Assembly: GCA_964057225.1 (NCBI GenBank)
Contig: OZ059900.1
Coordinates: 5,642,001 to 5,706,000 of the forward strand
Reading direction: 5' to 3'
From: Auanema rhodensis
Lineage: Eukaryota; Animalia; Nematoda
DNA length: 64,000 nt
The position numbers and the translations under genes were made by a program. Numbering within the stretch: the first letter of the stretch is position 1; every line of letters starts with the position of its first letter. Shown one piece after another: positions 1-64,000 of the stretch. The notes beneath the pieces were generated by a model, which worked only from the letters and a program-made list of their open reading frames with translations, did no database searches and was not told where the DNA came from.

Positions 1-3000
1 CCATTAATTTAAACTGATTGCACTTAAAAGTTTTAATTCCAACGGTTTTGTTGAAATTTTTAACTTCTCTCTCAAAGCTATATCATATTTTATGATTCAA
101 ACCCTATTCGCTTCATTTTTTGCTGCCCCTTATTGTCGGCAGGTCTGCAATGCGCATTTTTCATTCTTCTAATACCACGTTTTCAAAACGACTTTTGCCT
201 TTTTGTGTTTATATGTATATATATGTATTTGATTGTATGCTATCTGCTTCAAGAAAATTGAAAGTGAAATCTTCGGAAGAAATAGCTTTTGTCTAGTAAA
301 GAAAAAGAAAAAGAAAGACAGAGAAATATTTGGTAATTCTGAAAGAGCTGAGTAGATAAAAGTGTAGAGAAATGAGATGAGTTCCAAGAATAGTCAGACA
401 AGAAGAGAAAGAACAGCGAGTTTTGAAGATAACAGTAACTGTGAAGCAAGTTTTTTTTGAAGAGCAGAGGGGGGGGGTATCAATATTTTTAAAAAAGTTC
501 ACATTCGTATACACTAGATAAAATACTAAAATAGATTATAATCAAATGAGAATGAAAAAAGAGAGTATAAGGGTGCAAAGAAAGCAATAGCTCAGTGCGA
601 CAATTATGAGATGGATTAGAAATCAGCTGTTTGCGTTTAAATGCTCTCAACCGTTTTTGTTATTTTCGCCTTTACTTTTTTCACGTACGGTGTGTTCGCA
701 TTGTTAAATTATCACGACTCAACATATAACATACCAAATATTACAATTTGATAACTGAAAACCAACTCCAAGATGTTTCTTATCTAATCTTTATTACTCC
801 TACTAAAAAAAAACATGATATTGACTGAAAACTTGAAAAAATTCCAGGCCGGATTGAGAATGACGTTTTAAGTAATCAATGACGTATATTCTATAACAGG
901 TATTTCATCACTATTTTCTGTAGTATATTGTGTTTTGGAGGTTCTTATCTCAAAGTAACAATCAGCTGATCTATACAAAATTACTTTATAGAATATACGG
1001 ACTTATCATACAAAGAATAAATGATACCGAATGTTAACGAACTTATGTTCAATTCATTTGATCAATCATATTGATCTTATTTTTTTCTGTTTTGAAGAAA
1101 GTGTTGAAACCTTTCAAAATTTGTAAGAAAATTGTTCAGCATAGATTTTAAATCAGTTTTAATTTATATTTCTTGAAGTTCAAATCGATAGAAATCACCA
1201 AGTAACATAATCAGTTAGATATCTCTCTAGTCTTATGATCAGTATACGTTGTACTCAAACAAGTGCTGATTCACGTTATATCAGTTGATCACACATGACA
1301 ATAAGGGCGTGCAACTTTTTGTATTCTAAATATTCCATATTTTTCTAATTTCCATGGATTCGATTCCTCTTCTACATTAGCATACAAGTCTTCTTGTCAA
1401 CATGACAGAATAAATGCATTTTAACTCCTATAATTCAGCCAACATTTAATTTAGGGTTACATGTGCAACAACCGCACATCCCTCCTCAAACCATGAAGAT
1501 ATTGTTGAGGCAACACATAATAGCTACTTGACTTTTGAATGTGATGTGGATGAAAAAAAGGCTGCAAAACTAAGAAATCAAAAATGGTTGATCGATTGAG
1601 TCTAACGTTGAAATATAAATGCATGTATTTACTTGTATTCTTTATAGTTTTAAGGTTACGGCTTGTTATTAGGATCCTAACGAGCAAGATTTTTGAACCT
1701 ATCAATCAATAGCTACTTTAAAAAAAACTGTCATATACCTTTTTAATAAAAAATACCTTTTTCCAGCTTCATAGTTTTAAACTATAAAATGATATTTTTG
1801 TATTGATTTACTGTGTTGAGCAAAAAATGTTAGAGCACTTGTTAACGAAGGTTAGAATCAAAAAAAAAATTTTTTTCCAATTATCAGAAAAATATAAGCT
1901 GCTTTCACTCCTCTCAATATTGAGATGAATTAATGATACAATTGCACCGTTACGTGTATACTTCAAGCAGTGATTTATCAATAAGCGCTGCTGTAATGCC
2001 TGGCTTGGGTTTGTTATGTTTTCAGCTGATTGACATGCACCATGCTCAATCTACTACCAAGCAATATACCGATTCCGTCTTTTCACCTTAATAACCCTAA
2101 TCGCTTGCTCATCTCACTATCTCTCAGTTTTACGGTAAAATTTTTCGTTGTTCTCTAATCGTTTCTCTGTTTCTTCTTTCTCTTGGCCGAGTTCTCTTAC
2201 TCTATTATTCTGTTATTTCAATCTGCGCCTAGCTGGCTGAATATATTTACAGAAGAGACACTGGTTATGAGAGACCAATTTACCAACTCTCAAGTTTTGT
2301 GGTTAACTTCTGTGAGCAATCGAGACATGAATCATCTACTATATGTTGATCCACGAAACGTTTGGTTCATTACAAATTTTGCTTATTCGTAAAACAAATT
2401 GCAGTTTTTTTTTAAATTAAATCAGAGTACATGAACACTCTTTTGAATGATAGGGGTTGATCTTAATTATTTTTCAATAATAGATTGATATCTATTCACC
2501 AAAAAACTAAAAATTCACAAAATATTTACGTATATTATGTTTTAATTGTTCTCTATAAACTATCAGATTTATTATAACTTATTCATTAATATGAATTAAC
2601 TCAATTAAAATATGTTTAAGTTAACTATTTTTTCTTTACCACTTTTTGTTTTATGATATTCGTTGTATTACTAATCAATCCTTGATATTTCAAAGCTTAT
2701 TGAGCAATCAAATGCTCTGCCATTTGTTTGAACGTTTTTAGCGTTTTGCTAACTCAGCTGTTAGTGAGCGACGGAAAGAAGGCAAAAAAAAACACGCGCA
2801 CAGACATACACTGAGTTTCATCCAAAAAACCAGCAATGGCGCAAAGCTGTTGGTAAAATGAGAAGCACTTTTTCATTTACCAGTTGTAATTAAATTAAAG
2901 CAAACATAGCTTATAGTTGATTTTTACTTCATATAAAGAAATGTCAGATGTTCAAAACGCAGATCTATATAAATTATATGCATATACTAGTACTTTAATA

Positions 3001-3468
3001 TTTGAGGAAAAAAAACGAATTGTTTCAAATCCTTTCAAGTACTAAATTACATATCCGTTTTTAATGACCAATAGAAACGTTCGATTTAAAAGTAATATGA
3101 GCACAGTACAATTGATAGTCTGCCCGTCTCTCTCGATATTGCTGAAACAATTAAAAGAAAGTCGTGAAAAAATGGAATCATATTAAAAGCCGCAAACTGA
3201 TGCAGATACACATCTGATGAATTTTGTGTGATCCAGTAATTTTGGATTCTACAGCGCAAATCTTTCCTCTTTTTATTTTTTATCTGAGAATCCGCTATTT
3301 CGTATCGTCGAATTTTTCTGTAATATTATATGATTCTCGAGATTATACTATATTTTGTTATTCTCAGAGTTGCTATCTCACAACATTTTTCATTTTGTTA
3401 TTATATATCTTAATGTGACTGTATTTTTTTAGTAATTAAGATAGTCTTTAAACCACTACATATTACAG

Positions 3469-3591
3469 GTCCCATCTAGGGGGACTAGCATGGGCACTCC
3501 CAGCTATTGCTAGGTAATTTTGAAAATCAATACAGTATTGTTATATTCGGTGTTGGCAGTTCAGGATTTGCTTCATGTTAGCAAAAATCAG
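3469..3591 (+). other. Two putative non-coding 5'UTR exons (3469-3513 and ~3560-3591) of the Capicua-N gene, containing uORFs
   Basis: tattacag|...tag|gtaatt and ggcag/ttcag|...atcag|gtatc splice signals. No open frame links the first exon to the main CDS. Confidence 0.45.
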
Positions 3592-3779
3592 GTATCAGCC
3601 ATTTTCTTCTTTTACTTTAAGCCAATATCAATTGATAACTTTCAGTTAAAAATTTTTATTATGGAGATGGAAAATAATGAACTTAGTCACCGATTCAGTG
3701 ATACTACTGATCAGTTATCAGTACTTTAACTTTTGTAACAAATACTAACTAACTTGTATTTCAGACTGCTGATATTGAA

Positions 3780-6090
3780 ATGACGTCAGCAGAGACACTT
3801 ACGATAGATGCTGAGATGCCTTCATCTGCAGATATTGGTAATAACTAGGCTAAACAAAATAATTAAAAAACGGAGGAAATGAAATATTTTTAATTAGATA
3901 TGATGAATTTTAATAGTTAAATATTATATACGTAAGCATACGTATTAGAATTTTAATTTGTGTATTTTACACATCTACGTACAATTACAATCAAATCAAA
4001 TTAATAAATTTTTAATATTAATATATTAATTTTGATCAAAGCTCATTAGATTAAAACAGTTTTTTACTGTATATTTAAAATTAAGAGAACAAAGTTATTT
4101 TCTTTAAATTATTAATTGAAGGTTTTTGTGAGAAAACTACGTTTTTCAGAAAACAATGAGGTACCCGATTCTCCAACTACAACTGAAAAGATAGAGAACG
4201 TTTCCTCATTATTATCTATTAATAATAAAGGTAAGCTTCTTAGCTTATTTTCTTTTGTTTTATCAGGAGTAGTTTTCTTTTCAGATGTAGCACCAGTTCT
4301 TAATTTATCTGATTGGATTGGTGTGCGCGTCCTGTTAAGAACTAAGGCTGGACATTATGTTCCAGGCTTTATCAAAAATACGTTAGTTGATTCCGGCGTT
4401 ATTGTAAGAGTCAGTTTAAATTTTGTATGGATTTAGCTAAAATTTAAAACTTTAGTTAGAAGGTGGAGAAGATCAAGCTGTGCAAGATGTTACTGCTGAT
4501 GCTAATTATTTGGATATAATTACTGATAGCGTATCGCCATTAGAAAATGTAGGATTGATTATAATTTTACAAAAAATACAGTTGTTTAACAGATCAAACC
4601 ACAAATGTTGGTTTGTGTACAAACATCACGCAATATTTGGCAACCTTCTACTATATTGCAATGCAATGGATTACCGCCTCGATTTCAGGTTTCCTAGTTA
4701 TCGCTGTTACAGTAGCTGATAATTTATTTCAGGTGGTGTTGAATATTAACAAAGAGTGTATGTTCTATCCAAGATCCAAGGTTCGATTAATGCTTCCTCC
4801 ATGGCATGATGAATTTCAACTTGTGCTTCAGAAGCAAAATATGAAAATGTTTGATTTTGATGTTGTTACATGTTAATACTATTATTTTAGCACGGCGGAT
4901 TCTTCTTCTTGCACTTCTTCATTATTAACACAAGAGAATATAGCGAATTGTACTGATGAAGGGAAAAGTTTAAGTAGAACTTTGCAAAAGTCTTTTAAAG
5001 GCGAGATTGATGATTCATCAATGAACGCTCCATCTACTACGGGAATTGATATCTCTTCAAGATTCAATTCAGTAGCTAGCACAAAAATTGTCAATGGCTC
5101 TGCTGTGCTTGGTCATGTAACCTCTTCTTCATCAATATGTTTACCTGCAACAATGGATTCCTGTGTGCCAGAACAATCCCGCCCTCTAATTCCTGTACAC
5201 CCTTCACCTATTAGGCCCGCGGTCGTTCATCCTTTGATGCCATTTGCTTCTGGAGCACAGCTTGGGAATCAATTCTCTTTCAATCTACCATTAAACAATG
5301 CTATGATGCTATATTTTCAACAACAGCAACAACAACGACAACAACAGCAACCTCAACAACAACCGCAGCAACAACATCGCCAACAGAATCCCCAACAGCA
5401 CAAAGATTCTACCGGATCTTGTCGACAAAGTGATAGAGAAGAGCAAAATTTACCATATTCTCTTAAAAGACCTGAAGAAAGTTTAAGGTACATGAAGCAT
5501 TTTTCATTTATTTTCATCATAGTTGCTTATTTTAGTACACCTATGAGGCCAGAAAGTGTGAATGGAGCACGAAAATCTGCATCTATTGACTCAGAAGAAG
5601 ATAGTCAGGTAAATGTTTGAGATACATTTCACATATTTTGAGATTTGTTTCAGTTTCTCCAGGGATGCTTGCAGAAGCATCAAAAAGGCGAAATTGTCAC
5701 TACTCCTGGTGGAATTCGGAAAAAATTCAATGGAAAACAATGGAGACGTTTGTGCTCGAAGGAAGGTTGTAATAAGGTCAATTTATTGAAATTTTGTATA
5801 AACTAATTTGAAAATTTCTATTTTAGGAATCACAGAGGCGTGGATTTTGTTCTCGCCATTTATCCTTGAAAAGTAAGATTCAAGAGCAAAATGGTGAAGC
5901 AGCTACAACTGTGCGATCTCATGATTTGAATAAAGGTATTTTATCAAAAAGTCAAATTATGTACTGATTTGATTATTCAGAGTCTCCTCTTCAGATGGTG
6001 GAGCGACTCATAAATCTCTACAATGCATCTAGCAATAACAAAGCACCATTCAACATAGTTGGCTCATCGCCTTCTTTGGAATTACAATAA
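3780..6090 (+). CDS. cic: Capicua long-isoform (CIC-L) N-terminal domain protein, ~11 exons, with a poly-Q tract and no HMG box
   Basis: Spliced translation gives [46 protein letters not shown] and [46 protein letters not shown], which are CIC-L N-terminal motifs. ATG at 3780; last exon 5981-6090 ends in TAA. Confidence 0.85.
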
Positions 6091-7461
6091 TACACAAGTA
6101 TTTGTGTATTATATTAGTCTGTATAATTTATGAGTGAGATTTTATTGACATTACCTATCGTTTGCTGAGCAACACAAGTAAAGTTTTCGTATTCGCTCTA
6201 GAATATAGAATAATGTAATTATGAAAATATTTTTGTTATTTTTGAGCTTTTTTGTTTTTTTTTCGGCTTTTGTCGCGTCCATGGCTCTCTTCTTGAACTT
6301 GTATTAAAGTAATCTCAGATCAACATTTTAATCTTGTTCTTGAGATCATATATTTCTTCTTTATAATTCCATGGAACTCTCTGTAGAATTTGTTATATAT
6401 ATACCTATATGTATGCATATATAATTTTATATTTTTTACATACATAGATATACATATTTTATTTATTTCTAACCAAAACACTGCATTCTCTCAAACCAAT
6501 TTTTGCTCTTTGTCAAATGGGTTCATTTTTTGTTCTCTCTCATTTCTTTGCCTTTTTCATGAAGTGAACAGCATCCTTATTTTGTGCTTTTTAAGATTAA
6601 CAGGTTCTAAACACCTGACTCCACGAGCCAGCTCATTTCCAAAATTCCTTTTCTATGTACGCTTCTCTGTGTGCGCTTTTTTAACTTTAAAACAAATTTT
6701 CTCATAAAGTTCCTCATCGCTTCACAATAACGAGAAATGTTTATGTAATATATGACTTTTTTTAACTGTGCATGTAATTAAAAACATTCTCTTCATTCTC
6801 ATTTAGATATTTTGATCGATTTGCTGAATATTTTTCTACTTATTCATTGGTCTAATAATTGTTAGCTTAACACATCATTAAGCTTGTCATTTTTTTCAAC
6901 GCCCGCACAGAATATAATTTAGTTGAATCATATATATGATATATGATACAGTATAAAAGAAATGCCATATCTTATTTAAACTTTTATTTTTGCTTTTTCT
7001 TGTTTTATTTTACTTCTGTATTCATAGTTCAGACAACTTCAATATTAGATAAAATGGAAATTAGAAAACTAAAGCAAATATACAGCTGTGATCTATTATA
7101 TGCTTTGCCAAAAGAATATTTGTGAAATCGTTTTAATTTATCTTCAATTCTTGATATTGTTAATTAACCATGATAAAATATGTAATAAATGAAACCAAGT
7201 CTAATTTGAAAAGTTTGTATTTCCCATTTCATTGTGCTTTTATTCTTACAGAGGACTTAATAAATTTTGAACTATAAAGATGTCTTTCATTATATATATT
7301 TATTTATTATATCATATAAATAAGAGAGAACTCTTATACAATTCATATCTATACAATTAATTAAAACAAAGTATAGCTTTCAAGCAAGATAAAAACATTA
7401 TAAAGCAAAGTAATATGCATTCAATTCAATATTCTGAGTAGCAAAAATGTTATCTTAATTT

Positions 7462-8660
7462 TCATTTGCGAAGACAAAGTCTAATCTTCTTGATTTTATG
7501 TTCTCTTTCAAAGTTCTCATATGTTTCACGAACACAACAATTGACAGCCATCTCAATGATAACTTCAGTGACATGTTTGTTTTCTTTCAATTTATTGAGA
7601 ACTAATTTGAATTTACTGAAAAGTGACCAATAATTATTTTGTTTTTTTAATAAGAAGAAAACTAACTCTTTGTTATCAAGCACTGCACTTTTGATGGATA
7701 AATGAATTGTTCGAGCTTGTTGTTTATCCAACATCATTTCAGTTACTTTTCCGTGTGATTTAGGAAGAGCATTAAAGTTAATTTTAAGATAACGCATGCT
7801 ATAGTTTTCACCGATCTTTCTTAAATCATTGGGTATAGCTTTCCTTAAAAATAAGAATCAGAGGCTAGTTTATTTTGTGAATTTGTTTTGAAATATGCAC
7901 TTACTTTTTTGGAGTAATATGAAATCGTCCTGGTTCCACAATATCAATTTGCCTAATGCATTCACCGGAATGCATTACTATCACTGCCTCCGTAAACTTT
8001 TTCTTCAAATAGGCACGATGCTGACTGTATATAACAAAGTAAGTAATACGATATTACTATATTTCACGGACTCAACAAACATATACCATGATTTGCATAC
8101 CGCCGAGCAGTTTTGAACATCACTGTGTTCTAATCTCTTGAAAATATTTTCGAGAATCTCAGGTGGAAGAGTGTCATATCTGTAAGAAATTATGATATTT
8201 TTGTTAAATTATATTGCTAGGGTATTTTAAACTTATTATTCAGGGCTTTTGTAATTTTTTATTGAATTATTCTCAATTATCATTTCAATTATCAAAATTT
8301 TCTATTTTTAGAATAATTCTTAATTAATATCATGAATTACTAAAAACATTACACAATAGAGCTCTAAAAAAAAAATTGATAATAACGTCATTGCTTAATG
8401 AACTCCCAAGAAAACAATTTGTTATGATTTTTGTTAGATATATTAGAAAACAATAACCTGCCAAATACAGGTTCATCACTAGTAATCGTCTTGGAATATG
8501 TTTTGCTTATTTTCTCATCTTTCTGCGTTTCTCGATTGATTCTTTGAAATCGTTCGAATCCGTCCGATTCTTTAGAGATAGCAATGAAAGAACCAAACAG
8601 TTTATCCGGTACTACATTGCCTGCTAACCGTTTGAGATAGTCAGCGGCTGAACAAAGCAT
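7462..8660 (-). CDS. F-box protein, 4 exons (8660-8458, ~8180-8072, ~8026-7902, ~7845-7462)
   Basis: In-phase GT-AG splicing gives ...DEPVFGRYDTLPPEILENIFKRLEHSDVQNCSAVCKSWYMFV..., an F-box consensus (LPxEIL..IF..L....V...S.VCK.W). The model joins ORFs 8388-8738 and 7462-7797. Confidence 0.8.
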
Positions 8661-10449
8661 TAGTGGAAAAATACTATACCTTGTAGTATAAAAAGTAAAG
8701 TAGTTTATCTGGAAAGATATACTGATGATTTTGCACAATCATAGAAACATTTAGAAAAAAATGAATGGTATAGTTTAGATTTGTGGACAAGCCATACGTT
8801 CAATGAAATAAAATAAAAACTATTATGCGTTATAATATAATAAACTGTACATTTTGAGAATAAAAAAAACATTCAAATTAGAGATAAATATTGATTATCA
8901 ATAGAAAGCAGAAATTATTTTTAATACACATCAGAGATATTGTATATTTTCATCAGAATATTATCATAATCATTATGTTTTATTGAGTAACGTTCATCAG
9001 AAAATGATTCGAGAATGATGAAAAATTAAAGAACTATATCATAGCGTAACATTAAAAGCAGTACGAAACAACTACCTCCCATTTAAGCTTCTTTAGTTTA
9101 GTCATCTATATAATCAAAAACTGACATCACACTATTTAAGCGAAATAATATTAGATTTAGCTTATTTAAAAGATATTCAAGATTGTCGTAAAAAGACATT
9201 AGCTTTAAAAAAGCTAATACTAGATCACAAAAATAAAATTAAAGATTATTTTAAGACAATTTGAGAGCATTTTATTAGGTTAAAAAAGTCCCAATTACTC
9301 AAATGTTATGTGAAGAAAAAATAACAAAAGGATTTTAATCATTTAACGCAAGCTTATTTGTTTAACAATATTTATTGTTTTCAATAAGTACACATTGAAT
9401 ACTACAGATTAGAAAGAAATAATTGTTGTTTTATTCACTTCTTGATGAAAATCAAGATGTATAAATCAAGGCTGGTAGTTAAGAAGTGAAATATGTCAGA
9501 AAAAAAACGTATGAAAAAGAAGAAAGTTGATGGAATCGTTGTTCGAAGGCAGAATAAGATGAGTATAATCTAAGAACAATAAGTGTGCCGAACATTGTTT
9601 AAATTGACTTTTGAAAAATTGCTGAATAAAGTTGATTGAACTTTATAATAAAGTTTCAGGTAGCGTAGACCGGTCATGAGACACACTGAATCTGATTTTA
9701 AAAGTTTAACTGAAGTGAAAAAGTTGAAAGTAATAATACTTACTTAATCATTTTGTTTCCAACAAAAATACAACACTTATATAGTAAAACACAAACATAC
9801 TAAACAAAAAAAAATATACAAAACAAATCAGACTTTTAGTTAGTTTTTCATTGGTAAGCTGTGTAATAAGGACTGGTTCCAAGAAGACTATGCTAATAAC
9901 ACTGGATATATAGAAAAAAAGTTTATTTTTTAAGGTAATTATGCTACGATAATTTAATCTCAATACTTTTTTATTAAATGTAATTGAAAGTATATAGTGA
10001 AATCAAACCAATAAAAAGAATAACTTGGTGGCTTTTAAATAAGTTTTTTAGGAATTCATTTTTTCTCAAAGAATTAAGAATGACACTTATTATTTTCAGA
10101 TTTTTTTTCTGAACAATAAGCTTTTATACTACTTCTTGATTATGTAAGAATTATAAAGATTAAATTATCTAATAGTCCTATTATCAATGTTTTAAAGAAG
10201 GAAGTTCAAAAAATCATAATCGAATTATATAGATAAATTTAATATACTGGTTATGAACTATGATATTTCTGACAATGAGTTAATTATCAAAATGGCCCCA
10301 TAACAATTAGTAAATTATAGGTTTTCACTGATATTTTTATATAAGATTGCTATATTCTCAGATATACATTTTAGGTTATATAGTTTATTTTTTATTAAAG
10401 TTCATGTCGATTTTAATTTTTTGCTCTTATCTTTCAATTTCCAAGAAAA

Positions 10450-12300
10450 ATGAATAATGATAATAAAATCAGATAATCAGTAACAGTTTCATCTAACAAC
10501 TCATATAATAATGACTCAGAAGCATATCAAGAAATCATTCAAAAATTTTCTGATAAAATACAACAAAAAAAAAAGTAATCAGATTGATGACTAATGAAAA
10601 ATATGGTAATTCATACTATCTGGAAAATACTGATATGAGACAGTTTGAAACAATATATGATTTATGTGACTCAAGAACAGTAAACTCAACAAATATAAAC
10701 AAAATGAATAAGTAAAAGATTTTCTCACTTTCGTGAAATCTGATTATAAAGAATATAGGATAGTGGGTGTGAAATACACGCTCATTTTTCTGATGTATTC
10801 TAATTGTAAGATGCAAAATATGAATGTTTTAAAGTACTACTAACTATTTTTTCAACTTTTCAATATTCGAATGTTCAATTAGTCGTATGAATTCAAGCGG
10901 AAGTTTGCATGGAATATAATGACCCACATCATCTTCTGATTTCCTAGAAATAAAAGTGGTCAAGTTTGTGAAAGCAATATAAATGATTTTCATTATTTGT
11001 AAAAAAACCAATTTTTAAAAAGTATTAATAAACATACATTTATATAAGTATTATTCCTATTAGTTGACAAGGTATTTCAAATCTTCTTATTTCTTTTATG
11101 CTTGTTTGACCAAACTGAAAGAACACCAACAATTTTTTTCTTATTTATCGCTTATCACATTTTTAGATCACTAGAAGGGTGCGAACTAAACGCACACGGA
11201 AGAAAATTCAGCAGATTCATCAATCAATGTGTAATCAATAAATAGTGGGAACGGAAAATTTCGTTTACAGAACATAAAAAACTGGAGGTTTTAAAACAAC
11301 GCCTTAGCCTTACATTGTACAGCAAAACAATTTAAGAATTTGAGAACAATTTCATGTTGAAACGTATATCAACATTTTCCGGTATGGTTTAAAATAGAAT
11401 CAATTTTTTTTCTCTTTGGAACAATTTTTAAACAAAGAGAGAAGCGACTTTCTTCAGAGTATTCTACCACCACTATCTGTCAATATGAGAAGTGTCAAAA
11501 AGTTTTGAAAAACGATATTAATAATAAGGTAAATCTAACGATTAGCACTTTAACCAATCTATTGATATAAGAATTAATTCAAACTCATGAGTTTGGCCAA
11601 ATCTTCAAAAAATAAAAATAAATTGAGAATTACTAATTGCATACGAGTTATAAAAAGCTCTTTGAAAAAATTGATCGACATTAGTAAGTTGATTAATACA
11701 TATTTCAAGCGTTTTAAAAAAGTTTTAAAACATATATTATAATATTCTAATATGAAACGTAACGATTTTGAGGGAACTCTGAAGTCAATACCTATAAATA
11801 GAAAGAACCATGAAGAAAACAAATACATTTTTCAAATTGACCTATCACCCAGTTGCTGTGCTATTATGTTTTACATTTAACAGAAAAACAACAACATTTT
11901 TTGAAATTTTTCTTGTATACAATAATCTTGCAGAAAACGTTTAGCCACACAGTTTCTTCACTTATATTAAATGATAGCATTTTTTTGCATTTCGAATGAT
12001 TATAAAAAGCTGCCGAAATTCTGCCCACGATAACTTTAATTACATTTTCTTGTTAATGAAGTTAACATCAGAACCATAAAAATAATACAATTATTAAATA
12101 TTTTGCTTCGATCTCTGAAACAGCGTTTCAAACTTAATGAAATCATCAGTTTTCATTTTTTTTAACAGTACTAAGAAATGTTTTTCATAGAAAATGATTC
12201 TACTAATTACAAATTCCTCATACCACAACTAAAGAAAAATATGGCCTTCTGAATGCAGAACATCGGAACCTAAAAAGTAGTATTCCCGTTAAGGATCAGT
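10450..12300 (+). pseudogene. Possible heavily decayed transposase (MULE-like)
   Basis: Intronless coding-like stretches broken by stops and frameshifts (e.g. KKLEVLKQRLSLTLYSKTI*EFENNF), with Cys/His patches near 10810-10930 and 11910-11950. No catalytic motif could be read with certainty. Confidence 0.25.
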
Positions 12301-12592
12301 AGAACAGAAAATCAGTGGTAGAATGCTTTATTAACGAATGATAGCAACATTAGCAATAAAACGAACGTCTACAGTCCGTTGGGGTTGAGTTGAAGAATAT
12401 TTGTTTTTCGATCTTAAAGATGACCGCACATTTGGAGAACAGCTTGAAATGGGCAAAAAAGATGAGAAGCGAAAAAAATTGAAAAAAAAACATAGAAAAA
12501 TAATCGCCGGCCGTGATACCGTCTATCAAAGTTTGCTCATATATTATTGATTTTTTGAAAAAACATTTAATAATATTCTATTGAATAGTATA

Positions 12593-12660
12593 GCATCTTG
12601 GTGTAGTTGATGTGTTCCAGGTAAGTGAAAAACTTTCATTGGTTCAAATCCTCCTTAAGA
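12593..12660 (+). promoter_or_regulatory. tRNA-like Pol III A/B-box module 1 at the arm end (mirror at 15093-15160, - strand)
   Basis: A-box-like TGGTGTAGTTG at 12599 and B box GGTTCAAATCC at 12641, with tRNA-like spacing. Confidence 0.55.
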
Positions 12661-12918
12661 AATTTATAAAAACAAAAAATCTTTCTCTCTCTGTAAATCT
12701 CTATCCTCATTTCATCTACCATAACTAAATCTAAATCTCTCTCCCCACTTGAACCTCGAAATATCTCTGAAAACTGAAATCTAACCTATGACTTATGATG
12801 CCAACTTTGAAAAACATGGAATTCAAGAAGAAGCTTGCAACCAGATTACTGACGATAACTTTTGAAATTTTTAACATCTTTTTCTCTTTAAATTGACAAA
12901 ACGACCTTACCTATTATG

Positions 12919-12992
12919 AGCAGGATGGCCTAACGGTACCCTGTATGGATTACAGATTAACTAACTGAGTTCAATACCTTTCTCTGTTTTTT
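12919..12992 (+). promoter_or_regulatory. tRNA-like Pol III module 2 with T6 terminator (mirror at 14761-14834, - strand)
   Basis: A box TGGCCTAACGG at 12926, hairpin CTGTA/TACAG, B-box-like GAGTTCAATACC at 12967, acceptor-like pairing GCAGGA/TCTCTGT, then TTTTTT. Confidence 0.55.
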
Positions 12993-15892
12993 AAGAAAAT
13001 CAATATCAAATCAAGAATCCAAAAAAACGGTCGGATGGACTTGGACTGTGAAAAGTCCTTTTTTTTAACTTTTGAGCTTCGTAACTCAGTTAGAAATTAA
13101 TATTTTTCAATTTTGATTGAACAGTCAAATTGTGGGAGATGAACTCTTTCATCTCACTAAATTTTAATATCCTATTTGGTCTAGTATAGAAGTTATAGCC
13201 TCCTAAAGAGGAGATATAAAGTCAAAAACTTGACTTTGTAACGCTATATCTCCTTAACCATTGAGTTTTTCGAAAATATTTTAGCGGATCTGAACTCTAC
13301 GCAGAAAGATCTTTTAGAAAAGCTACCTACATTGAAGATTGGAGTAGTTTGAAAATTTCGAAAATAGAAAATTCGGCCAATTTCGGGTTTGAGAAATAAA
13401 AATTTTGAGTTTTTCGAAAAGTGAGAGTTGCATCTGATAGAGCTTGAATTGCTGATTTCAAATATAACAAGCAAATTTCTTAATTCTCGCTCTGAAAGGA
13501 GTTATGAGACTTTATATGTTTTGATGTTTTGTATTCAGAAGGCAATATCTAACTTCAGACGGCATTTCAGGAAATTTCAGTTAGCAGAATCGTTTTCTAC
13601 GTGTCTGTTTTACTTGGTCAACTTAGTTTCAAATCATTTTGTTCGAATTTTCAATTTTCGATCAAATGGCCCAAATCCATGTACTACCCCCTTACCTACT
13701 TTTTCATCAAAGTTGACCCTCATCACATGAACTTTTAAGATTTTCACAAGTTTTTTTCTTTAATTATATTTTATAAAAATAAGAATTAAAGATATTAGAA
13801 AAGAATTAATAAATATACTTTGAAAGTTCAAGAAATGCTTGTCTCATCTAACAATCATTCAGATGCTCAACAAATCTTGTTAACCTAAAACTTGTGACTA
13901 TTCCGATTCTCGTGGAACACTGCTTTCATTACAAATCTCTCAAGTTAGAAGTTGTTTCAAATTGGAAATCAACAAAAAACTTGTGATTTTTATTTCTCAG
14001 ACCTTGAGAAAATCTTAAAATTTCATGTGATGATGGTCAACTTTTTTGAAAAAGTAGGTAAGGGGGTAGTACATGGATTTGGACCATTTGATCAAAAATT
14101 GAAAATTCGAACAAAATGATTTGAAACTAAGTTGACCAAGTAAAACAGACACGTAGAAAACGATTCTGCTAACTAAAAATTCCTGAAATGCCGTTCGAAG
14201 TTAGATATTGCCTTCTGAATACAAAACATCAAAACATATAAAGTCTCATAACTCCTTTCAGAGCGAGAATTAAGAAATTTGCTTGTTATATTTGAAATCA
14301 GCAATTCAAGCTCTATCAGATGCAACTCTCACTTTTCGAAAAACTCAAAATTTTTATTTCTCAAACCCGAAATTGGCCGAATTTTCTATTTTCGAAATTT
14401 TCAAACTACTCCAATCTTCAATGTAGGTAGCTTTTCTAAAAGATCTTTCTGCGTAGAGTTCAGATCCGCTAAAATATTTTCGAAAAACTCAATGGTTAAG
14501 GAGATATAGCGTTACAAAGTCAAGTTTTTGACTTTATATCTCCTCTTTAGGAGGCTATAACTTCTATACTAGACCAAATAGGATATTAAAATTTAGTGAG
14601 ATGAAAGAGTTCATCTCCCACAATTTGACTGTTCAATCAAAATTGAAAAATATTAATTTCTAACTGAGTTACGAAGCTCAAAAGTTAAAAAAAAGGACTT
14701 TTCACAGTCCAAGTCCATCCGACCGTTTTTTTGGATTCTTGATTTGATATTGATTTTCTTAAAAAACAGAGAAAGGTATTGAACTCAGTTAGTTAATCTG
14801 TAATCCATACAGGGTACCGTTAGGCCATCCTGCTCATAATAGGTAAGGTCGTTTTGTCAATTTAAAGAGAAAAAGATGTTAAAAATTTCAAAAGTTATCG
14901 TCAGTAATCTGGTTGCAAGCTTCTTCTTGAATTCCATGTTTTTCAAAGTTGGCATCATAAGTCATAGGTTAGATTTCAGTTTTCAGAGATATTTCGAGGT
15001 TCAAGTGGGGAGAGAGATTTAGATTTAGTTATGGTAGATGAAATGAGGATAGAGATTTACAGAGAGAGAAAGATTTTTTGTTTTTATAAATTTCTTAAGG
15101 AGGATTTGAACCAATGAAAGTTTTTCACTTACCTGGAACACATCAACTACACCAACATGTTATACTATTCAATAGAATATTATTAAATGTTTCCGTATTG
15201 AATTATTACATTACTTTTCTTTTGAGTACGTTTTCAGAACTTGTTTTCTTTTATTATTTTATATGGTCAACAAGAAAAATGACAAAAAATTAAAAAAGTG
15301 TGAAATTCTTGTAGTTTGGTCCGTTTCAGAAAAGAATGAAAACAAATTGAATTAGTTTCTTTTTTAACTCAAGGGTTCATTCTCAAAATTTCTCTCAAAA
15401 TCGAAATCTCGTATTTACAGTTATTTTCAAAAAAATTCAAATTTAGTTGGTTGAAAAAATAAATTGTTAAAAAATGAAACAAAAGTCTTCCAATATTTAA
15501 TCTGGAATGAATTATTCGGCAAATATTCAATTGAAACAATGGAAAAAAAGCAAAATTTGGTAATTTAGTAATTTCAATTATAAAATATAAGTTCACATGT
15601 TTTTTTATTTTGAGATAAGATCTTTTTTCTATATTTATATAGCTTTGTCATTCAATTTCAGTTTTTTTGAGACATTGTGTCAATATTTAACCTGCATGAT
15701 GGTTATTGTAACTGTTATTGGCTGTGCTTAAAGTTGGGAAATATTTGATTGTTTTCAACTTTTATTGGTATTTAATTAACATAAAGTATAAGATAATGCT
15801 GACGATCGGAAAAAAATATTTTTCAAAAGAGATTATTTGACAAAAACTCTTCATAAACAAATTCAAATGCTTAAATAATATTGTTAATTTTT

Positions 15893-18800
15893 TTAGACAA
15901 TTCCTCCTGGTCCGGCAAGACGAGTACGACCCATCAAAGATTCGTCAACCTATTAATAATTCAGAAATTAATGAGTTATAAAGTTAGATTTCAATTACCT
16001 GACGTGCAGCTTGCCTTCCTTCATTGATGGCCCAAACAACAAGAGATTGTCCTCTGCGGCAATCACCAGCAGCAAATACCTTAATTTTTGAAAATTTTTC
16101 TATTTCACAAATTATAAAGTATACCTTAGGATGTACTGTGCTATATTTACCCTTCGGTGTTTCAATATTAGATCTTCCGTCTGTTTTAAGTTGTAATTGT
16201 TCGATGACCGTCTGCGATGATCATAAATAATATTGCGAATATACGATCAGTTATACTTACCTTTTCTGGGCCTACGAATCCCATAGCAAGAATAACAAGA
16301 TCACAATCTATGGTTTCTCCAGAGTTTGGTAATTCAATCAACTTCCAGCCACCACTTGCTGTTTTCTCCCACTCTACGTTCACGGTTTGCAGGCCTGTTA
16401 CAATTTTCTGTCCACTTGAGTTCATGGTGGAAACAAATTCCTGAATATCAATAACTTCAAAAAAAACTGAAGCACACACTGACTTTAGTTGAAATGGAAT
16501 AGGTTCTGGGGTCAGATCCTGTTTTTAATTTCATTTCTTCGTGTCCATAATCAACACGGAAAATGAGAGGCCACTCAGGCCATGGATTCTCTGTTTTTCT
16601 GCCAGTTCCGGGTTGTGGAAGAATTTCAAAAGCGCGAACTGATTTGGCTCCCTACATATGATAAAACATTACAATTATTTAACTAAGTTAGTGGTTTACC
16701 AGGCGAAGACTTGTAGCAATACAATCAGTAGCTGTATCACCTCCACCAAGAATAACTACCCGCTTATCTTTGGGGTCAAGACCTTCCCAAGGAAGTTGTT
16801 CCCCAGCTTGTTTTCTCTGACACTTTTCCAAGAACTCCATTGCGAAATAGATACCTTTAGCATCCCGACCGTTAACGGTGAGATCTCGAGGTGTGGTGGA
16901 ACCTGTGCAAACGAGAACAGCATCGTTCTCCTAAACAATGCATAAAAATAAGTTACATTGTTGTGCAATTATTAACCTTAAGTAGGAAATCGGCAGGAAG
17001 ATGTTTACCAATTTCAGTGTTTGTTAAAAATCGAACTCCTTCTTGCTCCAAAAGTTTCACACGACGATCAACAACAAATTTGTCCAATTTCATTGTGGGA
17101 ATACCATATCTATTGAATAATACTGTTCCCTGATAAAAGTTTTCTCACATACCTTAGTAAACCTCCAATTTGATTTTTTCGCTCATATACAACGATTGTG
17201 TGTCCTGCTTTGTTTAATTGAGCAGCAGCAGCCAAACCAGATGGTCCTGATCCGATAATAGCTATGCGTTTTCCCGTACGCTCAATTGCTGTGTTAGGCT
17301 TGATCCATCCGCGCATAAAGGCATAATCAATGATTGCACATTCAATTGATTTGATTGTTACTGCTTGAGATCCTATTCCAAGAGTACATGCACCCTAAAG
17401 CATAGTTATTGATTGACAAGTTCAGGACAAGTTTTGAAATCAGTAAACATACTTCACAAGGAGCAGGACACACACGGCCTGTAAATTCAGGAAAGTTATT
17501 GGTTTGTAACAGTTGCTCCAAAGCTTGTCTCCAATTTTTTTTGTATACACAATCATTCCATTTTGGAATAATATTTCCTAGAGGACAACCTGTATGACCT
17601 TGACAGAATGGTACACCACAATCCATGCATCTGTAATCGAATATTAATATGATTCTAACATATAAATAGTTACCTAGCAGCTTGTTCACGAATATTACTG
17701 CGAACAGCCTCGAAATCATAGACCTCATCCCAATCCTTGAGGCGCATTTCAGGATCACGATAAAGTTTCTTTTGTCTCTGGTATTTTACAAAACCGCGGA
17801 CTTTGTCATAATTTTGTTCTTGGTTTTTCAGGTGTGGTGGTAACGCTAAGTTCTCAATATCAAGTCCCATTTTTTGATTGAACTAGAAAATTAAAGGTAT
17901 GTTTAAGAAACTTTTCAATACACACATCCTGCTCTTCATCCTCGCTAATGTTTTCCTCTTCGTCGATATCTTCGTTTTCAGCCATATCAACAGCATCTAT
18001 TTCCGCATCAAATCCAACACTATCTTGTGGTCTTGGATGAGAGCGCACTGTGCGTAAGCTCTTCTGAACATAATAAAACACCATGCATGTTATTTAACAA
18101 CAAATACCTTCTTTTGACGAATTGGAGATAATTTAGTTCTATATCGTGATGATGGAGCTATTTGCATATCCATTGATAAACGACGTGTACGTGTAGGACT
18201 TGGAATGCCCTAAAATGATAAATACAATATGATTGAAAAAGTTTGAAATGCATACCTCTTTGGATTCATTTAATTGGGCTTTCTTTTCTTCTTCTACTAG
18301 GATACGTTTGTAATCAGTGGGGAACACTTTTACAACTTTAGTTTTGAAAGTATCCCAATTAGAAAGAATACGCTGTCCAAGTTCAGATTCAGTCAATTTT
18401 ACAAATTCTTCAATTTTGGAATAAACGAAATCTAAATCTTTGGCTGTTGGTTGATCCAAGTCTACTGTTGCTGAATTAATTCGGCGTGCAATATTCTCAT
18501 CTCTTAAACAATTAAGAATAATTTTTTTCTGTGAACAACCATAATAAACTAACTGTTTGAACAAATAAGCAATTCCACCACTCATTCCTGCGGCGAAGTT
18601 CTTTCCGATGGGGCCAAGAATAATTACACGTCCTCCAGTCATATATTCACAACCATGATCACCTACAGCTTCTACGACAGCTTGGCAACCAGAATTACGA
18701 ACAGCAAAACGTTCTCCAGCAACTCCACGGAACCATACTTCTCCTGATGTAGCTCCATATAATGCTACATTGCCAATGATTGAGTTTTCTTCTGACTTGA

Positions 18801-21800
18801 AAAGAGCTCCAGTCGAAGGACGGATAATAATACAACCACCAGAAAGCCCCTAAAAAGTATATGAAATATCCCACATCATGCTCGGAAAAACAACCTTTCC
18901 AACATAGTCGTTAGCATCTCCTTCTAATCGCACAGTTACTCCCTTAGCTAAGAAAGCACAAAATGATTGTCCTGCTGATCCATTAAGCTCAATAGTTATT
19001 GAACGGTTACCGGATAATCCTTCTTCATCGTAACGACGAGAAATCTATATAAAATTTTCAAAAATCTAAAGTCTTGTTAGTCACACCTCATAACTAATTC
19101 GAGCACCAAAAGCGCGATCAATATTTGTAATTGTTTTATTTGCAAACACTTTATGTTCTCCTTGTTCACTGAATACTCCATCTAAATTTTGAAGCAGTTC
19201 AGTTTCCAAAGGGCCCAGCTCTATTGTCTGAATAGAAAAATCATGTTATAATTCTCAGAAAATTATACGTAATTATCATTACGAATAAACATACCTGCTT
19301 AACACTTCCTCCTTTGGTAGAAACATCAGGGAAGAGGTGGCGAATATTTTTCAAAATTGAACCAAACTCGAGCATTGTTGCCTTTTTATTCACAGGGTTA
19401 GGATTAGCATACAAAAGATCTGTACGTCCAATTGCTTCATCCAATTTACGAAGTCCTAGTTTTGATAAGAAATACCGAACTTCTTCAGCAACCATGAACA
19501 TATAATTAACAACATGTTCTGGTTTGCCTTCAAATTTAGCACGGAGGACAGGATCCTGAGCATGAAGTTATAAAACCAGAGAACAAAACAAGTACCAAAC
19601 CTGGGTAGCAATTCCTACAGGACACGTATTTAAATGACATTTACGCATCATAATGCATCCCAACACAATCAGTGGAGCTGTGGACATTCCGAACTCATCA
19701 GCACCCAGCAAAGCAGCAATCATAACATCACGACCTAACAAGATGTTTGAAATTATTTCAGATAATATTAGGCATACCAGTTCGAATTTGACCATCAGCT
19801 TGTAATACAACTCGACTTCTCAGATTATTCATTGTAAGAACTTGATGAGTTTCAGCTACGCCTAATTCCCATGGTAGACCAGCGTGCTTAATTCCAGTCC
19901 AACTATAATAAAGCTGGTAATAAAGCTAAATACTTCATAAGCAACCTTGAAGCTCCAGTACCACCATCATGACCGGAGACGGTAATATGATCAGCATTTC
20001 CTTTTGCAACACCAGACGCAATAATACCAACTCCAGCTTCTGATACTAGTTTGACACTAACACGTGCTCGGGGGTTTGCACATTTCAAATCATAAATTAA
20101 CTGAAGTATAACATTAATAGAAATAAATTAAGAATGGAATACCTGAGCCAAATCTTCAATACTATAAATATCGTGATGAGGAGGTGGTGAAATCAAACCA
20201 ACACCAGCTGTTGATTTACGCGTCGAAGCAATATCAGGAGTAACTTTAAAACCAGGCAATTCACCACCCTCACCCGGCTTAGCACCTACAGATTTTAATA
20301 TAAATTCATAATGCTTCAGTTAAAATATACCTTGCGCCATCTTGATTTGTAATTCATCTGCGTTAGCCAAATATGAAGAAGTTACACCAAACCGAGCAGA
20401 CGCAACTTGTTTAATTGCAGAGCGTAAATTTTGGTTGGGATCTTGATTTTTGGCATATCTTTCAGGCTTTTCTCCTCCTTCTCCTGTGTTTGATTTTGCT
20501 CCTATGCGATTCATGGCAATTGCCAATGTGGTATGTGTCTCCCATGAAATAGATCCAAATGACATAGCACCTATATAATTTTATTATTAAAGATTGAGCG
20601 GGATGAAACAAACCCGTCACAAATCGTTTCACGATTTCACTTGCTGGCTCAACTTCCTCAATTGGAATTTGAATTTTATTACTAGTTTTGATCTCTAATT
20701 GTCCTCTCAACGAGCACATACGTTGAGCCAAATTTGATACTTCGGAATACTCGTGGAATGTTTTTGAGTTATTTTGACGCGTAGCAGCCTTAAAATTCCC
20801 GAGTAAAAACAATATAATTCGAAAATAGTAATTACCTGCAGTTTAGCAACCGCTTCAGGTTCATTGATGTGTTTTTCGCCTCCAGCTCTCCAGTGGTAAG
20901 TTCCGGTTGCTACCAATGTTCGAGAATCGCCTGTTGTTGTGTAAAAATTAAGTCACACTTCTGTCAGTATTTATTACCAGTCAGATGATTTCCTACAATA
21001 GCTGGATAGGAAGTTCGATGCCGCTTCAAGGCTTCACCAGCCAAAATTTCAAAAGTCGCACCGCCGAGACGAGAGACAGTGTTTTTGAAGCACATTTCAA
21101 CAACTTCTTGAGCCAAGCCGACAACTTCGAATATTTGAGCATGCTATAATAAATGCATATATACGAGAAGTCTGACAATTGACTGACTTTGTACGAGTGC
21201 AGAGTACTGATTCCCATTTTGGCCATAACCTTCAAGATACCGCGTTCTACTCCTTGGCGATATCCTTGGAAAACAAGATCATCATTCAATTCAGAATCGA
21301 CAAGCCCAAGATTTCTCAAACGATGCATAGTCTCAAAAACAACATAAGGGCAGATGGCATCGGCTCCAAAGCCGAGTAATACGCAAAGATCATGAACAAC
21401 GCGTGCTTCACCGGTTTCAACAAAAATAGCAACCTAAATGAAATAAATGCGGAGAATGGAAATAAAATAATCAAATAATGTACTTTGATACGTAAACGAT
21501 GTCTAATGAGGCATTGATGAATGGCTCCAACAGCCAGCAATGAAGGAATTGGGACATTTTCCTGCAATAAAATGTTTAATGCGAATTTTATTTATTAATT
21601 TTGAAGAAAAGAAAATATTCTTTTCAAATATATTGCAAACTCACCTGGTTAGCATTACGATCTGACAGCACAATTATGGGATAGCCATCAAGGGCAGCAG
21701 TGCATGCTTCGCAACAAATTCGATCTAAGCCTGGCATTAATCCTGCAAAATAGTTATTTTTGAATAATGCATCAAGTAATGCGTTAGGATACAAATGCAC

Positions 21801-24800
21801 TACCTTTTACACCATATCTCACAGGAAACGTGATATCAATCACTTTACTTTTCCATCCTCTATACATAGTTCTCTTGATTGTCTAAAACAAACGTTAAAT
21901 GTTACTTTAAATTGTTTAATATGTTCCTAAGCATTTCATACTATCTCAGATATCTTGATATTATATTCGATTCATCAAGATAAATTATTCTTATGTATTC
22001 ATACAATCCTACTTCACGGCTTTTTTTTTAAATCTGATTGACTGAATGCTTTACTTCTCTTCATTTCTATTTCTATCTCTCGCTCTTTCTTTATTTTCGT
22101 CACGTTATATTTTTATATCAACTAATTTATCTTAAATATTGTGAAAAAAACTGTTCAAAACTAATTAGCTTCTGAAGAAAACATTATAATACTTGAAAAT
22201 TCCCAACAGATTTTCAAATTTTTCAAAATTCATTTATTTTCTTGGCTATTAAATTTTTTGGCTATTGTCTAAACAGACGCAACAACCACGCTAAAAAAAT
22301 ATTGTGGCCTCTCAGTTTTCAATCTTTTCAAGAAAAAAACAATAGAGCATAAGAGAATATTGCTTTTCTTGCATACGATTCGTACTTTAAATAGCAAGCA
22401 TATCAAAATGCACATATCCAACAAATCTGTACTTTGGCAACTTGATGTATAATTATATCTTTACGAAATGAGAAAAATGAAAAATATTTTTTAGACTTAT
22501 TCCTCATTATCTCTAATATATCTCAAACTACACATATTATCTTATAAATATCTTATATTCCTATTATCTACTTATTTGCGATTGAACTAGAGTTTGCTGA
22601 ATATTTCCTTGAGCAACCATTACAAGTAAAATGGGCTAGCTAGAAGGGTGATTTTTCTTTTGTTTTATTTTTTTTCATAAAGAACAGCATTATTTGCAAT
22701 TTTTTTCAAAAGCATTCAGTATCTTGTTTCTTACAATAACATATTTCTGTCAATGATATCTTGTTCATTGGATTTTTTTTGTTTTTTTTTTGTTTTCATT
22801 ACAAGAATCTCTCATGATCCTGTTACTCACGTGCTCTTATTCATCCTATAACGCGTGTTCTCATCCTTTTTTTGCAAAAGCCTTGCCGTTTATTTTTTTC
22901 TCTAGCCGTCTGGTTTCTTTCTTATCTAATAGTTTCTTTAAATCCTTTATGTCAATAAAACTATAAAATAAAATTATTTTTTATTCTTTTCACTACCCTA
23001 CATTCTATCCGTTCTCATCCTCATTTTTCTATTTTGCCTTTTTTCCTTTTTCGCGTTAAGTAATTTACTTTTCTTGTGTTCAAAATACATTTTCTATTTC
23101 TTCTTCGAAATCTCTGACTAGCACGAACATTTTGTTTTACTTCCACAAATCGTACCCCTATCTTTTTAATGAAATTGAAAAAATTACCATCATATCCAAC
23201 AATGAAAGCACAGGCTGCTCTAAAATCAAACGGCTATCCATAGCACGCTCAGCATCCAAAATATTGGATTCTGGTCCGACCGGACATCTCAATGACATAA
23301 CAATTTGCTCACGGAATGGGTCAATAGGTGGATTGGTGACCTGAAAAAACAACACTATCATTTAAAAGAGCCGCTTTTTTACAAATAAGCGAATACAAGC
23401 TGTTTTTTTTATTTACACGCCTGACATACAATCTGTTTTCGATTCAACACTGTTTCGTACAATTTTTCCCAGGATACCCCATCAGTTCCTCACTTTATCT
23501 CCATAGCTTTAAATTTTTTCCGTAGAACATATAAGCATAAGATAGACTCAAATTTAGTCTGAAGAGAAGCTAATACTAATTAGAATATATATTTTAACCT
23601 CTTTCTTACTTATGTGAACTACATAACCCTTATGTTATTTTCTGTTTCCCACATATATTAGTTGTCCAGAGACTAATTAAATACGAACGCTCACAAGCGT
23701 ATCTTTTAAATCTTGTGATTTAGCTACGTCATATGGATATAGACAAGATAATATATGATTTCTCTGTACTTTTCAGTTGTATAATAAGGTCAGCAACTCA
23801 CTGCTTGTCTAAACTCTTTCTGACTTGCTCTTTTTGCACTCTACCAGTTTTTGTTTGGTGACTGATGTTGTCAAATGTCGTAAACTCATACTCATTCATC
23901 GCAAATATTTTTTATTTTCTTATGCGAGAAAATAAAACAAGCGCTGGCTTATTGAAACAAAAATCTTCAGAGCATTTTTTTGACGTCACCACCTACGCGT
24001 TGGCTACATAGTCACCCTAATTTTAATGTTTCCTTTTCTATGTTTTCATCTTACTCAAACCATTCTAATACGTGTTGTCATGGAACACTCTTGGCTTATT
24101 GAAAATTGAGAAAAAAAGAGTGTATAACAACGAAGAGAGCCATTATTCTCACTAGGAACTATAGTTAGCGAGTTCTAATAAGTTGGAATGTCCATTCTAG
24201 AACTTTCCAAAAAAGTCTTCCAGCTATTCTTCAGCATTTCAGCTTTCGTTCAACAAAAAACTCAAGAAAAAATATATAGGGAGAAGAATAATGCGATCTG
24301 GACTTGCATTGTATTAGATACACTTCACTTCGTAATTGCTAACAATTTTCTGTGATTGATGACAAACTAGGACGCTTCTCGCGAAGAAAACAGAGGCGGA
24401 GCTAGAAAAGTAACGAAATTCCTCCAATTCTCTTAGAAACGGTACTATATCAAATAAATAGCGCTGCAAAACCACTAAAAAAACATACTTCCGTACATAT
24501 TTTATCTCCTCTCTCAAAAATCTTATTCAATTGTTCCCTTCTCCTTCATGCAGTCATATGGCACACATATTTTCATTGAAAAAATGAACAACGTTAATTC
24601 TTATTTGACAAATCTTATATACAGCAAAACAATAACTCATTGCTATTAATTCTATACATAATTAAAGTCAGAGAGTTATTATTTCCAGATTTGCCACAAA
24701 TGTCCTGCTTGGCTATCTCATTTGTTAGTTACCGATATTTCAGACGTAAATATACAAAGCTATGGAAGCTATTTAATCTCTTTTCTCCACATTCGTATCT

Positions 24801-27800
24801 TATAATGAGGAAATAATTTGAATATTCTAAGGACCTTACTAAAGCTGTCCAAGCTGACAGATAGTGATTAGACTACTCAAAGCATCTTAACGTCACGTCA
24901 AATTCTTGCTACGTTTATCCTCAGGCTGTAGGCGCATCGTAATATTTAATTTATTTATTTTATAAAGAGGAACTGGATTTGATTTAGCGTGTGATTTCTT
25001 TTCTTATCCATTTTTTTATGATTGTATTCTCGAACGTCTTTTTTTGAATGTTCCAGCCTTTTGTCACTAACACATTCAAATATAATTTTTAGACTTAGCA
25101 ATACGAAGAAACAAGATGAAAAGTCATACATTACTTCATTGTAATTATGACAGCTTCTCTTCTTCCCGAAAATGTTGCAATACAGAGAGTGTGGAGAGAT
25201 CAAAGAATTTTAAGCATCCTGATGATGAAGCTGGTCGTTTTAGCGTTTCGTGTATCTATCTAATTAGTTCTAACTCTAGCAACTCAAAACAAGTAGTCTG
25301 ATGACGAAATATAAGACGCTTCCCTTCTACGCCTCCACACTGTCGCTAATGCTGTTAATTGACACAATCAGTATATCTTATTACCTAGTTTTAAACTTCC
25401 TCACTAATCTTATCTTCACTTCTCTACATGTTCGAATCTTTATGTCTTTTTCGTTTTCTTACTTTTTCTGAGTGACAGTCTGCTCACAATCATAATAAGT
25501 TAATAAATAATGGGTGGCCGTGATTAAAGGCCATTTGAAAGCAGATATGTTTTTGGTTACATTTCCCAGTCTTTATTCTTTTTATTAGCTTTCAATTTTA
25601 AATAAAGACATGTCAAAAAGAAATTTCTGAAATTGTTACAAGACCCCCTTAGAACTTTTAGAACTAAACTTCTCCCAACTTAACTTCTCTCTTGTCTACA
25701 CTATGTTCCATTATCACGCTATTCCATTTGAACACTTTGTATTAAAGTACCGTACCTGAGCGAAAAGCTGTTGGAAGTAAGAGAACAGCAGAGGACTGAA
25801 GTCCGATAAGCACGCCAGAGCCGCATCATTTCCCATAGAACCGAGAGCTTCTTTTCTGAAATGCGACCAAAATTTAATTATACCAACTTTTTTGCATATA
25901 TCAGCTTTTCAGAAACTTTTTTTATTATTTCTGAACTTCAGTATCGACGTAAGTCAATCACAATTGTAATTTTCAGTAGTTGTATCTTCAAAATTACTTC
26001 ATGCAATTTTGCTCAAAATGAATATGACTGACTGACATTTTTCAACTTTTGTGAATAATTTGCTATAAATGAAATATTTTATGTAATTCATCTAATCTTC
26101 CTTATCGGTATTAGTTTTTAACAATAACCGAAAACTTTTGGTGAGGCTAAAGAATTTTCTTCAGGATAGATGCCAAAATCTCTCAAATTTCTATCCATCT
26201 TCCCTAGTATGCTCCTAATTGAAGAAACAGGCGACGCGTTAACGATGACGTCGTGAGTGTAATGAAAAAGCAAACTAAAGGGAAACTAAGTGAGAATGCG
26301 TTGGTAGATTCATACATGTTGTTTCTGATTCCTAACAGAACTTAAAACGGATGATGGAATAAATTTCCTTTAGCTAGTCTAATAACAAAATAAGAGAAAG
26401 CAATATAAACTAAGTTTAGTTTTCTTAACTCGGTAAAGTGAATAAGAAGATGTTGGTTATCAGAAAATACGCATAGCTTCAGGAGATCAAAAATTTTTTA
26501 AAAATTGGTTAAACCTTCATATTTTGTTAGACACTAGCGACATTTTGATGTACTAATTTATTTTTTTCTAATATAGCATATGAATTTTTTTCTTAAAAAA
26601 TAGCAGCGCATTGTCTAGACCTAATTCAATTTAGACATTTTCTTACAGCTGGGTTAAACGCCTTTCGCAATTATTGTCAATATGGTTGTTTTGGTTAGAC
26701 CAAGTATATCATATTGGCTCAGTCAATATGTGTTCTTTCTTTTACTTATTTTTTACAATTAAACTTACTTTTCTTTAATCATTGGAACCAAGAGTAATGA
26801 AAATGTATCATGTGTGTAGCCATAAAGTGATAATCTTCGGTCTGAATCCAGAGAGTGCTCACTTGCTTTGCATGAAAGTCCCAAGTTATCAAGTGAACAT
26901 TTGATAAGAAACTCATTAGTACAAGCTCCATGAGATAACTTAAATATTAAAATTAGAAAAATATAAATTAAGCTAATATAACAATTGTTATGTAAATTCA
27001 ACTTTTCTCAATTTCACACAAAATAAAACATTACAAAACAAATATAATTTAAAGTTGCGGATGACTTCATCTTCTTCCGGATTTCAGAACATTTTTTATT
27101 TTTTTATAAATGAACTTTTTTGTTTTTGTAAATATATATATATATTGAACATTATTGTTATTAGCACATAGATTATTATTCTTGAAAGACAAGAAAATTA
27201 ATTTATTTCTCTTTTTTTTTCTCAGACTTATGCCCTCATTTTTTTAACTCACTTTCCCTTTCACTCTTTTTTTATTTTTCTTCATTTACTATAATGAGGG
27301 TCATATATTTCCTTATTGAATACATCATACATCATTAAGCTCATTATGTTTTCTTTCTCACAAAAAAAATATATTTTTCTGTTATTCTTACGAAATAAGA
27401 CTTACAATATCGTCTTTGCGCAGTTGATCCAAATGGATACGTGGACCGGTCAGCTTGCGATGATCACGAGAAAGAGCAATTCGTTTCTTGAGATCTTTGT
27501 CTTGTTCAATAATTCCTCGATTCGTATCAACCAAAAGCATACGTCCTGGTTTCAAACGATCCTGAAAATAACTCATTATTTTTTAAATGAAAATATTATT
27601 CTTTATGCTATTTAAAATTTTATCTTTGTGTTTATTAGTTATTTCAGTCTAAACTAATTATATTTATTTTTGACAGTTTGATAACTACATTTGAAGTATA
27701 ACTATACCCACAATGAACGGCATCTCTGTCATTTTAATAATTGCTATTTTGAAACTCATGGTTAGTCATATTATATTGAATTAGAAACAAAAAAATATAC

Positions 27801-30800
27801 AGCCTATTTATACATTATTATCGGAAAACGTAACGTTTGTTTCCTTTTCAGCCTTTAGTAGAAAATGCCTACGGGTCCCCATTAGACTTGCAATCTGCTG
27901 ACATCAAGGATATTGGAGGACAATTGTCAGATGACATGTACTTACGGAAACGATTTCGTGGAGAACCTATACGTTTTGGCAAAAGATCTCCACGCGTTCC
28001 AATCAGGTAAAGACATTGAAAAATATCTTGCAGCCAGATAATATTTCCTCAGGAAATTGAGAGATAAATGGTTATTTGACTCTTTCAGATTTGGAAAACG
28101 ACTATTTGAGCCCACGGATGATTATGAACGATAACTACAACTTTTTGCTCTAAAGTAAAGAAGAAACTAATAATATGTGAATAATTAAATAAACAAGCTG
28201 TTTTTCAGTTAAACATGAAAAATCTCAATTTAGTTTTCACACAATGCGAACTTCATTATGATAATATGGTAGAAAACTACATTGGCAATTCCATTGAATA
28301 AGACACTCAGTCTCACTTCTCTTCTTTTTACCAGCCACTTCATTGGCCATAATAAGATGATCAATATTTAATAGAAGCGACAAAAATGTAGAAATCATGT
28401 AACGGTTAACACCTTAACATATTCTTCTAATACATTTGTATCCCCTATTGTAAAACAGTTGTTTTTTCTTTGTATGGTGATAGTATAGCTGTTATTTGGC
28501 TTAGCAGCTGCATCATCTAACCAGTTCTGGTTCTATGAGATTCTAATAAACTGTTTTCACGTAATTTAACGTATAAAGCCTATCAAATTTATTGTGCTTA
28601 TTATCATCGGACTTAATAATAAAGCTTCTATGAATCCATATAATATATTGATATTAAGTTATAATATTTCTTTTGTTTGTTTTATTATTATAGTTTTCTT
28701 TCCCTTTTTGGTAAGTTAGTTAACCGAACCGGAGCGAAATACAACTTTTACTTCATATTAAGTCAAGCTGGTGGCTATTTTAAAGAATTTTGATATAATT
28801 ATCTCAATATACGCTTATATCGCTAAATGCGGACAATTTCTTTTTTATTGTCGAAATAAATGACTTTTATGAAAAATATTTTAATTAATGAAAAATGCTG
28901 TTTGGGTATTGCCAGCCGTTGGCCATGTTTATATACATATACTCTACGCAAGCGGATTTCAGAAGTTTTCGAAATTTTTCAAACTTCCTTCAGACTACAG
29001 CTAGTCCGTAGTTGCGTACTATGTATCTAGCATCAAAAGTAAAACATTATTTGTTGAATTTAGATGCTTATTTTCTTTTTTCGAACTTGACCTTTAATTT
29101 CATATATCTAACAAAGTTCTTGTGGCTTAAACTAGACGATATAACATTATTGCGAAAAGTATGTGACAGCGTGCTCAAAGGCGGAACTTTGATTTTGATG
29201 AATATTAAAAACTACTGAATAGTATAATTGCTCTGAGATTTATATCTTTTTGCTCTACTCCCACTTTAATAACAAAAGTCTCTAGCTGTGAATTCTTAAC
29301 TCTGCCTCCTAATTTCTTCATCTTTTCAAACATATGAAATCAAAGGGATAAAAGAAAAAGCCAAACTTTTCAAACAACCTAAAGCGTGCCAGACTTTCAT
29401 AAAATTCTTTTAACATCCGGTTCATTCTTTTGCTTAAATTTGTTAGAATAAGGTGAATCAAAAATCAGTTCTAGAAGCAGAGCAAATCATTCAATTCATC
29501 ATTTGCAGACTGAACTGAAGGCCGAGTTCTACTTCGAGAATTTGCTGCGGTGCTTTTTCACTATGTCTTTTCTTCGTTTAGCTAAATGTTTGCTCGAAAT
29601 TATTTTTATTACTCTCTTTACAGTCATACAAATAATTATTATTCTGATTACAAGATATTATGCTTCAGTAATTCTATTTATCTCTGCTCTTCACATTACC
29701 TAGATAACAAGTTGAGCATTACAAATAAAAATATCTCTTCTATATCATCTTAGTAATAATTATCCTTTAAAAATTTTGGTTTTTAAAATTCTGCTCGTCT
29801 CATCGTTGTCTACGCCTTTTTCTTATTTCTACTCGCACGAGTTAAGCCATTTGAAGTTTTAATAAAACTGCCGACTAGAATAATCCAAATCATATTATAC
29901 ATTTTTAATTTCTTCCGCCGAAATCTGGCCAAGAATTAGTTTTGTTTAAAATACACAAAAGGGACGAATGAAGTAGACATATTCTCAATCTATGAATTTA
30001 TCAGTCTCTCTTATTTCTTTCTCTTGAAAAATATTTCTATAATAAAAAAAATGTATGAAAAAATTTTGAAGCTTATCCATTCAGTTTTTTTCGTCATGTT
30101 ACCAGAGTAATCTGATAATTATGCTCAATATAGTTTTGAAAAGGTTGCAAATTCATAAATCTGCCGCCAGATTTTAGCTATATACATCTTTCAACATGCG
30201 ATACAACTAACTGTTTTGATGTGGATTCAAACGATCACTTTTCTTGGTCGAATTAAAGTCTTATTTAGCCGTTGTGCGGGTATTAAACTCATTCAAGCTC
30301 ATATATTTAGTTAGGTAACATTGCTTGCTCAATTTTACGTTAGTTCGCTTGCTTACTTTACAAAGCTTCAGACTAAAATTTATTCGCTGATCAAAGTATG
30401 ACCACCCAACTTGCTCGACTCTTTTTTGCATTTATTTTTGTACATCTTTCTCTTTCTATCAAATAATTTCTAGAAATCGAAAAAATGCAGTTCCAATCGT
30501 CTCTTGTCTGTGTTGTGCTGATCGTTTTAGCTGTTGCTTCTGCAGATGGTAAGTTTTTCAACCCATGCACACAACTTGAAAAGAAAATATGTAAAACAAA
30601 CAGATTGTTTTCATTTTGATTTCCTACTCAATCCTTGAAAAAAATCGTGAATGTTTCAAATTCATCTGATTATTAAACTTATAGAATTTTATAATATCAA
30701 ACGTACACCCTTGGGCACTATGCGTTTTGGAAAACGTGCATCCGCACTAGAAGACTATCTACTATCTGAGCAACTATATGGGGAAGAACAAAAACGAGCC

Positions 30801-33800
30801 GGCGAAGAGACGGCTGAACGTTCCATCCGAGCTCCACTTGGTACTATGCGCTTTGGAAAACGTAAGTTATAAATAGTTGCTATGTGCTGAAGGAAAGTAT
30901 AACAAAACGAGTTCAAAACTAATTTTAGCTTTCAAACAATATATTTCAGGTGCGCAGCTTGCACCATTCAATTATGCACGACCATCAGACTTGGCCTCTG
31001 AATACATGATGAACAACGGACATTAGATAAACTAAGTCATCAAGTATCACCACTTCTACTTATAAAAAAAGATTTCTCAGAATAATAAATATTCGAAATT
31101 TACATTGCGCAACATGTTTATCAGTATTTATACGATTAGTTGAATAACATCTATTTCTGTCAACATGTATGAAATAAAGTCTGTTGCTTGTTAATCTATA
31201 CGGTTTGATATTTTTGCCGAAATTAATATTCATGTACATGAATAGAGTACATAAAAAAAGATTATAAATCAACATTTATTGCACAAATTGTTATGAGTTC
31301 AATCCTAGATCAAATAAATTATTTCTTAGTTTAAAAATAAGCTAATTTATATGACTAGAAAGGTGGAACATTGATGTATATCAAGCTTTCCATCTGACAT
31401 CATTCTCGTTTATTATAGAAGTATGCATATAGATATGTATTTATATATATATATATGTGTGTGTATATATACTATATATATATTTCTATTTAATATTTCT
31501 CTTATTTGCTTATTCCGAATTACTCAAGTCAAGCGAACACAGAATAGCTAAAATTTTCTGATTTGAGAAAATTTTCATATTTTCTCGAGACCCACGATGT
31601 AGAAAGTTTAAAATCAACCATGTGCAAAAAATTTTGCGGCTTACATTCAAGCTCGATTACAACGTCAACAGCTTTTTTTTAACTTTTTCAATGAGCATCC
31701 GGAAATTTGAATTCACATTTGAATAACAACTTATCTTGGAAACATAAAGCAAGATTTTGATATTTGAAGTGTGGAAAACAGAATATCGTTAACCAAATAA
31801 AGTTACTAAAATTCAAAGCATACTCTTGAATTTTTTTCAAGTACTTCCTAAGCTGAAGGCAAATCATCGAATATCTCAGCAATTGTTTTTCACATATGCC
31901 GTAAATTCAACTTTCCACAGAAATATCAATAACATAACTATACCAAAAATTAAAAATTGTTGAGAACATTTCCTTTCTTTCAACTAATCTTTATCGGAAA
32001 AAATTCTAAGCAAAATATTTCTTTGTTAATTTATGACACCGTTGTTCGAATTCAAATCCGAAGATATACGACTCATTTTTTGAAAAGTTATAAATTCACT
32101 AATTCTATTATAATTCATAACAAAGCTGAAAAAAATTTTTACATAAAAATTTAGAGTTTTCAACCTCCATATTCTTTCATTATATATTCTCAATTAGTGA
32201 TTGAACATGTAATGCTGAATTTATTAAGAGCAAAACATACATTCTACCATAAAAGAAGCTATCAAAGTGCACAGAATAAAATTAATTCAAGAACAACCAG
32301 ACACAAAATTCAGATTTGTCATTGTGACCTATTGCAAGTTGATGACATATTCATTTTAAATATGTTATACTTCTTCAACTTTATTAGACTTATTGCAGTT
32401 TTATGTCAAAGAATTCGCAATAATGCTAAACAAGAATAATGCGTTAATGCTAGATGAAGTACTTATCAATATATTAAAACAATGCAACTTAATTCTACAA
32501 TAAGTATTTTTAGCATGTATCATTTGTCTAATTTTTTTTCAAATGCTGCAAAAATGAAATCTCCTCTCAAAAACATGTACATTCTTGTACCGTACTCTCA
32601 AAGCAAAATGACAACCACTTCAAAATCTCATTACTATGATGATCTATTGAAGGCAATTGAGAATGATAATGATGCTGATAATTGTGTCAAAAACGACAAA
32701 CACTCTCAAGAGCAAATTGTCTCTTTTTTAATATTCTGGACAATAAACATTCTTGATAGCATTTGTATCCGGAATATTTTCAAGGTTATAGTAAAAACAT
32801 TCAGAACTGCTTCAGTGTCTAGAAGTATTCATTACATCAAACTGACATATTTTCACTGTTTTATTACACAAATATGTATCAGAGACAATTAAAAAATTGT
32901 ACACAATCACAGCTTCAATTTCGTTTTTTGAAATAGAGCATACTGGACAAAACAAAAAAAATAGCCCAAAATTTACAAGGAAATCAACCATAAAGCAGAA
33001 ATTACTCTACTTCTTCACGCTTGTTTTTTTTGAATCCCCTAATCGAAATGAGAGCAATTAATGCTTCAAGTCCTTGTCAATGTCTGGCAGTAAAAGACTA
33101 TAATCCAGATATACATCTTCCGAGACATTTATCCTTTACTAAGCACGTGTTGTTGTGAGATCTTACGAATTGAAATGAATCGTCAAGTGTTTGAAGATGA
33201 ACGACTATAAGGCTTTGCCTCCAAGACAACGCATATAAAAGAAACAAAAAAAACCGAATCTGAAATTTTTTTTGTGATTCAGTCTATAGTCTAGGCTCTT
33301 CTTCTTTTTCTAATTTCATCAATTCTTCTCTTACTAAACCCATAATATTCTATCAACCCTCTCATTTTCTATCTCTTCACTCAATAATCTTGAAATAATT
33401 TTCTTTCATTTTAGATCACTTGATGTAATTGCTTAAGCTCATCGAAACGTCATTTTCCAGCATTCTATATGCGCATAATAAATCTCAAGTCGGAGTACTA
33501 AAATGAGGGTTATGCTTGCCACATATCAACCTAACCAGGCAATCTCTAGCCCCCTTTCGCGTGTCGTTATCAAGCTGAGCCCGTTATTTCTTTCGCTCCT
33601 GTTTTTTTTCTGTATTCCACTCTCATTTCTCAATTTACTCGATCTATAACTAAACAGAATATAATACGTTATTTCTAGATTATGAAACTGTATAGTTTTA
33701 GATCTTCAACTTTTTCATACCGAAAAGCCTTCTTTTATTCAAAACTACTGTAAAGAAAAATATTTTGATGTCATCATTCGTGAAATGTTCATGGTGTCAT

Positions 33801-36800
33801 CGAAATTCTCCAGGCTTTTTTCTTTAAAAAAGGCCATAAATGTGATCATCACAAATATAAGTAAATCTCAAACAAACCACTTGATATTCTAATATACCCA
33901 CACACTTAATAGCTCTTCCTTGTCCATCTTCAAGAATTCTTCACCGAAGAATGTCCCGCCCATTTACTATAAATCATATCTTCTTCCATCCAGAGATCCA
34001 GCAACCCACCAATTTTCTATTTTTTCCCACCTCGCGAACGGTTAGCATGCATTCGCCATGTTTAACGTGTATGAACAGCATCCGTTGTTTGCATTGTTAC
34101 TGTGATTAGACTTTTAGTGTTTTACAAACTTGATACACTGTCTCTCATTGCTTAGTTCACATTAATCCTTTACTTTTCCTTTACAAAATTTTTAAAACTT
34201 CTGAAGAATTTGAAGTAGCAATCCTTAATTATTTGATTCCACCCCAGAGAATATAAACATCATTTCTTATCTCTTATTAAGCTTATTAACATATTTCTGT
34301 TTTCCTGTATTGTTTCTTTTGTTTTATGACATTGCACATATCTTTCCAAACGAACATTTATGATAAACAATTTGAAGTTTTTGTTTTTCAGAAATGAAAC
34401 TAGGTATTCTGCTTCTACTAGCAGTTTTACTTCAAGTCATTATTTTATTGCCGGGCACTAATGCAGCTCCAAATCGTATTCTTATGCGCTTTGGAAAACG
34501 TTCCACATCTGATGTTCTACTGGCAGACCCATCAGAGCTGGATGCTGAGCTGACAGCCGATGGTAATGGCGCTGAGGTCATAGATGATCAATCATTTCAA
34601 CAACATCCAGTTCGCATACGATTACCATTGGCAGTTCATAATGGGTAGGCAAAATTCTGATTTTATACAAATACGAAAAAAAGATTAATAGTCTGAATAT
34701 TCAAATCACAGAAAAATTTGATTTTTTTTTGCAGAGTAGGCCATGGATACTATCTGGCTCATTAGAATCTGGCTGCAAATACTCCCATCAGAAATTAGAT
34801 GTTTATGCATGATTCCCTGAATATTAAGATCAAAATGTCGGCAAACGTTTCTCATAAGATATACTACATATAATCGTATTAATCGCGTGTTTATGATTTT
34901 TCATCGCAGATGGTCTTGAGAAGATATTATTCTAGCTGTTAATGCACAACAATAAATTTGTTAAAAAACCCCTTTTCAAGTATGCTTCAATCACATTTCT
35001 GAATTAGCAAAATCAAAACATCAATTCAAAGAAAACACAGTTTGCTCGTTTGAAACTAAGTAGATATCTTGATTGAAATACATGGTGAAAATTAACTGAA
35101 TTACAACAACGATTGTAGAACGGGAAAATAATTATTTTTCTCATCGTTCACTGTCATTTGATGTATATTTTACAATATTCGCTTGCCGTTTCGACATATA
35201 TTTGTCCATCCAAAGAAACAAAAGAGAATATAAAGCAAAATGTTGAAAATGTTGAACACCAAATTATTTTAAGAATTGATGACAAGATGCTTTTGCAATG
35301 TTCAAGAATTGGAAAAGCAATTCCAACAAAAAAGTATATTTTCACTCTAAAAGATATGAAAAATATCTTCGAAGCAATAACTTTCCAAACTTTAATTTTT
35401 AACAAAACTATAGATTTTTGTTAGTTGCTTTCTCTATATTATATTTTCTTTCTTAATTTTTTTAAAATAATCGTATAGACCAAATGTTAATGTGTATGGT
35501 TTCAAATTTGTGAATAAAAAATGCGTACCTTGACAATAATATCATCGACAGCATGATCATTAACTCCAACTTCAGAAGATAAGTACAAGTAGTTGTCCTT
35601 TGTCAAATAATACCTAGCGGGACGCAGGCCATTTCTATCCAAAATAGCACCAATATATTGTCCATCAGAGAATGCCAAGAGAGCTATAATAGATCAACTT
35701 TATTAATTGTTTTATCAATTTTCTAAATGTCATCCGGTGCTTTTTCACATTTTTTATTCATTTTTTTCTTCCAAAATATTATTTTTAATATTTCTTGCGT
35801 ATTGTGATGGTCGGCATAAAAAACAGTGCTACTAGTAAAGCTTGATAACTTAAGAAATCTTTAAATAGTACGAATTAACTTTCGAAAACCTGATTTACTA
35901 GAATATTTCCCGACTTTAATAGTTTTTGATGTAAACGAATTATTGCACAACCACTTGGGTTTTAAAGATGTAATGTTTTTGTGCTTAGGGATCATGAATT
36001 GATGTTTTCTTCTACCCAATTTCTCTTTTTTAACCAAAAAAAGCACAAATGGCATACCTGGCCCATCCCATGGTTCCATTGTCATGGAAGCCCAGCGATA
36101 GAAGTTACGTTTATCGTTGTCCATTTCCTTAAAAAAAGTAATTTCATACAATTGTCAGGTTCTCTGAGCTACTACATTCGAACTAGAATCTTTAATTATA
36201 TTTTAAACTTACATCGTCTTTTTCCCATGCTTCCGGCACCATCGTGATAGCAGCTTCTGGTAGAGAGCGTTCTCCTACTCTTACAAGAAACTCAAGAACA
36301 TTGTCAAAACATCCGGAATCAGTTTGACCCTATAATGAAACAAGTTAGTTTGAATATATTTTTAAAGTATTATGAAACCGTACTTCTTCAACAATTGGAT
36401 ATAGTTTTCCAATGTCATCTCCAAAGTTATCACTCTTCATTATACCTTCACGTGCTCTCATGAGATTGATATTTCCACGTAGTGTGTTAATTTCACCATT
36501 ATGAGCAACCATTCTGTGAACAAACAGCTAGTTCATATTCAATGGTTAGCAAATGATACCTATTAGGCTGTGCTCTTTGCCAACTTGGAAATGTATTTGT
36601 AGAAAAACGTGAGTGAACCAATGCAAAATGAGATACAAACTCTGGATTTGTAAGATCGGCATAATAGCGGAACAGCTGTTGAGTATTGAATTGACCCTTG
36701 AATAATTATAATTAGTACATTTAGATAAACTTTACAAAAATAAAAATTGTAATTATATGATATTAACCTTGTAAACAATAGTTGTGGTACTAAGAGAGCA

Positions 36801-37593
36801 AATATAACAGTCTATACTTTGCTTAGCCATGTTTGTACCTGCCATTTTGCGCAATTTGTAAATATTGCGTTGGAATAATTTAGGATCTGATTCCACATAA
36901 TCAGCAGTAACAAAGACCTAAATTTGAGTTACATTCAGCTTAAAAGAAAACGAGGTACCTGACGAATAAGCGGTTCTGTTTTTCTCGCTTCATCTCCAAT
37001 GCAATTCCGATCTGTTACCAATTGACGCCAGCAAAGAACACGAACATTGTTGTACCTAGCCAAATCACGAAATGCTTCCTATAAAGAAAAAGATCATAAA
37101 AACAGTTTCTTAAACATCATTTTTGGATTTAAGGCTCTGAACAAATGTATTAACCTTGGCTTGTTTGTATGAATCGGGATTCAAGAACAAAATACCAGTT
37201 GCATATTCTCCCATAGGCGGTAAATCAATGTTGTCACTCCTTAAAGATGATTATCAAAAGATTTTTCACCATTTTTTATTTATATTGCTAACTCTTTTAT
37301 TTCTTTTCTATACAATACATCTGGAATTGCAGTCATTACTCCTGCACCATCCCCAGAATCATTATCACAAGCACAAGCACCACGATGTGCCATGCGCTCC
37401 AACATAGTTCGCGAGTCACATAGAGTCTAGAAACATTATTTAAGAAGCACATACGGAACTGATAAACCTTGTGAGTGCGTGCTCCTTTAATAGAACACAC
37501 AAAACCAACTCCACATGCATCACGTTCCAATTGAGGAATCCACAATGATTCCTTTGCAGCTTCTTCGAATTGGGCTTTAGTAAGCACAACCAT
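15893..37593 (-). CDS. GLT1: Glutamate synthase [NADH] (fused alpha+beta GOGAT), many exons
   Basis: N-terminal ERDACGVGF (Ntn Cys), [85 protein letters not shown] and [12 protein letters not shown]. Ends LAGPGGIV*. Confidence 0.97.
27713..28134 (+). CDS. flp-2: FMRFamide-like neuropeptide precursor FLP-2 (exons 27713-27760, 27852-28006, 28089-28134)
   Basis: Signal peptide [24 protein letters not shown], then [24 protein letters not shown]. Not present in the ORF track. Confidence 0.93.
30485..31026 (+). CDS. flp-3: FMRFamide-like neuropeptide precursor FLP-3 (exons 30485-30548, 30685-30861, 30950-31026)
   Basis: Signal peptide [20 protein letters not shown], then [13 protein letters not shown] and [12 protein letters not shown]. 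Confidence 0.93.
34394..34765 (+). CDS. flp-28: FMRFamide-like neuropeptide precursor FLP-28 (exons 34394-34644, 34735-34765)
   Basis: Signal peptide followed directly by [20 protein letters not shown] acceptor lies just upstream of the ATG. Confidence 0.92.
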
Positions 37594-40500
37594 ACTCGTC
37601 TATCAATATTCGCAAATTATTTTTTGAAAATCGAAATGAAAATTTGAAATATGGAGAAGTTTAGATACTCATCGTGTATACTAGTAACACTTCGAATAGC
37701 TAAATAAGAAAACGAGTAGTTTGAAAAGGAAACGAAAAAGAGTAATTGAATGCAATTTACATAAAATCAGTGACAAGTAAGAAACCTACAACGAGTAATA
37801 TATAGAGTCGTAGAGTTATAGACACAAAGATATAGCGAAAGCAGCAGCCTATCTCAAATTTGTTCGCATTACCGAGTGATGAGAGCAGATGTGGCAATGC
37901 ACATTCTAATTGAATGTCGTATTGATGTTTATTGGACTTGGTAAGAGTTGCACGGCTATCGATAACTACTCAGTTCATTTTATAATGCATCAACAAAAGT
38001 TTTTAGCTATCCAAACTACATTCGTAAAGATAAGAGAGAAGATGCATGAAATATAAAAAATAGATTATTAAGATTAGTATATAAGGGCATAAAGCATGAC
38101 TGCTAGATCCTCTCAGAAATATTTTTTTCGAAGTAAGTGCAAAATACAATGAGATACTAGTTACAATAAAATCGATGAGCATTTTGTGAAAAGGCGAACA
38201 GCGATATACTTTGCCAAGGGTCACGATACATTATTCTTTGAGATAAAACAGCTGACCATCAATGATTATTGATAGCAAGCCTTTGTTCGACTTATTGTGA
38301 ACGTAAAAACGTATTTTTTAACTTTGAACTTTGCTCAAGACACATATTTTAGGTCTCTATGTATCAGCAGACAATAAAAACTTAATGTAAAAAAAAATAA
38401 GAGAAGAAAGGTTTTTCATAAAAAATTAAGAATGTGATTGTTTAATTACGAGAAGATGTGATATAATTCTTTAATACATTAGCTAGTAAGAAAACTAAAT
38501 GAATATATTCAGAGTGAGAGCCCAAAAAAAAAAGAGAGAAGAGGAAAAGTTAATATGTTCCAGAACAAATAAATGATGCCATAGTTGATTTAGAGCTTGA
38601 GCCGTATAAACTTTTACTAGAAACGTATTTGATAGCATCTACAGCTTTCCAAAATTAAATCATTCTGTTTTGTTTAAGACATGGCTACATTATTAATACT
38701 AATCAATTTAGCTGTGAAATAATTCCAAATCTTAAGTCTGATGCTCTGTGATGTTTGAAAACTTATCAAAATTTCAATTCAATATTACTCTGACTACAGA
38801 GTAGAGATCATCAAGAAACAAAATATAAACTTTACCAATCACTGTAGTGTCACTGGAAGAAAAGAATGCAAGCAAGCAGATAGGTAGGAGGAGAGACGCT
38901 GATGAGAAACGAAAACAGCCGGTCTGCTAGTAAGATACTCTGCTATAGATTAGCACTTTGCAGTACACTAGTGTGTACTTTAATTGTTTTGGTCCAAAAA
39001 TGTTTAATCTGGCAACTTTTTAGCACATACCTTCCAGTTGAAAACAAAGATTTGATACGTATCAAATTTAAATTACTATGATGCAAAAAAAGGTAAAAGA
39101 AAATAAATATTAGGCAGTAACTGGAAACTGTGTGCATACCCATTAAAAAGCAAATGTAAAGAAGAATCAGTGAGAAAACAAGAAAAAATATAATCAATAC
39201 TAGTTAATAAAACAAATTTTAATCAGAAAAAAGTAAAAACGTACGGACTTTGTTGTTTATTGATAAGAAATTTATGGCTCGAGAAACACATGAAACACAA
39301 CAATATCAAAAGAATATTAAAAGAAAAACAAAACTGGAATAAGATCACCAAAAGCAATAACAATGAATCAAAGTTCAGGAAAAGACATAGAACATGTCTA
39401 TGTTATTCTTTTGAGCAATGGAAATTATAGGAACTGATAAATATCGGGATATAAAACAATGAAAAATTGAGAATTATTAACAAAATATGAAATAAGATAG
39501 ATAGGAAGTGCTTCGCAACTGAGAATTCAAAAAACAACAAAATATAAATATAGTCATCGTTTTGACTACTCGCTCCTTAGAACAATCAATGTCTTATGTT
39601 ATGATATTTATTAATACATACTATATAACAATAATAATAAAGATCAAATGTTTATCTGATCACTTACTGCTCTTGACAGAGTCAGTTCAAAGTTCAAACT
39701 ATCATTATTGAATGGTCCCACGACCTTTGTCCTAAGAATCTAGTAGGTAATCCTATTACTTAAGACCTCAATATCTGGCACTCTCTGCTTTCTCAACACT
39801 ATTTACGTTGATCTTTATTACCATCTGTGATCTATGGAGAATTCACATTTCTTCATTATCATTTTTTTACAACAACAATATATGACATATAAATATATAC
39901 ATAAAGATAATAGGTGTACGGCAAAGTTCGATAGTAAGTTATTAGATACAAATAGAAAGTTTATTGATTTAGTGTAAGAAGCTTTAGATTATAATTCAAC
40001 TTGATGAGAGAATATATTAGTTATTAAAATTTCTGATTATCCAAAGATATGTTAAAAGATTGCTTCAATTTCAAAATCAATAATGTTTTGCAAACTTGAG
40101 AAACAGCATATTTGAAAGAAAAAATAAAGAACAATATTTATAGAGAACATTTTTGATGCAGGGGATTGCCAAGAGACAAATGGAATAGCTTTTTTGCATT
40201 TTGAGTAGCTTAAGCAAGATGTATAAGCAGGAAACTGACTTAACTTGATTGATGCATTAAGAATTTCTTTTAAAGGACAAACGTTTGAAAAGCTCTTCAA
40301 ATATTTTATGAGAAAGTTTTGTTGTGTTTTGAAGAGATTCAAATTGTTTCATAAGTGTAGAAAATAACTAAGATATTTGAATGAAAATTCAAATATTCTA
40401 TACATATATACATACATATAGTATAATATAGTATATAAATGCTTGTTTTGCAAAAATATAGTTATTTCATCAAAAGAATTAGCACATAAAAGAATTATAC

Positions 40501-41710
40501 AGCTATTATGAAAAAATATCAACTTATAATATTTTCTTATATAAATATAAATTCTTCATTCCAAATGAAAACAAAAAAGTATTCTTATATTTTTTTTTTC
40601 TTTCAGATTGCAAAAATTGACTAAATTTTAGCTAACTTAGTTTTTCTGATTACCTTTTTTCTTTTTATTTGAATGTACATTGAACATAATGAAATTTAGA
40701 AGAACATTGAAAAAGAAATTGTGAAATACTCATATAAGTATTAAGAATAACAATCTTGTTAAATGAAAGTTTTAATCTATAACATTACTCCTTAACCTCT
40801 GGCACCAATTCAGAAACGTTGTGTGAAGAATTCCATTAAATCTTGAACTAATCAAAAATATAAAACAAAAAGCTCTACGAGCAAATGCGAAGCCGAGTAA
40901 TCCAAGAGGATGAATGAGTTGCGAGAATAAAAAATATTGAATCCAATATATTTTCTAGGGAATCTATTTGAAGGCCTAGAAATAGAATGAATTGTTTTAT
41001 TTCTCATATGCAAATGTTATCTAGAAAATATAATTTTTTTTTCAAAAAAAGTATATTTAGTCAATGCAGTTTCAGAAGGCTTGCTTAATATAATTGATTT
41101 AATTGACCTATTATGTAGCGAATGTACCATTAGACAATATCCTATTTGCATTATTGATTACACAAGCTTTTCTCATTTAGAACAACATCGCCATAGTTAG
41201 GAAAAAAGTTTGAAATAATCTTTTCAATGATAACATTTTGTTTTACATACTATTCAAGTGCAATTCAACAAAAACATTATTGACTGAAAACCAAATAGGC
41301 GCGGAGCGTGCCTAAAAGCTCAATATATTTTATACGAATCATGAGTTGCGATGCAAAATATTTATCATCCAGCTGCATGAAAATCAACATGTTATATCTT
41401 TTGAAACAATGAGTATATAGATATAGACTTTAAAAAATGATTCATTTTATGATATCCAAAGTCAATTTTCTTTTTTTTGTATTTGTTTTGAACACTTAAA
41501 CGGAATAAAGGTTTCAGTTTATGAAACAAAGCTTTTTTTCCCACTAAAATAAGAAGAAAATGATGAAATGTGATACAAATAATTCAGTAAAACTTGAAAA
41601 ACACTTATAAAAAAAACGTTTTAAAACTTCAAATGAAGTGTGTCAAAGTATTATACTTTGATAATAAGTTAATGAAAAGAAAGTGGGCTTTGTAACCAAA
41701 AATCGTGCAT

Positions 41711-41819
41711 TCTGCTTGCTGCTCACAGTGGCTATTTGTCCGTCAGTCCGTGCCTGCCGGCCTGCTGTTAGGCCTGGTCACCAGGCCGTGAACAGCTAAA
41801 CAGCAGACAGCGTAGCAGA
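41711..41819. other. GC-rich nested hairpin island of unknown function
   Basis: Nested stems GGCCTGG-tca-CCAGGCC, CTGCTGTTAG/CTAAACAGCAG and TCTGCTTGCTG/CAGCGTAGCAGA within AT-rich intergenic DNA. Confidence 0.45.
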
Positions 41820-42806
41820 CCAATAAGCTCTCCAAGTCTATCCTACTCCTAAAAGCGTTCAATATATATTGGAAGAAGATTGCATAACATGAAAATGCAG
41901 CTAAGACTTGAAAAACTTGTAAACGTCGGAAATACTATAAATCTGAAATTTGTCAAAAGTATGGATTGTTTTAGTTGCACATTTTTATTAATTAGTGTGA
42001 ACAATAACAAAATAGCAATTAAAAGATAAATGAAAAACTTTGTTCGAAAGTTCAGAAGAAAATGAACAAGCTTTGAAACATTTGACAACTTACACTAAAA
42101 AAAATATTTTTTCATGTTTGCAAAAATTAAGAATTTTTCACAATACTTTTTCAATATTACAACTTTTCTAATCGAAACATGTTATTTTGATAAAATCTGA
42201 GCTCTTTAAAAAAATTAGTTGTTGTTATAAATCATTTTCTCTTCTAGTTTCAGTAAGCTTTTACTTCAAGGTTTTTCCCAATGAGCATAAAAACGCAACC
42301 GCAATTCTTGAGCCATGAACTAAATGCGCTCCAATGCTATTTTAATTACCCACGCCTTGGAGCCCGCGCTACATTCAAAACATGAAAAATTTCCAACGAT
42401 TATTTTTTCTTTTGAACAAAGAATTTAGTAAAATTATTTTATATTTTAAAATGAAGTAGAAAGTAGCGAATACAGCTGTAATTCTTTTTCCATAAAAAAT
42501 GCTCACTGTTTTAGGTGTTTGACATTATTTTATAAATTTAACTCATCATTTTAATCACATGACTAAGAACTAATTTTACCTTTCGCAAGTAAGGTATTTC
42601 GTAATTCAAATATGTATACGTATATGTGTTATCTAAGAGTTTAGAGTTGATTTTACGTTTATTGCTTTAAATACCAAATTGATTTCTTTGAAATCCAATT
42701 TTGCGTATTTTTCAATTGTTTCTCAGTGTTTTTTATGATTTCACGCTTGATTTTTTCATTCTTTTATATTCAAATGTCATTTATTAGTTTAGCTTTTTCA
42801 GAAATA

Positions 42807-45800
42807 ATGGAACCGCGTCAACCGCTACGCGATTCTATATCAACGGGTTCTAGTAATCTTCAAGATTTCGACGTTATAGCACCAAGGTTAGCATTTTATA
42901 CTATTTATACTTCTAGTTATTTTACGTATTCTCTTGATTATTTTGTTTTAATGGCAATTCTTTAAAATCATCATAGATTAATAAAATGAATCATGTATTA
43001 ATATTCAATACTTATGCCGATTTTGTTACGATTTCTTGTAATTTGATTAATTTTTTCAGTCCCGAGTCAACGTCCGCCTCTCCTATGGTAATGTCATCAA
43101 GAAATTCAGAATGTGGAGATCTTGCGCCTGAAACAGACGATGTGAGCTTATTATCTACTTTTTCAGTTTTTTTAGAACATATTTCTGGTTTAAATTAAAG
43201 CTGAAAACACAGAATAATACAAATTTTTTTATCATGCAAACTTCTGCAAGCATATACGATAAATCTCCATTTGCAATAGTCATACCATATACCTTAGTCA
43301 TTGCTTGAAAAACTGATACTTTTATGTGAATTTCGCCACATAACATATGAGAAAATAATGTACAAATTCACAATAAACGTTAGCTTTGGTCAAAATTGAA
43401 TACTATTCTTCACTATTTTGCTTGATCAAAATTTGGAAAACTATCATATTGAAAAAATACTCTTTAATTTATTCGGACTACTGTTCGGCAATAATGTTTA
43501 GATTGAAAAGTTGAACAACTTATAAAGCTATCTCTTCTATATTTTGCTTTTTTGTGTTTTAAAAATTTCTATCGCATGTTACTCATTCTAAAATAATTGT
43601 TCCGAAACAATTTTTCATTTGGTTTTGAATTGCCGAATGTTATTTTTTGTTTGCAGTAAGATGACAAATAAGATTTGATTGTTCTGTGAAATATGTAATT
43701 TAAATTCTAATTTCAACTTAATATTTCAGCGCTATTGTATTTTGGACTCCCCCCACTTTAGCAATATGCAAGGAAGCAGTAGTTCTTCAGTCAGTGCATT
43801 TGCTGGACCGATAGGTTTACCTGGTAGCAGTGGCAACAACGATACAGGCGGCATGATTAGTACACGACAATCTCTGTTCAGTAAAATGGATATATCAGAA
43901 TTAATACGAGATGGACGCTTTCGTAACAAGTACCCGGAACTGTGCCGTATTGTAATGGTTAGTAACTTAATAGTTTTGAAATAGTCTCTAGTTTATTCCA
44001 CACTACAGCAAGAAAAATGTTTGTTCATTTTTCATATGATTAGATGGTTTTCGAAATTTTTTCAATATCAGACGGTATTTATCGTGTTGAAACCGAAAAT
44101 TTTGAGATCCATTCGTGGGTAGCGATGAAAATGTTATACATTCTCTTATTTGAGTACAACTTCATTGCAATCTTGTTCATTATAATTTTTTTTTACCGAG
44201 AGGTTCTATTTTCGCACAATTCATTTATTGAATAACTTTATTATTTTTGATAAAATTGTTCTAATAATCACTTTAATGCGTGAAATAAGCAGATTAATCT
44301 CGCAGTTTTTGGTTTAAAACATTTCTCCACAATTTTCTCAAACCTTTCCATTTCATAGTACAGAGCCACTATTTGGTTACTCCAGAATTATTTTATATTG
44401 CTCGATAATGCGCATGTTATCAGCGATGCTTCAAGGCATCTCACGTGAAATTATTACATTGCGCCATCCTAAATGCATAAAAAATGCGCTTATAATTCCT
44501 GCTCATATAAGTTTGCTCATTGAAGATGTGCAGCCCGTTACTCAAGAAATCGTGCGTAACATCAGTTTTTCATTTATTCTTTTGTATTTTTCAATTTCAG
44601 ACCCATCGCGGAATTGAGCAGCCAGGTAACAGAAACGAGGATCTTAGTATGATACCCATTGATCCAAGAGAGTTTTCCCGTGAATCTCTCTATCGTGAAG
44701 TTGTTGAACTTTTGCGCCGTCTTCGTATGAGTGAGGTAAAGTTATAGTATTCATATAGTTTATGCATTTTTAATCAACATGCCTTTTTCAAGGTATTAAA
44801 TAAAAATGAACGAAAATTAGCTCAATCAGTTCCTGATATAAACATTTATGAAATATCAGAATAATTGTAAAAATCTCATTTTTTTTCTGAATTCGTTTTG
44901 GTATAAATTAGAAAAAATTGAATTATTCCACTTCCAAATATTTCTACTAACGATTTTTCTCATTTTATGAACTTCCTCTAACGTTTAATCCACATTAAAA
45001 TATTACAAAATATATGAAATCGTATTTTAGCGCGAAATTCTGGAGTTGCGTCGAAACTATGACAACGTAATGCAAATGAACAAGCAAATTAAGGAAACCT
45101 ATGTGAAAATATATGCAAAAGCGGAACAGGAAGAAGAGTACATCAGTAATATTCTGTTGAAAAGGTTCGTACACTCAATCCTTTTACTTCGACGATATAA
45201 TACAATTATTACGGAGAGGAAATGAAATTCATAATAGCTTTTTGTGTTCACAAGTGTATGTGCATTATTAATTTAATATTGGCCAATAGACTTAATGCAA
45301 CGTATGTGTCATTATGAAATACGAAATGATATTTTTGGATTCTCGATCAAGACATATGCATTGTAATTTGCTTTGAGGGAGAAGTAGTTTCCATTAAATA
45401 AATTTTACATGTTCTAAGAAACTTGAAAAAGTTTATAAGCTATGAATAATAAATTTATAACGAGAGAGGAAGAGTTAAATAAAAACAGAAATGGTAACTT
45501 TCAGAATTCAAAAGCTGAAAAATGATAAGGAAAATCTGGCTCAGAAATATGAACAAGAGGAGGAAAGTTTGACAAACGATCTGATGAAAAAAATTCAACA
45601 GGTAACTTTTTCATTTTTTTACATTGTATTCAATATTTTTTAGCTTCAATCTGAAAGAGATTTACTCGAAGGCCAAGTACGTAATGATCAATCTGCTATA
45701 GTTGATAATCTAATCAGTACGATTCGCCGCATGGAAAATGAAATGGATACTAGTCGCAAAGTGAATATTTAATCTAATTTATTTTCTTCAATCCGTTTTT

Positions 45801-46597
45801 CATTATAGAACATGGATCGAATGCGGAAAGAAAAGATTGATCAAGAAAATGCACTGGAGCATGAACAAGAGCTTCTCTTCAATACTTTGGGTAAACAGAT
45901 GAATCAATTGAATGCTGAAAAGAGGTTGCTCTGATAAACTCATTGATTAATATTATCAAAACTTCTAGACGCATGCAGATAAGCTTACAAAAGGCTTACT
46001 TGTCAGGTTTTGTTGACACCGAGGACGATATTGGAAAACCTTCGAATAAGTACCTAGATTTTAGTAAAACAGAAAACTTTTCGAGTTTCAGTGAAATGAT
46101 AGTAGTAAACGAGCAAATCCGCAATCCAGCACAAGGCTGTAAAGAAATTCATCGTTTGCGTCAACAATTGCGCAAAGCTGAAGATACAATTCATGAACTC
46201 CGTGAACGTGACGTTACTAGTAAGCTAAAGTTAGTTGTATATGATTAAAAAGCTGTTGCAGAAACAACAACTATTCGTCAATTAGAAGGCTTATTGGGAG
46301 CAATGCAAGTGCAAAAAGACGGGCTCACAAGGTACTTATTAGCTTCTGCACTTTTTTCTCTTACAATTCATATATCAGGGATATATGTGAAGCTCTACAT
46401 CGTTTCAATTCCAAAAGCGATATTATAAACGCAATGCGTAAGACTACTACATCACCAGCATCTTCTGTTATGCATGAAACCTGCAGTAATCAAGGTGTGC
46501 ATAACTTTATTGTCAGGAAACCCAAATATTTTTCATAGATCCTGATGATATTTCCCGTAGCTCAATATCTCCATTTGGTGGACGCAATACTCAGTGA
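42807..46597 (+). CDS. CCDC6: Coiled-coil domain-containing protein 6-like (DUF2046)
   Basis: Spliced translation contains [43 protein letters not shown] and RKEKIDQENALEHEQELLFNTLGKQMNQLNAEKR. ATG at 42807 follows TTTTTCAG; TGA ends at 46597. Confidence 0.88.
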
Positions 46598-47474
46598 GAC
46601 CTGTTGCGCATGAGCTGATAAAATGCCGTTTTTTTTCGAGTTAATAACTTTTCCTAAATCAGGATAAATGGAAACTTTGTTTTTCACCGAAGTTTTTGCG
46701 TGTGTATAAGTATACTTATCTATACATAATGTACCAAGTAGATGTGTGCACTGTCTAATCTAGAGAAATATCAATGCATATTATCCTTTTAAAATATTAC
46801 ATTTATTTTATCTAATACATAAGATTATGTATATTTCCCTAGTGATTGTTTCATATCTCATGGAGATATGGCATTTGCCAATATCCAAAGGAACCGTTTG
46901 AATTCCTTCAACTTTGACTATTTTTTGATTTTGATTCTGCCCAACAATGTATTCAGAGGCATGCTTATGAGAGAGAAAGGGAGTGAATAGTGCTTTTGCG
47001 TATAGAACAGTGTCTATTGCTTCTCTAGGCTCTCTGTATATTTAATTTGTTCCGGTATTTGAATCTGTGAACTTTATTTTTTTCTTCACTGTATGCTCTG
47101 ATCTGTATGATTTGACCCATAATCGCTGATGCGTCCTCTTTTAGACCATCCACAATAAATGTTATACAGTTAGCACTTTTGTCCCTATTCTGTAGTTCTA
47201 AAAAAGATAAGTTTTGGAAAGAAGTGCAAGCAAAATGATTTACAATGTGAAAATCATGCCTATTAATCCACTACCTACCTGTTGAACAATGAGTTCTTCT
47301 TATTGAAACCAACATTACTGCAAGACAATTGATATCAGTGATACAATAAGAGTTTCTTTATTATAACAAGAACAACAAGAAAACAAATATTAGCCTGAGG
47401 CCAAAACAAAATAAAAAGTCTTGTAGACTTATGCAAACATAAAACGTGCAACAAAAAGTTTTCAACTGATTCCA

Positions 47475-48045
47475 TCAACAATCACTCTTCCAAACACGAA
47501 TGGTCGTATAAGGTTCAAGTCCGCTGGTAACAATCGAATTTTCAGTTGGATGACAATCCATGGCTCCAATAACTTCTGAACAATAAACTATGCTCTTACA
47601 ATCGTAATAATCACAAGCCAACCAGACATTCCTGTGATAGCTTGTACCACATTTTGGCTTTCCATATCCCAAATCAAGAGTTTCTTATCTTCAGATCCAC
47701 ACATTATAAACTGAATGAATTCATGCAGCATGCAACAAAGCGTGCCTATTACCTGTCCTGATGTAAAAGAGAAGCAGCAGTCAAGTTTATATCCCTCGTT
47801 TTTATGTCCCTTGTAGAGTTTCAAACAATTTTCTTCTTGCCAATCCCATAATTTAATGAAACTAAATTTCATAAATAAAAAAGCAAACATCCAATAGAAA
47901 ACTTTACCCGTCAAACGTAGCTGACAAGATATATTTTCCATTAGGAGAGAATCTTGCAAAAGACACAGGATATGAATTACCGTCTGCAGTCATTAGGTAA
48001 GATAGATAAAAAATTACATAAACAACAATCCTGAGATCCGTCTGC
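47475..48045 (-). pseudogene. 3' part of WDR5-like copy A, cut by the palindromic insertion
   Basis: Matches 54272-54842, then breaks abruptly at 48046. Confidence 0.9.
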
Positions 48046-48143
48046 TTTGAGACTTGAGGTAGATGCTGGCTTGCTAGCTCCATTCCACGGATCGACCCGC
48101 TCTTGCACTGCTGGCGTGAACGGCCCATCCCCTTTGGGGGAGA
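48046..48143 (+). pseudogene. U2: U2 snRNA 3' fragment (end of Sm site, SL III, SL IV, 3' flank hairpin)
   Basis: GCTGG-CTTG-CTAGC, GGATCG...TTGCACTGCTG...CGGCCCA and TCCCC-TTTG-GGGGA align with the recalled 3' half of nematode U2. Confidence 0.75.
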
Positions 48144-48146
48144 ATA

Positions 48147-48303
48147 ATCGTTCCTATCAAAATAACCTTCGATATGTGTTCTATTGGATCACAATAAGGT
48201 TAACCGATTTTTGAGACTTGAGGTAGATGCTGGCTTGCTAGCTCCATCTCACGGGTCGACCCGATCACTGCTGTCGGGAACGGCCCATTCTCTTTGGGGG
48301 ACA
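48147..48303 (+). pseudogene. U2: 5'-truncated U2 snRNA (from ~nt 38-39), lacking the branch-point and U6-pairing region
   Basis: ATCGTTCCTATC..AACCTTCGATAT (stem IIa), AATAAGGTTAACCGATTTTTGAG (Sm site), CTTG tetraloop and GGGTCG/CGGCCC SL IV. No ATCGCTTCT or GTGTAGTA upstream. Confidence 0.8.
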
Positions 48304-48425
48304 ATAATCACTCTCATCGAAGTACCTTCAAAACGCGATGGTTAATGCTAATATCAGCAAACAAACATGATGCACTTTCTACTTCCACGTTCACAATTAT
48401 AACCGCAAAACTAAACTTTAACTTC

Positions 48426-48544
48426 GCTTACGACCATACCACGTTGAAAGTACGCCATCCCGTCCGATCTGGCAAGTCAAGCAACGTTGGGCCCGGTTAG
48501 TACTTGGATCGGAGACGGCTTGGGAATCCCGGGTGCCGTAAGCT
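48426..48544 (+). rRNA. 5S rRNA gene
   Basis: GCTTACGACCATACCACGTTGAAAG...GTTAGTACTTGGATCGGAGACGGCTTGGGAATCCCGGGTGCCGTAAGCT, 119 nt, followed by a T-run terminator. Confidence 0.97.
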
Positions 48545-48700
48545 TTTTCTATTTTCAGAAAAAAAAAGTTTCAGAAAATAATTATTGATAATCAGATATG
48601 TGCTCCATTGATACGCGGATTTTTTGATTATCACTGTCATTAATTCAAATGCCTTTGGCATATTATTGATTCATTATGATGCAAACCGAAAACATTTCAG

Positions 48701-48876
48701 GAAGCTGAAAACACTTTTGGCACAGCAACAGTGAGTTTTCTTTTTTTTCGTTGTAATCATCTGTTTTCAGTCGAACATTGTTTCAACGGTTCTAGCGATT
48801 CAGAATAGACATCTCGATTATTGCTGAAATTGATTTTTCTTTCTTATTTTCAAAAATTGTCTTGTTTTTCAATAAA
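48701..48876 (+). pseudogene. Captured 3' end of a spliced gene (exon 48701-48730, 40-nt intron, terminal exon, AATAAA); mirror at 52270-52445
   Basis: atttcag|30 nt|gtgagt...ttttcag|...TGA at 48827 and AATAAA at 48871. Spliced frame EAENTFGTATSNIVSTVLAIQNRHLDYC*. Confidence 0.5.
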
Positions 48877-49280
48877 TGTTTCATGTTATCTTTCATAGTT
48901 TTGTTTATTTTTACAAACAAAAGTAGTTTTGGTCTAACTATTCGAAAGAAGTTTGGTTTTTCAATTCTTTAACACTACACAACAATCTGCCAAGTCAGGG
49001 ATATCTTAGAAAAAATGAACAAGTAATCTGCCCCCATGTGGCATACGGTGCACAACTATGTGAGGTCAGGTTAATCGTTTAAGCAGAAAAATAAATTATA
49101 ACGGGCCTCTCAAGACCCTTTTATTCTAATTTTGAATTCTCACTATCTATTTAGTGAGGAAAATAAAAAGAATCTGATTCAGATAAGAGATTCATTCCAA
49201 CATGAATCACAATATAGAAACCGTATTCTCTTTAGTTCCTTATTGATTTTTGCTCTGTTATATATTGTTTTTTAACATCA

Positions 49281-51865
49281 AATAGTATAACATCTTGGTG
49301 TAATGGTTGTGTTTCAGGTTAGTTGATAAACTCTCCTTGGATCAGATCCTCTCCAGGTAAGTTACAAAAATAAAAATATTCACAACTCTCTCTCTCTCTC
49401 TCTCCATCTCTCTCTGTCTATCTCTCCCTCAAAACCACACTCCATTGCAATATGTCCTTCCTACTTCATCATGTATTCTCCCTATATATTCTGAATACCT
49501 TATATCAGCTTCACAATCCTTGATTCTGGTGTAAACAACGATTTGCTCCATTTTGCAGTTAATTATCGTACTTATCACCTGATGTATGAGAATTAAACAA
49601 TAACAATATGAACATAGTGGTCTAGTGGTCCGAGTATTGGACTGCATTCTACACGGGCAAGTACAATCCCTTTCTGCGTTTTTTAAGAAAATCGATAGCA
49701 TATCGAAAATCCAAAAAACGCTCGGATGGATTTTGAACAAGGAAAAGTGTTTATTTTGGTATTTGAAAGCTGATATCTCTGTTTAAACTCAATATTTTTG
49801 AATTTTAATTAAGTCTTTCTGTAGTTCTGAATCACTGCTTCTCGCTTACAAAGATTTCAACTACTTTCTCGTTTGGTTCGAAAGTTAAAGCTTCATGAAT
49901 ATGAGACATGAAGCCTAAAGTTAGACTTTGAACTGCTCTATCTCTTTAACTATAAAGAATTTCAACAATTTTCGATCGGATTCACAATCTACGTACTGAG
50001 ATCTATCGAATGAACTGTCTATATTGAAGTTTGGAGCACTTTGAAATTTTGAAAATTATTGAAATTAGCTATTTTCAGGTTTGAGAAATAAAAATATTGC
50101 GTTTTCTAACTTTTAACTAGCTCAGACGATAGAGTTGAACATGCTGTTTTCAAATTTAAAAATGCCGATTTTCAATTTTCGCTTCTGAAGGAGTTATGAG
50201 ACTTTAAAGTTGTTGACGTTGAGTATTCAGAAGGATATATCTCCGTTCAGACAAATTTTCAGGAATTCGCAATTAGCAGATTCTACTTCTACGAGTTTGA
50301 TTTACCTATGTAATGAATTTCGAAAGTTTTGCTCGAAATTTTTGGTTTTTGATGAAATGATCCCATTCCATATACTCCCCCCTTACCTACTTTTCGACCA
50401 AAAACATCCGTCACCCCAGAAACATTTTGAAAATTTCTATTTTTTTTTGTTAATTATATGATATTATCTATAACAAATTAAAGTTTTATAGACGAAACAA
50501 CGTTAAGGTTGCTATTCTTATACTTGGAATCTTAGTTTCTCATTATATTCTCCTTTGAACATCAAAACGAGATTGCCCATACATTAGAAGATGAAACAAG
50601 GATAATCTTGGAATATATATCTGAGTTCATATCACATAGTTAACTATGACATATAAATAACGTCAAAAACTATAATTATCTAAAACTCTTCTGAAACTAT
50701 GAAAGTAAAAAAAACTTCAGAGTAGACGGTTTATCGATCGATTTTCATTGAAAAAATAGGTAAGGGGGGAGTATATGGAATGGGATGATTTCTTCAATAA
50801 CAAAAAATTTCGAGCAAAACCTTCGAAATTCATTACATAGGTAAATCAAACTCGTAGAAGTAGAATCTGCTAATTGCGAATTCCTGAAAATTTGTCTGAA
50901 CGGAGATATATCCTTCTGAATACTCAACGTCAACAACTTTAAAGTCTCATAACTCCTTCAGAAGCGAAAATTGAAAATCGGCATTTTTAAATTTGAAAAC
51001 AGCATGTTCAACTCTATCGTCTGAGCTAGTTAAAAGTTAGAAAACGCAATATTTTTATTTCTCAAACCTGAAAATAGCTAATTTCAATAATTTTCAAAAT
51101 TTCAAAGTGCTCCAAACTTCAATATAGACAGTTCATTCGATAGATCTCAGTACGTAGATTGTGAATCCGATCGAAAATTGTTGAAATTCTTTATAGTTAA
51201 AGAGATAGAGCAGTTCAAAGTCTAACTTTAGGCTTCATGTCTCATATTCATGAAGCTTTAACTTTCAAACCAAACGAGAAAGTAGTTGAAATCTTTGTAA
51301 ACGAGAAGCAGTGATTCAGAACTACAGAAAGACTTAATTAAAATTCAAAAATATTGAGTTTAAACAGAGATATCAGCTTTCAAATACCAAAATAAACACT
51401 TTTCCTTGTTCAAAATCCATCCGAGCGTTTTTTGGATTTTCGATATGCTATCGATTTTCTTAAAAAACGCAGAAAGGGATTGTACTTGCCCGTGTAGAAT
51501 GCAGTCCAATACTCGGACCACTAGACCACTATGTTCATATTGTTATTGTTTAATTCTCATACATCAGGTGATAAGTACGATAATTAACTGCAAAATGGAG
51601 CAAATCGTTGTTTACACCAGAATCAAGGATTGTGAAGCTGATATAAGGTATTCAGAATATATAGGGAGAATACATGATGAAGTAGGAAGGACATATTGCA
51701 ATGGAGTGTGGTTTTGAGGGAGAGATAGACAGAGAGAGATGGAGAGAGAGAGAGAGAGAGTTGTGAATATTTTTATTTTTGTAACTTACCTGGAGAGGAT
51801 CTGATCCAAGGAGAGTTTATCAACTAACCTGAAACACAACCATTACACCAAGATGTTATACTATT
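49281..51865. mobile_element. Foldback core of the same family as 12561-15192, with two tRNA-like modules and a (CT)n tract per arm
   Basis: Colinear shared blocks: AATAGTATA.CATCTTGGTGTA, TTTTTTAAGAAAATC, TTTGAGAAATAAAAAT, AGGAGTTATGAGACTTTA, GTATTCAGAAGG and CCCCTTACCTACTTTT. A boxes TGGTGTAATGG (49296) and TGGTCTAGTGG (49618). Confidence 0.85.
49386..49430. repeat. (CT)n microsatellite (mirror (AG)n at ~51716-51760)
   Basis: Direct reading. Confidence 0.9.
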
Positions 51866-52601
51866 TGATGTTAAAAAACAATATATAACAGAGCAAAAAT
51901 CAATAAGGAACTAAAGAGAATACGGTTTCTATATTGTGATTCATGTTGGAATGAATCTCTTATCTGAATCAGATTCTTTTTATTTTCCTCACTAAATAGA
52001 TAGTGAGAATTCAAAATTAGAATAAAAGGGTCTTGAGAGGCCCGTTATAATTTATTTTTCTGCTTAAACGATTAACCTGACCTCACATAGTTGTGCACCG
52101 TATGCCACATGGGGGCAGATTACTTGTTCATTTTTTCTAAGATATCCCTGACTTGGCAGATTGTTGTGTAGTGTTAAAGAATTGAAAAACCAAACTTCTT
52201 TCGAATAGTTAGACCAAAACTACTTTTGTTTGTAAAAATAAACAAAACTATGAAAGATAACATGAAACATTTATTGAAAAACAAGACAATTTTTGAAAAT
52301 AAGAAAGAAAAATCAATTTCAGCAATAATCGAGATGTCTATTCTGAATCGCTAGAACCGTTGAAACAATGTTCGACTGAAAACAGATGATTACAACGAAA
52401 AAAAAGAAAACTCACTGTTGCTGTGCCAAAAGTGTTTTCAGCTTCCTGAAATGTTTTCGGTTTGCATCATAATGAATCAATAATATGCCAAAGGCATTTG
52501 AATTAATGACAGTGATAATCAAAAAATCCGCGTATCAATGGAGCACATATCTGATTATCAATAATTATTTTCTGAAACTTTTTTTTTCTGAAAATAGAAA
52601 A

Positions 52602-52720
52602 AGCTTACGGCACCCGGGATTCCCAAGCCGTCTCCGATCCAAGTACTAACCGGGCCCAACGTTGCTTGACTTGCCAGATCGGACGGGATGGCGTACTTTC
52701 AACGTGGTATGGTCGTAAGC
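52602..52720 (-). rRNA. 5S rRNA gene (mirror copy)
   Basis: Reverse complement of 48426-48544. Confidence 0.97.
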
Positions 52721-52842
52721 GAAGTTAAAGTTTAGTTTTGCGGTTATAATTGTGAACGTGGAAGTAGAAAGTGCATCATGTTTGTTTGCTGATATTAGCA
52801 TTAACCATCGCGTTTTGAAGGTACTTCGATGAGAGTGATTAT

Positions 52843-53138
52843 TGTCCCCCAAAGAGAATGGGCCGTTCCCGACAGCAGTGATCGGGTCGACCCGTGAGAT
52901 GGAGCTAGCAAGCCAGCATCTACCTCAAGTCTCAAAAATCGGTTAACCTTATTGTGATCCAATAGAACACATATCGAAGGTTATTTTGATAGGAACGATT
53001 ATTCTCCCCCAAAGGGGATGGGCCGTTCACGCCAGCAGTGCAAGAGCGGGTCGATCCGTGGAATGGAGCTAGCAAGCCAGCATCTACCTCAAGTCTCAAA
53101 AATCAATTAACCTTATTGTGAACCAATGGAACACATAT
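52843..53138 (-). pseudogene. U2: Two tandem 5'-truncated U2 snRNA copies (52843-52999, 53003-53138)
   Basis: Mirror of 48046-48303. The outer copy extends 38 bp further, through the Sm site and stem IIb. Confidence 0.8.
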
Positions 53139-53317
53139 CAGCAGCATTCAAATTCTGAACAGCTTACGACATAAGATAAAACATCTAAAGTAAAATAGTC
53201 TTACTGAGCTTTCAGAACAGTTCAGATTAATTTTCTTTGCTGCCACAGAAGAAAGATGTGGTGCATTTGAATCCTAAATCATCAAACGGTGAAAATATCT
53301 GAATAAGTTTATACCAT
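53139..53317 (-). pseudogene. 5' part of WDR5-like copy A (ATG at 53317)
   Basis: Matches 55901-56079. Confidence 0.88.
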
Positions 53318-54271
53318 TTTAAAAAACGTTTGTGATGTTAATTTGAGTGAGAAATGTAAACCTGAAAAGAAAAAAAATAGGTTTGGAATAATGAAAATAA
53401 AATTATTTCCCATAAGCTAATTGTATAGAATAGTTTGCAAGTTATTTAAGTATTCACAACATATAAAACGTTTACCTATCCAAACAGAATAAACTAAACA
53501 GCAACATGTCATAGAAATACCAAGTATTACATAAATGAATATTAGGATGTACAATCATATCCGATCCTACACGCTGAGAAAACCCAATGAAACCAACAAT
53601 ATCATTACTTCCGCCATGTTACAACAATCAGTTATCTCATAAACAAAATAAAATTATGTTCTCCTCAAAAGAAATTGGAAAACAAAGTATACTAACCTAT
53701 AGCTATGATGACATTTAAAATATTAAGAAAATCAATAATTATCTAGAAAAAAACAATAAATATTCAAATATTCAAATTTTCGAAATGTACAGAATATTGG
53801 CACTGGACCACATATTCCTAACTAACAATGTTTAAAAAATTAATTGATTAAACAAAGAGGAAAAAAATGTGGAAGACAGATTACAAACATCTCAATGCGG
53901 AGAAAATAACGGAAACATAACAGGATGACTGTAGCAGACAGTATATACCCATTTGTCTGCATATTTTACCATCTACAGTCGTAAAACAGACAATCTTGAT
54001 AAAGCTTGAAGAATCCCAAAAGGGTTTGTTCAAATACGAAATATTTTTTTTGAAATTTACAGAAAGGTTAGTTGTAAAATAAAGTACAGATAATCTTGGA
54101 TGAAACCAACATTACTACAAGACAATTGATATCAGTGATACAATAAGAGTTTCTTTATTATAACAAGAACAACAAGAAAACAAATATTAGCCTGAGGCCA
54201 AAACAAAATAAAAAGTCTTGTAGACTTATGCAAACATAAAACGTGCAACAAAAAGTTTTCAACTGATTCCA

Positions 54272-56079
54272 TCAACAATCACTCTTCCAAACACGAATGG
54301 TCGTATAAGGTTCAAGTCCGCTGGTAACAATCGAATTTTCAGTTGGATGACAATCCATGGCTCCAATAACTTCTGAACAATAAACTATGCTCTTACAATC
54401 GTAATAATCACAAGCCAACCAGACATTCCTGTGATAGCTTGTACCACATTTTGGCTTTCCATATCCCAAATCAAGAGTTTCTTATCTTCAGATCCACACA
54501 TTATAAACTGAATGAATTCATGCAGCATGCAACAAAGCGTGCCTATTACCTGTCCTGATGTAAAAGAGAAGCAGCAGTCAAGTTTATATCCCTCGTTTTT
54601 ATGTCCCTTGTAGAGTTTCAAACAATTTTCTTCTTGCCAATCCCATAATTTAATGAAACTAAATTTCATAAATAAAAAAGCAAACATCCAATAGAAAACT
54701 TTACCCGTCAAACGTAGCTGACAAGATATATTTTCCATTAGGAGAGAATCTTGCAAAAGACACAGGATATGAATTACCGTCTGCAGTCATTAGGTAAGAT
54801 AGATAAAAAATTACATAAACAACAATCCTGAGATCCGTCTGCAATTATCGACTTTACACATAAGCGAGTATTGGAATTCCAAATACGGATCAATCCATCG
54901 TAAGCAGCAGTGCAGAAGTGAGTTCCATCACTGCAAATCAAAACAGTTTCACAAGCAACAAAACTAAAACTCACAAATTGAAATAAACAGCTGATACAAA
55001 ACCACAATGAGCATCTAACTGATGGAGACACAGTCCTGTGTTAACACTCCAAACACGTACAGTACCATCAATTGAGCCTGATATAACAAGCTTGCAAACA
55101 AAAGATTATGTCTAAAACAGCCAAACCTGATAAAGCTAACTTTGACTGCGGACACAAACTACAGCACAAAGCTTTCTGTTCATGTCCTTCAAAAACGCGA
55201 ATACACTTGCCGGACAATTGCTCCCAGAGCTTAAAAACGAAAAATTACAAGAATTTTCAATGTTAAATACCCTGCAAGTGCAATCGTCTGATGCTGAAAA
55301 CAACAACTTATCGTCCGAGCTCCACACAAGATCATTAACTCCTAATTTATGACCAGACATCTGGATAAAAATATTGTACCACCATATATATGCTTACGAA
55401 CCGTTTTCATAACTGCGCCGTTTATATAATTCCAAATTTTAATCATGCTATCGGAGGAAGCGGACGCAATGAAACTACCACAGTATGAGAACTTAACCGC
55501 ATTTACTGCTCTAGTGTGGCCATTCAAAGCAATGAATTCAACATAGTTCGGGCTTTTCTTTTTTTCGACCTAGAACGAATGAAAACTGTTTTTCGTTCTA
55601 ATGATAACACATTTCCTAACCTCTAAGTTATCATTCCTAGAATTCGCAGTTCTTTCCATCATCTCTTCATACACTTCATTACATTCCATTTCTTCAGGTA
55701 TAATGATGAATTCCTCCATAATATCATCGTCATCCTGTAATAAACAGTTTAAATTTGCAATTTCGAGAAAGAAACCTCATCGATAAGGTGAGATTCTTCT
55801 GATTTTGTGCAAGATAGCAAATTCGCTGTATTACTTTCACTCTTACTGTTGTTCTGAGAACTAAAATCTGAATGGAAGCCAGATTCCTTGTTTTCAGCAT
55901 CAGCAGCATTCAAATTCTGAACAGCTTACGACATAAGATAAAACATCTAAAGTAAAATAGTCTTACTGAGCTTTCAGAACAGTTCAGATTAATTTTCTTT
56001 GCTGCCACAGAAGAAAGATGTGGTGCATTTGAATCCTAAATTATCAAACGGTGAAAATATCTGAATAAGTTTATACCAT
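54272..56079 (-). CDS. wdr-5: WDR5-like WD40 protein, copy B
   Basis: Spliced sequence contains SPNY..LNGHTRAVNAVKFS..IASASSDSMIKIW, GHKLGVNDLVWSSD, SASDD, PVSFARFSPNGKYIL, GHKNEGY, GSED and C-terminal WKSDC, colinear with WDR5. Acidic N-terminal extension; the first coding exon is ATG only. Confidence 0.88.
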
Positions 56080-57034
56080 TTTAAAAAACGTTTGTGATGT
56101 TAATTTGAGTGAGAAATGTAAACCTGAAAAGAAAAAAAATAGGTTTGGAATAATGAAAATAAAATTATTCCCCATAAGCTAATTGTATAGAATAGTTTGC
56201 AAGTTATTTAAGTATTCACAACATATAAAACGTTTACCTATCCAAACAGAATAAACTAAACAGCAACATGTCATAGAAATACCAAGTATTACATAAATGA
56301 ATATTAGGATGTACAATCATATCCGATCCTACACGCTGAGAAAACCCAATGAAACCAACAATATCATTACTTCCGCCATGTTACAACAATCAGTTATCTC
56401 ATAAACAAAATAAAATTATGTTCTCCTCAAAAGAAAATTGGAAAACAAAGTATACTAACCTATAGCTATGATGACATTTAAAATATTAAGAAAATCAATA
56501 ATTATTTAGAAAAAAACAATAAATATTCAAATATTCAAATTTTCGAAATGTCCAGAATATTGGCACTGGACCACATATTCCTAATTAACAATGTTTAAAA
56601 AATTAATTAATTAAACAAAGAGGAAAAAAATGTGGAAGACAGATGACAAACATCTCAATGCGGAGAAAATAACGGAAACATAACAGGATGACTGTAGCAG
56701 ACAGTATATACCCATTTGTCTGCATATTTTACCATCTACAGTCGTAAAACAGACAATCTTGATAAAGCTTGAAGAATCCCAAAAGGGTTTGTTCAAATAC
56801 GAAATATTTTTTTTGAAATTTACAGAAAGGTTAGTTGTAAAATAAAGTACAGATAATCTTGGATGAAACCAACATTACTACAAGACAATTGATATCAGTG
56901 ATACAATAAGAGTTTCTTTATTATAACAAGAACAACAAGAAAACAAATATTAGCCTGAGGCCAAAACAAAATAAAAAGTCTTGTAGACTTATGCAAACAT
57001 AAAACGTGCAACAAAAAGTTTTCAACTGATTCCA

Positions 57035-58842
57035 TCAACAATCACTCTTCCAAACACGAATGGTCGTATAAGGTTCAAGTCCGCTGGTAACAATCGAATT
57101 TTCAGTTGGATGACAATCCATGGCTCCAATAACTTCTGAACAATAAACTATGCTCTTACAATCGTAATAATCACAAGCCAACCAGACATTCCTGTGATAG
57201 CTTGTACCACATTTTGGCTTTCCATATCCCAAATCAAGAGTTTCTTATCTTCAGATCCACACATTATAAACTGAATGAATTCATGCAGCATGCAACAAAG
57301 CGTGCCTATTACCTGTCCTGATGTAAAAGAGAAGCAGCAGTCAAGTTTATATCCCTCGTTTTTATGTCCCTTGTAGAGTTTCAAACAATTTTCTTCTTGC
57401 CAATCCCATAATTTAATGAAACTAAATTTCATAAATAAAAAAGCAAACATCCAATAGAAAACTTTACCCGTCAAACGTAGCTGACAAGATATATTTTCCA
57501 TTAGGAGAGAATCTTGCAAAAGACACAGGATATGAATTACCGTCTGCAGTCATTAGGTAAGATAGATAAAAAATTACATAAACAACAATCCTGAGATCCG
57601 TCTGCAATTATCGACTTTACACATAAGCGAGTATTGGAATTCCAAATACGGATCAATCCATCGTAAGCAGCAGTGCAGAAGTGAGTTCCATCACTGCAAA
57701 TCAAAACAGTTTCACAAGCAACAAAACTAAAACTCACAAATTGAAATAAACAGCTGATACAAAACCACAATGAGCATCTAACTGATGGAGACACAGCCCT
57801 GTGTTAACACTCCAAACACGTACAGTACCATCAATTGAGCCTGATATAACAAGCTTGCAAACAAAAGATTATGTCTAAAACAGCCAAACCTGATAAAGCT
57901 AACTTTGACTGCGGACACAAACTACAGCACAAAGCTTTCTGTTCATGTCCTTCAAAAACGCGAATACACTTGCCGGACAATTGCTCCCAGAGCTTAAAAA
58001 CGAAAAATTACAAGAATTTTCAATGTTAAATACCCTGCAAGTGCAATCGTCTGATGCTGAAAACAACAACTTATCGTCCGAGCTCCACACAAGATCATTA
58101 ACTCCTAATTTATGACCAGACATCTGGATAAAAATATTGTACCACCATATATATGCTTACGAACCGTTTTCATAACTGCGCCGTTTATATAATTCCAAAT
58201 TTTAATCATGCTATCGGAGGAAGCGGACGCAATGAAACTACCACAGTATGAGAACTTAACCGCATTTACTGCTCTAGTGTGGCCATTCAAAGCAATGAAT
58301 TCAACATAGTTCGGGCTTTTCTTTTTTTCGACCTAGAACGAATGAAAACTGTTTTTCGTTTTAATGATAACACATTTCCTAACCTCTAAGTTATCATTCC
58401 TAGAAATCGCAGTTCTTTCCATCATCTCTTCATACACTTCATTACATTCCATTTCTTCAGGTATAATGATGAATTCCTCCATAATATCATCGTCATCCTG
58501 TAATAAACAGTTTAAATTTGCAATTTCGAGAAAGAAACCTCATCGATAAGGTGAGATTCTTCTGATTTTGTGCAAGATAGCAAATTCGCTGTATTACTTT
58601 CACTCTTACTGTTGTTCTGAGAACTAAAATCTGAATGGAAGCCAGATTCCTTGTTTTCAGCATCAGCAGCATTCAAATTCTGAACAGCTTACGACATAAG
58701 ATAAAACATCTAAAGTAAAATAGTCTTACTGAGCTTTCAGAACAGTTCAGATTAATTTTCTTTGCTGCCACAGAAGAAAGATGTGGTGCATTTGAATCCT
58801 AAATCATCAAACGGTGAAAATATCTGAATAAGTTTATACCAT
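57035..58842 (-). CDS. wdr-5: WDR5-like WD40 protein, copy C
   Basis: Near-identical to copy B, with one N>I change in the N-terminal extension. Confidence 0.88.
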
Positions 58843-59798
58843 TTTAAAAAACGTTTGTGATGTTAATTTGAGTGAGAAATGTAAACCTGAAAAGAAAAAA
58901 AAATAGGTTTGGAATAATGAAAATAAAATTATTTCCCATAAGCTAATTGTATAGAATAGTTTGCAAGTTATTTAAGTATTCACAACATATAAAACGTTTA
59001 CCTATCCAAACAGAATAAACTAAACAGCAACATGTCATAGAAATACCAAGTATTACATAAATGAATATTAGGATGTACAATCATATCCGATCCTACACGC
59101 TGAGAAAACCCAATGAAACCAACAATATCATTACTTCCGCCATGTTACAACAATCAGTTATCTCATAAACAAAATAAAATTATGTTCTCCTCAAAAGAAA
59201 ATTGGAAAACAAAGTATACTAACCTATAGCTATGATGACATTTAAAATATTAAGAAAATCAATAATTATTTAGAAAAAAACAATAAATATTCAAATATTC
59301 AAATTTTCGAAATGTCCAGAATATTGGCACTGGACCACATATTCCTAATTAACAATGTTTAAAAAATTAATTAATTAAACAAAGAGGAAAAAAATGTGGA
59401 AGACAGATGACAAACATCTCAATGCGGAGAAAATAACGGAAACATAACAGGATGACTGTAGCAGACAGTATATACCCATTTGTCTGCATATTTTACCATC
59501 TACAGTCGTAAAACAGACAATCTTGATAAAGCTTGAAGAATCCCAGAAGGGTTTGTTCAAATACGAAATATTTTTTTTGAAATTTACAGAAAGGTTAGTT
59601 GTAAAATAAAGTACAGATAATCTTGGATGAAACCAACATTACTACAAGACAATTGATATCAGTGATACAATAAGAGTTTCTTTATTATAACAAGAACAAC
59701 AAGAAAACAAATATTAGCCTGAGGCCAAAACAAAATAAAAAGTCTTGTAGACTTATGCAAACATAAAACGTGCAACAAAAAGTTTTCAACTGATTCCA

Positions 59799-61606
59799 TC
59801 AACAATCACTCTTCCAAACACGAATGGTCGTATAAGGTTCAAGTCCGCTGGTAACAATCGAATTTTCAGTTGGATGACAATCCATGGCTCCAATAACTTC
59901 TGAACAATAAACTATGCTCTTACAATCGTAATAATCACAAGCCAACCAGACATTCCTGTGATAGCTTGTACCACATTTTGGCTTTCCATATCCCAAATCA
60001 AGAGTTTCTTATCTTCAGATCCACACATTATAAACTGAATGAATTCATGCAGCATGCAACAAAGCGTGCCTATTACCTGTCCTGATGTAAAAGAGAAGCA
60101 GCAGTCAAGTTTATATCCCTCGTTTTTATGTCCCTTGTAGAGTTTCAAACAATTTTCTTCTTGCCAATCCCATAATTTAATGAAACTAAATTTCATAAAT
60201 AAAAAAGCAAACATCCAATAGAAAACTTTACCCGTCAAACGTAGCTGACAAGATATATTTTCCATTAGGAGAGAATCTTGCAAAAGACACAGGATATGAA
60301 TTACCGTCTGCAGTCATTAGGTAAGATAGATAAAAAATTACATAAACAACAATCCTGAGATCCGTCTGCAATTATCGACTTTACACATAAGCGAGTATTG
60401 GAATTCCAAATACGGATCAATCCATCGTAAGCAGCAGTGCAGAAGTGAGTTCCATCACTGCAAATCAAAACAGTTTCACAAGCAACAAAACTAAAACTCA
60501 CAAATTGAAATAAACAGCTGATACAAAACCACAATGAGCATCTAACTGATGGAGACACAGCCCTGTGTTAACACTCCAAACACGTACAGTACCATCAATT
60601 GAGCCTGATATAACAAGCTTGCAAACAAAAGATTATGTCTAAAACAGCCAAACCTGATAAAGCTAACTTTGACTGCGGACACAAACTACAGCACAAAGCT
60701 TTCTGTTCATGTCCTTCAAAAACGCGAATACACTTGCCGGACAATTGCTCCCAGAGCTTAAAAACGAAAAATTACAAGAATTTTCAATGTTAAATACCCT
60801 GCAAGTGCAATCGTCTGATGCTGAAAACAACAACTTATCGTCCGAGCTCCACACAAGATCATTAACTCCTAATTTATGACCAGACATCTGGATAAAAATA
60901 TTGTACCACCATATATATGCTTACGAACCGTTTTCATAACTGCGCCGTTTATATAATTCCAAATTTTAATCATGCTATCGGAGGAAGCGGACGCAATGAA
61001 ACTACCACAGTATGAGAACTTAACCGCATTTACTGCTCTAGTGTGGCCATTCAAAGCAATGAATTCAACATAGTTCGGGCTTTTCTTTTTTTCGACCTAG
61101 AACGAATGAAAACTGTTTTTCGTTCTAATGATAACACATTTCCTAACCTCTAAGTTATCATTCCTAGAATTCGCAGTTCTTTCCATCATCTCTTCATACA
61201 CTTCATTACATTCCATTTCTTCAGGTATAATGATGAATTCCTCCATAATATCATCGTCATCCTGTAATAAACAGTTTAAATTTGCAATTTCGAGAAAGAA
61301 ACCTCATCGATAAGGTGAGATTCTTCTGATTTTGTGCAAGATAGCAAATTCGCTGTATTACTTTCACTCTTACTGTTGTTCTGAGAACTAAAATCTGAAT
61401 GGAAGCCAGATTCCTTGTTTTCAGCATCAGCAGCATTCAAATTCTGAACAGCTTACGACATAAGATAAAACATCTAAAGTAAAATAGTCTTACTGAGCTT
61501 TCAGAACAGTTCAGATTAATTTTCTTTGCTGCCACAGAAGAAAGATGTGGTGCATTTGAATCCTAAATTATCAAACGGTGAAAATATCTGAATAAGTTTA
61601 TACCAT
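59799..61606 (-). CDS. wdr-5: WDR5-like WD40 protein, copy D
   Basis: Near-identical to copy B. Confidence 0.88.
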
Positions 61607-62561
61607 TTTAAAAAACGTTTGTGATGTTAATTTGAGTGAGAAATGTAAACCTGAAAAGAAAAAAAATAGGTTTGGAATAATGAAAATAAAATTATTCCCC
61701 ATAAGCTAATTGTATAGAATAGTTTGCAAGTTATTTAAGTATTCACAACATATAAAACGTTTACCTATCCAAACAGAATAAACTAAACAGCAACATGTCA
61801 TAGAAATACCAAGTATTACATAAATGAATATTAGGATGTACAATCATATCCGATCCTACACGCTGAGAAAACCCAATGAAACCAACAATATCATTACTTC
61901 CGCCATGTTACAACAATCAGTTATCTCATAAACAAAATAAAATTATGTTCTCCTCAAAAGAAAATTGGAAAACAAAGTATACTAACCTATAGCTATGATG
62001 ACATTTAAAATATTAAGAAAATCAATAATTATTTAGAAAAAAACAATAAATATTCAAATATTCAAATTTTCGAAATGTCCAGAATATTGGCACTGGACCA
62101 CATATTCCTAATTAACAATGTTTAAAAAATTAATTAATTAAACAAAGAGGAAAAAAATGTGGAAGACAGATGACAAACATCTCAATGCGGAGAAAATAAC
62201 GGAAACATAACAGGATGACTGTAGCAGACAGTATATACCCATTTGTCTGCATATTTTACCATCTACAGTCGTAAAACAGACAATCTTGATAAAGCTTGAA
62301 GAATCCCAGAAGGGTTTGTTCAAATACGAAATATTTTTTTTGAAATTTACAGAAAGGTTAGTTGTAAAATAAAGTACAGATAATCTTGGATGAAACCAAC
62401 ATTACTACAAGACAATTGATATCAGTGATACAATAAGAGTTTCTTTATTATAACAAGAACAACAAGAAAACAAATATTAGCCTGAGGCCAAAACAAAATA
62501 AAAAGTCTTGTAGACTTATGCAAACATAAAACGTGCAACAAAAAGTTTTCAACTGATTCCA

Positions 62562-64000
62562 TCAACAATCACTCTTCCAAACACGAATGGTCGTATAAGG
62601 TTCAAGTCCGCTGGTAACAATCGAATTTTCAGTTGGATGACAATCCATGGCTCCAATAACTTCTGAACAATAAACTATGCTCTTACAATCGTAATAATCA
62701 CAAGCCAACCAGACATTCCTGTGATAGCTTGTACCACATTTTGGCTTTCCATATCCCAAATCAAGAGTTTCTTATCTTCAGATCCACACATTATAAACTG
62801 AATGAATTCATGCAGCATGCAACAAAGCGTGCCTATTACCTGTCCTGATGTAAAAGAGAAGCAGCAGTCAAGTTTATATCCCTCGTTTTTATGTCCCTTG
62901 TAGAGTTTCAAACAATTTTCTTCTTGCCAATCCCATAATTTAATGAAACTAAATTTCATAAATAAAAAAGCAAACATCCAATAGAAAACTTTACCCGTCA
63001 AACGTAGCTGACAAGATATATTTTCCATTAGGAGAGAATCTTGCAAAAGACACAGGATATGAATTACCGTCTGCAGTCATTAGGTAAGATAGATAAAAAA
63101 TTACATAAACAACAATCCTGAGATCCGTCTGCAATTATCGACTTTACACATAAGCGAGTATTGGAATTCCAAATACGGATCAATCCATCGTAAGCAGCAG
63201 TGCAGAAGTGAGTTCCATCACTGCAAATCAAAACAGTTTCACAAGCAACAAAACTAAAACTCACAAATTGAAATAAACAGCTGATACAAAACCACAATGA
63301 GCATCTAACTGATGGAGACACAGCCCTGTGTTAACACTCCAAACACGTACAGTACCATCAATTGAGCCTGATATAACAAGCTTGCAAACAAAAGATTATG
63401 TCTAAAACAGCCAAACCTGATAAAGCTAACTTTGACTGCGGACACAAACTACAGCACAAAGCTTTCTGTTCATGTCCTTCAAAAACGCGAATACACTTGC
63501 CGGACAATTGCTCCCAGAGCTTAAAAACGAAAAATTACAAGAATTTTCAATGTTAAATACCCTGCAAGTGCAATCGTCTGATGCTGAAAACAACAACTTA
63601 TCGTCCGAGCTCCACACAAGATCATTAACTCCTAATTTATGACCAGACATCTGGATAAAAATATTGTACCACCATATATATGCTTACGAACCGTTTTCAT
63701 AACTGCGCCGTTTATATAATTCCAAATTTTAATCATGCTATCGGAGGAAGCGGACGCAATGAAACTACCACAGTATGAGAACTTAACCGCATTTACTGCT
63801 CTAGTGTGGCCATTCAAAGCAATGAATTCAACATAGTTCGGGCTTTTCTTTTTTTCGACCTAGAACGAATGAAAACTGTTTTTCGTTCTAATGATAACAC
63901 ATTTCCTAACCTCTAAGTTATCATTCCTAGAATTCGCAGTTCTTTCCATCATCTCTTCATACACTTCATTACATTCCATTTCTTCAGGTATAATGATGAA
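62562..64000 (-). CDS. wdr-5: WDR5-like WD40 protein, copy E (5' end lies beyond the window)
   Basis: Near-identical to copy B up to the window edge. Confidence 0.85.

What the first reader, a model, noticed from the sequence alone, without database searches (positions are those of the whole stretch)
48046..53138. Composite palindrome that collects small-RNA genes: U2 fragments, 5S rRNA, captured exons and tRNA-like heads, all facing inward
Seen: each 2.35-kb arm reads, from outside in, U2' - U2' - 5S - spliced gene end - tRNA-like - (CT)n - tRNA-like - foldback core, in the same transcriptional sense. Relative to the bare 2.6-kb family member it has ~1.23 kb of extra cargo duplicated symmetrically. 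Inference: a Pack-type foldback that captures and mirrors flanking DNA, or a core that targets small-RNA loci. Read-through would make a multi-kb hairpin RNA matching 5S and U2. I know of no described element with this organisation.
Basis: partly seen in the sequence, partly recalled or inferred. Interest (0 to 1): 0.85.

Follow-up and report, generated by a model that had tools for sequence, protein, structure and literature searches.

The report
Mirror-image RNA-gene piece pasted into gene
A 5-kb mirror-image stretch made of a foldback repeat plus neighbouring small-RNA genes sits inside one broken copy of a tandemly repeated worm gene, and its ragged ends show it was most likely pasted in by DNA-break repair from a larger palindrome elsewhere, not by a new kind of gene-collecting transposon.

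Summary
The palindrome is in the sequence as described: 2,349-nt arms, 8 mismatches, all in the inner core. The tRNA heads belong to the foldback family itself (shared with the 2.6-kb member, about 65-70% identical); only 1.23 kb is cargo. The 5,091-bp insert replaces 1,056 bp of the first copy of a young WDR5-like tandem array. There is no target duplication, the ends differ by 39 nt, one junction is blunt and the other has 3-nt microhomology. That is an end-joining scar, not transposition. The scan noted a similar structure before on other DNA: an 8.1-kb U2/5S palindrome 4.5 Mb downstream. Its noted sizes imply an inner span of 4,528 nt against 4,533 here if one arm has one more U2 tail, so it is the likely parent; I could not compare the sequences. 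Verdict: probably a genuine, young, repair-mediated insertion of a hairpin piece. The Pack-type 'collector' reading is not supported. Modest interest.

The parts
47304..48045 (-). 3' part of the disrupted WDR5-like gene copy (last exons and 3' UTR); left flank, cut inside an exon; blunt junction
   Evidence: 99.9% identical to 54101-54842 and three later copies; Pfam WDR5 propeller hits on the intact copy
48046..50394 (+). left arm of the 5.1-kb palindrome
48046..48146 (+). outer headless U2 tail, cut 63 nt after its presumed start
48147..48306 (+). inner headless U2 tail beginning at about U2 nt 39 (the Utopia insertion site), with Sm site and stem-loops III and IV, plus trailer
   Evidence: Rfam U2 66 bits; Utopia 3' flanks start at nt 39 (PMC4640811)
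48307..48329 (+). decayed start of a third U2 tail running into the 5S upstream region
48426..48544 (+). full-length 5S rRNA gene with T5 terminator
   Evidence: Rfam 107.5 bits
48701..48876 (+). plausible spliced gene end: 30-nt exon, 40-nt intron, 57-nt last exon to stop, AATAAA at 48871
   Evidence: intron-like pair in 2.5% of shuffles; parent gene not identified
49082..49161 (+). SmY-like RNA (stem 1, Sm site, 9-bp stem 2); below the Rfam gathering score
   Evidence: 25.7 bits, E 0.007-0.019; fold z -3.2
49276..49385 (+). outer tRNA-like head (A box 49296, B box 49339); start of homology with the 2.6-kb family member
   Evidence: z 27 against the bare element
49386..49430 (+). (CT)n tract
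49601..49672 (+). inner tRNA-like head (A box 49618, B box 49660), T6 terminator at 49679
49673..50394 (+). conserved non-coding foldback core arm, about 70% identical to the bare member
50395..50751 (.). 357-nt spacer; edges are decayed continuations of the arms, middle is unique
50752..53100 (-). right arm (mirror of the left; SmY-like 51985-52064, 5S 52602-52720, U2 tails 52840-53100)
53101..53139 (-). 39 extra nt of the outer U2 tail found only at the right end; the last 3 nt (53137-53139) are microhomology with the WDR5-like exon
53137..54100 (-). 5' remnant of the disrupted WDR5-like copy (upstream region, first exon, 18 nt of the next exon), pointing into the palindrome; the frame stops 7 codons inside it
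54101..64000 (-). undisrupted 2,763-bp units of the WDR5-like tandem array (99.6-99.8% identical); 54843-55898 is the 1,056-bp stretch missing from the first copy
12561..15192 (.). bare 2.6-kb member of the same foldback family: 1,190-nt arms, 13 mismatches, same two tRNA-like heads, no target duplication found

Best explanation
Two steps. (1) At a donor locus a non-coding foldback element (two tRNA-derived heads plus core per arm) lay beside a native cluster of U2 tails, 5S, a small gene and an SmY-like gene. A break or single-stranded stretch let the element's arms snap back and prime synthesis that mirrored this flank, giving a larger palindrome, probably the 8.1-kb U2/5S palindrome noted 4.5 Mb downstream (inferred). 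(2) Recently a hairpin piece of that palindrome, cut across its stem inside the U2 tails at near-mirror positions (39 nt apart), was joined by end-joining repair into a break in the first copy of a WDR5-like tandem array, with loss of 1,056 bp. The junction anatomy is shown; the hairpin intermediate and the donor are inferred. The result is a passenger scar that knocks out one of at least four copies of the gene, with no sign of a function of its own.
For: No target duplication, 1,056-bp target loss, blunt left junction, 3-nt microhomology on the right; same junction class as 'distant inverted insertions' at yeast breaks (0-4 nt microhomology; inversions form within single-stranded pieces; PMC11724301). 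Snap-back of inverted repeats in single-stranded DNA is established (PMC10164571); germline end joining with minimal homology and templated inserts is established in C. elegans (PMC4490562). Ends lie inside U2 tails, not at family termini; two independent cuts would fall within 39 nt of mirror position only 3-7% of the time. Arm mismatches are confined to the inner core. The host array is 99.6-99.9% homogeneous, so the event is young.
Against: The parent was never seen: its sequence, and whether it has the foldback core, come from unchecked notes. With equal tail numbers the implied span is 4,692 nt, 159 too long; I tried three options and one fits. Documented inverted insertions in yeast are 50-150 bp, far shorter than 2.3 kb. 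The 1,799-nt identical tract is weak evidence of recency, because the bare member also has a 959-nt identical tract (P about 0.03). No read spans either junction.
Confidence: 0.6

Rival explanations
1. Single event: the mirror was made during the insertion itself. A one-sided donor (U2 tails, 5S, SmY, foldback) was copied or broken, snapped back on the foldback arms, ran off to the end and was end-joined into the WDR5 copy. The 8.1-kb palindrome is independent or has a different interior.
For: Explains zero cargo mismatches and near-equal ends just as well; the long end lies 24-27 nt inside a presumed Utopia cut site, a possible source of the break.
Against: Does not explain why the noted 8.1-kb palindrome's implied inner span matches to within 5 nt.
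Confidence: 0.14
2. A recurrent composite mobile unit: the foldback family regenerates one arm from the other as part of how it spreads, so it routinely mirrors and carries flanking DNA, and small-RNA clusters are frequent cargo.
For: Members 30-35% diverged from each other each keep 99% identical arms with mismatches clustered near the spacer; a further palindrome with twin tRNA-like heads is noted 1.4 Mb away; several mirror-image duplications of small-RNA loci are noted in this genome; even the bare member shows no target duplication.
Against: Arm-to-arm gene conversion explains arm identity without mobility; the ends here are not defined termini; no coding capacity; only one, possibly two, cargo-bearing copies are known.
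Confidence: 0.15
3. Pack-type or small-RNA-targeting transposon: a transposase-mobilised element that inserts at small-RNA genes and adds them layer by layer.
For: All RNA genes face inward; Mutator-type elements aimed at Pol III genes are noted in this genome (unchecked).
Against: No target duplication; target deletion; cargo outside the family arms; present site is a protein-coding exon; the bare member is not beside an RNA gene. A shared orientation is expected from one co-oriented native cluster mirrored once.
Confidence: 0.06
4. Assembly or amplification artefact (fold-back chimera).
For: Perfect long palindrome inside a near-identical tandem array; junctions not read-confirmed.
Against: The arms differ at 8 sites; the spacer edge is homologous to the other family member; the 39 extra nt differ from the inner tail, so they cannot be copied from within the window; the flanks return to the same gene in the same orientation. 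If the genome is Auanema rhodense, the published assembly used HiFi reads from bulk DNA with no amplification step described. Ten DNA runs of three studies hold 57-72% of the words of 50395-55898, more than the 50% due to the WDR5 unit; this supports the parts, not the junctions.
Confidence: 0.05

Closest known systems
Distant inverted (templated) insertions at double-strand breaks (PMC11724301); polymerase-theta end joining in the nematode germ line (PMC4490562)
   Same: Two inverted copies from one distant locus captured at a break; 0-4 nt junction microhomology; loss of target bases; no target duplication.
   Different: Arms here are 2.3 kb, not 50-150 bp, and the fold-back primer would be a 1.1-kb repeat element, not a 2-11-nt microhomology; natural and heritable if real.
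Inverted-repeat-primed fold-back palindrome formation (PMC10164571)
   Same: A pre-existing inverted repeat anneals in single-stranded DNA and mirrors one flank.
   Different: There the product is a dicentric chromosome; here it is a bounded local palindrome that was later moved.
Pack-MULEs and MULEs with tandem terminal repeats (PMC3310237)
   Same: Non-autonomous, long inverted repeats, host gene fragment on board.
   Different: Cargo is outside the family arms and duplicated in mirror; no target duplication; no defined termini; target deleted.
Dada small-RNA-gene-targeting DNA transposons (PMC3706591)
   Same: Association with snRNA and tRNA-like sequence.
   Different: Dada has a DDE transposase, 6-7-bp target duplications, no terminal inverted repeats and sits inside RNA genes; none of this holds here.
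Utopia U2-targeting retrotransposons (PMC4640811)
   Same: The U2 tails start at about nt 39, Utopia's 3' junction, so they are probably a by-product of Utopia activity at the donor.
   Different: No Utopia sequence or reverse transcriptase is in the palindrome; it explains the tails only.
Long-arm foldback repeats (nematode Tc4/Tc6-like and IR families, Drosophila FB/Galileo; from my own knowledge, not tested)
   Same: 1-3-kb non-coding elements with near-perfect long arms and a short spacer.
   Different: Two inward tRNA-derived Pol III heads per arm; I found no description of that, but my literature search was limited (one search returned nothing).

Membership tests
Pack-MULE / Pack-type TIR transposon | Target-site duplication flanking the element | tested here: not met
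   Longest shared word in 35 nt of each flank is 4-5 nt and out of register; 1,056 bp of target deleted
Pack-MULE / Pack-type TIR transposon | Captured gene pieces lie between the terminal inverted repeats | tested here: not met
   Cargo 48046-49275 lies outside the family arms, which begin at about 49276
Pack-MULE / Pack-type TIR transposon | Defined, matching termini shared by several copies | tested here: not met
   Ends differ by 39 nt and fall inside U2 tails; other copies could not be surveyed
Pack-MULE / Pack-type TIR transposon | Termini related to an autonomous transposase-encoding partner | not testable with these tools
   No access to the rest of the genome
Dada | DDE transposase, 6-7-bp target duplication, insertion inside an RNA gene, no terminal inverted repeats | tested here: not met
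   No ORF with a family hit; site is a WDR5-like exon; features from PMC3706591
Repair-mediated inverted templated insertion | 0-4 nt microhomology at the outer junctions, no target duplication | tested here: met
   0 nt left, 3 nt right
Repair-mediated inverted templated insertion | Both arms come from one distant donor locus | tested here: inconclusive
   No donor in the window; size arithmetic fits a noted 8.1-kb palindrome; sequence not compared
Repair-mediated inverted templated insertion | Homology at the turn that could prime fold-back | tested here: met
   The foldback family arms, with the 8 mismatches confined to the inner 550 nt
Long-arm foldback repeat family (core) | Dispersed copies with long near-perfect arms and a short spacer, non-coding | tested here: met
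   Two members in the window; a possible third noted elsewhere (unchecked)
SmY RNA | Rfam RF01844 gathering score of 39 bits | tested here: not met
   25.7 bits; two stems and Sm site present, so 'SmY-like' only
Genuine genomic sequence | Reads spanning both junctions | not testable with these tools

The most novel reading that the evidence does not exclude
The core is an undescribed nematode foldback family with twin inward tRNA-derived heads that spreads without a transposase: one arm is rebuilt from the other by fold-back synthesis, adjacent DNA is mirrored in the process, and hairpin pieces are released and captured at breaks. It would then be a recurrent engine that duplicates and moves small-RNA gene clusters around the genome.
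Probability: 0.15. Interest if true: 0.7.

Novelty: new variant of a known kind. Interest (0 to 1): 0.33.

Why it matters
If the 8.1-kb parent is confirmed, this is a clean natural, multi-kilobase example of a process so far shown mainly with short pieces in yeast: a palindrome shedding a hairpin that is pasted into a distant gene. It would show one way 5S and snRNA genes get scattered, and that a foldback repeat can seed mirror duplications. As a single scar in a redundant gene copy it has little functional weight; its interest rises only if a genome-wide census shows the family does this repeatedly.

Tried and rejected
Attempts to reach other loci of this genome through proteins failed: ten ORFs are not in the collection, the arm ORF 51406-51714 has no homologue and no Pfam hit, and a WDR5 exon returned only generic multi-WD40 proteins. 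A conserved core pattern has no match in metagenome contigs. No intact tRNA; the heads do not fold better than shuffles, and their parent tRNAs were not assigned. No target duplication at either element. My first estimate that zero cargo mismatches is highly significant (P 1e-6) was dropped because mismatches cluster near the spacer in both members; the fair figure is about 0.03. A U1-like reading of the antisense of head 1 was dropped: no Rfam U1 hit. The Auanema paper does not mention this element and holds no supplements here.
Full report
Observation. The palindrome is present as described: arms 48046-50394 and 50752-53100 (2,349 nt) around a 357-nt spacer. There are 8 substitutions between the arms, all at 49845-50390; the outer 1,799 nt are identical. 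All face inward. SmY-like RNA, short introns and TTTTCAG acceptors point to a nematode; earlier notes name Auanema, which I did not test directly.

What is family and what is cargo. The 2.6-kb element at 12561-15192 is a relative but only about 65-70% identical. Significant homology covers head 1 (z 27), head 2 (z 4.8), the core (z 42-76) and the spacer edge (z 4.9), but not the (CT)n zone, the mid-spacer or anything outside 49276. So the tRNA-like heads are a family trait and only 48046-49275 (1,230 nt) is cargo. Both members keep arms 99% identical with mismatches clustered near the spacer, so arm homogenisation is general in this family and zero cargo mismatches is only mild evidence of youth (P about 0.03).

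The left flank 47304-48045 is 99.9% identical to 54101-54842, part of a 2,763-bp tandem array (99.6-99.8% identical units) of a WDR5-like gene on the minus strand. The 5,091-bp palindrome replaces 1,056 bp of the first copy and both cuts are inside exons. The left junction is blunt; the right has 3 nt of microhomology and 39 more nt of U2 tail than the left. No target duplication exists. Cut-and-paste transposition gives fixed termini and a target duplication; this is instead the signature of end-joining repair. In yeast, two inverted pieces from one distant locus are captured at breaks with 0-4 nt of microhomology and can form inside single-stranded pieces (PMC11724301). Inverted repeats fold back readily in single-stranded DNA (PMC10164571). 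Nematode germ cells repair breaks by polymerase-theta end joining with minimal homology and templated inserts (PMC4490562).

Donor. Nothing in the window is a donor for the cargo. Earlier, unchecked notes on this genome report linked U2-5S units, a U2-5S-SmY-like and orphan-gene island, and Utopia elements 4.35-4.64 Mb downstream or on other pieces; the Auanema rhodense preprint reports 5S, tRNA and U2 arrays (10.64898/2026.08.27.747507). The tails begin at about U2 nt 39, where Utopia inserts (PMC4640811). Two notes fit together numerically: an 8,150-nt palindrome 'pointing two U2/5S cassettes at each other' and, 708 nt inside it, a 1,021-nt U2 gene with five or six extra tails. A 38-nt head plus six 164-nt tails is 1,022 nt; if the other arm has one tail more, the span between the innermost tails is 4,528 nt, against 4,533 nt here. 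With equal tail numbers it would be 4,692 nt. I take this as good but indirect evidence that the 5.1-kb piece is the centre of that larger palindrome. Two independent cuts would be within 39 nt of mirror position only 3-7% of the time, which suggests that a hairpin was cut across its stem. I could not reach the parent's sequence.

Mechanism, shown against inferred. Shown: anatomy, family/cargo boundary, junctions, target deletion, youth of the host array. Inferred: fold-back priming on the foldback arms that mirrored a native U2-5S-gene-SmY flank; release of a hairpin piece; capture by end joining. Confidence 0.6. Rivals: mirror formed during the insertion from a one-sided donor (0.14); a family that habitually mirrors and moves its flanks (0.15); a Pack-type or RNA-gene-targeting transposon (0.06); artefact (0.05).

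Hairpin RNA. Pol III read-through is excluded by terminators: T5 at the end of 5S, T6 eight nt after head 2, and 23 runs of five or more T in the interior. The surviving upstream part of the broken WDR5-like copy points into the right arm, so Pol II could enter; its frame stops 7 codons in and it meets the captured AATAAA at 52275 and three more before the spacer. A long hairpin RNA is possible but unshown.

Limits. Ten DNA runs from three studies hold 57-72% of the words of 50395-55898, of which the WDR5 unit explains 50%, so palindrome parts exist in independent data, but the junctions are unconfirmed. If this is the published A. rhodense assembly it rests on HiFi reads from bulk DNA, which argues against an amplification chimera. 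Spliced models were examined exon by exon only.

Verdict. Observation confirmed, interpretation partly supported. Most likely a young repair-mediated insertion of a piece of a larger foldback-seeded palindrome: a new variant of a known kind. Interest 0.33; the novel reading (a transposase-free, flank-mirroring foldback family) has probability about 0.15 and would merit about 0.7.

Noticed in passing
window 53137-64000 and 47304-48045: Very young 2,763-bp tandem array of a WDR5-like gene, running off the window end. The true unit junction is at 54100/54101. The first copy's upstream part (53672-53882) has six private variants that the later copies lack.
   Followed up: partly
window 12561-15192: Bare foldback member: 13 arm mismatches, 11 of them within 193 nt of the spacer, a 959-nt identical tract, and no target duplication; the same gradient as in the large palindrome.
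   Followed up: yes
window 12186-12278: A degenerate 90-nt fragment of the same foldback core (about 74% identity, E 5e-10) lies 280 nt left of the bare element in reverse orientation; perhaps an older insertion at the same spot.
   Followed up: no
window 12615-12628 and 49351-49364: Both family members carry a perfect 5' splice-site consensus (CAG/GTAAGT) in the outer tRNA-like head, at different positions; read antisense it resembles the 5' end of U1, but Rfam gives no U1 hit.
   Followed up: partly
window 49296-49551 and 12599-12860: After the outer tRNA-like head the first T4 run is about 200 nt downstream of the B box in both members although the intervening sequences are unrelated, whereas the inner head ends at a T6 run 7-8 nt after its B box; a possible ~260-nt Pol III transcript.
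   Followed up: no
window 49429-49740 and 51406-51717: A 103-codon open frame on the antisense of the inner tRNA-like head; no homologue, no Pfam hit; probably chance.
   Followed up: yes
window 16000-40000 and 43700-46600: Gene-rich surroundings with many short introns (what look like glutamate-synthase exons and a coiled-coil gene, judged by eye only), which suggests soma-retained DNA if this species eliminates repeats.
   Followed up: no

Follow-up and report, generated by a model that had tools for sequence, protein, structure and literature searches.

What becomes of a chromatin adaptor when the residues that line its docking sites are replaced? WDR5 is among the most conserved of these adaptors, and both of its docking sites, the arginine-binding WIN pocket and the WBM cleft, are drug targets; to our knowledge, these sites show almost no variation between yeast and human. 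A 64-kb stretch of the genome of the nematode Auanema rhodensis (the whole of which is referred to below as the window) carries a WDR5-like gene whose product differs from human WDR5 at both sites. We asked whether this gene is an intact member of the family and what its propeller may still be able to bind. The answer that we consider probable is that it is a real and intact gene of the WDR5 family that was amplified recently and evolves fast, in which the propeller has been kept, both docking surfaces have drifted, and the protein acts outside COMPASS. The protein belongs to a known family, of which it is an unusual variant.

Gene structure

The initial annotation had placed the gene at 54272-56079. 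These coordinates were borne out, with the gene on the minus strand, by a direct reading of the sequence, by a scripted gene model, and by exon-wise matches to PDB and Pfam entries. In the resulting model of the first intact copy (copy 1), the start codon is the ATG at 56079-56077, the stop codon is the TGA at 54274-54272, and 13 coding exons join into 423 codons without an internal stop. The respective features are as follows.

54272..56079, minus strand: WDR5-like gene copy 1, from ATG to stop
56079-56077, 56035-55967, 55916-55776, 55734-55621, 55569-55402, minus strand: coding exons 1 to 5 of copy 1
55360-55271, 55229-55127, 55077-54975, 54930-54824, minus strand: coding exons 6 to 9 of copy 1
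54780-54705, 54658-54550, 54507-54420, 54372-54272, minus strand: coding exons 10 to 13 of copy 1
56124..56130, minus strand: TTTTCAG, candidate trans-splice or 5' untranslated region (UTR) acceptor, proposed from the sequence and the nematode acceptor consensus

All 12 introns are of the GT-AG type and 41 to 51 bp long, with a length of exactly 41 bp in four of them. Exon 1 consists of the ATG alone (56079-56077), with a GT donor directly after it and a 41-bp intron (window positions 56036-56079). This ATG-only exon was chosen because the frame of exon 2 is closed upstream by a TAG in its own acceptor, which leaves a sole in-frame start; the start codon shown here is a predicted one. The TTTTCAG at 56130-56124, which lies 44 nt upstream of the ATG, is a possible trans-splice or 5' UTR acceptor. 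The start-site motif TRCAACCG is absent from the whole 64-kb window. Three candidate GT donors are found at the end of exon 9 (window positions 54813-54830); they would end the exon at 54824, 54821, or 54815, all in the same phase, with an intron of 43, 40, or 34 bp and a change in the protein of 0, 1, or 3 loop residues, respectively. The model uses the first of these donors (54824; 43-bp intron).

The window as a whole is AT-rich eukaryotic DNA (~31% G+C). Its other contents include a glutamate synthase (GOGAT)-like housekeeping gene with long open exons, on the minus strand at 17342-20812, some 27 kb from the array of WDR5-like genes described below.

Relationship to WDR5

The product of copy 1 is a seven-blade WD40 propeller that can be followed exon by exon along residues 27 to 334 of human WDR5. 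The exon pieces were searched singly against the PDB sequences, with the full-length human WDR5 chain 2xl2_A as the reference, and nine in-frame pieces mapped onto human WDR5 ungapped and in order.

Exon 5: human WDR5 residues 32-82
Exon 6: human WDR5 residues 83-111
Exon 7: human WDR5 residues 113-145
Exon 8: human WDR5 residues 148-180
Exon 9: human WDR5 residues 182-213
Exon 10: human WDR5 residues 214-235
Exon 11: human WDR5 residues 238-271
Exon 12: human WDR5 residues 274-299
Exon 13: human WDR5 residues 306-334

The sole length difference from human WDR5 is an insert of ~6 amino acids between residues 213 and 214. For the exon 13 piece (CHPTEN ... WKSDC), all 46 of the 46 matches in the whole PDB with E values of ≤0.001 are WDR5 or Wds chains. 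The Pfam family PF25175 (Beta-prop_WDR5) matches each WD exon, collinearly and over profile positions 5 to 296, with scores of 36.4, 31.5, 24.8, 28.8, 20.5, 25.3, 29.1, 14.6, and 17.9 bits. It is the best specific family for 7 of the 9 exon pieces; in exon 12, its 14.6 bits tie with the 15.1 bits of the WDR3 model, and in exon 5, it comes second to the generic WD40 repeat model. The scores of the nine separate pieces sum to 228.9 bits, compared to a curated gathering cutoff of 250 bits; the joined protein would probably score somewhat above that sum. Every blade retains its WD signature, and the identity to human WDR5 is estimated at ~50% over 303 positions by a hand count.

Chance resemblance to WDR5 can be dismissed on account of the exon 13 matches, which are exclusively to WDR5 and Wds, and of the collinear matches to PF25175. 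Judging from its sequence, the protein plainly belongs with WDR5 but is strongly diverged, and the earlier statement that the scaffold and the WKSDC end are kept is confirmed by both the exon-wise PDB mapping and the exon 13 match.

Further searches with exon pieces, which are too short to reach full-length relatives, carry no information on orthology. An exhaustive protein search with the longest exon (56 amino acids) retrieved only very long multi-WD40 proteins, whose repeats sum up, and a look-up of exon 5 in the ESM Atlas gave generic WD40 clusters only. Word-index searches with exon 5 and with an exon 11-intron-exon 12 read-through yielded no candidate under a length window and a 5-residue word rule that exclude full-length relatives; likewise, exon 5 retrieved no relative from a metagenome scan, a single-exon query being uninformative with respect to full-length ones. 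Coatomer, which came up as the best PDB match of the read-through, was rejected as being due to intron-derived residues, and the clean exons were used instead.

The WIN pocket

In WDR5, F133 and F263 hold the arginine via cation-pi contacts, main-chain hydrogen bonds come from S91, F133, S175, and C261, and Y131 and F149 form the next subpocket (pocket 2); the F133A/F263A replacement abolishes WIN binding (PMC11094138). The WIN pocket has also been listed as A65, S91, D107, F133, Y191, Y260, and F263 (PMC10880924).

A residue table scripted from the exon offsets shows the substitutions S91N, Y131K, F133L, F149I, C261K, and F263D relative to human WDR5. These are all six of the replacements listed in the initial annotation, exactly as stated there, and the HMMER alignments print HSNYVFCC versus HEQKALCC and EKYCIF versus EGYKLD directly. 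Three further changes, S49N, A65S, and I305G, were not in that list, and seven pocket residues (A47, D107, S175, Y191, S218, Y260, and L321) are kept. In these counts, A47, S49, S218, and L321, as well as K250, K272, and L288 in the WBM cleft, are what we take to be the human residues. The aromatic arginine sandwich of F133 and F263 is thus gone, as had been claimed, along with Y131, F149, and C261; among the residues by which the WIN pocket of the WDR5 family is recognized, A65, S91, F133, F263, Y131, F149, and C261 are changed and D107, Y191, and Y260 are kept. Canonical binding of a WIN arginine by this protein is unlikely, given that the aromatic cage is gone and that a Lys and an Asp would lie inside the channel. 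Asp263 could still pair with an arginine, and hence some binding of a basic peptide or of a new basic ligand could persist.

Two elements of the earlier description have to be toned down. First, S91N does not count as a remodeling of the pocket: C. elegans WDR-5.3 has N at this position, and WDR-5.1 also lacks the Ser. Second, to call the pocket "rebuilt" is an overstatement, as 9 of its 16 positions are changed versus about half of all propeller positions by hand count, i.e., an approximately equal share. Since the share of changed positions is no higher in the pocket than across the entire propeller, directional selection on the pocket is not indicated, and the pattern looks like a loss of the WDR5-type constraint, not a focused redesign.

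Nematode paralogues

For the comparison with C. elegans, we used a machine-read version of the published alignment of human WDR5 with CeWDR-5.1, CeWDR-5.2, and CeWDR-5.3, which contains some reading errors (PMC4027197 supplement). At position 91, WDR-5.3 reads GIND and WDR-5.1 reads GVDN in the machine-read text (PMC4027197). On this alignment, nematode proteins normally carry a residue other than Ser at position 91. Such a residue need not disable the WIN site, given that H3K4 methylation is supported by WDR-5.1. The stretch of WDR-5.1 at this position is presumably GVND. WDR-5.2 has a natural Ala at position 263, and the C. elegans proteins carry Leu or Met at position 305 (PMC4027197), so a partial erosion of the WIN pocket has a C. 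elegans precedent. Of Y131, F133, F149, C261, and F263, none is altered in WDR-5.1 or WDR-5.3, and F263 alone is altered in WDR-5.2.

These observations bear on the main alternative, namely, that the Auanema gene is an orthologue of C. elegans wdr-5.2 or wdr-5.3 and belongs to an old lineage outside H3K4 methylation, for which the state of its pocket is ordinary. Of the three WDR5 homologues in C. elegans, two are dispensable for H3K4 methylation; the replacement of S91 in the C. elegans paralogues and the A263 of WDR-5.2 would fit such an origin, as would several short motifs that resemble WDR-5.3 in a hand comparison with the machine-read alignment (KFSYCG, TVRVW, TGLC, GLEP, and L262). However, WDR-5.1, WDR-5.2, and WDR-5.3 all retain Y131, F133, F149, C261, A65, V268, and Q289, and every one of these residues is changed here (PMC4027197 alignment). 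In addition, blade 1 is closer by hand count to human WDR5 (25 of 50 positions identical) than to WDR-5.1 (18 of 50) or WDR-5.3 (17 of 50), and the hand comparison with the C. elegans paralogues reveals no clear affinity to any of them. We regard orthology with wdr-5.2 or wdr-5.3 as possible, with a probability well short of even. The initial annotation had made its interpretation depend on the protein not grouping with a family in which the altered residues are normal: the comparison of aligned residues bears this out halfway, in that the protein matches no C. elegans paralogue of this kind.

The WBM cleft

The partners of the second docking site, the WBM cleft, are RbBP5, MYC, and KANSL2. 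This site is changed by V268F, K272Q, L288M, and Q289E, and N225, Y228, L240, K250, and F266 are kept. With respect to the published pocket list of N225, Y228, L240, F266, V268, and Q289 (PMC10880924), four of the six residues are retained, V268F and Q289E being the changes. N225A, L240K, V268E, and Q289E serve as RbBP5-binding mutants (PMC7024586), and binding of the RbBP5 type by the Auanema protein is doubtful in view of its Q289E and V268F substitutions.

The state of this cleft also weakens the idea, raised in the initial annotation, that the protein is a decoy, which would bind only one of its COMPASS partners and titrate the subunits, amplification of the gene strengthening the titration. 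The scaffold and the four WBM residues N225, Y228, L240, and F266 would permit this, and a high gene dosage suits a stoichiometric inhibitor, but a decoy needs one intact docking site, and both are damaged here (F133L, F263D, C261K, Y131K, and F149I in the WIN pocket; V268F and Q289E in the WBM cleft), with Q289E alone breaking RbBP5 binding in laboratory use (PMC7024586). A decoy function is therefore unlikely.

The acidic N-terminal tail

The propeller is preceded by an N-terminal tail of 114 amino acids with a pI of 4.3, which contains 27 D and E residues versus 10 K and R residues and includes the acidic-hydrophobic stretch IDEDDDDIMEEFIIIPEEMECNEVYEEMMER.

55570..56079, minus strand: most of the coding sequence of the N-terminal tail, an open spliced frame of ~108 codons in AT-rich DNA

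The final five residues of the tail, VEKKK, are encoded by the first codons of the exon that follows (55569-55555). The acidic tail noted in the initial annotation is real as an open, spliced frame. Two tail exons had no match in Pfam. The tail was also considered as a built-in ligand that would act through an Arg-based WIN motif or an acidic-IDV WBM motif; this was dropped, as neither motif is evident in the tail.

A tandem array of WDR5-like genes

A repeat search and a blastn comparison of the unit with the window show that the WDR5-like gene is repeated head to tail, as the unit of an array whose period is 2762 to 2764 bp. Within the window, the array comprises three full intact copies, a fourth copy that reaches the window end, and a broken first copy.

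54101..56863, strand not assigned: tandem unit 1, 2763 bp, consisting of the gene and a spacer of ~955 bp (repeat search, blastn)
57035..58842, minus strand: copy 2 (unit 56864-59627), intact, 423 amino acids
59799..61606, minus strand: copy 3 (unit 59628-62390), intact, protein identical to that of copy 1
62562..64000, minus strand: copy 4 (unit from 62391), ending at the window edge
47304..48045, minus strand: 3' piece of the first copy, which is broken (1-742 of the unit; blastn, 99.9% identity)
53137..54100, minus strand: 5' piece of the same broken copy (1799-2763 of the unit; blastn, junction sequences)
48046..53136, strand not assigned: 5.1-kb insert replacing exons 3 to 9 of the first copy (Rfam gathering-level matches; sharp junctions)

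The full units are 99.7 to 99.9% identical, and the copies differ at 2 to 6 of 2763 positions, which points to a very recent amplification. All complete copies retain the 423 open codons and 24 splice signals. A single amino acid differs among them: copy 2 carries N102I in its acidic tail (at 58406, corresponding to 55643 in copy 1), and the sole other coding difference is synonymous. Copy 4 has 9 of its 13 exons inside the window, with 1 nucleotide difference in their 945 coding nucleotides.

Of the broken copy, the 3' piece (47304-48045) retains 19 nt from the end of exon 9, exons 10 to 13, and the 3' flank, and the 5' piece (53137-54100) retains the spacer, exons 1 and 2, and 18 nt from the beginning of exon 3. 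Over 964 bp, the 5' piece departs from unit 1 (55899-56863) at 7 positions, which fall in the spacer or intron 1 and leave the coding sequence unaffected; it is more diverged than the intact units are among themselves, which suggests that it no longer joins in their homogenization. The 5.1-kb insert that separates the two pieces is a palindrome with imperfectly symmetric ends (~36 extra nucleotides on the right) and carries, according to Rfam, an inverted pair of 5S rRNA genes (48426-48544, plus strand, and 52602-52720, minus strand) and an inverted pair of U2 snRNA genes (48122-48293, plus strand, and 52853-53024, minus strand). Repeats abound in this region.

Repeats of 2.8 kb that are nearly identical are notoriously hard to assemble, and the copy number of the array rests on one assembly. 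The array might accordingly be an assembly artifact, or the copies might be young duplicates of a decaying gene that has no function; the broken first copy, the repeat-rich surroundings, and a 1-bp difference between copies in a homopolymer run (at 56131) would be in line with one or the other. On the opposite side, there are variants common to subsets of the copies (at 56042, 56170, 56782, and 55034), which are more readily explained by separate, genuine copies than by random errors of assembly, as well as the stable period and the full set of open codons and splice signals in each complete copy. Furthermore, divergence of ~50% from WDR5 with zero stops or frameshifts implies long purifying selection on the fold. 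We consider artifact and decay, taken together, improbable. The gene has been, as judged from a fold that was kept through this divergence and from the WD signature in every blade, under selection as a protein.

Proposed function and significance

The reading that we prefer is that of an intact family member with drifted docking surfaces, for which we infer a loss of partner binding, a function outside COMPASS, and gene dosage as the cause of the amplification. In the WIN pocket, the Phe pair that sandwiches the guanidinium has given way to Leu and Asp, C261 to Lys, and the hydrophobic subpocket of Y131 and F149 to Lys and Ile. The protein would then offer no canonical docking to the WIN motif of SET1/MLL or to H3R2, would bind RbBP5 poorly, and would serve as a propeller scaffold for other partners outside COMPASS, possibly aided by its acidic tail. 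The 2763-bp unit would have been multiplied very recently by unequal exchange, and this multiplication would result in a higher gene dosage.

A more elaborate scenario, in which the gene encodes a germline chromatin adaptor engaged in genetic conflict, with its channel (Asp263, Lys261, and Lys131) switched to a new peptide ligand, its acidic-hydrophobic tail folding back on, or competing for, the altered WBM cleft, and its copy number raised by dosage selection, seems very unlikely to us. If true, it would place that dosage selection in, e.g., unusual sex-chromosome segregation or germline-restricted DNA, both of which have been reported for Auanema-type worms.

Under the preferred reading of drifted docking surfaces on a retained fold, the gene is a natural, intact, multicopy relative of WDR5. 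It could reveal uses of the WDR5 scaffold without COMPASS, complementing the poorly understood WDR-5.2 and WDR-5.3 of C. elegans, and it supplies natural replacements at positions of WDR5 that are targets of laboratory mutagenesis. That an entire chromatin gene was amplified so recently hints at dosage selection, in a lineage with unusual germline genetics.

Comparison with known systems

Human WDR5 and Drosophila Wds, the canonical adaptors of COMPASS, NSL, and MYC, share with the Auanema protein the same seven blades, which run collinearly between residue 32 and the terminal WKSDC, along with CHPTEN, FSPNGKYIL, D107, Y191, Y260, N225, Y228, L240, and F266, and nearly all exons have them as their best family in the PDB. 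The differences from human WDR5, at ~50% identity by hand count, consist of S49N, A65S, Y131K, F133L, F149I, C261K, F263D, and I305G in the WIN pocket; V268F, K272Q, L288M, and Q289E in the WBM cleft; a 114-amino-acid acidic tail in place of a short one; the insert of ~6 amino acids after residue 213; and the tandem amplification of the gene.

The engineered WDR5 variants F133A/F263A and Q289E/V268E are altered at the same positions that have changed naturally in the Auanema protein. The natural replacements are F133L and F263D, not Ala, and V268F, not Glu, so that the effect of the engineered ones is not directly transferable.

WDR-5.3 (ZC302.2), the most diverged C. elegans paralogue, with 52% "homology" to WDR-5.1, resembles the Auanema protein in having N at position 91 and L at position 262; no role in H3K4 methylation has been detected for WDR-5.3. 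In contrast to the Auanema protein, WDR-5.3 keeps the F133/F263 sandwich, Y131, F149, C261, and Q289.

C. elegans WDR-5.2 (K04G11.4) keeps Y131, F133, F149, C261, V268, and Q289, unlike the protein described here, and we know of no amplification of its gene. The likeness lies in its naturally degraded WIN pocket (A263) and would extend to its mode of action: H3K4 methylation does not require WDR-5.2, which works separately from SET/MLL.
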